Shown: positions 1-54,857, numbered from the stretch's first letter. The stretch: 54,857 nt of DNA from a virus (IMGVR_UViG_3300020042_004711:1-54857), one strand, 5' to 3'. Program-made: numbers and translations. Notes: generated by a model not told the origin, from the letters alone.

Positions 1-10
1 ACCCCAAGCA

Positions 11-1000
11 ATGCCAGAGAACAAGTTCTTAACGGCAACAGAAAAGTTTATTGGCCAACAACCTGAAGTGTTTAACGAAGCAGCAGAAACCGCAAAGATT
101 AAAGCTCGTAACGAAGCCGCTGGTATTGGCACTTACGCCAATGTAATGCGCGAGCAGCAAAAAAATATGCGTGATCAGTTTGAACGCTCACGCCCAACTT
201 TGAACGAAGACATAGTGGGTATGTTAAGAAGGTACGCTAGACCCGGAGCTATGGCCGGTGATGTAGGCGACGAAGTCAATACACAGATGCGTACTGAACG
301 TGAAGCCAGAATGCAGTTTGCACAAGATCAATTTAAAGTTACTGAAGCAATTGAAAGATTGGAAGAGGCTCGCCGCACTGGTAACGTTGATAAGATTGCC
401 GCTGCTGAAGCCGCGCTTAAGAAAGCCAATATTGATCTGCGCAATCATCAAATGACTGCCGCAGCCAGCGCCGCTAGTGTTGTGTCCGCTGATCAACGAT
501 CAGCGGCTGACCGTGCCCAGCAGTTGCAGATTGAGAACGCTAAATTGCAAGCCAAAAAAGCTGAGTTAGCAATAATGAACAAAGACTCTGACATTGCCAA
601 AATAATGAAAGAGGTTGAAGCTTTAGAGAAGGCCGGAAAACCAGCGGAAGCCCTTAAAAAGCTTGAGTTGTGGGGCAAAGCCAATGCGCTTAAGATGGGC
701 GCTAAGTACGACGCCAAAGACAATGCGCCCACACCCGATCAAATTTCAAAAGCAATCACAGCTAGGTTACGTGCCATGAATGGAATGGACATACTCGATC
801 TGAAGAGTAAAGACCCAGCTAAGAGAGCAAAAGCCGAAGCTAATATTAAGGCTACTAAAGACGCGGTGCTTAAAGAATATCAAATGGGTGGCGGCGGCGG
901 TGGTAGTATGTCACCACAGGATAAACAAGCGCTTGAGTGGGCTAACTCTAATCCTAACGATCCAAGATCAGCACAGATTAAGCAAAAATTAGGGGTGTAA
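11..1000 (+). CDS. Putative internal virion/ejection protein (possibly 5'-truncated by the window edge)
   Basis: Ala/Lys/Gln-rich coiled-coil ORF; frame is open to the window start; stop sits 1 nt before the ATG of the giant virion gene. Confidence 0.55.
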   Translation: MPENKFLTATEKFIGQQPEVFNEAAETAKIKARNEAAGIGTYANVMREQQKNMRDQFERSRPTLNEDIVGMLRRYARPGAMAGDVGDEVNTQMRTEREARMQFAQDQFKVTEAIERLEEARRTGNVDKIAAAEAALKKANIDLRNHQMTAAASAASVVSADQRSAADRAQQLQIENAKLQAKKAELAIMNKDSDIAKIMKEVEALEKAGKPAEALKKLELWGKANALKMGAKYDAKDNAPTPDQISKAITARLRAMNGMDILDLKSKDPAKRAKAEANIKATKDAVLKEYQMGGGGGGSMSPQDKQALEWANSNPNDPRSAQIKQKLGV

Positions 1001-1001
1001 T

Positions 1002-4000
1002 ATGGCTTTTAACCCAGATGAGTATTTGGCCAAAAAACCATCTTCGTTTGACCCTGATGCGTACCTTAAGTCAAAGCCCGAAGAACCTACCAAAACCGGT
1101 GGGTTTTTTGGCTCTTACGGGCAAGCCTTAAAAGAACGCTCTACCACAGCACTTCCAGCAGGGCAACTTTTCTTTGGCGCTGGTGATCAGCGGGCAGCAA
1201 CAGACGAGTTGCTCAAAGCCAAAGAAGAAGCCCAATCTGTTTATAAACAAACCGAGTTTGGTGATCTTGGTACAGCGTTCAAAGAAGGTCGATACGGCGA
1301 CGCATTAGGCGGCACTCTTGACAAGTTCAAGGAAGTTGCTGGCGCGTCTCTTGGATCGCAAACTCCTGCTATCGCTGCTGGTTTAGGTACTCGTGCTGCT
1401 GTAGCAGGCGGCGCTGCTTTACTTGGCGCTGCTTCTGCGCCAGCCGCATTGCTTGGTACAGCCGCATGGGGCTTGACTACACTGGGTTCTTATATTGCTG
1501 ATGGTATCTCGCGCCAAAAAGAAGAGCAAGAGAAAAAAGGCGAGAAGTACAAAGACGTTAACCGCATGACCGCAACTGCTGCGGGTGTTGGTCAAACTGC
1601 GCTTGATGCGTTTGGGTTTAGCTACTTTAAACCACTGGGCCGACTGGTTGGTTTTTCTGGTAAAGAGTCCGCTGAAAAAGCCACAATGGAGATTGTTCAA
1701 GCCGCAACAAACCCCAATGCGTACAAGAAAGCCGTTGCAAGCGGAGTTGCAAAAGGTATTGCATTTGAAGTACCGCAAGAGGTTACACAATCAGTTCTTG
1801 AACGTTGGCAAGCGGGCTTGGCCCTCAATCCGTTCACAGACCCCGAAGCCGCTAAAGAATACTTAGAAGCTGCTGGCGGCGCTTTGCTGCTTGGCGGACC
1901 AATGGGCGCGTACAGTGGCGGTGTCAATACTTACAGAGCCCGTCAAACCCCAGAAGCGCAAGTTATGCTCCGAGACATGGAGAGTGGCGCTGCTCAAGAC
2001 ATAGGAGGAGAACCCGATGTTAACAAACCTATCAGTCCCCCAAGTGGAGCAGGCGCTCCGCTGGTTAGCGAGTCCGGTACAGGAGCCCCCGCCGCAGGAG
2101 CTGGAATCAATCAGCCAAATAGAGTGGATGATGCTGGACAGACTCTTGCAGGACCTCCAGACGGAACAGCAGTACAGTCAGGAGCACTAACAGAGCCGCC
2201 CGGTTTAATGGATAACATGCCCGGTGACGGCACACCTGCCGAGACCCTACCGTTTCTTGCGCCACAAAACGTAGACGAGTACGCAGCTCGCGCTCAGCAA
2301 GGTATACAAGCGGGTACTCTAGCGGGCACGCAAACTGTGTCTGCCAAGTACGGTAACGAAGACTTTGCGTTGACTCGAGGAGCAGTCACACCCGATGCAG
2401 TTCGTGCGTTGCAAGATGAGCAACTTAACAAAGAACTTTCTAACGTTAATCTTAGGGATGCCGAATACGCATTGGTAAAAGAAGAACAAACACGCCGTCA
2501 AGAAGCACTTGCAAAAACAAACCAACAGCAGGGTTCGTTAAGTGACTTTAAGGAAAGTTACGAAAATCTCCGCAGCGAGTTATTAAAGCTGCAAACTGAG
2601 CCGCGGCCAACAGCAGGCCAAATTCAAATGATGAGTAGGTTGTCCTCAGACATCAACGCTCTTGTAGACGCTAACGCCGAGGCAATTGTTAAATACACGG
2701 GCCAACCGGAGCTTGTTAAAGACGTTAAATCCGCTACCTTTCAAAATAAAAAAATGGTAGACCCCGGCGTTAACGCAACGTTAAAAAATCCTACGTTTGA
2801 TGCTACTGAAGTCCTGCGGGGCATGACAGGTACTACCAGCCAACCCCGAGCAATGCAGAGTAATTTGTTTGGTAAGTTTATCAACGGTAACCGTGCTGCA
2901 CAGCTTGCGGTTTCGTTTACAGGTAGCACAGAAGCGGCTATTAAATTCTTGCAAGACAAGAAACAAAAACTTACAGACGATCTGGCAAGCGGCAAACTAG
3001 ACCGGGCTTGGGCGCAGAGAATTGGTGCCCGCTACGGAATGACTCAAGGCGAGTCGGTTAACAATTTCCAGAAGGTTGCAGAGTTGTACACACAGAGCGC
3101 TGTTGCTGAAGTTGACGCGGCGCTCAATCAGTTGTCCGAGAAGAAGAGCACCCCCAAAGCCATGCAGAGCGACATGTTTGGTGAGAAGCAAAAAGCGCCA
3201 ACAGTACAAGCACCTGATCTTGTAAACAAGGGCCGCACTCTTGATTTAGTTGTTGACGGCAAAGTTACTAAAACGTATGACTTGGTAAGCCAAGGTTTAT
3301 GGGATGCGTTTAAAGGTAGACCCGAAGCACAAGAAAATTTATTGCAAAGCGCTGCAGCAAGAAAAATTAAAGACGAAGCAAACGAAGCTTTAAAAGATGC
3401 CGACCGGATTTATTCCGAACAAGCCCCTCTGTCACGAGTTGAAAACGAAGCTATCCAAGCGTTGGCTAACAATGATACGTCACTGATGAAACGTATTGTG
3501 ACTAATGTAACAATTAGAGAGTCAGTTTTGCGTATGTTGTCTTCAGCTTTGTCTTTCCCCGGAAAGCCTTACCGTGACTTTAGCGGTCTTGAAGCCATGA
3601 GTGAATATGACCCTCGCGCTAAATTAACTGCTGAAAACATTTTGCGTTACGCCCCCAAATATATGCTAGAAGGCGCGGCTATTCCCGAGAAATTTAAAAG
3701 CACGCCTAAAGCCATACAAAGTAAACTGTTTGGTGAAGGCCAGTCTAAAGACGAGAAAGTTGAACCGATTGACCCCAATGCCAAAACTATTGACATGTAC
3801 GGCGTTGATAAAACGCCCGACATTGGCAACAGGGATGAGACCCTGACCTTTGAAAACCAAGAAGCGTTTGAAACGTATCAAGAAAGACTGAAGAGATCGG
3901 CTGCGGGCGAGAAACGCAACAAGGCGCAGGCTGGTGTTGCATCCCCAACAATGTCGGCTCAAGAGCGTTTGGATGTATTGACTGCTAGAGAAACTGATCT

Positions 4001-7000
4001 TGCTAACCGGCTAGAGCGATCAAAAACTCAAAAGATTGGTAGCTCAGTAGGAGATACAGAGACAAACATAGTTCAGGGTTTGCAAAACGAACTTAACGCT
4101 GTGCGTAGAGAAATACGGGTAGCTCAGACTGAGCTAGCAACCGCTAAGCCCGCACCTACTGTAAAGAAAGTAGCGCCCGAACAAGTAGATATGTTTGGCA
4201 AACCCGTTGTAGAGAAACAACAGCAGCAAAAGACTGAAAAATCTAAATCCCAAGAAACAAAGAAAGCAAAAGAAGCGGCTGACGAATTACTTGGTACAAA
4301 GAAACGCAAGGCCCCTACCTCCATTGCTGAAGACTTTGAAGAGTTTGGTGCTGGAGTTGCCGAAGACGAGCAGACTGAAACTGATACCCAGCAGAAAGCC
4401 CGCGAAGAAGAAGTAACAAGAAAAGCGGCTGAAGCTAAACAAGCTGAAGAAGACAAAGATGCTCCTGATACAAGCACGGAGCACGTAGATAAGACTGAGG
4501 AAGCGCAGGCTATTAAACGTTTCCTTAACGCAGTTAACTTAGCCGCTCGACCTAAAAGCAAAGAAGCTGGCAAGATCACGTCGTTGAAAGATGTAATTTA
4601 TAAGCTGTTATCACGATTTGATATTACCAGGCCCGGTGAAAAATCATCACCCGGTTTAAAAGCTGCTTACAAATTTCTAACTGATATAGCGGGCGGAGAA
4701 ACCAAGTTTGATAAGCTTGTGACCAGCTTGCAGAACCCCGGCACGATGTCGCAGGCACAGTTGCTGGAAAGAGCTGGGTTCCCAAACATCACGACCCGCC
4801 GTGGGTTAGAGGAATTTAAAGACCAAGTTCAAAATTTTATTAACGCCCTTGGTGCTAAAGGCCAAAAGATAAAAATTGAACCCGGTAAAGTAGCGTACGA
4901 GTCTGACGTTGAGGTCGAAACAAAAAGAGCTATGACCCCCGGCGTTACGCCTGAAGGTAAGATTCGCAGGCCATCAATGGAGGGCGGCACTAAACAGTTT
5001 AAGGTTAGTGACACTAAGTTACGTAGTGCTTGGACCACGCTTAAGCAAATGTTTGACAGCGGCGGTGACGTTACGCCCGAGATGCTTGCAGCCAAAGCAT
5101 ACATTACAAACCCAACACGGCCTAAGTTTGGGTTTGTGCTTGCGGACTTAGCGCAGGACCTTGCACGTTGGGATGCGTTCTTAGAAGCTAAGTACGGTAT
5201 GCGTGCGGCTGATGTAAAAGAGATGACGGCCGCGGAGCGAAAGAAACTGCCGCAGACAGCCGAACAAGCAAAATTAAAAACCGACTTTGGTAGAAACGCC
5301 ACGTTCTTTGGTGAAGGTGGTGCGTATGCAGAAAGCTTCCAGCGTTGGATTGAGCAGAACCTAGACCCCAAAACAATTGCCACGCTTAACGAGATGGTTG
5401 CGAACGAACGCGCAAACATGGACGAAGAAATTAAATTTAACAAAGCTGTTACTTTGTTTAACTTAGAAGTTCAAAAGCGTAAGACCGCAAGCGCTCAAGC
5501 CAGAATTGCAACGGCAGAGAAAGTTACAAACCAGCAACTTCGTCTTGATAAACGTAAGCAGGCTAAAGAAGCCGCGGCTGCTGTTGAAGATATTGAGACT
5601 GAGGGCGAAGACGCCGTAATGGAAGCACCGGTTGATTTACGCAACCTGCCTACTAAACAAAAGCTGCACCCCGCTGTTGTACGCGCCATAGAAGCTGGCG
5701 ACCTAAAAGGTGCGTTAAAGATTATGGCGGGCGATAAGACCAACGGTTACTTTAAGGATTTAGCGCAACGTTTGTTAGAAGCGGGCCTTACGGCAAAAAC
5801 TAAAGTGATGCCGCAAAGCGCAATTGAGTCTTTGGAAAATGATCCTCAGATTAAAGAGACACTTAACAACCAACTTCGTGCGCTACGCGACATAGTTGAG
5901 ACAAGCTTGCCGGAAGTACAACGTGGTGAGCTGCTGTCCGCGCTGTCGTCAAAGAATTTGTTTGACGTTAATGCTGCTGTAATTGAGCTTAAAGACGCGC
6001 TTACTAACGAATCGCAACTAGAGATTGTTAACGAAACCCAGAAGCTGTTAGACAATCAATTTAATTGGGATGCAAAGTACGATCCCGATACCGACACACT
6101 CACAATGCGTCGGGGTATGATGGACAACAACGTGTTCTTTCATGAAGCACTACACGCGGCCACCATACACCTGATTGACAACCCCGATAAGTTATCAGGC
6201 GAACGTAAACAAGCCTACAACCGACTGCTCGAGTTGTACAACTACTCCAAGGGTACGTTAGCCAGCGAACATTTAGGTAACTACGGGCTTAAAGACTTGC
6301 ACGAGTTTGTGTCTGAGGCGATGTCTAACCTAGACTTCCAAACTTTGTTGCGTGGTATGCGTTACAAGTCAGCTACGTTCTCGTTGTGGAACGAGTTTAC
6401 CGCTGCCATCACCAAACTGTTTAAGACTCCTTCTAAAGAAGAGAGTGACGTGATGGTGGAAGTTATGCGTGCCACCAACATTTTAATGGCTGGCCCGATG
6501 GGTATGGAGAACGTAACGGGCACTAAGTCAACGCCTAAAGCGATGTCGAGGATTGCGTTGAAGGCTGTGCCCGCTGGTATGTCGCAGCCTACACCGGCCA
6601 CAATTAGTAAGCTAATGACGGCTTCGCAATGGAACGAAATCCGCCGTGACATGCCGTACATCCTCAGTACCGCTACGTCCGCTACACGCCCACAGCTCCT
6701 CGGTGCGTTAACGTTGCGTCAAATTGATGATTTAGTCCGCGGCCGTATTCCACAGGTTGGCAACTTTATCCAAGTAGTAGAACGTTTCCTTGCCCGTAAA
6801 AATAATATTTTGCGCGAGTCTGGAGAAATCTCACAACGTTGGGAAGAGATGCAACGTAAGTACCCTGATATGTCACGAATGTTGGCAAAGGTTATGCACT
6901 CTGCAACAATTAAGCAGTTTGATCCAGACCCTATGACATGGGAAGCTAACAATTACACCGCTGCGCAAAAAGCTGAAAACCAAGATATCACTGATATGTG

Positions 7001-9422
7001 GGTAAAGCTAACGCCCGAAGCTAAAAGAATCTACAGAGATGTACGCAAGTTTTATGAGTCACGGTACTCAGAGTATCAGACGGTGCTTAACACACGTATT
7101 GCGGATATGAAAGCTCTTGGTGTAACCGATAAGGAAATTAACAACATCAAAGAAGAGTTTGAGAAAACTCGGCAGAGGGGCCCATACTTCCCGTTGATGC
7201 GCCACGGTCGCTTCTGGTATCAGGTTGGTGAGGGCGCAACCCGTGAGTACTACATGTTTGAAACCCAAGGGCAAAAAGAAAAGCACTTGGCGCAACGACT
7301 TCAAAAAGACCCCAAGTTAGCGGACAGCTTAAAAGAAGGCAGTACTTACAAAGGCCAGATGGATTTGCACGCAAGGCAGTCTCAATTTTTACAGAACTCT
7401 TTTGAGGCAATTGATAGCGCTACATTCAAAGGCTCAGAAGAAGCAATTGAATTGCAAAAGCAAGTACTAAAAGACAGCATCTATCAAAACTACTTGGCCA
7501 ACCAGCCAGAGCAGAGCTTCCGCAAAGCGTTTATGAACCGCAACAACATTGCTGGCTATTCAGAAGATGCGCTGCGTAACTTTGCACGCTCATCATTCCA
7601 TATGGGCTATCAGCTATCACGATTTGAAAACTCGCCTGATATGTTCTCAAACATTCAAGCTGCGCGTATGCAGATTAAAGATAGACGAGACGGCTACGAC
7701 CCTAAAATTATTAAAGAGAACAATGAGCTGAGCGACTACGTTACTGAAATGGAGAGTCGGTTACAGCTCATGCTTAACCCACCAAATCAATTTAATCTGT
7801 TTGGTTTTGTTACGCCCTCGTTGTTGTCCAACATAGGTTTTATCTGGTACTTGACCGCGCCAGCATCTGCTATTACCAACGTACTAGGTGGCGCAATCAT
7901 TGGTATTCCTACACTGGTGGGTATGAACCTGCGAATGAATCCCAATATGTCTTACGCGCAAGCAACTGTTAACGCGTTATGGCAGACCAAGAAGGCGGCC
8001 TCGCAAATTATAAGTACCGGCTTTGGCAATAAAAGAGACGGTTATTTCCCATCTATGAACCGGTTTAAAGGAATGTCTGATGTTGAACAACAGGCATACG
8101 AACGGTTTGTAGGTGACGGTCTAATTGATATTACCGCTACATACGACCAGTCAGGTCTAGCTTCGGCCCCAACGGGCGATCAGTTTGGCGTTGCACACAA
8201 AGGTATGCAGATAATGACTGGGTTGTTCCACAACGCTGAGCGGTTTAACCGCGAAGTGATGGCCATGTCTGCGTTCCGTCAAGCTATGGATGCACGTAAA
8301 GGCCGTAAAGACAAAGACGCGGCGTTTGAAGAAGCCGTGCTTGCGGCTAAAGACGTAACCCACCGGGCTATGTTTGACTATTCCTCGGCAAACAAACCAC
8401 GTTTCTTTCAGAACCCGGTTGCTGGCGTAATACTACAGTTCAAACAGTTCCCCCAACAGATGACATTTTTCTTGACGCACAACGCACTAAACATGTGGAA
8501 GGGCGAGTCACCTGAAATTAGGCGCGAAGCACGCGCACGGTTTGTTGGAACCATGGGCATGGCGGGCATTTTCTCAGGTGTAACTGGCATCTGGGGCTTC
8601 GCAACTGTAGCAAGCATCGCAAACGCTGTGTTCAATGGGCTGAGCGATGAAGAAGAACCGTTCGACTTTGAGCTTGAGTTTATAAACTGGGCGATTAATA
8701 CGTTTGGTGTAAACATGGGCACGATGATTACTCGCGGTATTGGTAACGCTGCGGGCATTGATATCGCAAGTCGTACCAAGCTTGATGACATGTGGTTCCG
8801 CGATAGCCGTAAAAACCAAGACGAAGTAGAAGCCTTGCAGTCATTCTTGGTAGACTTGCTAGGTCCCACGGTGGGACTGACCGTTACAGCAGCGCGTGCT
8901 ACTCAGTTATGGAATGAAGGCCACGCTGATCGTGCAATTGAATCCATACTGCCCGCTTTTGCTAAAGCGCCTATGACTGCTATTCGTTACGGTAGAGAAG
9001 GTGCAAATACCCTAAAAGGTGATCCGCTGATGGAAGAAATGGGGCCGTTCTATTTGTTGATGCAGTCCCTTGGTATCCGTAACGCTGAACTTGCAGAGCG
9101 TCAGTTTTATAACATTCAGATCAAAGGGCAGGAACAAGCGGTGAAAAAAGAACGCGATAACCTTTTGAACCTGTTTGCACTTGGCTTTACGTCTGGCGAT
9201 TCCGACACTGCTGATAAAGCCTTAGACAAAATTTATAAGTTCAACGACAAGCACACTAGTATGGCCATACCAGCGGATGCAATTACAAAGTCTATTTTGA
9301 ACCGCCTGAAAAAATCTGCCGAGACAGATCACGGTCTGTACATTGACAAGAAAATGCGCGGCGTGCTGGGTGATACGGATTACATGAGCGCTATTAGCGA
9401 CAACAACGAAGACGAGGATTAA
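1002..9422 (+). CDS. Giant (2806 aa) internal virion / large polyvalent-type protein with zincin HExxH and PLxRFG-like motifs
   Basis: N-terminal Gly/Ala-rich hydrophobic segments typical of ejection proteins; FFHEALH at ~6141; YFPLMRHG at ~7191; helical C-terminal region; last gene of the + strand virion block. Confidence 0.7.
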   Translation: MAFNPDEYLAKKPSSFDPDAYLKSKPEEPTKTGGFFGSYGQALKERSTTALPAGQLFFGAGDQRAATDELLKAKEEAQSVYKQTEFGDLGTAFKEGRYGDALGGTLDKFKEVAGASLGSQTPAIAAGLGTRAAVAGGAALLGAASAPAALLGTAAWGLTTLGSYIADGISRQKEEQEKKGEKYKDVNRMTATAAGVGQTALDAFGFSYFKPLGRLVGFSGKESAEKATMEIVQAATNPNAYKKAVASGVAKGIAFEVPQEVTQSVLERWQAGLALNPFTDPEAAKEYLEAAGGALLLGGPMGAYSGGVNTYRARQTPEAQVMLRDMESGAAQDIGGEPDVNKPISPPSGAGAPLVSESGTGAPAAGAGINQPNRVDDAGQTLAGPPDGTAVQSGALTEPPGLMDNMPGDGTPAETLPFLAPQNVDEYAARAQQGIQAGTLAGTQTVSAKYGNEDFALTRGAVTPDAVRALQDEQLNKELSNVNLRDAEYALVKEEQTRRQEALAKTNQQQGSLSDFKESYENLRSELLKLQTEPRPTAGQIQMMSRLSSDINALVDANAEAIVKYTGQPELVKDVKSATFQNKKMVDPGVNATLKNPTFDATEVLRGMTGTTSQPRAMQSNLFGKFINGNRAAQLAVSFTGSTEAAIKFLQDKKQKLTDDLASGKLDRAWAQRIGARYGMTQGESVNNFQKVAELYTQSAVAEVDAALNQLSEKKSTPKAMQSDMFGEKQKAPTVQAPDLVNKGRTLDLVVDGKVTKTYDLVSQGLWDAFKGRPEAQENLLQSAAARKIKDEANEALKDADRIYSEQAPLSRVENEAIQALANNDTSLMKRIVTNVTIRESVLRMLSSALSFPGKPYRDFSGLEAMSEYDPRAKLTAENILRYAPKYMLEGAAIPEKFKSTPKAIQSKLFGEGQSKDEKVEPIDPNAKTIDMYGVDKTPDIGNRDETLTFENQEAFETYQERLKRSAAGEKRNKAQAGVASPTMSAQERLDVLTARETDLANRLERSKTQKIGSSVGDTETNIVQGLQNELNAVRREIRVAQTELATAKPAPTVKKVAPEQVDMFGKPVVEKQQQQKTEKSKSQETKKAKEAADELLGTKKRKAPTSIAEDFEEFGAGVAEDEQTETDTQQKAREEEVTRKAAEAKQAEEDKDAPDTSTEHVDKTEEAQAIKRFLNAVNLAARPKSKEAGKITSLKDVIYKLLSRFDITRPGEKSSPGLKAAYKFLTDIAGGETKFDKLVTSLQNPGTMSQAQLLERAGFPNITTRRGLEEFKDQVQNFINALGAKGQKIKIEPGKVAYESDVEVETKRAMTPGVTPEGKIRRPSMEGGTKQFKVSDTKLRSAWTTLKQMFDSGGDVTPEMLAAKAYITNPTRPKFGFVLADLAQDLARWDAFLEAKYGMRAADVKEMTAAERKKLPQTAEQAKLKTDFGRNATFFGEGGAYAESFQRWIEQNLDPKTIATLNEMVANERANMDEEIKFNKAVTLFNLEVQKRKTASAQARIATAEKVTNQQLRLDKRKQAKEAAAAVEDIETEGEDAVMEAPVDLRNLPTKQKLHPAVVRAIEAGDLKGALKIMAGDKTNGYFKDLAQRLLEAGLTAKTKVMPQSAIESLENDPQIKETLNNQLRALRDIVETSLPEVQRGELLSALSSKNLFDVNAAVIELKDALTNESQLEIVNETQKLLDNQFNWDAKYDPDTDTLTMRRGMMDNNVFFHEALHAATIHLIDNPDKLSGERKQAYNRLLELYNYSKGTLASEHLGNYGLKDLHEFVSEAMSNLDFQTLLRGMRYKSATFSLWNEFTAAITKLFKTPSKEESDVMVEVMRATNILMAGPMGMENVTGTKSTPKAMSRIALKAVPAGMSQPTPATISKLMTASQWNEIRRDMPYILSTATSATRPQLLGALTLRQIDDLVRGRIPQVGNFIQVVERFLARKNNILRESGEISQRWEEMQRKYPDMSRMLAKVMHSATIKQFDPDPMTWEANNYTAAQKAENQDITDMWVKLTPEAKRIYRDVRKFYESRYSEYQTVLNTRIADMKALGVTDKEINNIKEEFEKTRQRGPYFPLMRHGRFWYQVGEGATREYYMFETQGQKEKHLAQRLQKDPKLADSLKEGSTYKGQMDLHARQSQFLQNSFEAIDSATFKGSEEAIELQKQVLKDSIYQNYLANQPEQSFRKAFMNRNNIAGYSEDALRNFARSSFHMGYQLSRFENSPDMFSNIQAARMQIKDRRDGYDPKIIKENNELSDYVTEMESRLQLMLNPPNQFNLFGFVTPSLLSNIGFIWYLTAPASAITNVLGGAIIGIPTLVGMNLRMNPNMSYAQATVNALWQTKKAASQIISTGFGNKRDGYFPSMNRFKGMSDVEQQAYERFVGDGLIDITATYDQSGLASAPTGDQFGVAHKGMQIMTGLFHNAERFNREVMAMSAFRQAMDARKGRKDKDAAFEEAVLAAKDVTHRAMFDYSSANKPRFFQNPVAGVILQFKQFPQQMTFFLTHNALNMWKGESPEIRREARARFVGTMGMAGIFSGVTGIWGFATVASIANAVFNGLSDEEEPFDFELEFINWAINTFGVNMGTMITRGIGNAAGIDIASRTKLDDMWFRDSRKNQDEVEALQSFLVDLLGPTVGLTVTAARATQLWNEGHADRAIESILPAFAKAPMTAIRYGREGANTLKGDPLMEEMGPFYLLMQSLGIRNAELAERQFYNIQIKGQEQAVKKERDNLLNLFALGFTSGDSDTADKALDKIYKFNDKHTSMAIPADAITKSILNRLKKSAETDHGLYIDKKMRGVLGDTDYMSAISDNNEDED

Positions 9423-9452
9423 AAAAACCCCGCTAAGTTTCCCTAGCGGGGT
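9421..9452 (-). terminator. Rho-independent terminator at the convergence of the virion and replication operons
   Basis: ACCCCGCTA-8nt-TAGCGGGGT stem followed by a T run on the - strand. Confidence 0.8.
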
Positions 9453-9506
9453 AAATCCAACTCAAGGACAAGCAACTAACAACCAACCAAGGATGTCGGG
9501 GTTAGT

Positions 9507-9713
9507 TTACTTCTTTTTTCTCCAGACACGCAAGCCTTTTACGTTGTCCTCAATAACAATTTTTACAATGACGGCGTAGCCCAGCCGGGCCATTTTGCGT
9601 TCTATAAGCTGTTTACCAGCAGTAACCCCTACACAGGGGATAAAGAATGAGCTACCAATGGTGAACTCACGCCAATCCAATTCGTAAGTAACCCCATCAA
9701 CTCTCATTACCAA
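9507..9713 (-). CDS. Small hypothetical phage protein
   Basis: 68-aa ORF overlapping the primase-helicase stop; ends just before the terminator. Confidence 0.6.
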   Translation of the reverse strand: MVMRVDGVTYELDWREFTIGSSFFIPCVGVTAGKQLIERKMARLGYAVIVKIVIEDNVKGLRVWRKKK

Positions 9714-12543
9714 CGATAGGGGAAATCCCTAGCTTGTCGGCGTCAAACAACAACGCCTCTACAGGCGGGGATTGCATGTCAGTGCCAGCATCAAGGCGTA
9801 CACGGGCAGACTGAACAAACGAGCCTTCCTTGTGCAGTTTATCAAGCAAGTCAGTAAACGTAATCTGACGCTCTACGCAGAACGCTTTAAGCGATGACCG
9901 CAATACGTGAATAAGCTTTGTATCGGGCTCAAAACGAACTAGGATAGCCCCGCGAGGCATAGAAATAGGCATAGCGGCAATCCCAGACCTAGACGTGCTG
10001 TGGCGGTTAATAACCAATGTGTTGGCGTTGTGCTTAAGCAGATACTCACCGACAACAGCGGCGTAGTCAGTCTGGCCAAGCCTTGACTCGTCCTGCATAT
10101 TACCAATCTGATCAACAGCCCAGTTCATCACCCGTTTAGGATCAACGTCCCAAAGCCCAAGGTTCCTTGCAATAGTCATTGACGTTAAATTAACGGCAGC
10201 GGTGGCTGACCAGAACCGCTCGGGAGTTTCGATCTGAGCCCTCTCGTCAAAAATAGCCTGTGTTTGCATACAGCTGTCAATAACTTCTTCTAGGTTCTGA
10301 ACTAAGTATTGGGCGTAGATACCCCCTGCCAAACCGTAGTGGCGCTGTAGTCCCCCAAATATGATCTTAGCTTCGGCTTTGGTCAAGTTATCTGTAGGGT
10401 CAATCCGGTACTGCATCAGGCGCATTAGCTCGCCTTCAGACGTAGACTTTAGAGCTTGCAGTTTGTCGGTCATGCTGGCGTTAGATGAGCAGACCATGAT
10501 GGTGGCCCAGAACCCTTGGGCTTCTCGCTCTTCGTTGGCAGATGCCTTCATGCGGCGGCGCGGCGCACCTTGCGTCACGCTATAAGCAAGATCAGAGAAG
10601 TCATCACCGGTCATCTTGGTAACCTCGTCAACAGCCAGCGGCAAGTTATTCATCACAACCATGCGGTGTAGCTTGACAGCCATGGAGTCTTTCCACTGGA
10701 GCATCATGTGGTTAGGGTGACCCCATACGCTGTTCATAACTTCAAGGATGGTTGACTTACCTGTACCGGATCGGTTGTTAAGCAGGTTGATTACGCTACC
10801 ACGAACGCCCATAAACTTAAGCAGGGGTGCGCCAAAGGCGGAGGCTACCGCGAAGGCATGAGGCTCAAACCCGGGCATGTTGTACACGTTGATAATCTTC
10901 TTCCACTCTTCAAGATCACCCACAGCCCGCATGTGCGGAGCCAAATCTTTAGTAGCTTTAGACGGGGGGCTGTAGCGTACGTAACTTGGGCCGATCTCCC
11001 GCGTACCCACAATAAACTTGTCGTTCTCTTCCGACCAACCAAATTGAACTCTCATGACTTCTGCCTCCTGTGATACTTGCATTTCTTTTGCGCAATCTAT
11101 AACGTAGTTAAGAATATTTGCCATTTGAGAGGGCTTAGCTAGCACTCCATGAAATGACACCGTTTTACGAAACTCATCCTTGCCTAACAGAGCTTCGGTA
11201 GATATCGTAAATTCCTTGGCCCCGTCGCGTGGTAGCGACAGGCGCAATAGAAGAGTTTCGCCCGCTGCGGGATCATACATACGCTTCATAACAAATAGAT
11301 CGTATTCGTAGACGCAGATGATCTTCTCTTCACCGCCGTCCTCAGAGTCCTCATCCATCTCACCTTTCTTTACAGTGCGATAGATACCACCGTTACGCCC
11401 GCGAAAATACAACGAGGGAATAGCAGGCACAACAAACTCAGCAGTGATGCCATCGGCTCCCACCACGGGTATAGGTTCATCAGGTTCAGCCCTAGCAATC
11501 TCGTGACCAATCGTAATAGGCGATTTAATTTTCTGCCAGTGTTGGCATGATGTACAAACCCCAGGGCGGTAATCGTTAAACGTTTCGCACGTATAGGGCC
11601 CCTTGATGTTTTGTGCTTTTCTTTCCGTAGCCACAGCGTTGTAGCTTGGGTGATGCTTTGAAATCATGTGGATGGCTTTGTCGCCATCAACGCAGTGCTT
11701 AGCAATAGACAGCCCCGCCCGCCATAGTGGTTCCTCAACGGCATCTTGGTTGTCTGCAATGTACTCAAGCTGAGCGCATCCCTCGCCCGCCAGTGTCTTG
11801 TCTACGATGATCTTGAACCGCGACTGCCGGTTGCCAAGCATTGCTTTTGTAAAATCATCCAGTTGCCTAGGTAGATGCGCTGGCCTAGCAGAGACAAGAG
11901 GTCCCATCAACGCGGCAAAGTCCTCAAACGCTATCGGTCTTGTATGCGGATTGACGCCTTCTAAAATAACCGCTGATGCAGGGTCATCTTTAAAATTAAG
12001 AGTATCGGGGATGCGCAACACACGAGCGGCATCTGCTGGCACTGCGGGGTCAACTATGATGTTGGCCTCAACGCATCGAGCTTTAAATGTCTGCGCTACA
12101 GGTAACCACTTGCTTACATCAACTGATTCTGTAAGCGGCCAATAGACATGGATACCACGACCGGAATTAACAATCGTTGGTTTTGGTAGTTTAAGGATTT
12201 TGCATAAATCCCTGACAGCCATCATGCCGGTAGTTTGATCAATGTAACCTTGAATACGCCCATACTTATCAGGCGCGGCTTTAGCTGGGCCACAATCAAT
12301 GTCTAAGAAAAAAGCTTGCATCCAACCAACGTTCTCAACCTTGCGATTGTCGCTGGTCTTAAATTTACCAAGCGCAAAGAATGTATTAAACTTATCTTCT
12401 ACGTTCTGCTCAGCCTGTGTTTGCACTTCTTCAAGTGTCTTATGAAAAGTCTGCTTAACTTTGTCGTTCTTATCAATTCCTACAACGCAGTACCAGCCAT
12501 CTTCGCTTGATACAACGCGCCGCAATAGTTCAATATCCGCCAT
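9697..12543 (-). CDS. Primase-helicase (AEP/RepB-like N-terminal primase plus DUF927-like P-loop helicase)
   Basis: FFLDID and VNSGRGIHVYW primase motifs, RVLRIPDTLNFK, Cys cluster, Walker A SGTGKST, Walker B LAVDE; start taken at MADIELL (12543). Confidence 0.85.
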   Translation of the reverse strand: MADIELLRRVVSSEDGWYCVVGIDKNDKVKQTFHKTLEEVQTQAEQNVEDKFNTFFALGKFKTSDNRKVENVGWMQAFFLDIDCGPAKAAPDKYGRIQGYIDQTTGMMAVRDLCKILKLPKPTIVNSGRGIHVYWPLTESVDVSKWLPVAQTFKARCVEANIIVDPAVPADAARVLRIPDTLNFKDDPASAVILEGVNPHTRPIAFEDFAALMGPLVSARPAHLPRQLDDFTKAMLGNRQSRFKIIVDKTLAGEGCAQLEYIADNQDAVEEPLWRAGLSIAKHCVDGDKAIHMISKHHPSYNAVATERKAQNIKGPYTCETFNDYRPGVCTSCQHWQKIKSPITIGHEIARAEPDEPIPVVGADGITAEFVVPAIPSLYFRGRNGGIYRTVKKGEMDEDSEDGGEEKIICVYEYDLFVMKRMYDPAAGETLLLRLSLPRDGAKEFTISTEALLGKDEFRKTVSFHGVLAKPSQMANILNYVIDCAKEMQVSQEAEVMRVQFGWSEENDKFIVGTREIGPSYVRYSPPSKATKDLAPHMRAVGDLEEWKKIINVYNMPGFEPHAFAVASAFGAPLLKFMGVRGSVINLLNNRSGTGKSTILEVMNSVWGHPNHMMLQWKDSMAVKLHRMVVMNNLPLAVDEVTKMTGDDFSDLAYSVTQGAPRRRMKASANEEREAQGFWATIMVCSSNASMTDKLQALKSTSEGELMRLMQYRIDPTDNLTKAEAKIIFGGLQRHYGLAGGIYAQYLVQNLEEVIDSCMQTQAIFDERAQIETPERFWSATAAVNLTSMTIARNLGLWDVDPKRVMNWAVDQIGNMQDESRLGQTDYAAVVGEYLLKHNANTLVINRHSTSRSGIAAMPISMPRGAILVRFEPDTKLIHVLRSSLKAFCVERQITFTDLLDKLHKEGSFVQSARVRLDAGTDMQSPPVEALLFDADKLGISPIVGNES

Positions 12544-12570
12544 TTTGAATCCATTCACCGTCAAAAAGAG

Positions 12571-12628
12571 AGGGGGCGACATGGGGTTGACGGAATCCCC
12601 GTTCGCTCCGTCGAGCTAGTCGCCCCCT
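12571..12628 (-). promoter_or_regulatory. Structured RNA element / attenuator-like stem upstream of the primase-helicase gene
   Basis: Perfect 10-bp outer stem AGGGGGCGAC/GTCGCCCCCT enclosing an inner GACGG/CCGTC stem; followed by CUCUUUUU on the - strand. Confidence 0.5.
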
Positions 12629-12633
12629 AAACC

Positions 12634-12861
12634 TTACTTAGCGCGTTTAAGGTATTCTGTGATTGCCTCGGAGAACAGCTTGTTTGGCTCGTGTCTCCCA
12701 ATGAACCAGTTGTAGACGCATTGTTTAGATACGCCAAAGAAGTCCATTACGTCAGCTACAGGAATCTCGCGGGAGATGCAGAATCTCCCTAACTTCACGC
12801 CAGTGTTCCGACCATCGGCATCCCGATTAGCGCGAACAGTCTGCTGTGAGTATCCAATCAC
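12634..12861 (-). CDS. Helix-turn-helix DNA-binding protein
   Basis: VADVMDFFGVSKQCVYNWFIG matches a Cro/Xre-type HTH pattern. Confidence 0.7.
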   Translation of the reverse strand: MIGYSQQTVRANRDADGRNTGVKLGRFCISREIPVADVMDFFGVSKQCVYNWFIGRHEPNKLFSEAITEYLKRAK

Positions 12862-13742
12862 TTTTCATCTCCCCATTCATCAACCATGCTTGCCATGCCT
12901 GATGACTTAGGCTTCGGTGTCTCTTTGGGTTTTTCTGCCCGTTTGACAGGAGGAGTATCTTCAGCAACAGGAGCGACCAGCTTTGCGGCGGCAGAGCCAG
13001 CAGGTGCAACCATACGTGGGATTGCGGCTTCAGATTTTTTAGCAGTAAAGTTTAATTTACCAGCGTTAACAGCAATTGATGACTCACCTTGCTCAACAGC
13101 ATTAGCATAACCGTCTCTGTCCAAGAACTCTGCATTGCTAAACAATAACTTAGGAAAATCACTGTCAGTATCAAACGTCATGCGGGTAGCCATCATGTTC
13201 AGGTTGTAGCCTGACTGAGCCACATACTTGGCGTATTGCAAGAAGGGCATGTGGTCAACATCGCCCTGACCAAACAAAGATTTCTGTGGCAGGATGAGTT
13301 GATAAATATCGCCGGATGTATTGTTGGCAAGAACAACAGCTAAGCGCATAGAGTAACGGCATGCGGCACGGCCCGCTCCGGCTGAGCCTTTGATTGCCTG
13401 TGCGCACTCTTTGCAACGTGCGCCTTGTGGATCGGGTACATCTGCGTCGGGACGCTCGCCATCGCTAGACCAGCAATTAGGAATGCTTGTCTCGTCAGGG
13501 TTGTACTCGCCAGCGTACCAAGTTTTTTGCACCGTCTTACTACCGTTAACAATTACGACATCCATAAAAGGGTCGGTGTTCTTAGAGATTTCTTTGCCGC
13601 CATCAACAAGACGGAAGACGCGCCCGCGCAATGTGATGCGCTTGATGCTACCGCCAGAGGAGGAGAAGGCTTTAGTAAAGTCATCCAGCTTAACGTTTTG
13701 TAAGTGCTGGGGCATTTCTTTGAGAGTTGTGAGGTTGCTCAT
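12858..13742 (-). CDS. Replication-module protein, putative ssDNA-binding/annealing protein
   Basis: Lies between helicase genes; Cys cluster; Ala/Pro/Lys linker and acidic-aromatic tail (VDEWGDEK) as in phage SSBs. Confidence 0.5.
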   Translation of the reverse strand: MSNLTTLKEMPQHLQNVKLDDFTKAFSSSGGSIKRITLRGRVFRLVDGGKEISKNTDPFMDVVIVNGSKTVQKTWYAGEYNPDETSIPNCWSSDGERPDADVPDPQGARCKECAQAIKGSAGAGRAACRYSMRLAVVLANNTSGDIYQLILPQKSLFGQGDVDHMPFLQYAKYVAQSGYNLNMMATRMTFDTDSDFPKLLFSNAEFLDRDGYANAVEQGESSIAVNAGKLNFTAKKSEAAIPRMVAPAGSAAAKLVAPVAEDTPPVKRAEKPKETPKPKSSGMASMVDEWGDEK

Positions 13743-13750
13743 ATTTTTCC

Positions 13751-14152
13751 TTAAATAGTGGATTTACGACGGACTACGATTGTGTAACGAGTTTCTACAT
13801 TCAGACCAGCGGGGTACTCGTCAGGATGTTCTTCGAGGAACTGCTTCATGTTGGTGTCGTGCACGCGTTTGTGCAATACACCGAAGGCTCCATGTCTTGC
13901 GATCATCTCGTATACGCTGTCCCAGTTGGTGGGGTTGTAGCGGCTAGAGACACGTCGCATAACGGTTGCATTTTTAGTTGAAACGCTTACTGCATTGGCG
14001 CTGTTCATAACGTCGAGCATCTTACTCTCGACCTCTGTCATTTGCTCTGCTAGTACAGCATCTTTGGCTTCATGCTCGTGTTGTAGATGTTCGCGTGCTG
14101 TGCGAATCTCTATGTACTTGGCGGACAGTTCGTCCATGGCTTTGTCGTCCAT
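13751..14152 (-). CDS. Hypothetical replication-module protein
   Basis: 133-aa ORF with N-terminal coiled coil; AAGGAG RBS; own promoter upstream. Confidence 0.7.
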   Translation of the reverse strand: MDDKAMDELSAKYIEIRTAREHLQHEHEAKDAVLAEQMTEVESKMLDVMNSANAVSVSTKNATVMRRVSSRYNPTNWDSVYEMIARHGAFGVLHKRVHDTNMKQFLEEHPDEYPAGLNVETRYTIVVRRKSTI

Positions 14153-14175
14153 ATTGCTCCTTGGTTGGTGTTTAT

Positions 14176-14203
14176 ATTATATAGGCTAACTAGACTTTGT
14201 CAA
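14176..14203 (-). promoter_or_regulatory. Sigma70-type promoter
   Basis: TTGACA-16nt-TATAAT on the - strand upstream of ORF 14152. Confidence 0.8.
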
Positions 14204-15585
14204 GACTCGTCAAGCTCTTTTTTGTACAAATCAATAACTTTTTCGTGGTTAGTGATGTTGTTTTGCAACATGAAGTAAAGCTTGCGTTCAACGGGGCTTC
14301 CTTCAATGTGTACCACGGTCATCGGGTTGCGTTGACCGGGTCTATCAATACGTGCGTTAGCTTGCAAGTATGTTTCAGTAGACGTAACTGGAGCGTACCA
14401 GATAATTGTGTCTGCCGCAGTTAGGGTAAGTCCGTGTGCCGCGGCTTGTGGCTGAATGATAAGAACTTTAAGGTCTGCGCCTTCTTGAAACCGTTTAAAA
14501 ATATTAGTGCGGTTACGCACTTGCACATCACCGTTAATTACTTCACACTTGATTCCAGCTTTTGTTAAGTAGTTATTTAAAAGAGTAATTGTGTGGCGGT
14601 ACGGCACAAACACAAGTACCTTGTGGCTTGATTCGTTAATGACTTCTTCAACAATGGCGAGGCGATTGCTGACATCAAAGTCAACCACTGCACCGCTGTC
14701 TGTGTACACAGAACCACAAGAAATCTGAAGCAGCTTGGTCATCTTAGCCGCGGCGTTGACCGAACTAATTTCTTCACCGGCAGCCTCCATCAACATCTGA
14801 TCCTTTAGCTCCTTGTAGTATTTACGTTGTTGTGGCGTAAGCGGGGCATCACGGTTAACAAATGTAACCTCTGGTAAGTCAAGGCACTGAGACTTCTCAA
14901 ATCTAATTGCTGGCTGAAGCATCTCAAACACAATCTTCTCCGCGTTCTGACGGGGTATCCAGCGAAACGGTCCGAGCGGTTGCATGACTGACTCACGGAA
15001 GTCGCCAAAGAATCGCGGTGCTCGCTGGGGTACGCACAGCTTGCCAAGCCCGTAAGCATCTACAGGTGACTGCGCGGCGGGTGTGCCAGTCAACATCCAT
15101 AACCAAGTATCAGGCGTGATCAACTTGCGCATAATCTTCCAACGTTTGGTCTGCACGTTCTTGTAAGCGTTTGCTTCGTCAATCACAACAAGATCAAACA
15201 TCCTATTGCCAATAGCTGACTCTGCAATAGCCGGTATGCCGTCGTAGTTGATGATTACAAACTCGGCCGTGCTGTTAGCAATCTTGTTGCGCTTCTCTGC
15301 ATTGCCGTATGCAACATCAACTGTGCGGTGTACTGCAAACTTAAATAAATCATTCTGCCAAGCGGACTGCATGATAGATAAGGGGCACACAACCAAGACG
15401 CGCTTGATCATGCCCGCCTTCATCAAGTAGTCTGCCGCCCAAATAACAGAGGCTGTCTTCCCTGTACCCTGTTCGTTAAAACAGAATGCGCGGGAGTTGT
15501 CGGTTAAAAAACTTGCTGTCTCTCGTTGATGATCAAATGGTGTAAAGCCCAAGGGCCTTGGCCATTTGTACAAATCGTTAATCAT
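14200..15585 (-). CDS. SNF2-family (SF2) helicase
   Basis: EQGTGKT, VIDEA, LTGTP, HGLTLTAA and QANARIDRPGQ motifs. Confidence 0.9.
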   Translation of the reverse strand: MINDLYKWPRPLGFTPFDHQRETASFLTDNSRAFCFNEQGTGKTASVIWAADYLMKAGMIKRVLVVCPLSIMQSAWQNDLFKFAVHRTVDVAYGNAEKRNKIANSTAEFVIINYDGIPAIAESAIGNRMFDLVVIDEANAYKNVQTKRWKIMRKLITPDTWLWMLTGTPAAQSPVDAYGLGKLCVPQRAPRFFGDFRESVMQPLGPFRWIPRQNAEKIVFEMLQPAIRFEKSQCLDLPEVTFVNRDAPLTPQQRKYYKELKDQMLMEAAGEEISSVNAAAKMTKLLQISCGSVYTDSGAVVDFDVSNRLAIVEEVINESSHKVLVFVPYRHTITLLNNYLTKAGIKCEVINGDVQVRNRTNIFKRFQEGADLKVLIIQPQAAAHGLTLTAADTIIWYAPVTSTETYLQANARIDRPGQRNPMTVVHIEGSPVERKLYFMLQNNITNHEKVIDLYKKELDES

Positions 15586-15857
15586 TTTTTAGGTTTGTTT
15601 ATTTTGACCGTATGGTCTGAGTTACGAGTAAAGGAACGATTGGCACTGGGTGACTTGAGCTTTAAGTTACTAGGTGCGTTGGTCCCTCCTTTGGATAGCG
15701 GTACAACATGGTCAATGTCTTTGCCCGTGCGGTCCACACCTTTAGCATCCATTGTCCGTCTAGCCTTCTGACGCTCCATGCGCTTGGGTAGTTCCCCGCG
15801 GTCTTGCTGTTGTTCGTATTCCTTCTTGTAAGGACGTGGTTTGTTTACGTATGGCAT
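15582..15857 (-). CDS. HNH endonuclease-family protein
   Basis: DIDHVVPLSKGGTNAPSNL...NRS motif. Confidence 0.8.
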   Translation of the reverse strand: MPYVNKPRPYKKEYEQQQDRGELPKRMERQKARRTMDAKGVDRTGKDIDHVVPLSKGGTNAPSNLKLKSPSANRSFTRNSDHTVKINKPKK

Positions 15858-16038
15858 GAGGTTCTCCTGTAGGTGGGTTCAAACAAGCATCATAGTATTT
15901 TTTAGGCATGGGTGCCTTCTTGTCAAGAAGGGTTCTTAACCACTCAGCACCACCAAGTTCTTGCAATATCATCCAGTGTCTGTCAGACATTCTTACTTGT
16001 CTTCCTACTAATGGTTCGAGCGGTTTAGGTCTTGGCAT
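15760..16038 (-). CDS. Small putative DNA-binding protein (ribbon-helix-helix-like N-terminus)
   Basis: RQVRMSDRHWMILQELGGAEWLRTLLD strand-helix-helix pattern; C-terminus overlaps the HNH gene. Confidence 0.5.
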   Translation of the reverse strand: MPRPKPLEPLVGRQVRMSDRHWMILQELGGAEWLRTLLDKKAPMPKKYYDACLNPPTGEPHAIRKQTTSLQEGIRTTARPRGTTQAHGASEG

Positions 16039-16189
16039 TTTTCATCTCCCGTATAAACACCACGAAGCTGTCGATGGTGTCTTTACCAAACACAGTCATC
16101 TTCTCAATCTCCTTGGCTACTTCTTCGAGCACGTCGTTGCGTTGTTTGTTCGGGTTTACGTAGTCTTGGGTGTCGTCATCATCGTTCAT
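16025..16189 (-). CDS. Hypothetical protein (54 aa, below the ORF-track cutoff)
   Basis: MNDDDDTQDYVNPNKQRNDVLEEVAKEIEK...; ATGA coupling with the upstream gene. Confidence 0.65.
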   Translation of the reverse strand: MNDDDDTQDYVNPNKQRNDVLEEVAKEIEKMTVFGKDTIDSFVVFIREMKNAKT

Positions 16190-16407
16190 GTGTTTCTCCG
16201 TTTAAGTTCTTCCTCATGTGCCGCCATAGTATCTGCAACGTATGGTCTATTAGCCATGCTGATTTCGTGGCGTTCCTCTTTGGTAAGTCCCACCCATGTG
16301 CGCTGTGTATACAAAGGCAACACCTGACCAAGCGGTGTAAACAAAGGTGAGTCTTTGTCTGTACTGACCGCGCCGTTAGTTGGGTCGTACCATGCTGTTA
16401 GTTTCAT
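16186..16407 (-). CDS. Hypothetical protein
   Basis: ATGA-coupled at both ends; PLYTQRTWVGLT segment. Confidence 0.7.
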   Translation of the reverse strand: MKLTAWYDPTNGAVSTDKDSPLFTPLGQVLPLYTQRTWVGLTKEERHEISMANRPYVADTMAAHEEELKRRNT

Positions 16408-16685
16408 GGCTTCTCCCTTACTCGGATGCGCTCCGCAAGAATTGCCGCATCAACACGCCTATGGTTAGAGAGACCGTCATCCCGCGCTCTTGCTTCACAA
16501 ATCATTGCACACGCCTCACGCTCGGCATCAGCTACTAGCTTGGCAAATTGCATCAAGCTTCCAAGGTCGCCCTCGACAACATAGTCAACCACAGTGAACT
16601 CTCTAATTTGATGTGTCCATTGACTGTGTATAAGCACGGCCAGCTTGCACTTCTCGGCAAGGGCTATCACTTCATCTTTGTTCAT
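16404..16685 (-). CDS. Hypothetical protein
   Basis: ATGA-coupled; AEREACA...IR motif seen in small phage proteins. Confidence 0.7.
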   Translation of the reverse strand: MNKDEVIALAEKCKLAVLIHSQWTHQIREFTVVDYVVEGDLGSLMQFAKLVADAEREACAMICEARARDDGLSNHRRVDAAILAERIRVREKP

Positions 16686-16777
16686 CGCGGTGCGTCCTCG
16701 TGGTTATCGGGGTTGAACTTTGGGACTCGGTTGCTCTTGTCCTTCGGGTTTGGGAATGGTGGGAACGGCCAAGTCAT
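16682..16777 (-). CDS. Micropeptide MTWPFPPFPNPK... (31 aa)
   Basis: Exactly fills the gap between neighbours with ATGA overlaps at both ends. Confidence 0.6.
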   Translation of the reverse strand: MTWPFPPFPNPKDKSNRVPKFNPDNHEDAPR

Positions 16778-17046
16778 TCCGCGTTTGCCTCACGCATAAC
16801 ATCAGCAACGCTATCCAAGCCCCACCCCACAGTAGTTAAAGCCTCGCAAAGTTTTTGCGTAGCTACGCCCATACTCGCGGTATGAAAATCCGTTGCCATA
16901 ACTTTAGCCAACGCTACAACGTCGGCGGCGGTGTACTTTAAATCCGACCCCTCTAATATCTTATGCGCTTCGCCAAAGTAACCCCATGTGGTGTCCTTTG
17001 ATTGTTGCATCAGGGTATCCCAACTGGCTTTAATTTCGTGTGTCAT
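16774..17046 (-). CDS. Hypothetical protein
   Basis: AGGAG RBS; operon continuity. Confidence 0.65.
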   Translation of the reverse strand: MTHEIKASWDTLMQQSKDTTWGYFGEAHKILEGSDLKYTAADVVALAKVMATDFHTASMGVATQKLCEALTTVGWGLDSVADVMREANAE

Positions 17047-17057
17047 TTAAATTTCTC

Positions 17058-17261
17058 CTATCCTATTTTTGCTAATACGTCATCAGTCAGAACGCGAACA
17101 CGAGCGAGTGCCGCGGCCATGTCAGCTTTGTGAGTGAACTCGCTTGTTACAGCGAGTTTGATTTCACTCAACGCTTCGTACATGTCAGGCCCCTTGACGG
17201 CGAACAGCAGTGCGTCCTCATCAGCAGGGAACTCAAACTCCAGTACGGCTTTTTGTTTCAT
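17058..17261 (-). CDS. Hypothetical protein
   Basis: KAVLEFEFP N-terminus; ATGA-coupled to the upstream gene. Confidence 0.65.
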   Translation of the reverse strand: MKQKAVLEFEFPADEDALLFAVKGPDMYEALSEIKLAVTSEFTHKADMAAALARVRVLTDDVLAKIG

Positions 17262-17818
17262 CGGCTAGGCGAGGCGTACTCGTTCTTCTCGATTGCACGG
17301 TTCAAGTACCATTGAGCTTTCTTCAAGTCCTCAAGCCCTTGGTTCGTGCCCTTCTTGCCCGCTCTGCTGATGTACTTCACGGCATTACCAAGGTGATAGC
17401 CCAAGCCCTTCGCCTCAATGTAGTCAATCGTCTCAATGCCACCATCGTTGTAATGTGGTGGGTGATTGACTGCATCAATCATGCCCTTTGTTACGGCATA
17501 CACGCGCTCTGCAAAAGACTCGTTTGATGTAGAGACCGAGAGCATGCGCATCTTAGGTCTCTTCATGTTGTCCGCAAGACGTGTTGCTTGCTCGTCGGTT
17601 AACTTAGGGATGTCTTTTGTAGCCATCTTCACACCCATAAACTTTTGTACTTTCTTTATAGCCGTCTTTCGGGTAGCCGTCTTTTTTATTTGCCACTTAA
17701 TAGTAGACACGTACGATGATTTAACATCAAGTGTCTTAGCAACTTCAGCCGACGATGCGGTTGGGTTAGCTATAACGTATGCTCGTATTTGAGCGGTTTT
17801 GGTTAGCTTCTTAGCCAT
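17258..17818 (-). CDS. DUF3310-like protein with an N-terminal HTH-like region
   Basis: DAVNHPPHY...IETIDYI...GNAVKYISRAGKK...EDLKKAQWYL signature; start MAKKLTK follows an AAGGA RBS. Confidence 0.75.
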   Translation of the reverse strand: MAKKLTKTAQIRAYVIANPTASSAEVAKTLDVKSSYVSTIKWQIKKTATRKTAIKKVQKFMGVKMATKDIPKLTDEQATRLADNMKRPKMRMLSVSTSNESFAERVYAVTKGMIDAVNHPPHYNDGGIETIDYIEAKGLGYHLGNAVKYISRAGKKGTNQGLEDLKKAQWYLNRAIEKNEYASPSR

Positions 17819-18485
17819 TGTTTTTTCCTTGGTTATGAACACATGATGTGACTGGACACCAGCCACGGCAAGTAAAGTTAGGCTTCGCATTCCACACATC
17901 GTTCTCGATGGAGGATTGCAACTGCCCAACCTCTGAAATCCACGGAGTCCAAGCTTCTTCTTGGTTGTCCGGCAGATAGTCAGCCTTTATAAAGTCATCA
18001 GCAAACAGGAACATCAAGCCCGCTTTGACTTTCTTAACTTGGGGGAAGTGTTTAAAGATCGCAAGCGATACCACTTCTAATTGTTTGAGGTCAGCGTACT
18101 GGCTCTTCTTGCCAGTCTTGTAATCAATCGTCAGGGCACGATCACCCTGCAAGATAATGATGTCGGCAATGCCGCGCCACCACACCTTCTTGTCAAAGAA
18201 GCCGCAGGGTTCAAGGTCAGCGGTCAAGCCCAACTTGTTCTCGCACAGCTTCTCGCCCTCCATGTTGCGTATTGCCAAGAGCGCTGGCTCAATCTCTTTA
18301 TATTGCTCTGGAATAGGTTTACCCGTACTAACGTATTCTTCAGCAATCTTATGAATGGTGTTACCAAAACTCATGGCTTCACTCATTGGCTCTTTGATGT
18401 CCTTGGCCACTCTGAGGTGGTAGTATTTCTTGGGGCACTGTTGGTACAGCGACAAACTACTGTACGACCATGTGATATTTGCCAT
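17811..18485 (-). CDS. PD-(D/E)XK exonuclease (RecB/Cas4-like)
   Basis: WSYSSL..YQQCP, GNTIHKIAE, GIAD, IDYKTGK, C-terminal CRGWCPVTSC. Confidence 0.85.
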   Translation of the reverse strand: MANITWSYSSLSLYQQCPKKYYHLRVAKDIKEPMSEAMSFGNTIHKIAEEYVSTGKPIPEQYKEIEPALLAIRNMEGEKLCENKLGLTADLEPCGFFDKKVWWRGIADIIILQGDRALTIDYKTGKKSQYADLKQLEVVSLAIFKHFPQVKKVKAGLMFLFADDFIKADYLPDNQEEAWTPWISEVGQLQSSIENDVWNAKPNFTCRGWCPVTSCVHNQGKNNG

Positions 18486-20308
18486 TAACAATCTCCGTAA
18501 GTTCGAGCCATGCCTGACTCACAATCAAGAGGTAACCCCTTCGCCCATGCGGGAGGCATCCTCATACATGCTTCAATATATTCTTTTGCGTAGGCCGCGT
18601 CGTCTTCAGGTACGATGCAAGCAATTGCATCATGCACAGTCAGCACCACGCGGTATAGCTTCTCAATCTGAATCATCTGCTCGCCAATGATGCAACGGGC
18701 AACTGCTTGGCAAAGGTTCTCTGCAACCTTGCCGCCATACAACCTGTTCATACCCGTGCGTGTCTTGTACGTAAACTCCCCGCTACTGTGGCGCGTAAGC
18801 TCGGGGTAACTCTGCATCAGGCCATTTGGTAAGCTAATGCCGGTAAAGGGCTCAAGCGTCATCAAACCGGGCACATCAACATTTGATGGTTTGTTATGGA
18901 GCATGTTGTTCAAGACTATGTTCAGATGATTCCACCACCCCGATATGTTTGTGTTAGCCAGTCGGTATTGTTTAATGATGAACTTGCACGTATCAATGTC
19001 GACATCTTTGCCCATTGTTTTTAACTGCATCTGAAACTTAACTGCCCCCATACCGTAACCTGCGCCAAGCACTGTGGTCTTGCCAATAAAACGTTGTTCG
19101 GGGGTCACGTCTGCTGTAGGAATACTAAAAATTGTTGCGGCCATGTATTTGTACACGTCTTGCTTGGTAGAAAACAAATGCAAAATCTTGCTCTCTCCCG
19201 CAAGCCACGCCAATACCCGTGCCTCAATCTGCGACGAGTCACAATCAATGATGACGTGCCCGCGAGGTGCAACAAGGCAACGCTTGAGTTTGCCGCCTTC
19301 TGTGCCACGGCTCGGTAGGTTCTGAAGGTTCACCTTGTCAGAGCCGCCCCACCTACCGGTGTGAGCCGCGTAGTATTTCAACGGAATAGGTAGACGACGA
19401 AGAGCGCCGCCGATATGCCCGCGACGTGCGATAGATATAAATCGCTCGGTGCGCGTCTCCTCAAGCGTAGACTTAGCCCCCACCCGTGCGGCAACTAACG
19501 CTTGCACCACTTCATTGGGATGCTCGAGTAAAGCCATGAACTCAGCGTCACTCTTAGCAAAGGCAAAGGTGTCCTTGCCTGTCGCGGGGCTGATCTTGAT
19601 GGGTGGACTAACACCCTGCTGAACAAGCAACTCAGCAAACTTGGCGCTACTGTTAAGTATTTCCTTCGTGATGCCCGCCTCAACAAACAAACGTTCCTTG
19701 CGGTCACGCACCTCAATAAGATGGGACTCGAGCTTATCCACGTCAAGCTCAAGCAGTGGGTCACTGAACATGCGGATGGTGATGTCAATCAAACGCTTCT
19801 CAATGATGGGGAAGCTAGACATCTCGTGGTACAGCTTATAGGTTAGCTCGACGTCGTTCTTGCAGTACTCACCATACTGCATCAACTGATCAGCAGGAAA
19901 GTCCTCAAGGCGCAAGCCCTTGGCATCGTTCACCTCCAAACCTTTTGCACCAATACCAAAATGCTCAGCCAACGCGCCAAGCCGTCCGCTAACAGTAATA
20001 CCAAACAATGCTCTAGCCATGGACAAGGTATCAAACCAAGCCTTGGGTTTTTGCCCAAAGACCCACGTCAGGATAGCCGCATCAAACATTGCGTTATGGG
20101 CTAGCACGAAGTGGTTCCTCCAATCGAAGTGCGCCAACCACTCGGCCGTCTCTTCCAAACTTCCGGTGAACCATTCGGCCGGTTCGGAATTTACCTTGAC
20201 CGCCACGCCAATCACTTGGAACTGCGGGTCACGCACGTACTCCTCCGTTGTTAGACGGGTTAAAGAATACTCACGGCTGTAGTACGTCTCGAAGTCGATG
20301 GTGATCAT
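18485..20308 (-). CDS. DNA polymerase family A with 3'-5' exonuclease domain
   Basis: IDFETY (ExoI), AHNAMFD (ExoII), NLQNLP, DSSQIEARVLA (motif A), RFIGKTTVLGAGYG (motif B), TVHDA (motif C). Confidence 0.93.
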   Translation of the reverse strand: MITIDFETYYSREYSLTRLTTEEYVRDPQFQVIGVAVKVNSEPAEWFTGSLEETAEWLAHFDWRNHFVLAHNAMFDAAILTWVFGQKPKAWFDTLSMARALFGITVSGRLGALAEHFGIGAKGLEVNDAKGLRLEDFPADQLMQYGEYCKNDVELTYKLYHEMSSFPIIEKRLIDITIRMFSDPLLELDVDKLESHLIEVRDRKERLFVEAGITKEILNSSAKFAELLVQQGVSPPIKISPATGKDTFAFAKSDAEFMALLEHPNEVVQALVAARVGAKSTLEETRTERFISIARRGHIGGALRRLPIPLKYYAAHTGRWGGSDKVNLQNLPSRGTEGGKLKRCLVAPRGHVIIDCDSSQIEARVLAWLAGESKILHLFSTKQDVYKYMAATIFSIPTADVTPEQRFIGKTTVLGAGYGMGAVKFQMQLKTMGKDVDIDTCKFIIKQYRLANTNISGWWNHLNIVLNNMLHNKPSNVDVPGLMTLEPFTGISLPNGLMQSYPELTRHSSGEFTYKTRTGMNRLYGGKVAENLCQAVARCIIGEQMIQIEKLYRVVLTVHDAIACIVPEDDAAYAKEYIEACMRMPPAWAKGLPLDCESGMARTYGDC

Positions 20309-20652
20309 GGAGTTGTGGCTCGGGGTCTAACGATCACGCGCTTGCTTTGTGTAATAGTTGATGGTGAGCTCGCGTCCATTACCTCCCGCAACTTGGCGTT
20401 TATGTCCATGTTGACGTTCCACTGACCTTGGCCGATAACAACTTCCTCAATGATGCGATTCATGTCGTGCATACGCCTAACCCGTTTATACACGCGACGG
20501 ACAACGTAACGCTCAAACCGCGTAAGTTCAAGCTCGCTAATTAGAATTCCAAGGTTCTTCAAGGAACGGGTATCAAATTCTTGGGACTCAAGTTTCTCCA
20601 TGAGAGCCTTGAGTTGATCGCACACAAGGGGGCGTAGTAGGTTGTCTATCAT
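20305..20652 (-). CDS. Hypothetical protein
   Basis: ATGA-coupled between the nuclease and polymerase genes. Confidence 0.6.
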   Translation of the reverse strand: MIDNLLRPLVCDQLKALMEKLESQEFDTRSLKNLGILISELELTRFERYVVRRVYKRVRRMHDMNRIIEEVVIGQGQWNVNMDINAKLREVMDASSPSTITQSKRVIVRPRATTP

Positions 20653-20954
20653 GCTGGTTGCTTTCCTATTTGTTCAAGAACTGCTGTAACTTGATCTATG
20701 TTTGTTTCGTTGATCACAAGCGCATAGCCTCCCGCGTCTTCAATGGCGCGTAACTCTCTACGTTGCAATGCTGTAGTGGTATTCTTGCCCGCCTTGCATT
20801 CAATAGCTATGAACTGCCCGCAGTAACACACTATGATATCGGGTATACCGGTACGGCCAAAGCCGTTACTAGGTGGGAAAAAGAAGTAGGCATCATACTT
20901 GTTTAGTATGACTGTTACTTTACGCTTTACTTTGGTTTCGGGGGTGAGTGCCAT
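20649..20954 (-). CDS. VRR-NUC-type nuclease / Holliday junction resolvase-like protein
   Basis: TPETKVK, GIPDII, AIECKAG, LQRREL, AGG motifs. Confidence 0.8.
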   Translation of the reverse strand: MALTPETKVKRKVTVILNKYDAYFFFPPSNGFGRTGIPDIIVCYCGQFIAIECKAGKNTTTALQRRELRAIEDAGGYALVINETNIDQVTAVLEQIGKQPA

Positions 20955-20960
20955 ACTTCT

Positions 20961-20988
20961 AATGTAGGGCATAACTGGACTATGTCAA
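20961..20988 (-). promoter_or_regulatory. Sigma70-type promoter at the start of the replication operon (probably leaderless mRNA)
   Basis: TTGACA-16nt-TACATT; ATG 6 nt downstream of the -10 box with no RBS. Confidence 0.6.
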
Positions 20989-21025
20989 GTCTTTTTATAA
21001 AAATATTTTATAGGTGTTAACACTA

Positions 21026-21054
21026 GGACACATCGACAACTTGTCGATAAGTCC
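21026..21054. repeat. 29-bp palindromic element, copy 1
   Basis: GGACAC ATCGACA ACT TGTCGAT AAGTCC. Confidence 0.9.
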
Positions 21055-21060
21055 ATAGAC

Positions 21061-21088
21061 AAAAAAAGACCCGCACTGGGCGGGTCTC
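21061..21088 (-). terminator. Rho-independent terminator ending the early operon
   Basis: AGACCCGC-5nt-GCGGGTCT stem followed by a T run on the - strand. Confidence 0.85.
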
Positions 21089-21092
21089 TTAC

Positions 21093-21989
21093 TTACTCTT
21101 GCTTGTGCATCATAGCAAATAGATCATCTAGTATGTAGAAGTTTCTATCGTTGAATCGAAAGCCTACGTCATCTACTAGTTCGCTGTTCTCCATTAGCTG
21201 AAGTACAGCTAGGGCACTCTGTGCTTTCTCCGGCAGCTCGTCGAATGGTTTGTATTCTATAGCATGGGAGTCAGCGTGGTAGCGCTTGATCAGATACGCA
21301 TCGTTGTATTGCACGACTACTGCGTACTGCTTATTCATCATCTTCTCAGCGAGCAGGTACTCAAGCATTGCCTTCTCATACTTCTCAGATAAGAAGTCCC
21401 TGCGCATTACCTCTTTTGCACCATCGGGTATCTCCTCTCCGCGTAGCAACAGATACAGATACCTCTGCATGATCGTAGTATTCGGCACCATGTCGCTGTG
21501 CTGTATCGGCCGTGTTAGGTCGCGTATAGCACCGTGAAACGCACTGTTAATCTCTGCACTTGCCTTTTCAATTATCTCTGCCGCTATCATAGGTAGGAAG
21601 GTCTTCTTCACGATGCGCACCGCGCCCGTTAGCTTGTTAGTGGTACTCGTGTTAGCACTACCTCGTTGGTTATCAATACGCCACGATTTAATGCAGTAGA
21701 TCGGCTCCGTCGGACCTCTACGCGCATAGCGAGTGTCAATAGAGATTTCACCAAGATGCTCAGCGCCCTTGTAGACACGCACAATACGCAAGAACTCTAC
21801 GTTTTCAGGAGGTACGATCTTCCTGTCCTGTATAGCAGATTTGCTTGTGTTGTATTTAATGCCCTGATTACTTATACCTTTAGTGGTAAAGGTAAACGCT
21901 GGCATGTCTAAGGCAAGTTTGTTTACCAACTCCTGTAGGAATGGGTCAAGCGCATAGAGTGTGGGTATTTGAATGTTTGCAAATGACAT
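21093..21989 (-). CDS. Hypothetical early protein
   Basis: 298-aa ORF, last in the early operon. Confidence 0.75.
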   Translation of the reverse strand: MSFANIQIPTLYALDPFLQELVNKLALDMPAFTFTTKGISNQGIKYNTSKSAIQDRKIVPPENVEFLRIVRVYKGAEHLGEISIDTRYARRGPTEPIYCIKSWRIDNQRGSANTSTTNKLTGAVRIVKKTFLPMIAAEIIEKASAEINSAFHGAIRDLTRPIQHSDMVPNTTIMQRYLYLLLRGEEIPDGAKEVMRRDFLSEKYEKAMLEYLLAEKMMNKQYAVVVQYNDAYLIKRYHADSHAIEYKPFDELPEKAQSALAVLQLMENSELVDDVGFRFNDRNFYILDDLFAMMHKQE

Positions 21990-21994
21990 AGTTA

Positions 21995-22879
21995 TTACCA
22001 GTTAAATTTGTTGAGGATGTCTTGAACATTTGTTTTGAGTTCTAGTCGTGCGCCCATATCAGAACGTAAATCGTCTATGTCGGTCGTCGTCACGGCCTGC
22101 TCTAGCATACGACGTGCCTTTTCCAGCTCAGGGTCTTTGGTGACATTGAGTCGGGTCAGCAAGTCGCATAGGTCTATAGCGTTGTCAATCAAAGAGTCAC
22201 GGAAAATCTTACGATCACCATCTTCTTTGTCAGTCAGCTTATCGGTCATGTGCATCAGCACAGCATGTAGCCTATCCCATGGGTCACGCATAGCTTCTGA
22301 TAGTTTGTCGTTGAACATCTTCTCGTACTGCTCTTGCAAGTCAGCCTTGACACGAGCCTCGCAGTTGATGCGGAAGTCACCACTCTCAGGCACAGGCAAG
22401 AAGTTGTACTCAAACTTGAAGCGTCGAGGCAATGTCTCCACATCGGGGAACTCATCAGCACGGTAATACTTACCCAGCTTGAACGCTTGGTCATTCTTTA
22501 TCTGTGGGTAAGCAATGATGAAGTCTTTGACTAGCGAGTAGAAGTTAGCCTCCATCGTGCCGAGTTGCTCGCGGTACTTGAAGAAGTTCTCCATAGGTAA
22601 TAGACCTACGCCCTTCATCCAAGGCAAGGTCTGCGTTGAGTTCCATGCTCTGCACTTGGCCGAGTACTTCTCTATCTTCTTGAGGTGGTCACTGCCCGCC
22701 ATGAGGTACTTGTATACCGAGCCCGCATCTTGGTCAGCTTCTTTGGATGTGTTGACATCCATGGTTGTCTCGTTATCACGCTTGCGTGCAGTCCATGTGC
22801 TGATACGCAACTCCACAAGCATGGCCATGGATGATAAGGAGACGATGGGTGCCGTAATCGTCAATGTATTCTGTGTCAT
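21995..22879 (-). CDS. Early protein, possibly DUF3150-like
   Basis: MLVELRISTWTARKRD...TLPW...LLP pattern; AGGAG RBS; family assignment is recall only. Confidence 0.55.
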   Translation of the reverse strand: MTQNTLTITAPIVSLSSMAMLVELRISTWTARKRDNETTMDVNTSKEADQDAGSVYKYLMAGSDHLKKIEKYSAKCRAWNSTQTLPWMKGVGLLPMENFFKYREQLGTMEANFYSLVKDFIIAYPQIKNDQAFKLGKYYRADEFPDVETLPRRFKFEYNFLPVPESGDFRINCEARVKADLQEQYEKMFNDKLSEAMRDPWDRLHAVLMHMTDKLTDKEDGDRKIFRDSLIDNAIDLCDLLTRLNVTKDPELEKARRMLEQAVTTTDIDDLRSDMGARLELKTNVQDILNKFNW

Positions 22880-22897
22880 AGGATTCTCCTGATTAAA

Positions 22898-23947
22898 TTA
22901 AATGGATTTATCGACAACCTGTCGAAGTTTCCGAGGTACGAAATGGTTCTCTCTGAAGAACTTGTTGTTAGTGCGTGATGGCTTAGTACCCTTGGGTAGA
23001 CGTACGCGCTCGAACACTTGGTCTCTGTGCAAGTAAGACACGAACGTCTTCATCCAATCGACCGTGTTTACAATGCTTAGTTTTCTTGAGTTCCTCGACG
23101 CCCACATGTGGCTACCCGCTTGGGAAGCAATGATGTGCAGTAGTTGTACCCACTCATCAGGGTCGCCTCTGTCTATCATCGCTTGCGCTTTCTGACACGC
23201 TATAGGGTGAAAGCCCACGCCTCTACGCCAATCGTTGTAGCCGTAGCCAAACGGAATAGCATCACGCGCATAGCGTTCATCCCACAGTTCGTCACGTTCT
23301 TGTGGTGATAGCTTTTGGTCGTTACTCGCCTTGTACTCCTCGAGGCTGAAGAACCCTAAGTCCGTGGCATACTTCTCGAATGAGATGGTAATTTCATCTG
23401 ACTCGAACGTATCGGTAACAGCAAGCACAACTTGCGCCCACGACAGGAACCCTTCGTATCTCTGCATGTACTCATTTAGCTTGCCCCGCTTAGACCGTGT
23501 GTTGTAAGCAACAGGGGCGGTGAGCAGGAACGACTTACCGTCTACATACTGGAAGTCAAGCCTACCAGTATTACGCGGTAACTCATACATCTCTGTACGA
23601 TTGTGGTTTACGCAGTAGAACAGACGGCCCTCGTTCCACAAGAAGTTCTGAGACACATCCGGTAAGAAGTTATGGATGTTGTCAGGCGAGTACGCGCTGT
23701 AGTATTTGGGTGCAAATACAGAATAGGTATTGTCCGAACGCCACTCAACGAGCGTCTGTCCGTAGTACCGCAACTGCACCGTGTTGTCATCAGGCATATG
23801 GATGTCAGCCATGTAGTGATGCTGACGGCTACCCAGTGGGCGAATCTTGTCCTTGTGCCCACGGATAGGTTTAGTTTTGTCGTACTGTAGCTTATAGGCT
23901 ACGAAGCCCCCTGCTACCTTGCGCACGTCTGCTGTGTTGTATCCCAT
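22898..23947 (-). CDS. Hypothetical early protein
   Basis: 349-aa ORF; its last codons carry palindrome copy 2. Confidence 0.75.
   Translation of the reverse strand: MGYNTADVRKVAGGFVAYKLQYDKTKPIRGHKDKIRPLGSRQHHYMADIHMPDDNTVQLRYYGQTLVEWRSDNTYSVFAPKYYSAYSPDNIHNFLPDVSQNFLWNEGRLFYCVNHNRTEMYELPRNTGRLDFQYVDGKSFLLTAPVAYNTRSKRGKLNEYMQRYEGFLSWAQVVLAVTDTFESDEITISFEKYATDLGFFSLEEYKASNDQKLSPQERDELWDERYARDAIPFGYGYNDWRRGVGFHPIACQKAQAMIDRGDPDEWVQLLHIIASQAGSHMWASRNSRKLSIVNTVDWMKTFVSYLHRDQVFERVRLPKGTKPSRTNNKFFRENHFVPRKLRQVVDKSI
22904..22932. repeat. 29-bp palindromic element, copy 2
   Basis: GGATTT ATCGACA ACC TGTCGAA GTTTCC. Confidence 0.85.
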
Positions 23948-23948
23948 T

Positions 23949-24146
23949 TCATTTTCCCTTCAATAAAGAATGTTGGATATAAGACATGCTTCTGCTGAGC
24001 ATGTTGCTTTCAAGCAACTGTTTCTGTTGCTGTAGTATTTGGTTCTCGCTTGCGAGACACCCGATGTGAGGGCGCGTGCCCTGTTTATAAACAACCTGAC
24101 CTTTGGCTAATACAACTAGTGGCATATGGTTCGGATACATCGACAC
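23949..24146 (-). CDS. Hypothetical protein (start uncertain)
   Basis: Fills the operon gap; 5' end overlaps palindrome copy 3. Confidence 0.45.
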   Translation of the reverse strand: MSMYPNHMPLVVLAKGQVVYKQGTRPHIGCLASENQILQQQKQLLESNMLSRSMSYIQHSLLKGK

Positions 24147-24161
24147 GGTGTCGATTACTCC
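24133..24161. repeat. 29-bp palindromic element, copy 3
   Basis: GGATAC ATCGACA CGG TGTCGAT TACTCC. Confidence 0.9.
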
Positions 24162-24316
24162 GCCTCCCCGTTGTAAAACGCAATCAAGTGTTTGACCACC
24201 TGACCGTTCGTTGGTTGAAAGCCTAGCTTAGACACGAGCCCTTCCCTTACCTCTTGCAGTAGATCAAAGGTCTCTTGGTTAAGCGTGACCACAAAGTTTT
24301 GTACAGTTGGTTTCAT
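24155..24316 (-). CDS. 53-aa ribbon-helix-helix-like protein (not in the ORF track)
   Basis: MKPTVQNFVVTLNQETFDLLQEVREGLVSKLGFQPTNGQVVKHLIAFYNGEAE; ATGA-coupled to the upstream ORF. Confidence 0.6.
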   Translation of the reverse strand: MKPTVQNFVVTLNQETFDLLQEVREGLVSKLGFQPTNGQVVKHLIAFYNGEAE

Positions 24317-24561
24317 TTCTTTTCATCCAGTACTCGTTGATTGGTTTCCAACTCCATACGAAAGATCGCGGTCATTGGGGCGACAACTGCTGACATAAGA
24401 TGTGGGCGCTTGAGGACATGGTTACGCCCTTGCGGTACATCCTTGAGCCACTCAGTTCCAATGGTCTGAGAGGCGTTGAGCAACGATGCAATCTGCATCG
24501 CCTCATCCAGACCCATCAGAAACTTTGAGTCTCCGATACACAATATAAACTCATCAGACAT
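24313..24561 (-). CDS. Hypothetical protein
   Basis: AAGGAG RBS; operon continuity. Confidence 0.7.
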   Translation of the reverse strand: MSDEFILCIGDSKFLMGLDEAMQIASLLNASQTIGTEWLKDVPQGRNHVLKRPHLMSAVVAPMTAIFRMELETNQRVLDEKK

Positions 24562-24562
24562 T

Positions 24563-25852
24563 TTAAATCTCCTTGATAGTTACGAGTTGACCCCTTGGTG
24601 GGGTATAGCTATCGTTGCCGATGATGCACCACAAGATAGGCGCATTGACTCGCGCCCAACCCGGCGGATGGCTGTGCATATACCCATCAGAGAGCATCAC
24701 GAGTGCGTCAGGCTTTAGTTTATGTTCGGTCATAAACTCAGGTACGCAATCAGGGTCTGTACCACCACCGCCCTTTGGACTTGTTCTGCTGACAATGTCA
24801 GTTACGTTTAGTGTGTACGTCTCATGCCCATTCACGCGAGTATCCCAATACAGGACATCCACACGATCAGGCAGAACATCCTTGATGAGTTTGTTCATCT
24901 CAGATAAGAACGCATCAAGCAGAGGTCCGTGTACAGAGCCTGACGTATCCATCGCTATCACGAGGTGCTTCATCTTCTTACCGATGATCGCAGGCAGGAT
25001 AACGTCTTGCCACAAGTAGTTCTTGTGAGCCTTGCGCCACGATGGTGCGTCACGCCCGCGTAAGTTAGTCTTCACAAACCGCTTGAGCACTTCACGCCAG
25101 TCAACCTTCGGTGCAAGAAGTTCACCGATCTCTCTGGACATATTGCCACCTACTTTGCCAGCATAGATTGCGCCTTGGCGCAGCGCGTGATCAATGTCCT
25201 GTTCGAGTTGCCTCTTCTCATCCTCAGACAGACCATCCTTTGCGCCATCCCAATCGTGCTCGTCGAGGGACTTTCCGACATCCTGTCGATTAGTCTCTGG
25301 ATGCCCGTTCCCACTCTTGGTAGGACCGTCAGCCTCATCGCCATCATCACATGGTGGACCGTCACCATCAGGTGGTGGGTTGTCAGCCTGCTCTTGACGC
25401 AAGATATCAAACACTTGACGCGCATCCATACCGCGGAAGCGCGTGTCAAAGCAACCCTGATACTTACCGGTCTTAGGGTCGCGTGGATGCGAGAGGACAT
25501 TCTCGTTGGGGTCCATGTCGAACAAGTGAAGATTGATCACATGGTCGCACGCACGATTCGCTAGATCGTGATCGATATCATGCAAGTTCTTCCATATCGT
25601 TAGATGACGATAGCACTTGTGCATGTTCTCGTGCATCACAAGGAAAGCCAACTCTTTGTCAGTCAAACTATCCACGAACGCACGACCATACTCTGCATCA
25701 CGACCATTGGTGCGTGCAGTAGACACAGTATCAGACACGCTTGTCTTGCCTACCATAAACAAACCTGCAAATAGCGCAAACATCTTGTCGCGCATCAGGC
25801 TCACATGAACAAGTTCGATACGTTGCTCAGCTGTCAGTTTTCTCATTAGCAT
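24563..25852 (-). CDS. Metallopeptidase-vWA protein (DUF2201-like)
   Basis: N-terminal HENMH (HExxH); acidic linker; C-terminal vWA MIDAS DTSGS, GGGGT, LSDG. Confidence 0.85.
   Translation of the reverse strand: MLMRKLTAEQRIELVHVSLMRDKMFALFAGLFMVGKTSVSDTVSTARTNGRDAEYGRAFVDSLTDKELAFLVMHENMHKCYRHLTIWKNLHDIDHDLANRACDHVINLHLFDMDPNENVLSHPRDPKTGKYQGCFDTRFRGMDARQVFDILRQEQADNPPPDGDGPPCDDGDEADGPTKSGNGHPETNRQDVGKSLDEHDWDGAKDGLSEDEKRQLEQDIDHALRQGAIYAGKVGGNMSREIGELLAPKVDWREVLKRFVKTNLRGRDAPSWRKAHKNYLWQDVILPAIIGKKMKHLVIAMDTSGSVHGPLLDAFLSEMNKLIKDVLPDRVDVLYWDTRVNGHETYTLNVTDIVSRTSPKGGGGTDPDCVPEFMTEHKLKPDALVMLSDGYMHSHPPGWARVNAPILWCIIGNDSYTPPRGQLVTIKEI
25268..25296. repeat. 29-bp palindromic element, copy 4 (intragenic)
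   Basis: GGACTT TCCGACA TCC TGTCGAT TAGTCT, inside the linker of the vWA gene. Confidence 0.75.
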
Positions 25853-26015
25853 TTCTATGCTCCTCTCGTTGTTGAATTACAAATACCTCGATGTCATGCG
25901 CGGCCTCATGCTCACCTATCAGGCGAAGTTGAGCCGCGAACGCCATGCCCGCTTGATAAAGGTTGTCGTATTGGTTAGTCATCTTCATTCTCTGACCCAC
26001 CCTCGTAAGTTTCAT
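25827..26015 (-). CDS. Hypothetical protein (start probably near 25989)
   Basis: Operon continuity; GGAGGG upstream of an internal ATG. Confidence 0.5.
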   Translation of the reverse strand: MKLTRVGQRMKMTNQYDNLYQAGMAFAAQLRLIGEHEAAHDIEVFVIQQREEHRNANEKTDS

Positions 26016-26229
26016 TGAAGTCAGTCAACGCCCGTATCTTGCTCTCGTTGATTACGTGCTCGGTCACCGACCAGTCAAGAGTACGCGCCTCTATGGGCAG
26101 GTGCATATACTTCCTAGTCCGATTGACAAAGCCGTGTGCATCGAACGATGACTCGAACACATACAGGTGCTCAACTTCGTGGTCTTTAAAGTCGGCTTCA
26201 CGCCCGACTGCTATCCATATGCTTCTCAT
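25975..26229 (-). CDS. Hypothetical protein
   Basis: AAGGA RBS; ATGA coupling. Confidence 0.65.
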   Translation of the reverse strand: MRSIWIAVGREADFKDHEVEHLYVFESSFDAHGFVNRTRKYMHLPIEARTLDWSVTEHVINESKIRALTDFNETYEGGSENEDD

Positions 26230-26489
26230 TGCATCTTCCTTGGTTGTTTATCAATAACTACTGCTGTGTCTTCCAGCTTGGTTATCTTGCTGTTGGACAA
26301 CGGCACAGACGTATCGAACTCCATGGACAGGCGTGTCCACACAGTTGCGTTCCATTTGGCTAGACGCTGGCTTGTGATGTGAATCCATCGCCCGCTGGTC
26401 TTGTCGACTACATCAAAGCCCTCATTGACAGGCACGATGTAGCAGTTGCGGTAGCTGACAGGGGCTCCGATTGTTGCTGTTCTAGTCAT
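26226..26489 (-). CDS. Hypothetical protein
   Basis: AGGAG RBS; ATGA coupling. Confidence 0.65.
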   Translation of the reverse strand: MTRTATIGAPVSYRNCYIVPVNEGFDVVDKTSGRWIHITSQRLAKWNATVWTRLSMEFDTSVPLSNSKITKLEDTAVVIDKQPRKMQ

Positions 26490-26659
26490 TTGCTTTCTCC
26501 TATTTCTTTTAAGTCATGCACTTCCATCTCACCGCTCACGCTATCCCCTATTGGGTTCGCGCGGTCGTACATAAGTATCTCGGCTTGCTCTTTCGTGTCA
26601 GCCAGTACTGTGAGTTCTTCCTGATATGTAGTTATCACTACGCCTTTCCATGCTTTCAT
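26486..26659 (-). CDS. Hypothetical protein (57 aa, not in the ORF track)
   Basis: MKAWKGVVITTYQEELTVLADTKEQAE...; AAGGA RBS; ATGA overlap with the next gene. Confidence 0.65.
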   Translation of the reverse strand: MKAWKGVVITTYQEELTVLADTKEQAEILMYDRANPIGDSVSGEMEVHDLKEIGESK

Positions 26660-26683
26660 TTTGTTTTCCTTGGTTGGTTAGTT

Positions 26684-26712
26684 GGACTTATCGACACCGT
26701 GTCGATTTATCC
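26684..26712. repeat. 29-bp palindromic element, copy 5
   Basis: GGACTT ATCGACA CCG TGTCGAT TTATCC; overlaps the ATPase stop codon. Confidence 0.9.
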
Positions 26713-27783
26713 CTTGAGTCCTGCGAACATGTACTGGTTCTCACGAGCCCATGTCACGAACGCAGGGTGTGCAATAGCCCAATTCTTCTTGGCTTTAACT
26801 TCGAGTAAGCTGTTGATGAAGAGTGCTTGTGCTTCTTTGGGCATACGCTTGACGAAGCGCATCCACGTTCCGAATGTTTCACGGGTGCATACTGCTACGC
26901 CCTTGAACATCAAGATACATTGAGCCGCTGGACTTGTAGGCAAAGTCACAGTGTCGGGGCTAGACTCGATAGCCTCACGGGTCGGGAGTTGATCAGCCAT
27001 CGAGACGTATGCTTGCAAATCACGCGAGCCTGAAAAGCCCAGAGTGCCGTCAAGGGCCGCGATCAAAGCGTTATCTGTTAAGCGATCACGGATGGATACC
27101 CAATGCGACGCCTTGAACAACGAACGTGGTGACACGAACGCAATCTGTGATGCGTCACGGGGGTTGAAGATGTATGGGTTCTCTTTCTGCCCGCCATCTT
27201 GGTACGATGCTAGGCAATGGGGATACTCACGCACCCACGCTTGCACCTCGGGTGCTACGCCATTGTTGACCGCCCAACCTAGCCATTCTTCAGCATTGGG
27301 CTTCATGTAGGGGGCCCATGTCTGACGATTGCGGGTATGCGCTTTGGCAGAGTCACCAACACCATCGCTGTCATCATTGCCCGTGGTAAAGACGATTGAG
27401 GCAGGATGCAGGTTGAAATTACCCATCCGGCGTTCGTGCAACAAGGGATGCAACGTATTGCGTACGTAGTCGTCGGTCTTGGTCCACTCGTCGATCATGA
27501 TCACGCATGGTTCGTTAGTATGTAGCTTGAAACTTGCGGCTGGATAGAAGTCCAAGGTGCGTGTCGTATGGTTAGGGATGGGCATGCCCGCCTGACCCAC
27601 ATCGGTGTTCGGACCATCGATGTATACCTTGTGATAGCCTGTGCGCTCGACGATCACATCTTGGATCGCGGTCTTACCAACGCCTGGTTCTCCAGTAAGG
27701 TGTACTGAGTTAAGCCCGCTGTTGAGGATAAGATCGACCGCTTCTGTGAAGTTGATGCGACGAGAGTGTTTGATTTCTGACAT
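26707..27783 (-). CDS. AAA+ ATPase (MoxR/AAA_5-like)
   Basis: Walker A GEPGVGKT, Walker B IMIDE, sensor TTGN, SPRS. Confidence 0.85.
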   Translation of the reverse strand: MSEIKHSRRINFTEAVDLILNSGLNSVHLTGEPGVGKTAIQDVIVERTGYHKVYIDGPNTDVGQAGMPIPNHTTRTLDFYPAASFKLHTNEPCVIMIDEWTKTDDYVRNTLHPLLHERRMGNFNLHPASIVFTTGNDDSDGVGDSAKAHTRNRQTWAPYMKPNAEEWLGWAVNNGVAPEVQAWVREYPHCLASYQDGGQKENPYIFNPRDASQIAFVSPRSLFKASHWVSIRDRLTDNALIAALDGTLGFSGSRDLQAYVSMADQLPTREAIESSPDTVTLPTSPAAQCILMFKGVAVCTRETFGTWMRFVKRMPKEAQALFINSLLEVKAKKNWAIAHPAFVTWARENQYMFAGLKG

Positions 27784-27810
27784 TTTTGTTTCCTAATAAA
27801 AGAAGAGAAA

Positions 27811-27839
27811 GGAATAACCGACACCATGTCGATTAGTCC
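27811..27839. repeat. 29-bp palindromic element, copy 6
   Basis: GGAATA ACCGACA CCA TGTCGAT TAGTCC. Confidence 0.85.
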
Positions 27840-27843
27840 GAGG

Positions 27844-28101
27844 TTACGAACGAGGGTACTTCTGATTGGTATCTAACAGAGTCTGTGGTGCAGACGCAAC
27901 AGTTACCAACATGTAAGGACCCTTGCCGTAGGGTTGCACTACACACCAAGATTGGCGTGCAGAGATCGCGGCTTGATTGCCGCAATGGAGGCACGAGTGA
28001 TAGCCCAAGGCCCATCGCTCGTGGTGAACGTCATCACCGCACATGACACATGAATGCCAGGCTGTGTAATCGTCATCGTATTCTGTAGTATGGTGAGTCA
28101 T
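27844..28101 (-). CDS. Small zinc-finger protein
   Basis: CVMCG...RWALGYHSCLHCG (two CxxC pairs). Confidence 0.7.
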   Translation of the reverse strand: MTHHTTEYDDDYTAWHSCVMCGDDVHHERWALGYHSCLHCGNQAAISARQSWCVVQPYGKGPYMLVTVASAPQTLLDTNQKYPRS

Positions 28102-28283
28102 TGTGGTATCTCCCAATAAGTAAGGACAAGTTCCTCGGTCTCGGGGTTACGCCAAAAGTGAATCTCGGTGTAGTCACGGCCCGCGACTTGGCAGTCAACG
28201 AGTGCGTGCTTCCAACGCAGTTGGCACACAAGGGGTAACAGCATATCTTGAAGCGAGACAGTATCTTTAGGTGAGATGATCAT
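28098..28283 (-). CDS. Hypothetical protein
   Basis: ATGA coupling at both ends. Confidence 0.6.
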   Translation of the reverse strand: MIISPKDTVSLQDMLLPLVCQLRWKHALVDCQVAGRDYTEIHFWRNPETEELVLTYWEIPQ

Positions 28284-28540
28284 CGATTGATCTCCCCTGC
28301 ATACATGCGGTCGCTACGATCATGGATATAGCCCATGACCATCTTGGGCGTGTAGCGCAAGCCGGTGGCGCGGTCGAGTACATCAGCGGCCGGTACTTCA
28401 GCCTTGTGTGTGATGCGGTTAAGGTGAGCAAGGAACTCATAGTCTGTGATCAAGCCGTTGACGTACTGCTCAACGATAGGCATGCAGTCAATGGCGATGT
28501 TGCGGTTGTGGTCATCCCACTCGGTGGTTTGGTCGGTCAT
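28280..28540 (-). CDS. Hypothetical protein
   Basis: Start MTDQTTEW with GGAG RBS and TAATG overlap. Confidence 0.6.
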   Translation of the reverse strand: MTDQTTEWDDHNRNIAIDCMPIVEQYVNGLITDYEFLAHLNRITHKAEVPAADVLDRATGLRYTPKMVMGYIHDRSDRMYAGEINR

Positions 28541-28629
28541 TACGGTCTCCAATAGAAAAGGTCGAGGGCAAGCACAATGAGTGCAATAGCAATGATGAAG
28601 CGCGAGAAGCGCTCGAAGTCAGTGAACAT
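28540..28629 (-). CDS. 29-aa single-pass membrane peptide
   Basis: MFTDFERFSRFIIAIALIVLALDLFYWRP; GGAG RBS; first gene after the consensus promoter. Confidence 0.6.
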   Translation of the reverse strand: MFTDFERFSRFIIAIALIVLALDLFYWRP

Positions 28630-28665
28630 AAGTATCTCCAATAAAGAAGGAACACAGGGAAGGAA

Positions 28666-28695
28666 GGACACATCGACATGGATGTCGAATAGTCC
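28666..28695. repeat. Palindromic element, copy 7 (4-nt centre)
   Basis: GGACAC ATCGACA TGGA TGTCGAA TAGTCC. Confidence 0.85.
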
Positions 28696-28746
28696 GACCT
28701 AGGACATAAGTACATAGGAAGTTCTAATATCTAATGTACTACGTAC

Positions 28747-28775
28747 ATTATACTCCTATTTCTTGACAATGTCAA
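28747..28775 (-). promoter_or_regulatory. Perfect-consensus sigma70 early promoter
   Basis: TTGACA-17nt-TATAAT on the - strand. Confidence 0.9.
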
Positions 28776-28815
28776 GTGCCTGTCCGTGTTTTGGCACCAT
28801 ATTCCGTGTTTTTGG

Positions 28816-29493
28816 TTATTTGTCCCAGTCATCCACAATCTTCGATAGGGCTAGCCGTTGCTTCCTTGCCTCGATAGCTTTAAAGATAGAACCATCGAAC
28901 AACGCATCAACATCCTCATCCGATGCTACTGGCGTGTTCTTCTTTTCGATTAGGCGGTCGGTGACACCGCGCATCATCAGTACGGGCTTGTAGTATTGTT
29001 TGATTGGTGGGTCAGGCACGATCTTTACCGCTCGCAAGTCAGCGGGCAAGTTCTTGGCATCAAAGGGATTGATTGATGCTTGCTTAAGCAGTATCTCCAT
29101 GATTTCGGGGTCGCGGGGCTTGACCGATGCGACGGCCTCGTCCGTTGGGAATGTCTCACGGAACTGATCTTGTTCGGGTAGCAGGTCGGACACTATGCCC
29201 GCTTTGGTGCGCTTAGCAAGAACGGAGCGATGTTCGCTAAAGTGATAGGGATTTACGCAATGGGATGTTTTGCACCACTTCACCATCCGACCATGCACGG
29301 GGATGTACCTTATGGCGGTGAATAGGATACGGACAACGGAGTTGGTGAGCATCGCTTTGGTCATCGGTGAATAGGGGCTGATGACGGGCGATGTCTGAGA
29401 GTATTCGCTGTGGGGCCACACGAAACAGTTGTCTCTGATCTCGCAGTTGTTGATGAGATCGTCGCAAGTGCGAAATTTAGGGGTGCGTGACAT
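28816..29493 (-). CDS. HNH_3 / His-Cys-box-like protein, apparently degenerate
   Basis: CFVW...WCKTSHCVNPYH motif; AAGGAG RBS. Confidence 0.6.
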   Translation of the reverse strand: MSRTPKFRTCDDLINNCEIRDNCFVWPHSEYSQTSPVISPYSPMTKAMLTNSVVRILFTAIRYIPVHGRMVKWCKTSHCVNPYHFSEHRSVLAKRTKAGIVSDLLPEQDQFRETFPTDEAVASVKPRDPEIMEILLKQASINPFDAKNLPADLRAVKIVPDPPIKQYYKPVLMMRGVTDRLIEKKNTPVASDEDVDALFDGSIFKAIEARKQRLALSKIVDDWDK

Positions 29494-29519
29494 GGATAGG
29501 CTCCTTTTGGTTAATGATA

Positions 29520-29925
29520 ATAAACACTTGCGCCACGCCCGTAAGTGTAGGCAAGAGTTTAGGAAGTTAGCTTATCATAAATATGGGGGTGTCGTCAAGT
29601 GTTTTCAAGGGGTTTAAGGCGATAAGATAAGGCTCTTATAAACACTTATGCTTTTTTGGGGTATTGTGTACATAAGGAATATTTAGCCCGTGAGGGGGAG
29701 AGATAGGATAAGTTAAGGGGAAAATCCGAGGTTTTGCTTTATAATTTCTTGAAAAAAGCGTAAGGGTATATTATTTTATTATTTAAAAAGATAGATAGAG
29801 AGAGACACAGCTAGGAAAATCAACAACTTAGGCGTGCTACACCCACAGCCATTGATAAGTTAAGTGGGTTTTTAATGATAAGCTAACTTGCTAAAGTCAC
29901 TCTTATGCGCGTAAGTGACTATTTA
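29520..29925. other. Putative replication origin / control region
   Basis: Non-coding; 21-bp inverted repeats at 29558-29578 and 29875-29895; repeated GATAAG/TAAG; AT-rich core at ~29750-29800. Confidence 0.5.
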
Positions 29926-30047
29926 TCTAATCCGTTGCTAGAACACAACTAATAAGAGCGAATAGATCATAGGATAAGTCACCAGGGTATGTGCGTGCGA
30001 ACTAGACCGTTGCTACACTTGCCGACGAGTCGACCCGACCAGCGGGC

Positions 30048-30076
30048 GGAAAAATCGACAAAATGTCGAAACCTCC
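30048..30076. repeat. 29-bp palindromic element, copy 8
   Basis: GGAAAA ATCGACA AAA TGTCGAA ACCTCC. Confidence 0.85.
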
Positions 30077-30132
30077 ACCGTTGCTAACGGAACTGGCATC
30101 GCAGATGCGACGCAAACGACGCGTTTTGGGCG

Positions 30133-30169
30133 AAAAAAAACGCCCGCCATGCACGAAGCACAGCGGGCG
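30133..30169 (-). terminator. Rho-independent terminator
   Basis: CGCCCGC...GCGGGCG stem followed by T8 on the - strand. Confidence 0.8.
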
Positions 30170-30174
30170 GAGTT

Positions 30175-30318
30175 TTACTCTACTTGCCAATCACGCAACC
30201 AATCGTCACGCACATCATCCCATAGCGGGTGAAGCGGGTTCACGGGAGCCAACAACCGAATGTCATTGTCCAATAACTCAGCCGTGTCATACATACAAAC
30301 ACGAGTTTCAATTTCCAT
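30175..30318 (-). CDS. Small acidic hypothetical protein
   Basis: MEIETRVCMYD...; GGAG RBS; followed by a terminator. Confidence 0.55.
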   Translation of the reverse strand: MEIETRVCMYDTAELLDNDIRLLAPVNPLHPLWDDVRDDWLRDWQVE

Positions 30319-30343
30319 GGTTTCTCCGGTAAGGATTAAAAGC

Positions 30344-30372
30344 GGACAAACCGACACAATGTCGATCTGTCC
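30344..30372. repeat. 29-bp palindromic element, copy 9
   Basis: GGACAA ACCGACA CAA TGTCGAT CTGTCC. Confidence 0.9.
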
Positions 30373-30380
30373 GTGGTGGA

Positions 30381-31025
30381 TTACTCCATTGCAAGCAAGC
30401 CAGAGGTCAACGAATCGATGTCATTGTCTTTGACCAATTCTTTGACACGGGCATTGATCTTGTCGACAATTACCTTGATCTCGGCTTTGCGCTCAGCAAT
30501 GCCGTCAGCATCACGCCGAGTAATCTCGGCATTGATTTTCTTGACTTCGTTCACAGACTTGTTGTCGCCTTTGCGCAACAGTTCAGTCTTTTTATCCAAG
30601 AGTCCTTCGTCATCTAACGCCTCAAGACGCTTGATCTCAGCCGCACGAGCATCGGCTTTGCGCTTTGCGTCAGGTGACTCAGCGACAGGTTTCTTATAGG
30701 CAACCTTGACGCCTTGCTCATTCTCGACAGTGAAGTTGGCACTGATACGACCAATTTGACGTTCGAACTGTTTTTGTGATGCTTCAGCAGTCCGACCGGC
30801 ATCAACAGCGCCCGTGATGATAACTTCACGCATTTTCATAAAGACCGCATAAGATGCACCCTTGATGAAATCGAACAGGTTAGCATCGAGGGTATCGAGG
30901 CGGGCTTTGCCCTGTTCCATGGCTTGCTCGGCTTTGGTGGATTGAAAACCAATGTCGAACAAGGTAGTAGTGTCAGCGTCAGAAATGACAACGGGCACAG
31001 CGATAGCAGAAGTAGCAACAGACAT
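30381..31025 (-). CDS. First gene of the leftward (early) region, helical charged protein
   Basis: 214 aa; AAGGA RBS; flanked by palindrome copies 9 and 10. Confidence 0.75.
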   Translation of the reverse strand: MSVATSAIAVPVVISDADTTTLFDIGFQSTKAEQAMEQGKARLDTLDANLFDFIKGASYAVFMKMREVIITGAVDAGRTAEASQKQFERQIGRISANFTVENEQGVKVAYKKPVAESPDAKRKADARAAEIKRLEALDDEGLLDKKTELLRKGDNKSVNEVKKINAEITRRDADGIAERKAEIKVIVDKINARVKELVKDNDIDSLTSGLLAME

Positions 31026-31063
31026 GATGTATTCCTTATAAAAGAAGTTGGCATGATCGCCAT

Positions 31064-31092
31064 GGACACATCGACGGAATGTCGATCTGTCC
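31064..31092. repeat. 29-bp palindromic element, copy 10
   Basis: GGACAC ATCGACG GAA TGTCGAT CTGTCC. Confidence 0.9.
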
Positions 31093-31482
31093 GCACTGCC
31101 CGCTGTTCTAATTGGCAGGCAGTGTTATCGGTGGACATCAACCAACCGATGATCTAATATAAGGGATGGGTCAGATAAAGGGTGAAACTCCACACGGACA
31201 ATCTATTCTTTGTGATGGACAAATCCCTCAAAAAAAATCGACTTGTCTCCGGCTAGATCATTGGCAGTTCGAGAAAAAATCTTCTCCGGCTAGACCCTAG
31301 GCTGTTCGTAGGACCAGGAGGAGAACACCACCATGGTGGGTAGGGGCAGTATTGGTAGTAGGTACCATCACACATACATACACAGTGTTCCGCGCACTAG
31401 AAGAGCAAAATTTAAAAACACCCCCCGGGTGTTAATTTGGGTCCCACAAAATCCCACTCTCCATATATTTTTTAGACCCCCC

Positions 31483-31512
31483 TTGCATAATTTGGTTCCA
31501 TGCATGTAGAAT
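31483..31512 (+). promoter_or_regulatory. Possible promoter of the packaging/late operon
   Basis: TTGCAT-18nt-TAGAAT upstream of ORF 31546. Confidence 0.4.
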
Positions 31513-31545
31513 CCAAACACCTTTTGGAGTGCACCCCTTTCCTCC

Positions 31546-32217
31546 ATGATAAAACTTGATATTGATAAAACGGTTCCGTACCCTAAAAGTACCGAATCAG
31601 ACAAAGCAGCGACCTTGCGTGAAGACATGCAATTGGCCGCCAACACAGCCGCCGTCTTAAAAGGACTGGGCGCTGATATTGAAGACTCCCCGATTGCACA
31701 AGAAGAGGCCGACGAAGTATTTGCTCAGTTTTCGGAAATTGCAAAGAAACAGTTTGAAGACGCAATGTCTGACAAACCCAAACGGGGCAGGCCACGCACG
31801 CGGCCCGACACTCCAGCGCTACTGGAGAAGGTGCCAGTCGCCCAGCGTATCAGTACAATGTTGCGCGAATACAACAACCCACTTGTTGCCGACGCAGCAG
31901 AGCTGCGCTTAGTTGTAACCAACAAGCTGCTCGACTTAGCCGGGGGCGGCGACCCTCGCATCGAAATAAAAGCGACGGAGATGCTGGGCAAGATCAGCGA
32001 CGTGGGCCTGTTCACCGAGAAAACAGAAATCACCGTGACGTACAACAACATCTCGGATATTGATGAGGCGATCAAGGACAAGATTCGTAAGATGATGAAG
32101 CTGAACGCGATTGATGTGCCGTCTGTGGACTTAGACATGAAAAAAGAATTTGAGGACCCCGAGGTGGTTGAGGACGTAACGCCCAAAGAGCCGCCCGAGG
32201 AGGAAGAAAATGTCTGA
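31546..32217 (+). CDS. Putative terminase small subunit
   Basis: Immediately upstream of and overlapping terL; IKATEMLGKISDVGLFTEKTEI segment is TerS-like. Confidence 0.65.
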   Translation: MIKLDIDKTVPYPKSTESDKAATLREDMQLAANTAAVLKGLGADIEDSPIAQEEADEVFAQFSEIAKKQFEDAMSDKPKRGRPRTRPDTPALLEKVPVAQRISTMLREYNNPLVADAAELRLVVTNKLLDLAGGGDPRIEIKATEMLGKISDVGLFTEKTEITVTYNNISDIDEAIKDKIRKMMKLNAIDVPSVDLDMKKEFEDPEVVEDVTPKEPPEEEENV

Positions 32218-33745
32218 CGATGTGGACGAGTTGGAGAAACTAGACCCAGAGACCAAGGCGCTGCTGGCTAATCTTCACCTGTTAACAAAGAATCAGAAAG
32301 ATGCCATTCTTGCAGACCTCTCCCACAAAGAGATCATGCTGGAGAAGCAGTTAGCCAGAGATACGTTCTTGGGGTTTGTGTACAAGTGCTGGCCAACCTT
32401 CATTTCGGGCAGGCACCACAAGATTATGGCCAAGGCGTTTGAGCGAGTGGCTAATGGAGAGTGCAAAAGACTGATTATTAACATGCCGCCACGTCACACA
32501 AAGTCAGAATTTGCGTCTTACTTGCTTCCAGCGTGGTTTTTAGGTAAATACCCTAATAAAAAAATTATTCAGAGCTCAAATACAGGCGAATTAGCGGTTG
32601 GATTTGGCCGAAAAGTGCGAAATCTGGTCGATTCTGACGTTTATAAGGCGATTTTTCCCGATTTTGAGCTCCAACAGGACTCAAAAGCCGCTGGAAGGTG
32701 GAATACCAACAAGGGTGGCGACTATTTTGCGATTGGTGTGGGCGGTACGGTGACCGGAAAAGGTGCCGATATCTTGATTATTGATGACCCGCACTCCGAG
32801 CAAGAAGCAGCAATGGCTGCAAGTAACCCAGATGTGTACGATAAAGTAACCGAATGGTATACGTCTGGTCCGCGCCAGCGACTTCAACCGGGCGGGTCAA
32901 TCGTAGTCGTGATGACTCGTTGGGCACAGCGAGATTTAACAGGCCAAGTACTTAAAGCTGCCGCTGCCCGCGGTGGAGAGCAGTGGGAAGTCATTGAGTT
33001 TCCCGCCATCATGCCTAGTGGTAAACCCCTATGGCCTGAGTTTTGGTCTTTGGAGGAGCTGGAAGCCCTGCGGCAAGAATTGCCTAATAGTAAGTGGCAA
33101 GCGCAGTATCAACAGAACCCCGTGGGTAATGAGAGTGCGATCATTAAACGGGACTGGTGGAAATGGTGGGAACTTGAAAGACCACCGGCATGTGACTACA
33201 TTTTGCAGTCATGGGACACAGCGTTTGAAAAGTCCAACCGCGCTGACTATTCAGTGGGCATGACGTGGGGGGTTTTCTACAACGACGAAGACCACAGCTT
33301 GCCAAACATCATTTTGCTCAATGTGTACAGGAAACGCGTAGAGTGGGTGCAGCTCAAGAAGGATGTGTTTGAAGAGTACAACGAGTGGGAGCCGGACGGT
33401 GTAATCATTGAGAAGAAAGCCACCGGCGCACCGCTTATCTATGAGTTAAGAGCGATGGGTATTCCAGTTCAGGAATACACGCCGAGCAGGGGTCAAGACA
33501 AAATTGCCCGCTTGAACTCGGTCTCGGACATAATTGCGTCAGGGAAAGTATGGGTTCCCCGTACCTCTTGGGCGGAAGAAGCAGTTGATGAGATTGCCGC
33601 ATTTCCGTCTGGCGAGCACGACGACTTGGTGGACGCGACCACTCTTGCACTGATGCGGTTCAGGCAGGGGGGTTTCCTTCGCTTGCCTTCCGACGAACCG
33701 GAAGAACAAAAGTTTTTTAAACGCCGTAATGCGGTGTTCTATTGA
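32210..33745 (+). CDS. terL: Terminase large subunit
   Basis: INMPPRHTKS Walker A, IIDDP Walker B, VMTRW, QSWDTA nuclease motif, HDDLVDA. Confidence 0.93.
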   Translation: MSDDVDELEKLDPETKALLANLHLLTKNQKDAILADLSHKEIMLEKQLARDTFLGFVYKCWPTFISGRHHKIMAKAFERVANGECKRLIINMPPRHTKSEFASYLLPAWFLGKYPNKKIIQSSNTGELAVGFGRKVRNLVDSDVYKAIFPDFELQQDSKAAGRWNTNKGGDYFAIGVGGTVTGKGADILIIDDPHSEQEAAMAASNPDVYDKVTEWYTSGPRQRLQPGGSIVVVMTRWAQRDLTGQVLKAAAARGGEQWEVIEFPAIMPSGKPLWPEFWSLEELEALRQELPNSKWQAQYQQNPVGNESAIIKRDWWKWWELERPPACDYILQSWDTAFEKSNRADYSVGMTWGVFYNDEDHSLPNIILLNVYRKRVEWVQLKKDVFEEYNEWEPDGVIIEKKATGAPLIYELRAMGIPVQEYTPSRGQDKIARLNSVSDIIASGKVWVPRTSWAEEAVDEIAAFPSGEHDDLVDATTLALMRFRQGGFLRLPSDEPEEQKFFKRRNAVFY

Positions 33746-33754
33746 GGATGATAT

Positions 33755-36205
33755 ATGGCTACTAATATTGATAAAGCTCTGTATTCTTTGATCCCCGGAA
33801 TGGATGATCAAAGTATGGTTCCAGAAGACGCAATTGAGATTGAGGTCGAGGACCCAGAATCTATGAGTATTAGCATGGGCGGTATAGAAATTGACTTATC
33901 ACCTGACAGCAAAAAAGCAAGTGAAAAGTTTGATGCCAACCTTGCAGAAGATATGGACGAGGGTGAGCTGGGTAAGCTTGCGTCTGAGTTGATGGGATTA
34001 GTAGATGCGGATATTGCCAGTCGCAAAGATTGGACAGATGCGTACGTTAAAGGTCTTGAAGTTTTGGGGATGAAGTATGAAGAACGAACTGAGCCCTGGA
34101 ACGGTGCTTGCGGTGTATTCTCAACTGTTCTCACCGAGGCGGCTATACGGTTCCAGAGTGAGACTATTACTGAGACGTTCCCTGCTGCGGGACCGGTCAA
34201 AACGGAGATTATTGGAGCGATTGATCGTCTTAAAGAGGAGGCTGCGGAGCGCGTAAAAGATGATATGAATTACCGCTTGACTGAGGAGATGCCTGAGTAT
34301 CGTCCCGAGCATGAGCGCATGTTGTTTAACCTAGGTCTCGCGGGCGCGGCCTTCAAGAAAGTTTATTACGATCCGGGCCTTAAAAGGCAGACTGCGATCT
34401 TCTTGCCTGCTGAAGATGTGATCATCCCTTATGGGTCGTCGGGCGCACGTACCGCTGAGCGCGTCACACACTTAATGCGTAAGACAAAAAACGACATTAA
34501 GAAGCTGCAAGTTGCAGGTTTCTACCGTGATGTTGACATGGGTGATCCGGTTAGCATTTATAACGATGTTGAGAAGAAAAAAGCCGAAGAGCAGGGCTAC
34601 TCTATAACAGATGATGACCGCTATCAATTAGCGGAAATTCAAGTAGATTATGTGATGCCGGGTGATGAGACCGAAGACGAGATTGCAGTTCCTTACATTA
34701 TTACCATTGATCGCGGCACAGACGAAGTTCTTGCCATTTACAGAAACTGGAATGAAGATGATTCAACATATGCGAAGCGTCAGCACTTGGTTCAGTACGA
34801 TTATATCCCGGGCTTTGGTGCTTATGGTATGGGTCTTATCCATATCATCGGCGGCTATGCTCGCGCTGGCACTTCTCTTATTAGGCAACTCGTTGACGCG
34901 GGTACTCTAGCTAATCTGCCGGGTGGCTTGAAGTCTCGGGGTTTGCGTGTTAAGGGTGACGATACACCGATTGCACCGGGCGAGTTCCGCGACGTAGATA
35001 TCCCAAGCGGGTCTATCAAAGACAACATCATGACGCTCCCGTACAAGGAGCCGTCGCAGGTGTTGCTGGCGCTACTGAATCAGATTACCGAAGAAGGTAG
35101 ACGACTGGGCTCTATTGCTGACATGAAGATGTCGGACATGAGCGCACAGGCTCCCGTGGGTACAACACTTGCGCTGCTTGAAAGACAACTCAAGATTATG
35201 GGTGCAGTCCAAGCCCGCGTGCACAACTCGATGAAAGAGGAGTTCAAACTTCTCAAGAGCATCATCAGAGACAACATGCCCGAGGACTATGATTACGAAC
35301 CCGCTGGTGGAGATCGCACAGCCAAGCGCGAAGACTACGACATCGTTGAAGTGATACCGGTAAGTGATCCCAACAGCTCAACAATGGCTCAGCGCATCAT
35401 GCAGTATCAAGCTGTGATGCAGCTTGCGCAGCAGGCCCCGCAGATTTACAACTTGCCTGTTCTACATAGACAGATGATTGAGGTGCTGGGTGTAAAGAAC
35501 GCCGATAAGCTTGTGCCGGTTGATGATGATCAGAAGCCCAGAGACCCAATCAGCGAGAACATGGCGTTCCTCAATGGCGAGCCAACGAAGGCGTTCATCT
35601 ACCAAGATCACGATGCGCACATTGCGGTGCACTCGACGTTTATGCAGGACCCCATGATTGCACAGCAGATGGGACAGAACCCCATGGCGCAGCAGATGAT
35701 GGGCGCGATTCAGGCGCATATTGCAGAACACTTAGCCTATCTGTATCGCAAGAAAATTGAAGAGCAGTTGGGTGTAGCACTGCCCGCTCCGAACGAAGAG
35801 TTACCTGAAGAGACTGAAGTGCAGTTGTCTCAACTTGTTGCGCAAGCGTCCGCTCAGCTCTTGCAGCAGAACATGTCTATAGCTCAGCAACAGAAAGCTC
35901 AGCAGTTGCAGCAAGACCCGCTGATTCAGATGCAGCAAGCGGAGCTCCAGATCAAGGCGCAAGATGCTCAGACCCGTGCGCAGAAGACTCAGGCCGATAT
36001 TCAGTTGGCGCAGGAGAAACTCAAGCTGGATGCACAGCGCATGCAGATCGATATGCAGAAGGAGCAGCAACGTGTGGCCTCGCAAGAACGTCAGAGCACG
36101 GAACGGGTATCTGCACAGGACCGTCAGGTTGCGCATAAGCTCAAGGTTGACCTCGTCAAGACCATGAACAAACCAACATCTACACCGAAAGGGCCGGTAA
36201 GGTAA
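33755..36205 (+). CDS. Portal protein (P22-like, long Gln-rich C-terminal coiled coil)
   Basis: Follows terL; 816 aa; GAAFKKVYYD segment; Gln-rich tail. Confidence 0.85.
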   Translation: MATNIDKALYSLIPGMDDQSMVPEDAIEIEVEDPESMSISMGGIEIDLSPDSKKASEKFDANLAEDMDEGELGKLASELMGLVDADIASRKDWTDAYVKGLEVLGMKYEERTEPWNGACGVFSTVLTEAAIRFQSETITETFPAAGPVKTEIIGAIDRLKEEAAERVKDDMNYRLTEEMPEYRPEHERMLFNLGLAGAAFKKVYYDPGLKRQTAIFLPAEDVIIPYGSSGARTAERVTHLMRKTKNDIKKLQVAGFYRDVDMGDPVSIYNDVEKKKAEEQGYSITDDDRYQLAEIQVDYVMPGDETEDEIAVPYIITIDRGTDEVLAIYRNWNEDDSTYAKRQHLVQYDYIPGFGAYGMGLIHIIGGYARAGTSLIRQLVDAGTLANLPGGLKSRGLRVKGDDTPIAPGEFRDVDIPSGSIKDNIMTLPYKEPSQVLLALLNQITEEGRRLGSIADMKMSDMSAQAPVGTTLALLERQLKIMGAVQARVHNSMKEEFKLLKSIIRDNMPEDYDYEPAGGDRTAKREDYDIVEVIPVSDPNSSTMAQRIMQYQAVMQLAQQAPQIYNLPVLHRQMIEVLGVKNADKLVPVDDDQKPRDPISENMAFLNGEPTKAFIYQDHDAHIAVHSTFMQDPMIAQQMGQNPMAQQMMGAIQAHIAEHLAYLYRKKIEEQLGVALPAPNEELPEETEVQLSQLVAQASAQLLQQNMSIAQQQKAQQLQQDPLIQMQQAELQIKAQDAQTRAQKTQADIQLAQEKLKLDAQRMQIDMQKEQQRVASQERQSTERVSAQDRQVAHKLKVDLVKTMNKPTSTPKGPVR

Positions 36206-37330
36206 ATGATCACTATATTTAGCCCCGAGGAACGCGCTTCGCTTACCGCAGCGTTTGATGCTGTAGAAGATAAGAACGAAGAGAAAGAAGTTTTCTACAA
36301 GAATAGCAAGGGAGTTTATAACTTACCTGCTTCGTTGGCGTACGTTGATCGCATAACCAAACGAGTACAGCAAAGATACCCCGGGGCAAAGTTTGCCAAC
36401 TCTTACACACGCGTGTACAAACGCCACAGTCATCTAGCCATACACACAGATCGACAGGAGTTAGATATTTCGATGAGCGTGTGCATCGAGGATAAGAATA
36501 ATCTTGAGTGGCCGTTGTGCATTAGTACTGGCACATATAGTGGCAAAGAATGGGATAACTCTGCGGATCCTGCGCACTTTAAAGAAGATTACCTAGGCGT
36601 GGTGCTGCCGCTGGGTCAGGGCGCACTTATGGAGGGGCGCAAACACCCTCATTGGCGGGATGAGCTGCTCTGCGGAGAAGCGCAAAGAGCAGTGTATGTG
36701 TTCTATCACTGGACTTTAGAGGTCGAAGAAAAAGATAAATCCAAGGTGTTATTTAAGAGTAGTAGCCCAGAAGCTACAGTTTTTGGGAATTTCTTAAATG
36801 AAAAAGAGTGCGCCGAAATTATTGCGCAGGCTAGTACAAAGCTCTCTGCGTCACAAGTAGTGGAGAGTAACACCGGAGAGTCTGTTCCTCATGAAAACAG
36901 AACAAGCTGGGGAGCGTCTTTTAACAGGGGAGAAACACCCCTAATAAGCGAAATTGAACGCAGGATTGCAAAAATCACGGGAATACCGGTCGAAAACGGG
37001 GAGGGAATCCAGGTTTTGCGATACGAATTAGGGCAAGAGTACAAGCCTCACTATGACTATTTTCCTGACGATCAGCCCGGTTCAAGTGTCCATACGGCAC
37101 GCGGTGGCCAGCGTATAGCGACAATTCTTATGTATCTCAGTACTCCTGAAGAGGGCGGCGCAACTATATTTCCCGACGCGGATATGGAAGTTGCGGCTGT
37201 AGAGGGCAACGCGTTGTTGTTTAGATACAACACCCCCACGCAGGATACTAAAACTTTGCACGGCGGCGCTCCTGCCAAAAAAGGCGTCAAATGGGTGGCC
37301 ACTAAATGGCTACGGGTAAACACCTACTAA
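36206..37330 (+). CDS. Tandem 2OG-Fe(II) oxygenase; C-terminal domain prolyl-4-hydroxylase-like
   Basis: Domain 1: HTD...HWR; domain 2: RTS, EGIQVLRY, HYD, GQRIAT, GGATIFP, HGG, KWVATKW. Confidence 0.85.
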   Translation: MITIFSPEERASLTAAFDAVEDKNEEKEVFYKNSKGVYNLPASLAYVDRITKRVQQRYPGAKFANSYTRVYKRHSHLAIHTDRQELDISMSVCIEDKNNLEWPLCISTGTYSGKEWDNSADPAHFKEDYLGVVLPLGQGALMEGRKHPHWRDELLCGEAQRAVYVFYHWTLEVEEKDKSKVLFKSSSPEATVFGNFLNEKECAEIIAQASTKLSASQVVESNTGESVPHENRTSWGASFNRGETPLISEIERRIAKITGIPVENGEGIQVLRYELGQEYKPHYDYFPDDQPGSSVHTARGGQRIATILMYLSTPEEGGATIFPDADMEVAAVEGNALLFRYNTPTQDTKTLHGGAPAKKGVKWVATKWLRVNTY

Positions 37331-37338
37331 GGACTGAT

Positions 37339-37530
37339 ATGACAGAAGCAGATGTACTAAAAAAACAGAACGACGAGTTTCGCCAGCAGGCGATTAACAA
37401 ACTGATATCCGGGGCAGCTAAAGACTATCCTGAATACAGAGAATTGGTTGGTGTTATTAGGGGTCTTGACCATGCCAATTACAACCTTCAAGACCTCAAA
37501 CAACGTATGGAAAGATTAAATGATGAGTGA
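37339..37530 (+). CDS. Hypothetical head-region protein
   Basis: AAGGA RBS; DYPEYRELVGVIRGL. Confidence 0.65.
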   Translation: MTEADVLKKQNDEFRQQAINKLISGAAKDYPEYRELVGVIRGLDHANYNLQDLKQRMERLNDE

Positions 37531-37927
37531 AATCCTAGTAAGCCAAGACGGTGCCACAGCCACTGTACTTCCCGCGACGGCTGAAGAGAAAGCAAAACAG
37601 GTTCCTGATCCTGTTACTTTTCACATTCTTTGTATGCTCCCTAAAGCAGCAGAAGAATTTACCGAAACCGGTATTCTTAAGTCAGCAACTGCCATGTATC
37701 ACGAGGAGCTCCTCTCCCCTGTGTTATTCGTTGCAAAGCTTGGACCCGACTCGTTTAAAGATGAAAAGCGTTTTCCTTCTGGACCTTCATGCCAAGTTGG
37801 GGATTTCATTATCACCCGCCCAAATACTGGTACCCGTATGAAAATACACGGTACAGAATGGCGTTTGATTAGTGACGACTCGATTGAAGCTGTTGTGCAA
37901 GACCCTCGCGGTATTCAACGTCCATAA
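37520..37927 (+). CDS. GroES/Cpn10-like co-chaperonin
   Basis: TETGIL mobile-loop-like segment, VAKLGP, VGDFII, RLISDDSIEAVV. Confidence 0.7.
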   Translation: MMSEILVSQDGATATVLPATAEEKAKQVPDPVTFHILCMLPKAAEEFTETGILKSATAMYHEELLSPVLFVAKLGPDSFKDEKRFPSGPSCQVGDFIITRPNTGTRMKIHGTEWRLISDDSIEAVVQDPRGIQRP

Positions 37928-37936
37928 GGAGAAATC

Positions 37937-38902
37937 ATGGCCACATTTGAAAAAACTGAGTTTACATTCCCAGATGAGAAGGAAGAGGCTGAGAAAAATG
38001 CAAACCAGCTTCTAAAAGACGACGATATCGAGATTGAAATTGTCGACAACACGCCTCCATCAGACCGCAATCGCGCTCCCTTGGATACTCCCCCCGAAGA
38101 GGTTACAGACGAAGAACTTGATAAATACACTGATGTCAAGCTCAAAGAACGTCTAGCCAAACTGGGTAAGGGGTATCACGACGAACGCCGCGCCAAAGAA
38201 GCCGCCTTCCGGGAAAAGGAAGAGGCTATCCGCATGACGCAGTCGGTTGTTGAGGAGAACAAGAAGCTAAAAGGTTCGCTAAACACGAACCAAGAAGTTC
38301 TCTTGGAGCAGGCGAAAAAAGTTGTAGCCAATGACCTCGACAAAGCCAAAATCAGATACAAGGCGGCGTATGAGTCAGGAGACTCCGAGGCCATGGTTGA
38401 GGCGCAGGAAGAGCTAACCGTAGCCCGGATGAAAGTCGAGCGCGTAAATAGTTTTAAGCCTACCCCTTTACAAGAGGAAAAAAATGAGGTACAAAACACA
38501 CAATTCACGCAAGCACCCCCTGTGGACCGCAAAGCCGAGGCTTGGAAAGATTCCAATCCGTGGTTTGGCAAAGATAGGGAAATGACCGGTTATGCGTTTG
38601 CGTTGCATGAAAAACTGGTCGTAGAGGATGGCATTGATCCTAGTTCGGATGAGTATTACCGGAAACTCAACGGACGGATTCGCCAAGTGTTTCCAGAGAA
38701 GTTTAACTCTGGGGATTCCGCTGATGCACAAACATCTCAGCGCTCAAGTAAATCAAACGTAGTTGCACCTGCGACGAGAAGTACTGCACCACGAAAAATC
38801 GTACTTTCACCGGACCAAGTGCGCATGGCAAATAGGCTTGGAGTCCCATTAAAACTCTATGCCGAGAAAGTTGCTGAACAAGAGAGGAATAAAAATGGCT
38901 GA
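37937..38902 (+). CDS. Putative scaffolding protein
   Basis: Acidic N-terminus, coiled coil, NPWFG; upstream of the capsid gene. Confidence 0.65.
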   Translation: MATFEKTEFTFPDEKEEAEKNANQLLKDDDIEIEIVDNTPPSDRNRAPLDTPPEEVTDEELDKYTDVKLKERLAKLGKGYHDERRAKEAAFREKEEAIRMTQSVVEENKKLKGSLNTNQEVLLEQAKKVVANDLDKAKIRYKAAYESGDSEAMVEAQEELTVARMKVERVNSFKPTPLQEEKNEVQNTQFTQAPPVDRKAEAWKDSNPWFGKDREMTGYAFALHEKLVVEDGIDPSSDEYYRKLNGRIRQVFPEKFNSGDSADAQTSQRSSKSNVVAPATRSTAPRKIVLSPDQVRMANRLGVPLKLYAEKVAEQERNKNG

Positions 38903-39362
38903 ACAAAATCGAATGAACCGCGCTTTAGAGACTCGTGAAAAAGAAGCAAGACCCGTTGCAAAGTGGGCTCCTGCCGAATTACTCCCGCACGTTGATGAAG
39001 AACCCGGTTATGCAATGAGATGGATTCGCACCAGTATGGGTGGTGTAGGTGACGCCAAAAATATTTCTGCAAAACTCCGCGAAGGATGGGAGCCCGTAAA
39101 GGCTTCACAACACCCTGAAGCGCAAACTTATATCGATCCTAATTCTCGATTTAAAGATGCGATTGAAATTGGTGGACTTATTCTTTGCAAAACACCGGCT
39201 GAGTTTATTGACCAACGCGCTGCGTACTACCGTAATTTGGCTGAATCGCAGATGCAATCAGTAGACAACAGCTTCATGCGCGAAAACGACGCCCGGATGC
39301 CCCTGTTTAGCGATAAACGCACAACAGTGACTAAAGGTGCCGGTTTCGGTTCTGGATCTTAA
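38895..39362 (+). CDS. Head-region protein
   Basis: RWIR...REGWEPV...GGLILCK; start MAEQNR after a GAGG RBS. Confidence 0.7.
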   Translation: MAEQNRMNRALETREKEARPVAKWAPAELLPHVDEEPGYAMRWIRTSMGGVGDAKNISAKLREGWEPVKASQHPEAQTYIDPNSRFKDAIEIGGLILCKTPAEFIDQRAAYYRNLAESQMQSVDNSFMRENDARMPLFSDKRTTVTKGAGFGSGS

Positions 39363-39378
39363 TTTTTAGGAGTCTTAA

Positions 39379-39981
39379 ATGGCACTAACAGCAGCACCCT
39401 ATGGGCTACGTCCCATCAATCGTATCGACGGCATGCCCTATGCTGGCGCTACGAGTCAGTTCTTAATCGACCCTGCTGGCGAAGGTACTAACTTGTTTTA
39501 TGGACAAGTTGTTATCATCGGCGCTGACGGTTATATTGCTCTGTCTACCGCTACCGGCGCAGACATCACTACCAATAACCTTGGTGGTTCTGGCGTAGGT
39601 GCAATCGGCGTTTTCGTCGGCGCATCCTATATCAACGCACAAGGTCAACAGATTTACGGTCAGTACTATCCCTCCGGCACAACCGGCGTGGTAACTGCAT
39701 ACGTAATTACTGACCCGTTTGTTACTTTTCAAGCACAGCTAGATGGTTCTGGCGCTCAAACAGTTTTGGGCACTAACACCTTCTTTGCCGCTGTACAGAG
39801 CACTAGCACTGGTTCAACCCAGACTGGTAACTCGACCAGTGCTTTGGAGTCTACCGTGCAGACAACTGCGGCGGCCTTTCGAATTGTGGGTTTTGCTTCC
39901 ACTCCCGGCGATGCGTTTACTGATGTGTTGGTTAAGTTCAACCCCAGTGCCCATTCGTTCTTAAACAACGTTGGCCTGTAA
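39379..39981 (+). CDS. Putative capsid decoration/cement protein
   Basis: APYGLRP N-terminus; Gly/Ala/Thr-rich; directly before the major capsid gene. Confidence 0.6.
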   Translation: MALTAAPYGLRPINRIDGMPYAGATSQFLIDPAGEGTNLFYGQVVIIGADGYIALSTATGADITTNNLGGSGVGAIGVFVGASYINAQGQQIYGQYYPSGTTGVVTAYVITDPFVTFQAQLDGSGAQTVLGTNTFFAAVQSTSTGSTQTGNSTSALESTVQTTAAAFRIVGFASTPGDAFTDVLVKFNPSAHSFLNNVGL

Positions 39982-39991
39982 GGAGTAAATC

Positions 39992-40900
39992 ATGGCAATT
40001 TCACGCGCACAACTACTTAAAGAACTTCTTCCCGGCTTAAACGCTTTGTTTGGTCTGGAGTACGCTAAATATGGTGAAGAACATAAAGAGATTTATGAAA
40101 CCGAAACCTCTGAGCGTTCTTTTGAAGAAGAGACAAAACTGTCAGGCTTTGCTGCTGCACCAGTCAAAAACGAGGGTTCATCCATCGCTTATGACAATGC
40201 ACAAGAAGCATTTACTGCACGTTACACTCACGAAACCATTGCGATGGGCTTTGCCATCACAGAGGAAGCCGTTGAAGATAACTTGTATGACAGCTTGTCT
40301 TCACGCTACACCAAGGCTTTGGCCCGTGGTATGGCTTACACCAAGCAGGTCAAAGCCGCTTTTGTGTTGAACAACGCCTTTACAGGTGGCCCAACATACG
40401 GCGACGGCGTTACTTTGTGTAACACTGCTCACCCATTGGTTTCTGGTGGTACTAACAGTAACACTCCATCTACTGCTTCCGATTTGAACGAGACTTCTCT
40501 TGAGAATGCCGTTATTCAAATCGCTGCTTGGACAGATGAGCGTAGCTTGTTGATCGCCGCTAAGCCTAAGAAGTTGGTTATTCCACCTGCTCTGCAATTC
40601 GTTGCTACTCGTTTGCTTGAAACCGAACTCCGTGTTTCTACAGCCGACAATGACATCAACGCTTTGAAGAACAATGGTTCTATCCCTGAAGGCTACTGCA
40701 TTAACCACTATTTGACAGACACCAATGCTTGGTTCCTGTTGACTGATGTGCCTAATGGTTTGAAGCACTTTGTTCGCACCCCTATGTCTACTGGCATGGA
40801 CGGTGACTTTGACACAGGTAACGTTCGTTACAAAGCCCGTGAGCGTTACAGCTTCGGCGTGTCAGATCCATTGGGTATCTTCGGTTCACCCGGCGCTTAA
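39992..40900 (+). CDS. Major capsid protein
   Basis: MAISRAQLLKELLPGLNALFG N-terminus; strong AAGGAG RBS; followed by a terminator. Confidence 0.88.
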   Translation: MAISRAQLLKELLPGLNALFGLEYAKYGEEHKEIYETETSERSFEEETKLSGFAAAPVKNEGSSIAYDNAQEAFTARYTHETIAMGFAITEEAVEDNLYDSLSSRYTKALARGMAYTKQVKAAFVLNNAFTGGPTYGDGVTLCNTAHPLVSGGTNSNTPSTASDLNETSLENAVIQIAAWTDERSLLIAAKPKKLVIPPALQFVATRLLETELRVSTADNDINALKNNGSIPEGYCINHYLTDTNAWFLLTDVPNGLKHFVRTPMSTGMDGDFDTGNVRYKARERYSFGVSDPLGIFGSPGA

Positions 40901-40923
40901 TATTTCTTAGGAAATATTTAGAG

Positions 40924-40950
40924 AAGGGGGCTTGTGCCCCCTTTTCTTTT
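40924..40950 (+). terminator. Terminator after the major capsid gene
   Basis: AAGGGGGC-TTGT-GCCCCCTT followed by TTCTTTT. Confidence 0.8.
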
Positions 40951-41049
40951 GTTGTATATTATTTCCAATCCGGGCTTTCCGGTGTATCAAACTGTCCCGG
41001 CAGACAACATACTGATTGATACACCTAACTTGTATGTAAGGAATACATC

Positions 41050-41598
41050 ATGGCACGTACTACGTTTCAAGGCCCAGTTCGTTCATTGGGCGGCATTTAT
41101 CAACAAGGCCCAGCGACTGTGGTTGACATCACAGCAAGCACTACATTAAGCCCCGAAGCTCATGGTGGTCGCATCATCGCTGTTGGCGGTTCTTTGGCAG
41201 CGGCAGTCACTTTGACATTGCCAGCAATCAACGTTTCAACTAACTCTACAACATCTGGCCCCGGTCAAGACCCAAGTACAGTTAACAACGAAGGCGTTGT
41301 TTACACAATCTGGGTTCCTACTACTATCTCTACAAGCTCTTTGAAGATTGGTACAACTTCCGGTTCTAGCGATTTGTATGTTGGCGCTGTGATCTCTATT
41401 GATTCAGACTCATCTGGCGCTGTGGTTGCTTTCTCTGCTAATGGCTCTTCTAATGACTTCATCAACTTGAACGGTACAACTACCGGCGGTGTTGCTGGAA
41501 CATGGGTTCAAATTGTAGCGATTGCTGCTGACAAGTACATGGTGACTGGAAACGTTATTGGTTCCGGCACTGTTGCTACACCATTTGCAGATTCCTAA
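41050..41598 (+). CDS. Virion structural protein
   Basis: MARTTFQGPVRS; Thr/Gly/Ser-rich beta protein. Confidence 0.65.
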   Translation: MARTTFQGPVRSLGGIYQQGPATVVDITASTTLSPEAHGGRIIAVGGSLAAAVTLTLPAINVSTNSTTSGPGQDPSTVNNEGVVYTIWVPTTISTSSLKIGTTSGSSDLYVGAVISIDSDSSGAVVAFSANGSSNDFINLNGTTTGGVAGTWVQIVAIAADKYMVTGNVIGSGTVATPFADS

Positions 41599-41606
41599 TC
41601 AACCCA

Positions 41607-41627
41607 AGGGGCTTCGGCCCCATTTTT
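41607..41627 (+). terminator. Terminator
   Basis: GGGGC-TTCG-GCCCC followed by ATTTTT. Confidence 0.75.
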
Positions 41628-41641
41628 AAAGGAGATTGATT

Positions 41642-41929
41642 ATGATGCAATATGACGTAAAGTCGCTTCTTGTAGCGGCTTCGCAAACGGATACTATTGT
41701 TGGCGGCGCAAATCGTAATAGGTTAAAAGCCCTCACAATTTCATATGCGGCTACTGGTGGAACTGTTGTTGTCAAAGACGGCGCGGCAGGGACTACGATA
41801 TTTTCGTTTCCCGCCCCCACAGCAATTGGAACAATACACATCCTAATACCCGGAGAAGGTATTTTGGCTAGAACTAGCTTGGCAGTCACCACAGGTGCTG
41901 GTGCTTCTGTGATTGTGTATTATGGCTAA
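41642..41929 (+). CDS. Small virion structural protein
   Basis: AAGGAG RBS; MMQYDVKS...IPGEGIL...VYYG. Confidence 0.65.
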   Translation: MMQYDVKSLLVAASQTDTIVGGANRNRLKALTISYAATGGTVVVKDGAAGTTIFSFPAPTAIGTIHILIPGEGILARTSLAVTTGAGASVIVYYG

Positions 41930-42167
41930 GTCACCAGCATGGCAGAGGAAAGAGGGCAAATCCGAGAAGGGCGGCTTGAACGCCAAGGGTCGGGCCTCCG
42001 CGAAAGCGCAAGGTATGAACTTGAAACCTCCCCAGCCGGAAGGCGGCTCTCGCAAAGACTCATTCTGTGCAAGGATGGGCGGCATGAAGAAGAAACTAAC
42101 GAGCGCCAAGACAGCCAACGATCCGGATTCACGGATCAACAAAGCTCTTAGAGCATGGAATTGTTAA
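41922..42167 (+). CDS. Small basic protein (DUF6321-like)
   Basis: SPAWQRKEGK...GGLNAKGRAS...SFCARM...ALRAWNC. Confidence 0.7.
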   Translation: MAKSPAWQRKEGKSEKGGLNAKGRASAKAQGMNLKPPQPEGGSRKDSFCARMGGMKKKLTSAKTANDPDSRINKALRAWNC

Positions 42168-42168
42168 C

Positions 42169-42363
42169 ATGACTCAACACGACACAGCTAAAGTAGTTGC
42201 AGATGGCGCAGCGGTTTTGACAACCGTTGGAGTTATGTCTACGTGGCTTCCACCTCTGGCTTCTCTGTTCACGATTATTTACCTCGGCCTTCGTATTTGG
42301 GAGTCTGATACTGTTCGTGAAATGACTAAACGCAAGAAGGCAGATGATGCCATCGACGAGTAA
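42169..42363 (+). CDS. Small membrane protein
   Basis: Hydrophobic segments followed by a basic tail. Confidence 0.6.
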   Translation: MTQHDTAKVVADGAAVLTTVGVMSTWLPPLASLFTIIYLGLRIWESDTVREMTKRKKADDAIDE

Positions 42364-43009
42364 GAAACAACACAATTTCATGGCGGCGGTGGCTAACAAC
42401 CCAGCGTTTGCTAAGAAAGCAGGCGTCCCACAGTCTGTGGGTAAAGAGTTTAATGAGGCCGACAAAGGCCGTAAATTTTCTAAAGGTGGTGACATTATGG
42501 CTACAAAAGATTCTAGATTTGATGATGATGTAAAAAACGTCAAAAGCAATCTTTACATGCAAAAAGACGACGACAAAGTTTATAGCAAAGTACGTGGCTT
42601 AGGCCCCGGTATGGCTGCTAGACGTTTAGAAGGTCGTGGCGTCGATACAAAAGGTTTGGCTGGTAATCGCGCAAACGAAGATGATCGTGGCGACTTTAAA
42701 AAAGGTGGCAAAGTGAAAAAGATGAATATGGGCGGATACGCAGAGGGTGGCATGCCCATGAAAATGAAAGACGGCAAAAAAGTGCCCGCTTTCCTGAACA
42801 AAGGCGGTATGGCTAAAGGCAAAATGCCCGCAGCATTGGCTAAACACGCCTCTATGAAAGCATCTAAAGCGCATGCAGGTTTAAAGAGCGGCGGTATGAC
42901 TTCATCTAAAATGGGCTCGGTTAAATCTTCTTCTAGCCGTGATGGTGTTGCTACTAAAGGCAAAACCAAAGGCGCAATGATTGCCATGAAACGTGGCGGG
43001 AAGTGCTAA
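42344..43009 (+). CDS. Lys/Gly/Met-rich basic protein with xxGG repeats and a DGxAxKGKT tail
   Basis: MPSTSKKQHNFMAAVA...RDGVATKGKTKG. Confidence 0.7.
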   Translation: MMPSTSKKQHNFMAAVANNPAFAKKAGVPQSVGKEFNEADKGRKFSKGGDIMATKDSRFDDDVKNVKSNLYMQKDDDKVYSKVRGLGPGMAARRLEGRGVDTKGLAGNRANEDDRGDFKKGGKVKKMNMGGYAEGGMPMKMKDGKKVPAFLNKGGMAKGKMPAALAKHASMKASKAHAGLKSGGMTSSKMGSVKSSSSRDGVATKGKTKGAMIAMKRGGKC

Positions 43010-43012
43010 GCC

Positions 43013-43300
43013 ATGAAAAAATACGCTGAAGGCGGCGATGTTTACACTGCTGAAATGGGGCAACCCCCCATGGATCCAGAAGGCGCGCCAGCTACAAAAA
43101 AAGCTGCGCCTAAACCCGCGCCTAAGCCAACGGCTAAGAAGACTGCGCCTCCAAAAGACACAGTGTTCCGCGAAGGTATGCCAGTTCCACAAGATGTAGA
43201 TGGTGGATCTGCCCCCCGTAAGAAAAAGATGGCCAATGGTGGCGTCACTCGTGCAGACGGTATAGCTCAGCGTGGTAAGACACGCGGAAAACTTTGTTAA
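43013..43300 (+). CDS. Basic protein with a DGIAQRGKTRGK tail
   Basis: YAEGG, MANGG and the shared C-terminal motif. Confidence 0.7.
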   Translation: MKKYAEGGDVYTAEMGQPPMDPEGAPATKKAAPKPAPKPTAKKTAPPKDTVFREGMPVPQDVDGGSAPRKKKMANGGVTRADGIAQRGKTRGKLC

Positions 43301-43319
43301 ACTTTGTTGAGGAAATAAT

Positions 43320-43760
43320 ATGTCATCCCCCAAAAAAAATGCTACCCCCGCACAAATGGCCGGGCTTGCCAAACTTAATCAAAAGTTGTATGGGACAAAG
43401 CGTCCAGAGCCAACGCGTCCAACGCCACCAATGGAGCCAACGCGTCCAACGCGTCCAACGCCCCCAAAGCCAGAGCCAGAGCGCCCAAGGCCACCAATGG
43501 AGCCAACGCGTCCAGAGCCAAAGCGCCCAACGCCCCCAAAGCCAGAGCGTCCATTACCCCCTAGAGAGCCTGTAGGCACTCAAATGAATGCGCCATTACC
43601 CCCTAGAGAGCCCGTAGGTACTCAAATGAATGCGCCGTTACGCCCAACAGGTAAACCATCTAACCGCATGGAATACAAAAAAGGCGGTTCTGTTTCTTCA
43701 GCCTCTAAGCGTGCGGATGGTATTGCTACAAAAGGTAAAACACGCGGAAAGTATATCTAA
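43320..43760 (+). CDS. Proline-rich repeat protein with a DGIATKGKTRGK tail
   Basis: PTRP/PEP repeats; GAGG RBS. Confidence 0.7.
   Translation: MSSPKKNATPAQMAGLAKLNQKLYGTKRPEPTRPTPPMEPTRPTRPTPPKPEPERPRPPMEPTRPEPKRPTPPKPERPLPPREPVGTQMNAPLPPREPVGTQMNAPLRPTGKPSNRMEYKKGGSVSSASKRADGIATKGKTRGKYI
43551..43634 (+). repeat. 42-bp tandem duplication (PLPPREPVGTQMNA x2)
   Basis: Two adjacent near-identical 42-bp units differing only at synonymous positions. Confidence 0.85.
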
Positions 43761-43762
43761 TC

Positions 43763-43939
43763 ATGGCAACCGTAAAACCCGCAGCTAAAGTAGTTAAGTC
43801 TTTAAAAAAGGCTGGGTTTTACGGCGCGAGCAAACCCAAGCGGTTGGGTATTATTAACAAAGTTACAACTAAACCTCAACGGATAGAAATGGTTGATAAA
43901 TTGTTTCTAGCCAAAAAAGCTAAAGGTAATCCAAAATGA
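43763..43939 (+). CDS. 58-aa basic protein (not in the ORF track)
   Basis: MATVKPAAKVVKSLKKAGFYG...; ATGA overlap with the next gene. Confidence 0.6.
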   Translation: MATVKPAAKVVKSLKKAGFYGASKPKRLGIINKVTTKPQRIEMVDKLFLAKKAKGNPK

Positions 43940-44358
43940 TGCCAAGCCGTGGAATGGGAGATATATCCCCAAGTAAAATGCCCGGTGCAAAGAAAAAAGC
44001 ACGTCGGGATGACACTGACTTTACCCAGTACAAAGAGGGTGGGCCTGTTGGCCTTTATGCCAACATTGCGGCTAAGCGAGCCAGAGGTGAAAAGATGCGT
44101 AAGGCAGGTTCTGCTGGTGCGCCCAAGAAGAGTGACTTTGTTAACGCTGCCAAGACCGCGTCGTATGCTGAAGGTGGTAAAACAAAGTCTAAGGTAAACG
44201 AGGCTGGCAACTACACTAAACCTGAGTTACGTAAACGCATCTTTAATGCTGTAAAAGCAGAGGCTACAGCGGGCACAGGCGCAGGGCAATGGTCAGCCAG
44301 AAAAGCACAAATGGTTGCACAACGTTACAAAAAAGCAGGCGGCGGTTATCGTGATTAA
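43936..44358 (+). CDS. Basic protein
   Basis: GLYANI, NYTKPELRKRI, GQWSARKAQ...YKKAGGGY. Confidence 0.7.
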   Translation: MMPSRGMGDISPSKMPGAKKKARRDDTDFTQYKEGGPVGLYANIAAKRARGEKMRKAGSAGAPKKSDFVNAAKTASYAEGGKTKSKVNEAGNYTKPELRKRIFNAVKAEATAGTGAGQWSARKAQMVAQRYKKAGGGYRD

Positions 44359-44587
44359 AGCCCCACAGCAATCCCTTAAAAACTGGGGCAAACAAGATTG
44401 GACAACTAAAAGTGGTAAAAAATCTTCTGACACAGGTGAAAGATACCTCCCAAAAGCTGCAATTAAAAGTCTTAGCCCTGCTGAGTACGCTGCGACAACG
44501 CGTGCGAAACGTGCTGGCAAAAAAGCCGGAAAACAATTCGTAGCACAACCTAAAGCAATAGCAAAGAAAACGGCAGGATTTAGATAA
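44351..44587 (+). CDS. Basic protein (DUF5872-like)
   Basis: QQSLKNWGKQDWTTKSGKKS...GERYLPKAAI; GTG start overlapping the upstream stop. Confidence 0.65.
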   Translation: MIKAPQQSLKNWGKQDWTTKSGKKSSDTGERYLPKAAIKSLSPAEYAATTRAKRAGKKAGKQFVAQPKAIAKKTAGFR

Positions 44588-45132
44588 TGGCTAAAAAATT
44601 TAGAAGCGTATTAGAAAAATACGATGCTAAAGGCAATCGTAATTTACCTACGGCTGAAGAACAAGCCATTGAACAAGACACTACGTTAGAGGGGTTACTT
44701 ATTGGCCCCGGTAGAGCCGCCGCTTCCGCAATAAAAAACGCAATAAATAAAAAAGCCCAATCGCGTAAGTTTGATACCCCAGAGATAGGATCATATTCAG
44801 AAATTAACCGCCGCCGCAACATAGATTTTCCCGGGAAATCACCAAAAGAAATTTTGACCGAACAAGAAGCGCGAGGCAATAAAGGCTCAATGATACGAGC
44901 CGCAGAGCGAGCCGCTGAAAAAGGTGTGCGTCGATCATATGGCGAATTTGGGGAATACGTTTTAAACAATAAAATAAACGCCGCTAAAGAAAAAGAGCAA
45001 GAAGGCGCTAGTGGTGGATTTACGTTTTCTGAAACGCCAAGTGATTTTAAAAAAGGCGGTAAAATTAAATCTGCTTCACGCCGTGGAGATGGGATTGCTC
45101 AGCGCGGCAAAACTCGCGGAAAGATGTACTAA
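44587..45132 (+). CDS. Protein with FKKGG and a DGIAQRGKTRGK tail
   Basis: Shared C-terminal motif; TAATG coupling. Confidence 0.65.
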   Translation: MAKKFRSVLEKYDAKGNRNLPTAEEQAIEQDTTLEGLLIGPGRAAASAIKNAINKKAQSRKFDTPEIGSYSEINRRRNIDFPGKSPKEILTEQEARGNKGSMIRAAERAAEKGVRRSYGEFGEYVLNNKINAAKEKEQEGASGGFTFSETPSDFKKGGKIKSASRRGDGIAQRGKTRGKMY

Positions 45133-45134
45133 AA

Positions 45135-46070
45135 ATGACCACTACTGGCTCAACCCTCTTTAATATGGACTTCACGGAGATCGCCGAGGAAGCGTGGGAG
45201 CGTGCGGGCCGTGAAATGCGTTCTGGTTATGACCTGCGTACAGCACGTCGCTCAATGAACCTGATGACTGTTGAGTGGCAGAACAAAGGCATCAACATGT
45301 GGACAATGGAGCAGGGAATCATTAACTTGACCCCCGGTTTAGCCACGTATGCACTGCCGACCGACACCATTGACCTTCTAGAACATGTAATCCGTACTGG
45401 ATCTAACACTGCTTCTACGCAAGCCGACTTAACCGTTTCACGCATTAGCGTCTCAACTTATGCAACTATTCCAAACAAGCTTAGCCAAGCTCGCCCAATT
45501 CAAGTCTGGATTCAAAGACTTTCTGGTGAAACTAACCCAACCAATTCGGTCTTGGTGGGCACGATTACGGCAACAGACACCACAATAACGCTTAGTACAG
45601 TAGTTGGTTTGGCCGGATCGGGTTTTATTCGGATTGATTCCGAAGATATTTACTATACCTTCGTTACAGGGAATACCCTAGGTGGTGTGTTCCGTGGTCA
45701 AAACTATACAACCGCAGTCGGGCACACAAGTGGCGCGGCTATATTTGTACCCCAACTTCCTGCTGTAACGCTATGGCCAACGCCTGATAACAGCACTCCG
45801 TACCAATTTGTGTACTACCGACTGCGTAGAGTGCAGGACGCTGGCGCTGGTGTTGAGACCGCAGATATGAACTTCCGCTTTTTACCGTGCCTTGTAGCTG
45901 GTTTGGCGTATCACATTGCAATCAAAGTACCTGAATTGATGCCCCGCATCCAGATGCTTAAACAGATTTACGACGAGACTTTTGAGATTGCCGCTGGTGA
46001 AGACCGTGAGAAAGCTCCGCTTCGCCTTGTTCCTAGGCCAATGTTTATTGGAAGTGGCGGGGGTTACTAA
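45135..46070 (+). CDS. Putative head-tail adaptor / tail tubular protein
   Basis: EEAWERAG...ARRSMNL...LWPTPD...GLAYHIA pattern; position in the late operon. Confidence 0.6.
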   Translation: MTTTGSTLFNMDFTEIAEEAWERAGREMRSGYDLRTARRSMNLMTVEWQNKGINMWTMEQGIINLTPGLATYALPTDTIDLLEHVIRTGSNTASTQADLTVSRISVSTYATIPNKLSQARPIQVWIQRLSGETNPTNSVLVGTITATDTTITLSTVVGLAGSGFIRIDSEDIYYTFVTGNTLGGVFRGQNYTTAVGHTSGAAIFVPQLPAVTLWPTPDNSTPYQFVYYRLRRVQDAGAGVETADMNFRFLPCLVAGLAYHIAIKVPELMPRIQMLKQIYDETFEIAAGEDREKAPLRLVPRPMFIGSGGGY

Positions 46071-46453
46071 TGGGTAATCGGTACGCATCCGGCAAGATAG
46101 CGATTGCTGAATGTGATCGCTGTGGCCAGCAATTTAGGTTAAAGCAGCTTAAGACTGAGATCATTAAGCAGCGTAAGTATGAGTTGTTGGTTTGCCCTGA
46201 ATGCTGGGATCCCGATCAGCCACAGTTGATGTTAGGTACGTTTCCAGTAGATGACCCACAAGCCCTACGTAACCCACGTAGAGATACAACGTATGTGACT
46301 TCTGGTGTTAACTCGGTTGGTAACTTGTCAGGTGGTTCACGAGATATTCAATGGGGCTGGAATCCAGTTGGTGGATCTAGTTTAAATGATGCAGGATTGA
46401 GACCAAACTACTTGGTGGCAACAACATTTGTTGGTACAGTAACGGTATCTTAA
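46070..46453 (+). CDS. Zinc-ribbon virion-module protein
   Basis: CDRCG...VCPECWD...PQ...DPQAL.NPR. Confidence 0.7.
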   Translation: MGNRYASGKIAIAECDRCGQQFRLKQLKTEIIKQRKYELLVCPECWDPDQPQLMLGTFPVDDPQALRNPRRDTTYVTSGVNSVGNLSGGSRDIQWGWNPVGGSSLNDAGLRPNYLVATTFVGTVTVS

Positions 46454-46464
46454 GGAGTTTAAAC

Positions 46465-46728
46465 ATGGCTACATTTAGCAAAAAGATGATGGGTAAAGAA
46501 GTTGGTGATGCCAAGGTCTATGCCAAACCACACACAATGACTGGTAAAGTTGTTAAAGCCACTGACAACCCCGGTTCTGGCCCTGACCACAGCGATGCCA
46601 ATACAGTCAATATGTCTGTTGGAAACATTTCTCGTCGCGCGCAGCCAGCAACTAAAACGTCTGGTATCAAGGTGCGCGGTACAGGCGCGGCTACTAAAGG
46701 TTTGATGGCTCGCGGCCCAATGGCTTAA
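46465..46728 (+). CDS. Small basic protein
   Basis: AAGGAG RBS; C-terminal RGTGAATKG motif. Confidence 0.7.
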   Translation: MATFSKKMMGKEVGDAKVYAKPHTMTGKVVKATDNPGSGPDHSDANTVNMSVGNISRRAQPATKTSGIKVRGTGAATKGLMARGPMA

Positions 46729-46735
46729 GGTTTAT

Positions 46736-47404
46736 ATGGCAACACTAGGTGCGTTGACTTACTCACAATTGGTAACTGCGGTAACTGACTACACGCAGAA
46801 TACCTTTGACACTACTGACATGAATACCATGATTCAGCAGGCGGAGCAGCGCATCTATAACACTGTACAACTGGCTAATTTACGTAAGACATCAAGTACT
46901 GCTTTAACACCAAGCGTAAATACTTTTAATGCGCCTACAGATCTGTTGTCTGTGTATTCTTTTGCTGTGATTAATGCAAGTGGAAATTATATTTACTTGC
47001 TCAACAAAGACCCAGCGTTCATGCAAGAGGCTTATCCTAACCCTGCTACAACAGGGATTCCAAAGCATTACGCACTTAACGGCCCCTCATCGCCTGTGAC
47101 TCAGTTGCAGTTTATTCTAGGGCCTACTCCTAGTTCTGCATTAGTCACAAACCTAAGTTATTTTATTATGCCCGAGTCGATTGTTACAGCGACAACCACA
47201 TGGCTTAGTGAGCATTTTAGTTCTGCGTTGTTGTACGGTACGTTGTGTGAAGCCGGTGTATACATGAAAAGCGGAATGGACGACGGCATGTACAAAATGT
47301 ACGAAGAACGATATGTTCAAGCTATTGCGCTTCTCAAGAACTTGGGCGATGGAAAACAACAGACGGATAGTTATCGTACTGAAACAAGGACTGTTGTTTC
47401 ATGA
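46736..47404 (+). CDS. Putative adaptor/connector protein
   Basis: TYSQL...QAEQRIY...GPTP...LLYGTLCEA. Confidence 0.6.
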   Translation: MATLGALTYSQLVTAVTDYTQNTFDTTDMNTMIQQAEQRIYNTVQLANLRKTSSTALTPSVNTFNAPTDLLSVYSFAVINASGNYIYLLNKDPAFMQEAYPNPATTGIPKHYALNGPSSPVTQLQFILGPTPSSALVTNLSYFIMPESIVTATTTWLSEHFSSALLYGTLCEAGVYMKSGMDDGMYKMYEERYVQAIALLKNLGDGKQQTDSYRTETRTVVS

Positions 47405-47817
47405 GTAGCATCCTTCAAACCCAGACAACCAGCTTTAAAAAAGAGCTGTATACGGGCGTTCATAACTTATCTACCAATACGTTAAAGATTGCTTTGTACA
47501 CGGCCGCGGTTGATTTAAACGAGGCTACTACTGTGTATTCTTCTGTAAACGAAGTAAGTGGTGGTGGGTATCCTCCCGGTGGTGTACCGTTGACTGGCGT
47601 AACAATCAATTCTTCTGGGTATACAGCTTTTGTAGACTTTGCTGATGTGGTGTTTAACGCATCCGTGACGGCTCGTTGCGCTTTAATTTACAACTTTACC
47701 CAAGGCAACAAATCTATCGCGGTGTTGGACTTTGGTTCGGACAAGACATCTTCCAATTTCACAATTACAATGCCTGCTAACACTGCTACGGCGGCGTTAA
47801 TTCGCAGTTCAAACTAA
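47401..47817 (+). CDS. Tail-associated structural protein
   Basis: SFKKEL...KIALYT...ALIYN...VLDFGSDK. Confidence 0.65.
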   Translation: MSSILQTQTTSFKKELYTGVHNLSTNTLKIALYTAAVDLNEATTVYSSVNEVSGGGYPPGGVPLTGVTINSSGYTAFVDFADVVFNASVTARCALIYNFTQGNKSIAVLDFGSDKTSSNFTITMPANTATAALIRSSN

Positions 47818-47826
47818 AGGTAGATC

Positions 47827-49509
47827 ATGCCAAGTACGTATACCACCAACTTAAAACTTGAACTAATACCAACCGGTGCGCAGTCTGGTGTGTGGGGTGT
47901 AACTACTAATGCTAACATGGGTAGCTCAAGCGCTACGCAATCTGGCTTAGAGCAAGCTATCGTAGGCACGGCTACGTGCGTAACGGCTGACTTTACGTCC
48001 AACGTAGCCACATACCTACTGACAGATACCAATGCGTCCCAGACCGCCCGTGCGTTTGTTTTAAACGTTACAGCTACTTTGACAGCCGCAGGGACAATCA
48101 ATGTTCCGGCCATCCAAAAGCCTTACCTTGTTTTTAACAACTCTGTTGGTGGGTTTGCTGTCACTGTTAAGGTTAGCGGCCAGACGGGTGTAAGCATCCC
48201 TAACGGCAAGAAAGCTTGGCTCTATAACACTGGTACAGACGTAGGCGTTGCGTTTGACTATGCGCCTTCTTTGGTTTTGGGTACACCCTTATTGCCTGCA
48301 TCTGGCGGTACAGGTATTAGTAGCCTTGGTACTGGGGTAGCTACATTCCTTGGAACACCAAGCAGTGCAAATCTTGCGGCTGCGGTAACAGATGAGACTG
48401 GCTCTGGCGCTTTAGTATTTGCAAACACACCAACATTGGTTACGCCTAATTTGGGTGTACCGTCATTTGCTACGTTGACTAGCGCAACGGGGCTGCCTTT
48501 AACAACAGGCGTAACGGGCACACTCCCTGTTGCCAATGGCGGTACAAGCCTAGCAACCCTCACGGCCAACAACGTCATATTAGGTAACGGCACATCAACA
48601 CCTTTGTTTGTAGCGCCTAGCACATCAGGTAATGTACTAACTTCCAACGGTACAACTTGGTCAAGTTCTGCTCCAGCCGCTGGCGGTATTGTTTACACAG
48701 CAGTCAAAACAGCTAACTACACAGCCGCAAACAATGATGGTGTTTTAACGAACACAACGGGCGGTGCTTTTACAGTTACTTTGCCTACAAGTCCATCAGT
48801 GGGTAATATTGTTATTGTGGTTGACTCGTTTAGCCAATGGGGAACAAACAACCTAACAATTGATCCTACGGCGTTAATTAAAATTGCTGGCAATACTGCT
48901 GGCGACACATTGACTTGTGATATTACAGGCGTAACTGTTACGCTTGTTTATACGGGTGCAGCTTATGGATGGAATGTTTCTGCACAGATTGGTGGAAATA
49001 GCGGCACGGTAGTCACTTTAACTGGCACACAGACGCTGACCAACAAGACCCTGACAACGCCAGTAATCTCAAGCATCAGCAACACTGGTACATTGACGCT
49101 ACCAACAAGCACAGACACATTAGTAGGTCGAGCAACAACCGACACACTGACCAACAAAACCGTTGAGGCTGGCACGTTTACCAACGGATATACAGAGGAA
49201 GTGTTTACTGGTAATAGCTCAACGGCTATCACGCTAGATTTAGCTAACGGCACAGTGCAAATCATTACCCTGACGGGCAATTGCGTGTACACATTCCCAA
49301 CGCCAGTAGCGGGTAAAAGTTTTACCTTGATACACCTACAAGATGCAACAGGCTCTCGCACAGTCACATGGCCTGCAACGGTTGATTGGCCTAGCGCAAC
49401 TGCACCAACTTTGACGGCTACTGCATCTAAGGCTGACAAGTTTGTGTTTACAGCCATTAGTGGCACAAGCTGGCTAGGGTCAGTGGCTGGTCAGAACTAC
49501 ACTGTTTAA
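47827..49509 (+). CDS. Tail fibre protein
   Basis: STYTTNLKLELI N-terminus; GGTG and TQTLTNKT fibre repeats; C-terminal QDATGSRTVTWP module. Confidence 0.8.
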   Translation: MPSTYTTNLKLELIPTGAQSGVWGVTTNANMGSSSATQSGLEQAIVGTATCVTADFTSNVATYLLTDTNASQTARAFVLNVTATLTAAGTINVPAIQKPYLVFNNSVGGFAVTVKVSGQTGVSIPNGKKAWLYNTGTDVGVAFDYAPSLVLGTPLLPASGGTGISSLGTGVATFLGTPSSANLAAAVTDETGSGALVFANTPTLVTPNLGVPSFATLTSATGLPLTTGVTGTLPVANGGTSLATLTANNVILGNGTSTPLFVAPSTSGNVLTSNGTTWSSSAPAAGGIVYTAVKTANYTAANNDGVLTNTTGGAFTVTLPTSPSVGNIVIVVDSFSQWGTNNLTIDPTALIKIAGNTAGDTLTCDITGVTVTLVYTGAAYGWNVSAQIGGNSGTVVTLTGTQTLTNKTLTTPVISSISNTGTLTLPTSTDTLVGRATTDTLTNKTVEAGTFTNGYTEEVFTGNSSTAITLDLANGTVQIITLTGNCVYTFPTPVAGKSFTLIHLQDATGSRTVTWPATVDWPSATAPTLTATASKADKFVFTAISGTSWLGSVAGQNYTV

Positions 49510-49517
49510 GGGCTATT

Positions 49518-51554
49518 ATGTTTTCAAGCAGTAGTTCACAGGTTAGCGTATTGACAACGCCCAAGGCATTGGCTATAGCTCACGATAATACGCCGTTTGT
49601 TACTGTTTACTCATGGGGTACAAGTGGGTTTAGGGGAACATACAGTAATCCAGCTACATTGCCTACTGGTAACGCAAATCAAGTAACTTTTAGTCCAGAT
49701 CAATCAGCTATTGCAGTAGCGCACGATACAACGCCGTTTATTTCAGCCTACCCTTGGTCTGGTAGTGGCTTTGGGACTAAGTATGCTAACCCCTCTACAC
49801 GTCCTACCGATAATGCAAAAGGTGTAGCATTTAGCCCAGATGGTTTAAATATAGCAGTAGCTCATAATTCAACGCCATTTATTTCAGCTTATCCGTGGTC
49901 AGGTTCTGGGTTTGGAACTAAGTATGCAAACCCCTCTACATTACCCGCTGGTGATGGAGTTGGTGTATCTTTTAGTCCTGATGGTTTAACTATTGCATTA
50001 GCTCACAATACAACGCCATTTATTTCTGCCTACCCTTGGTCAGGTTCTGGATTTGGAACTAAATACGCTGATCCAGCTACAATACCTACAGGCAATGGGT
50101 ACAGCGTAGCTTTTAGCCCTGATGGTTTAAATATTGCAATAGCTCATCAAGTAACCCCATTTGTTTCAGCCTACCCTTGGAGTGGCTCAAGTTTTGGAAC
50201 AAAATATTCCAATCCTGCTACATTACCCGGTAATGACGCATTTGGACTAGCCTTTAGCCCTGATGGTTTAGCTATTGCAATAGCAGGTCAAGGTTCACCC
50301 TTCATATTTGTCTACCCTTGGTCTGGAAGCGGTTTTGGCACTAAGTACGCTAATCCAGCTACGTCGCCTACAAGTTTTGGAGAAGATGTAGCGTTTAGCC
50401 CCGATAATTTAAATATTGCAGTAGCGCACCGAGACACACCATTTATCACCGCTTATCCGTGGTCTGGTAGTGGGTTTGGAACTAAATACGCCAATCCGAC
50501 TTTATTACCTAAAGGTAATGGAACTGGCTTAGCTTGGTCTACAGTAGGCGATGTAAAATACCCGCAGTTTCTGGCTGTGGCTCACAGTACAACACCATTT
50601 GTTACTGCTTATTCTTATGGTGGTGCTGGTTTTGGCACTAAATTTACCAACCCTGCTACACTACCAACTAACACTGGAAACGGCGTAGCTTTTAGTCCCG
50701 ATGGGTCAGCTATAGCTGTAGCTCATTCTGTGTCACCATTTGTTAGTGCCTATCCTTGGTCTAAAAGTGGTTTTGGAACAAAATATACTAATCCAGCTAC
50801 ATTGCCTACTGGTACAGGTCAGGGTATAACATTCAGCCCTGATGGCGCTAATATTGCTGTAGGTCATGCTACAACTCCATTTATTTCTGCCTATCCTTGG
50901 TCTGGCTCAAGTTTTGGAACAAAGTACACTAATCCCGCTACATTGCCTACAGGCGCTGGAAACGGCGTAGCTTTTAGCTCTGACGGGTCAAATATAGCAA
51001 TAGCTCACACTACAACACCTTTTATTTCGGCTTACCCTTGGTCTGGCTCTGCGTTTGGCACTAAATATTCTGACCCTGCTACGTTGCCAGTAAGCACTGG
51101 CCGTGGTGTAGCTTTTAGCCCTGATAGTTCTGCTATAGCAGTAGCGCATGATACAACACCATTTATTACAGCCTATCCTTGGTCTGGTAGTGGATTTGGA
51201 ACTAAATACGCTGACCCAACTACACTACCTGCTGGTAATGGATTTGGTGTATCTTTTAGCCCAGATGGTTCTGCTATTGTATTGGCTCATGCTATAGGAT
51301 CATTTATTACGGCTTACGCTTGGTCTGGTAGTGGGTTTGGAAGTAGGTATTCCAATCCAACAATACCCAGCGCCCAAGGAAATGGCGTAGCTTTTAGTCC
51401 CGATGGTTCTACAATAGCCACCGTTAATTCTGCAACACCATTTGTTGCAGCCTACCCTTGGAGTGGCTCTGGATTTGGAACTAAATACGCTAATCCCGCT
51501 GTCTTACCTACTGGTGTAGGAAATGGCGTAGCAATCACACAAATCACTACTTAA
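49518..51554 (+). CDS. Double seven-bladed beta-propeller (WD40/YVTN-like), probable receptor-binding tip
   Basis: 14 tandem ~47-aa repeats (IAVAH..TPFISAYPWSGSGFGTKYANPATLP..G.GVAFSPDG). Confidence 0.8.
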   Translation: MFSSSSSQVSVLTTPKALAIAHDNTPFVTVYSWGTSGFRGTYSNPATLPTGNANQVTFSPDQSAIAVAHDTTPFISAYPWSGSGFGTKYANPSTRPTDNAKGVAFSPDGLNIAVAHNSTPFISAYPWSGSGFGTKYANPSTLPAGDGVGVSFSPDGLTIALAHNTTPFISAYPWSGSGFGTKYADPATIPTGNGYSVAFSPDGLNIAIAHQVTPFVSAYPWSGSSFGTKYSNPATLPGNDAFGLAFSPDGLAIAIAGQGSPFIFVYPWSGSGFGTKYANPATSPTSFGEDVAFSPDNLNIAVAHRDTPFITAYPWSGSGFGTKYANPTLLPKGNGTGLAWSTVGDVKYPQFLAVAHSTTPFVTAYSYGGAGFGTKFTNPATLPTNTGNGVAFSPDGSAIAVAHSVSPFVSAYPWSKSGFGTKYTNPATLPTGTGQGITFSPDGANIAVGHATTPFISAYPWSGSSFGTKYTNPATLPTGAGNGVAFSSDGSNIAIAHTTTPFISAYPWSGSAFGTKYSDPATLPVSTGRGVAFSPDSSAIAVAHDTTPFITAYPWSGSGFGTKYADPTTLPAGNGFGVSFSPDGSAIVLAHAIGSFITAYAWSGSGFGSRYSNPTIPSAQGNGVAFSPDGSTIATVNSATPFVAAYPWSGSGFGTKYANPAVLPTGVGNGVAITQITT

Positions 51555-51568
51555 CATAAAGGAAAAAC

Positions 51569-51835
51569 ATGACAGATAAAATAGTTGAAACCCCAAAGAC
51601 CCGTGAAGAAATCTTGGCAATGTCTCTTGAAGCTCGTGAAGCAGAAGTCATGCACTACCAAATCAACATCGACAACTACACGTTAGCTTTTGAAGAAATT
51701 AGCAAGTTGCCGCCTGACGAACGACTTGAATTGGCGGCATTTACTGAGCAGTTGCACACTTTGTATGCCTCTGAAAAACTTGAACAGAAAAAAGCCAAGA
51801 TTATGTTGAACGTCATCAAACGACAAGTGGAGTAA
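51569..51835 (+). CDS. Hypothetical helical protein (possible fibre chaperone)
   Basis: AAGGA RBS; follows the propeller gene. Confidence 0.6.
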   Translation: MTDKIVETPKTREEILAMSLEAREAEVMHYQINIDNYTLAFEEISKLPPDERLELAAFTEQLHTLYASEKLEQKKAKIMLNVIKRQVE

Positions 51836-51838
51836 ATC

Positions 51839-52288
51839 ATGCACGCACTCATCGAAAACGGGGCTGTTAAGCAGTACCCTTATGGCCTTGGGCAACTAAA
51901 GGCCGCTAATCCATTGACTAGCTTCCCTGCTCAAGCCACCGATGAGATGCTGTCTTCATTTGGTGTTGAGCGTGTGTTCTTTGCAACACCACCAGAATTG
52001 ACGAACACTCAAGTGCTAGTAGAAGGCACTCCAGTAATTGCTGACAACCGATGGACTCAAGTCTGGACTGTTCGTGACATGACTACCGATGAAGTGACAA
52101 GCCGCAACGATGCACAAGCCGCATCTGTTCGTACCGAGCGAAACGACAAGCTGGTTGCATCCGATTGGACTCAGCTTTCTGATAGTCCTGTAGACAAAGC
52201 AACATGGGCTACATATCGCCAAGCATTGCGTGACATTACGGTTCAATCAGGTTTTCCTTGGACAATCACTTGGCCCACACAGCCCTAA
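51839..52288 (+). CDS. Tail fibre assembly chaperone
   Basis: RNDKLVASDWTQL...WATYRQALRDI...GFPWTITWP. Confidence 0.8.
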   Translation: MHALIENGAVKQYPYGLGQLKAANPLTSFPAQATDEMLSSFGVERVFFATPPELTNTQVLVEGTPVIADNRWTQVWTVRDMTTDEVTSRNDAQAASVRTERNDKLVASDWTQLSDSPVDKATWATYRQALRDITVQSGFPWTITWPTQP

Positions 52289-52302
52289 TATAAGGATCAA
52301 TC

Positions 52303-53106
52303 ATGGCTACAGTAGCACTATCTGGAATCATCACGCCTAGCAATGTTGTCACGGCAACAAGCACAAATACGCTTACGAATAAGACCATTGCCTACGGAAG
52401 TAACACACTTACTGATGTAGTAGGGGTTACAGCAACACAGACGCTGACCAACAAGACTTTAACTGCCCCAACCATTGCATCAGCAAATTTAACCACAGCC
52501 CTGACCCTTGCTGGTGCAGCTGGCACTAATGGACAAGTTCTTACAAGTGCTGGTTCTGGTTTGCCTACTTGGTCTACACCTAGTTCTGGTGCATTGGTCT
52601 TTATTTCAAGCCAAACAGTGACAACAACTGTTGCCTCTGTAGATTTTACAAGTGGAATTGATGCAACGTATAACAATTACTACGTTGTGTTTTCAAATTT
52701 TAGGTTGTCAGCAAGTAGCAGATTGAGACTTCGTTTAAGGCAGTCAACTACTTTTGTTAGTGCTGACTATGTAAACTTACATTTAAACGTGCAAACTGGT
52801 TCAGTGATTACTTCTGGTTTTAGCACAACTGATACTTTTTTGATGGCTAATGCTGGCGGGGCTCCCGACACAAATTCGTATTGGAGTGGAAACTTTACTC
52901 TGTCATCTGCCAACACTGGCGGCAGGAGAGGCCCGGTTGTAAATGGGTATTCTGGCTGCGTTGGAGATACAGGGGCATCTAGCACGATACAAAGTTTTAC
53001 CGGGGGCATTGACGTTGCAGGTGTTATTACAGGTTTTCAATTTTTAGCGACTACCGGCAATTTAACTGCCGGAACAGTGGCTCTTTATGGAATTAAAACA
53101 TCATGA
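52303..53106 (+). CDS. Second tail fibre/spike-like protein
   Basis: TLTNKT repeats, GTNGQVLTS, C-terminal beta domain ending LYGIK. Confidence 0.7.
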   Translation: MATVALSGIITPSNVVTATSTNTLTNKTIAYGSNTLTDVVGVTATQTLTNKTLTAPTIASANLTTALTLAGAAGTNGQVLTSAGSGLPTWSTPSSGALVFISSQTVTTTVASVDFTSGIDATYNNYYVVFSNFRLSASSRLRLRLRQSTTFVSADYVNLHLNVQTGSVITSGFSTTDTFLMANAGGAPDTNSYWSGNFTLSSANTGGRRGPVVNGYSGCVGDTGASSTIQSFTGGIDVAGVITGFQFLATTGNLTAGTVALYGIKTS

Positions 53107-53342
53107 AAATTCTTGAAAACGGCGTTGTTCGGGACGCTACACCCTCCGAAATTGCTCAACGTGAATTGGACGAATTGGCTCAGTCCGAAAAAGATAAAAC
53201 ACGCTATCAACGTGACAGAGCCAATGAATATCCACCAATGTCTGATTACCTTGACGGCATTGTTAAGGGCAATCAAGCGCAAGTGCAAGCGTACATTGAT
53301 GCTTGTTTAGCGGTTAAAGAAAAATATCCAAAACCTAACTAA
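53103..53342 (+). CDS. Putative fibre-associated chaperone
   Basis: YQRDRANEYP...YLDGIVK...VKEKYPKP. Confidence 0.65.
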   Translation: MKILENGVVRDATPSEIAQRELDELAQSEKDKTRYQRDRANEYPPMSDYLDGIVKGNQAQVQAYIDACLAVKEKYPKPN

Positions 53343-53344
53343 TC

Positions 53345-53440
53345 ATGTGGGACTGGGCTGAAGCATTGATTGCCGCAGCCTGCCTTGTGGCCTTCGTCAT
53401 CTTTGGCACGTACATGATTGCATGGAGTTGGATGTGGTAA
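53345..53440 (+). CDS. 31-aa hydrophobic peptide
   Basis: MWDWAEALIAAACLVAFVIFGTYMIAWSWMW; stop abuts the next ATG. Confidence 0.5.
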   Translation: MWDWAEALIAAACLVAFVIFGTYMIAWSWMW

Positions 53441-53701
53441 ATGCGTTGGCTCATAATGTTATTGTTAGTGTTGGGGCTAGTGGGAGCCACGGCCAAGAGC
53501 GGATGCCACGTGCGCGAGTTCCATGGGATTGCTTACACAGTTCACAACCCAACCGAGCGGCACAGAGAGATGGTAGCGTGGCTAGACAAAAATGCGCTCT
53601 ACTGCAAGTCAACGGATTACACGGTGATCTGGAACAACCTAGCAGAGTGGGCGGGGACGGCAGACTCAACATGGCTTAGAGCAAAGATAGTTCATGGCTA
53701 G
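53441..53701 (+). CDS. Secreted/membrane hypothetical protein (possibly premature TAG)
   Basis: N-terminal signal-like segment; the frame continues past TAG to a TGA at 53731. Confidence 0.55.
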   Translation: MRWLIMLLLVLGLVGATAKSGCHVREFHGIAYTVHNPTERHREMVAWLDKNALYCKSTDYTVIWNNLAEWAGTADSTWLRAKIVHG

Positions 53702-53727
53702 AAGGACGCACTTGAACGGGAAAAGAA

Positions 53728-54009
53728 ATGACCAGAAAGCCGATACCCAGACCAGTGAAGAAAGTGTCAATGGACACCAAGGACAAGCTGACTCTGTGGG
53801 TCACGCTAATGGTCAGCTTCACCCTGTGCATCTCTGTTTTGGCTATGGTCGTCAGCTTTATGCTTGGCCTTTGGGCCAAAGAGGTGGACAACGCAGAGAT
53901 ATTCAAAATGATTTCACCCGCTTTTTCTACTCTTATCGGCGGCATGATTGGGTTCCTGAGTGGTATCAAACTCATGCAGAATGACGACAAATCTAAATGT
54001 AAGGACTAA
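53728..54009 (+). CDS. Two-TM membrane protein (lysis region)
   Basis: Two hydrophobic helices; PAFSTLIGGMIGFLSGIKL. Confidence 0.65.
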   Translation: MTRKPIPRPVKKVSMDTKDKLTLWVTLMVSFTLCISVLAMVVSFMLGLWAKEVDNAEIFKMISPAFSTLIGGMIGFLSGIKLMQNDDKSKCKD

Positions 54010-54011
54010 GT

Positions 54012-54503
54012 ATGTTTGAAGTATTTGGTGGAATATTGGGTGGGGCGTTAGGCGGTATTTTTCGCTTGGCTCCAGAGGTTCTCAAGTTCTTTGACAAGAA
54101 GAACGAAAGGTCACATGAGATGCTTATGTTTGCCCGTCAGTGTGAACTGGAGCAAATCAGAGGTCAGATGAAGCTGGCTGAGATTGGGGCACAACGAGAG
54201 GCGGCTGTAGACGTAGGGGTCATGGATGCGTTTAAGTCTGCAATAGAGCAACAAGCCACAATGGTCAAAGCCGCTGGTGGTTGGGCGGCTAGTCTATCTG
54301 CATCAGTCCGACCTGTGGTGACATATTGGATACTTCTGGTTTGGTCGGGCGTTCACTTATGGTTTGGCTGGAACTCATACCTTGCAGGAGCGCCCCCAAT
54401 GGAGGTCTTCAAGATGATGATTTCCCCCGACTTCTCGGCACTTTTGGCTGGAACAATTAACTATTGGTTCCTTGATAGAACTTTAAAACAGCGCGGGTTA
54501 TGA
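54012..54503 (+). CDS. Putative holin-like membrane protein
   Basis: SVRPVVTY plus TM helices and YWFLDR; ATGA-coupled to the endolysin gene. Confidence 0.55.
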   Translation: MFEVFGGILGGALGGIFRLAPEVLKFFDKKNERSHEMLMFARQCELEQIRGQMKLAEIGAQREAAVDVGVMDAFKSAIEQQATMVKAAGGWAASLSASVRPVVTYWILLVWSGVHLWFGWNSYLAGAPPMEVFKMMISPDFSALLAGTINYWFLDRTLKQRGL

Positions 54504-54857
54504 ACCTAGAACTAGCCGCCTCTCTGTGTCGTCAATTCGAGGGCTATCGGGCTAGACCATACCTATGCCCAGCTAACGTCGCCACCATAGGGTACGGGTC
54601 TACCTACTACGCTGATGGGCGTAAGGTAACCCTTGAGGACGCTCCGATGGACGAGCCAACGGCTAGGGCGCTGTTGATGTTTGAGTTGGAGCATACCTAT
54701 CTGCCGGGCGTCCTTCGCCACTGCCCTATCCTTGCGACTGATGAGCGCAAGTGCAACGGAGCCGTGGATTTTGTTTACAACCTTGGCGTTGGGCGACTTC
54801 AAACCTCCACTTTAAAGCGAAAAATCAATGCCCAAGATTGGGAAGGAGCCAAGGAGC
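54500..54857 (+). CDS. Endolysin, GH24 lysozyme (3'-truncated by the window edge)
   Basis: FEGYRARPYLCPANVATIGYG (E-x8-C-x5-T catalytic triad); DFVYNLGVG...STL. Confidence 0.9.
   Translation, partial: MNLELAASLCRQFEGYRARPYLCPANVATIGYGSTYYADGRKVTLEDAPMDEPTARALLMFELEHTYLPGVLRHCPILATDERKCNGAVDFVYNLGVGRLQTSTLKRKINAQDWEGAKE

Follow-up and report, generated by a model that had tools for sequence, protein, structure and literature searches.

What reads a 29-bp palindrome, GGA-N3-ATCGACA-N3-TGTCGAT-N3-TCC, that recurs ten times within a single 10-kb block of a freshwater phage? A sequence-only reading of the window (the whole 54.9-kb stretch of DNA analyzed) had counted ten copies, described their TGTCGA half as invariant and reported the motif from nowhere else. 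A search of the window with the pattern GGANNNATCGACANNNTGTCGATNNNTCC, allowing up to three mismatches, returned nine matches, starting at 21026, 22904, 24133, 25268, 26684, 27811, 30048, 30344 and 31064, with 0, 1, 0, 3, 0, 1, 1, 1 and 1 mismatches in that order. Shuffled controls gave a mean of 0.01 matches, and nine were matched in none of 100 shuffles. The fixed-length pattern misses the copy at 28666–28695 because this copy has a 4-nt center and a length of 30 bp; with it the count of ten stands, and the previously listed gaps of 1878, 1229, 1135, 1416, 1127, 855, 1382, 296 and 720 bp (about 0.3–1.9 kb between copies) agree with the starts. The other nine copies have 7-bp arms and a 3-nt center, and the sequence of the center differs among the ten. 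On the plus strand the right half reads TGTCGA in all ten copies, and the left half varies, being TCGACA in six, CCGACA in three and TCGACG in one. A position weight matrix built from nine copies gave each copy at least 34.7 bits on the sense strand, compared with 10.6 bits for the top-scoring non-copy site in the rest of the window, in agreement with the reported absence elsewhere; the window is a viral record with a completeness rating of 87%, and about 13% of the genome lies outside any window scan. The array is confined to one block of about 10 kb in three complete relatives too. Judging from gene content and layout, this block appears to be early.

The array is conserved, and its half-sites are lineage specific. 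Multi-copy palindromes occupy matching junctions in 63 of 65 related viral loci, 52 of them found by automated search and 11 more by seeded search; neither search found an array in the other two, L174 and L180. The cultured cyanophage Pag-Yong1 likewise carries multi-copy palindromes at these junctions. Within one genome all copies have one half-site, which varies by lineage (TCGACA, CCGACA, CCAACA, TCGAAW, ACCCT, CCTAAC and others, in classes that were named only after inspection of the data) and differs between phages whose ATPases are 75–80% identical. Each half of the palindrome is bipartite, with an inner 6-bp element and an outer 3–4-bp half-site. Over 328 unique sites, pairs 2–5 of the inner element hardly vary, and the consensus of 95 and 75 sites is symmetric, with a center devoid of information content. 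At the place orthologous to the copy inside the DUF2201 gene, 28 of 38 relatives, plus L147, carry a palindrome that matches the class of their own genome.

Eight of the ten copies lie at gene junctions, and six (starting at 31064, 30344, 28666, 27811, 26684 and 22904) are 24–38 nt upstream of minus-strand start codons. Numbering the copies from the block's first gene, g1 (30381–31025, minus strand, 214 aa), copy 1 (31064–31092) is 38 nt upstream of the g1 ATG (31025), and copy 2 (30344–30372) lies 8 nt past the g1 stop, with the ATG (30319) of a 47-aa ORF 24 nt downstream of it. The small g1 operon is closed by an intrinsic-terminator-like hairpin on the minus strand (30169–30141); copy 3 (30048–30076) is 64 nt downstream of this hairpin and is followed by a 555-bp non-coding stretch. 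Copy 4 (28666–28695), the 30-bp copy, sits between a minus-strand sigma-70-type promoter (28775–28747; TTGACA-17-TATAAT, a 12/12 consensus match) and the ATG at 28629, and is therefore probably transcribed within a 5′ leader. Copy 5 (27811–27839) precedes the ATPase start codon (ATG at 27783) by 27 nt, and the great majority of the 54 relatives listed hold a class-specific palindrome at its orthologous position. Copy 6 (26684–26712) runs over the ATPase stop codon and precedes the ATG at 26659 by 24 nt; copy 7 (25268–25296), the one with three mismatches, is in the middle of the DUF2201/VWA gene; copy 8 (24133–24161) overlaps the stop codon of the ORF at 24155–24316; and copy 9 (22904–22932) falls in the last 11 codons of the ORF at 22898–23947 and comes 24 nt before the ATG at 22879. 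Copy 10 (21026–21054) abuts the T-run of a second minus-strand intrinsic-terminator-like hairpin (21090–21064), which marks the block end, and is 37 nt upstream of the −35 element of a promoter-like site at 20988–20961. Three copies (27811, 26684 and 24133) share bases with the stop codon of the gene before them, and two (30048 and 21026) are preceded by the terminator-like hairpins. Within 70 nt on either side of the aligned copies we found no conserved promoter, Shine-Dalgarno or other fixed-distance element, and no −35/−10 signal was detected around 104 and 85 aligned sites; across the family, copies lie at widely varying distances from the next start codon. The earlier placement of most copies at gene ends or junctions, and not at promoters, is upheld.

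These palindromes might act as RNA, as hairpins in a polycistronic transcript of the block. A nuclease or RNA-binding protein of the phage (g1 is one possibility) would recognize them and process or stabilize the message or control translation of individual cistrons. The operons run in one direction and all ten copies are on their transcribed strand, six of them shortly before start codons and copy 4 downstream of a consensus promoter, and each copy is predicted to form a stable hairpin as RNA (−8.2 to −18 kcal/mol). Many copies in the RTTAAC clade have an AGGA center, with an ATG 2–3 nt past the right arm. At the stem base on the sense strand, in the GGA class only, G.T exceeds A.C (32 vs 11, k = 7–8), and in the window alone TGTCGG occurs three times against one A.C case, a count that leans to the RNA reading and comes from sites that are not independent. 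Over the whole inner element, however, non-Watson-Crick pairs show no G.U bias (39 G.T, 30 A.C and 108 other; binomial p = 0.34), and mid-stem T.T mismatches recur and are tolerated. Spacer complementarity was at or below that of shuffles (z = −1.9, −1.4 and −1.1 for 95 unique sites of the GGA class; z = +0.4, −4.6 and −3.0 for 75 unique sites of the AAC class), and that of the center did not exceed chance either, which upholds the earlier remark that these segments vary without compensatory pairing. Most hairpin–protein recognition depends on a conserved loop rather than a conserved stem sequence; here the opposite is seen, an unconserved loop on a stem of conserved sequence. A class-matched copy is retained mid-ORF, start-codon spacing is not fixed across the family, and copies 3 and 10 come after terminators. 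The motif, which the sequence-only reading did not recognize, has no Rfam match at E ≤ 1 in 20900–31600. In our judgment an RNA-level element is unlikely. Because the spacers and center are not complementary, a consistent G.U bias is absent and the in-gene copy follows the class of its genome, we favor a symmetric, phage-encoded, sequence-specific protein on double-stranded DNA; the preference of the sequence-only reading for a dimeric protein site is also in keeping with the uniform half-site of each genome.

The protein that best fits such a reader is g1. Residual identity, taken as same-class minus different-class pairs, was +12.8 points for g1, a value reached in 0 of 2000 permutations, and +3.1 points for the next of 14 conserved neighboring protein families, so that only g1 tracks motif class. 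The g1 tree separates GGA-frame from AAC-frame loci 18/18 (support 93/91), a split that is rejected by the flanking ATPase gene (AU p = 0.006). The covariation of g1 with motif class is a statistical association only, and it could reflect hitch-hiking with an unseen neighboring determinant. Modeled as a homodimer, g1 scored 0.75 against 0.00 for the best control. In the calibration of the tool, 20 of 30 proteins whose solved structures pair one chain with itself attained this mark, as did 1 of 23 with single-chain structures; these counts are approximate for a custom alignment. Across the homodimer runs at least 72% of contacts agreed and partner pLDDT was at least 76, and the predicted interface involves residues 10–90. 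The protein is acidic overall (pI 5.55) and basic only in residues 59–112. Its family has at least 282 members, all unannotated. The g1 protein matches no Pfam or PHROG family, Foldseek searches of the PDB with the whole model and with residues 38–120 gave no match at E ≤ 0.001, and no DNA-binding fold was found, the best VIA-align Z being 6.7, a value that noise alone can give with helical models. Searches of Pag-Yong1 and of the more distant clades that carry the array detected no g1 homologue. By sequence comparison g1 evolves fast even between phages of one motif; it is 50% identical to its counterparts in L126/L127 despite the common motif, in phages whose ATPase is 94% identical. The ORF at 24155–24316, previously named as a candidate binder, looks like a ribbon-helix-helix protein, with no family match, and is nearly identical in phages with different inner half-sites; it therefore cannot set inner specificity. 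ORFs 12634–12861 and 15760–16038 have no PHROG match.

Our preferred explanation, which we rate at slightly less than an even chance, is that the ten palindromes are duplex-DNA sites for a symmetric phage-encoded protein that co-evolves with them, with g1 as the best candidate, and that they serve control of the early block. Each half would be read through an inner 6-bp TCGACA and an outer 3–4-bp GGA, with a free 3-bp spacer between them and a free center. We infer that the putative dimeric product of g1 binds these sites. With copies 1 and 2 on either side and a terminator of its own, the g1 gene has the layout of an autoregulated regulator. Once made, the protein would occupy sites spaced along the block and control its transcription by host RNA polymerase; our guess at the outcome would be early shut-off or a roadblock. 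It is hard to see what a roadblock would do directly after a terminator, where copies 3 and 10 lie, and this counts against the proposal. The 29-bp repeats may also serve, incidentally, as crossover points that move small gene cassettes. The more general claim that g1 represents a new family of small early proteins whose dimers read bipartite 29–31-bp palindromes at roughly one per kilobase of the early block, coding sequence included, with protein and site co-diversifying into many specificities in one abundant group of apparently lytic aquatic phages, is tentative and on balance doubtful. If it is true, each lineage would possess a private early-gene switch, with possible cross-exclusion between co-infecting relatives, and the palindromes would delimit exchangeable gene cassettes.

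The closest known analogues of the array are the stoperators of Cluster A phages and the unexplained 17-bp palindromes of Cluster O mycobacteriophages. In L5, D29 and their relatives, stoperators and a phage protein co-evolve, and sub-lineages differ (PMC9283540, PMC6550527, PMC4351075). Like the array, stoperators are many copies of one short site within transcription units, mostly in short intergenic gaps, and have distinct lineage specificities, which correspond here to the statistical covariation of half-sites with g1. In contrast to the symmetric, bipartite 29-bp site described here, stoperators are asymmetric and oriented with transcription; they are distributed genome-wide rather than in a single 10-kb block, and they are read by the monomeric immunity repressor of temperate phages, whereas the candidate g1 belongs to no known family. 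A tyrosine integrase was found in none of five records (the window and four complete relatives), and searches of the window proteins found no repressor family. The Cluster O palindrome, TGTTCGG-N3-CCGAACA, is present in more than 30 copies of unknown function, many of them intergenic and about a third coding, and is not promoter-linked; these phages do not appear to be temperate, recombination among the copies has been noted and a dimeric binder is suspected (PMC4351075). The array shares with it the 7-N3-7 palindrome, conserved arms, a variable center and many intergenic copies, a likeness of architecture and not of sequence or descent. The Cluster O sites differ in sequence, host and phage group, are genome-wide and lack an outer half-site, and neither lineage-specific variants nor a covarying protein were reported for them, both of which are present for the array. 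Should the general claim about g1 hold, a g1-type system would offer a model for these palindromes. The temperate Streptomyces phage phiC31 also has a conserved intergenic palindrome repeated in its early region, the CIR, which is bound by isoforms of the repressor c. Unlike the array sites, CIR palindromes are 17 bp long without an outer element, and their binder is a known repressor.

A dedicated binder would be dispensable if the palindromes were recombination linkers, with copies homogenized by gene conversion and cassettes exchanged between them. Modular shuffling of this kind has been proposed for the PeSL cassettes of T4-type phages, in which motifs flank small variable early genes (PMC2839356, PMC4122927). 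PeSL motifs combine a promoter with a terminator stem-loop, whereas the array sites have no promoter element and carry sequence- and lineage-specific half-sites. The small genes between conserved anchors do vary from phage to phage, and the 57-aa gene after copy 6 follows another copy in L144, where homology begins 22 nt from the copy center. That relocation is the only clear one; in L137 the same 57-aa cassette is not beside any detected copy. Linkers would also leave unexplained the near-invariance of inner pairs 2–5 against drifting spacers, the class-tracking of the in-gene copy and the covariation of one protein family with class, and we regard them as quite improbable.

The virion RNA polymerase of coliphage N4 reads hairpins with a 5–7-bp stem and a 3-nt loop, which occur in three copies near the genome end and have specific loop bases. 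Hairpin (cruciform) promoters of this type for a phage-encoded RNA polymerase would suit the 7-bp arms and 3-nt center of the array. The block also contains ATPase and VWA genes that resemble N4 gp24/gp25 (24% identity), and the window encodes, at 1002–9422, a giant protein of virion type, 2806 aa long. That protein, however, matches DarB-like/LPD39 families only, has no match among PDB sequences and contains one D-x-D-x-D string in a non-polymerase context. Searches of the window, 87% complete, found no RNA polymerase, and the PF00940 profile matched 0 of 5 records, with its control equally silent. Neither three terminal copies nor loop-base conservation nor a virion polymerase was found for the array; its center base is unconserved, one clade has an ATG 2–3 nt past the arm, and sigma-70-type promoters are present in the block. 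We consider N4-style promoters very improbable.

A decoy for a host transcription factor, as the sequence-only reading had suggested, or a borrowed operator for one would fit the bacterial operator-like size and symmetry of the site, yet either is scarcely credible for a half-site that changes between such close relatives and a full pattern with one exact match in the genomes of 185,579 species (596 Gb of prokaryotic sequence), which is chance level. The suggestion that the block is first-injected DNA likewise finds no support: the block lies in the interior of complete relatives that have direct terminal repeats, at 48.4–57.7 kb of 64.8 kb in one and 30.8–40.4 kb of 64.9 kb in another.

The pattern GGA-N3-ATCGACA-N3-TGTCGAT-N3-TCC was matched nine times in the window at three mismatches or fewer (starts 21026, 22904, 24133, 25268, 26684, 27811, 30048, 30344 and 31064), against a mean of 0.01 in shuffled sequences. 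The tenth copy, at 28666, is real and has a 4-nt centre, giving a length of 30 bp. The whole 54,857-bp window was scored with a weight matrix derived from these nine: all of them reached at least 34.7 bits on the sense strand, and the best other site 10.6 bits. The sequence-only reading had counted ten copies and found none elsewhere; both statements hold for the window, a linear virus record rated 87% complete in which no tRNA genes were found. We number the copies along the minus strand, from copy 1 (31064) to copy 10 (21026). Start codons lie 24–38 nt downstream of six copies, and in three cases the copy overlaps the stop codon of the gene before it, with that codon placed in the free 3-bp spacer. 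Copy 9 falls in the last codons of a gene and copy 7 in the middle of the DUF2201/VWA gene. The array stretch was present in 20 DNA sequencing runs labelled freshwater or lake water, and no RNA sequencing run was among the matches listed.

From 9697 to 31025 every gene lies on the minus strand, and the structural genes run rightward from 31546. Read on the minus strand, the block forms three units. The first comprises copy 1, the gene g1 (31025 to 30381, 214 aa), copy 2, a 47-aa ORF and a terminator-like hairpin (30169–30141); the second comprises copy 3, a 555-bp non-coding stretch and a 225-aa gene (29493 to 28816). The third opens with a 12/12 match to the sigma-70 consensus (28775–28747) and copy 4, continues through about 20 genes with copies 5–9, and ends at a terminator-like hairpin (21090–21064) abutted by copy 10, beyond which lie a promoter-like site (20988–20961) and the replication genes. 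Many small ORFs of the block have no assigned family; its other products include a MoxR-type AAA ATPase resembling N4 gp24 (24% identity), the DUF2201 VWA protein and a DUF3150 protein.

Several other features of this region were recorded. The stretch between copy 3 and the 225-aa gene (29494–30047) is AT-rich and lacks an ORF, an Rfam match and a tRNA. In the divergent control region (31246–31310) a direct repeat, TCTCCGGCTAGA-N5-GGCWGTTCG, occurs twice (31246 and 31283, 37 bp apart), possibly as a second operator. Upstream of copy 1 there are also recurring TGTCC/GGACA words. A 90-aa ORF (27844–28116, minus strand) carries two CxxCG pairs and, by our own reading, looks like a TraR/DksA-type zinc ribbon, with no Pfam or PHROG match. 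Its true frame is uncertain because an overlapping 60-aa frame (27833–28015) also has tblastn matches in relatives.

Using the ATPase, we collected 65 related IMG/VR loci from uncultivated aquatic phages. Arrays were found in 63, 52 by an automated search for recurrent short palindromes and 11 more when the palindrome preceding the ATPase gene served as seed; neither search found an array in L174 or L180. The palindrome exists in at least 12 lineage-specific versions, and the same architecture also occurs in a cultured cyanophage. The window's class, GGA-N3-(A)TCGACA, was present in 17 loci, other relatives have GAAC-N3- followed by CCGACA, CCAACA or TCGAAW, and L147 has GGA-N3-ACCCT-N7-AGGGT-N3-TCC. 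Distant phages, with ATPases about 40% identical, carry CCTAAC-AWT-GTTAGG, RTTAAC-N4-GTTAAY, CGTGAC-ATAT-GTCACG, GCTGAG-N4-CTCAGC, ACCCGT-N3-ACGGGA or GGGTCA-N3-TGACCC. Of the 54 relatives printed, the large majority have a palindrome of their own version at the same position just upstream of the ATPase. Furthermore, all copies in three complete relatives are confined to one genome-internal block of about 10 kb: eight sites at 44.4–54.2 kb in G001 (63.6 kb), eight at 48.4–57.7 kb in G002 (64.8 kb, direct terminal repeats) and five at 30.8–40.4 kb in G004 (64.9 kb, direct terminal repeats). An exact scan of viral contigs with ATCGACANNNTGTCGAT returned at least 117 stretches; the 80 matches listed have a single site each, save one contig with two, and among them four are relatives also found by protein and the remainder look like chance occurrences. 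Megablast of 20000–32000 against 50,697 phage records gave no match.

The nearest cultured large terminases are those of Phage DSL-LC04 and Pelagibacter phages HTVC027P and HTVC023P (48–56% identity), followed by Planktothrix phage Pag-Yong1 and Synechococcus phage MinM2 (46%). By terminase the group is related to HTVC023P-type pelagiphages, a link that concerns the structural module only, because the first 21 kb of HTVC027P contains no such array. Pag-Yong1 has the ATPase, VWA and DUF3150 genes and at least 22 copies of GGTTCA-N3-TGAACC within 31 kb, mostly 20–30 nt upstream of start codons. The first gene after its first palindrome (L191, OL906435.1, 6085–6648) is paralogous to a second gene immediately before the ATPase (12738–13577), with shared stretches at 73–82% nucleotide identity, and neither matches the g1 profile. 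In the literature covered, mostly outside subscription journals and comprising main texts, we found no printed description of these arrays and no paper on Pag-Yong1 or MinM2; papers on HTVC023P-type phages there do not mention palindromes, promoters, hairpins, stem-loops or inverted repeats.

The sequence-only reading had preferred a dimeric protein-binding site to an RNA hairpin and had called for a covariation test. We aligned unique framed sites (GGA class, 95; AAC classes, 75) on their centres. Within a class almost no variation was seen in the inner element (positions 2–7 from the centre) or the outer element (11–14), both of which are symmetric. The centre and spacer (8–10) do vary, and pairing between their two sides is no more frequent than in shuffles (spacer complementarity z = -1.9, -1.4 and -1.1 for the GGA class; +0.4, -4.6 and -3.0 for the AAC class), so that compensatory pairing is absent, as had been claimed. 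Pairs of the inner element that depart from Watson-Crick, counted over 328 unique sites, comprise 39 G.T, 30 A.C and 108 others, with no overall G.T bias (G.T versus A.C, p = 0.34), and mid-stem T.T mismatches recur at orthologous sites. No other conserved element was detected within 70 nt on either side of the aligned sites, which lie at widely varying distances from the next start codon. In 28 of 38 loci the copy within the DUF2201 coding sequence is present, framed and of the class of its genome; L147 has it as well. Rfam gave no match at E ≤ 1. On balance, the absence of spacer pairing and of G.T bias, together with the class-matched coding copy, is best fitted by a symmetric protein that would read a bipartite half-site on duplex DNA, which upholds the original preference.

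Any transcribed copy would nevertheless still form an RNA hairpin, and the hairpin may matter: all ten copies can be folded as stable RNA hairpins, and at the stem base of the GGA class (positions 7–8) G.T pairs outnumber A.C pairs 32 to 11, although the sites lack independence and the opposite trend is seen in the CCAACA class. In the RTTAAC-N4-GTTAAY clade (L181–L185) many copies have AGGA as their 4-nt centre, with an ATG 2–3 nt past the right arm, so the palindrome centre would contain a Shine-Dalgarno sequence. A decoy for a host regulator, another option raised earlier, is disfavoured, since the half-site differs between close relatives and 596 Gb of prokaryotic genomes contain the full pattern a single time, approximately the chance expectation.

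If a protein reads the site on duplex DNA, this rarity in prokaryotic genomes bears on its origin as well: the half-site is uniform within a genome, yet different between phages whose ATPases are 75–80% identical, so the reader would be phage-encoded and not a host factor. For 14 protein families conserved around the block, we regressed pairwise identity on backbone identity (ATPase, VWA and DUF3150) and then, leaving out eight near-identical twins, compared the residuals of pairs from the same class with those of pairs from different classes. The g1 residual was 12.8 points higher for same-class pairs, a value reached in 0 of 2000 label permutations, and the next-ranked family showed +3.1 points. 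The 225-aa protein (28816–29493) was rejected as reader, being anticorrelated with motif class (-3.4 points). The g1 tree splits GGA-frame from AAC-frame loci 18 to 18 (support 93/91), and the ATPase gene, which has copies on both sides, rejects this split (AU p = 0.006, from a quick ATPase tree and for a group named after the tree was seen). Only two specificity-determining columns of g1 cleanly separate the two frame classes.

At least 282 proteins, all unannotated and lacking a Pfam domain, make up the g1 family. The AlphaFold model of g1 consists of long helices and a small hairpin (pLDDT 88 overall, 90 for residues 38–120), and a symmetric homodimer via residues 10–90 is predicted (score 0.75, best control 0.00; at least 72% contact agreement between runs; partner pLDDT at least 76). 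In calibration the dimer mark was given to 20 of 30 solved one-chain pairs versus 1 of 23 solved single chains, counts that hold only roughly with the custom g1 alignment. Neither Foldseek nor VIA-align revealed a recognisable DNA-binding fold: Foldseek against the PDB returned nothing at E ≤ 0.001 for the whole model or residues 38–120, several winged-helix proteins among its weak matches (E 1–6, high rmsd) support no claim, and the best VIA-align Z of 6.7 in a wide search is noise for helical models. The ESM Atlas contains only unnamed clusters for g1, which is acidic overall and whose profile has no match in distant clades or Pag-Yong1. We therefore regard g1 as a candidate binder on statistical grounds; if it is the reader, it would represent a new DNA-binding family.

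Pfam and PHROG scans of 30 other minus-strand ORFs of the arm detected no DNA-binding family. A 53-aa ORF (24155–24316, minus strand), 56–68% conserved in relatives and without a family match, seems ribbon-helix-helix-like in our own reading. It was rejected as reader of the inner half-site, since its sequence is almost the same in L141 (CCGACA) as in L137/L143 (TCGAAW), where the inner half-sites differ. Its N-terminal strand has N/R-Q in GGA-frame versus T-A/K in AAC-frame phages, a difference that may allow the protein to recognise the outer element.

A tyrosine integrase was detected neither in the window nor in four complete relatives, searches for an RNA polymerase, one of which had a silent control, found none, and sigma-70-type promoters are present, so we regard the phage as lytic and dependent on the host enzyme for its transcription. 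Occupancy of the sites by protein would control transcription across the block, as we infer from sites inside the units at one per 0.3–1.9 kb, from the in-gene site, whose retention in a long gene looks like a means of limiting the distance between sites, and from the g1 mini-operon, whose layout would suit a regulator. Copies just after terminators fit this poorly and may serve the following promoters or higher-order structure. Should g1 be the reader, apparently lytic phages would have a novel means of controlling an entire block of genes. The same 57-aa gene (26486–26659 in the window) occupies different block slots in L144 (9359–9538) and L137 (15723–15898), directly following copy 6 in the window and a different copy in L144; in L137 no copy was detected next to it. 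The repeats also seem to bound movable cassettes.

Dispersed phage palindromes have been reported before, and their function is mostly obscure outside the stoperators of temperate mycobacteriophages. The closest analogues are Cluster A stoperators, the Cluster O palindrome, PeSLs, the phiC31 CIRs and N4 hairpin promoters. Block-wide transcription control by occupied sites would resemble stoperators, which are asymmetric, whereas the window sites are symmetric and confined to one block. The element lacks the promoter that characterises PeSLs, and the loop specificity and polymerase of N4 hairpin promoters. The Cluster O palindrome, TGTTCGG-N3-CCGAACA, is left unexplained in its report (PMC4351075). 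Judged from sequence, the window array consists of real, conserved and co-evolving sites with a candidate reader of an unknown protein family, and the lineage-specific versions offer a natural specificity series for finding the reader protein and its recognition code.

Elsewhere in the window, 1002–9422 encodes a 2806-aa protein whose N-terminal 1,890 residues have no family and whose C-terminal third is DarB-like/LPD39; it has a zincin-like HEALH string near residue 1713 and a PKAMQS(D/N)(L/M)FG-like peptide at least three times (residues ~615, 718 and 902). Between the portal and head genes, a 374-aa ORF (36206–37330, plus strand) matches PHROGs named ferrochelatase in its N-terminal half and 2OG-Fe(II) oxygenase in its C-terminal half, an unusual fusion within the structural module.
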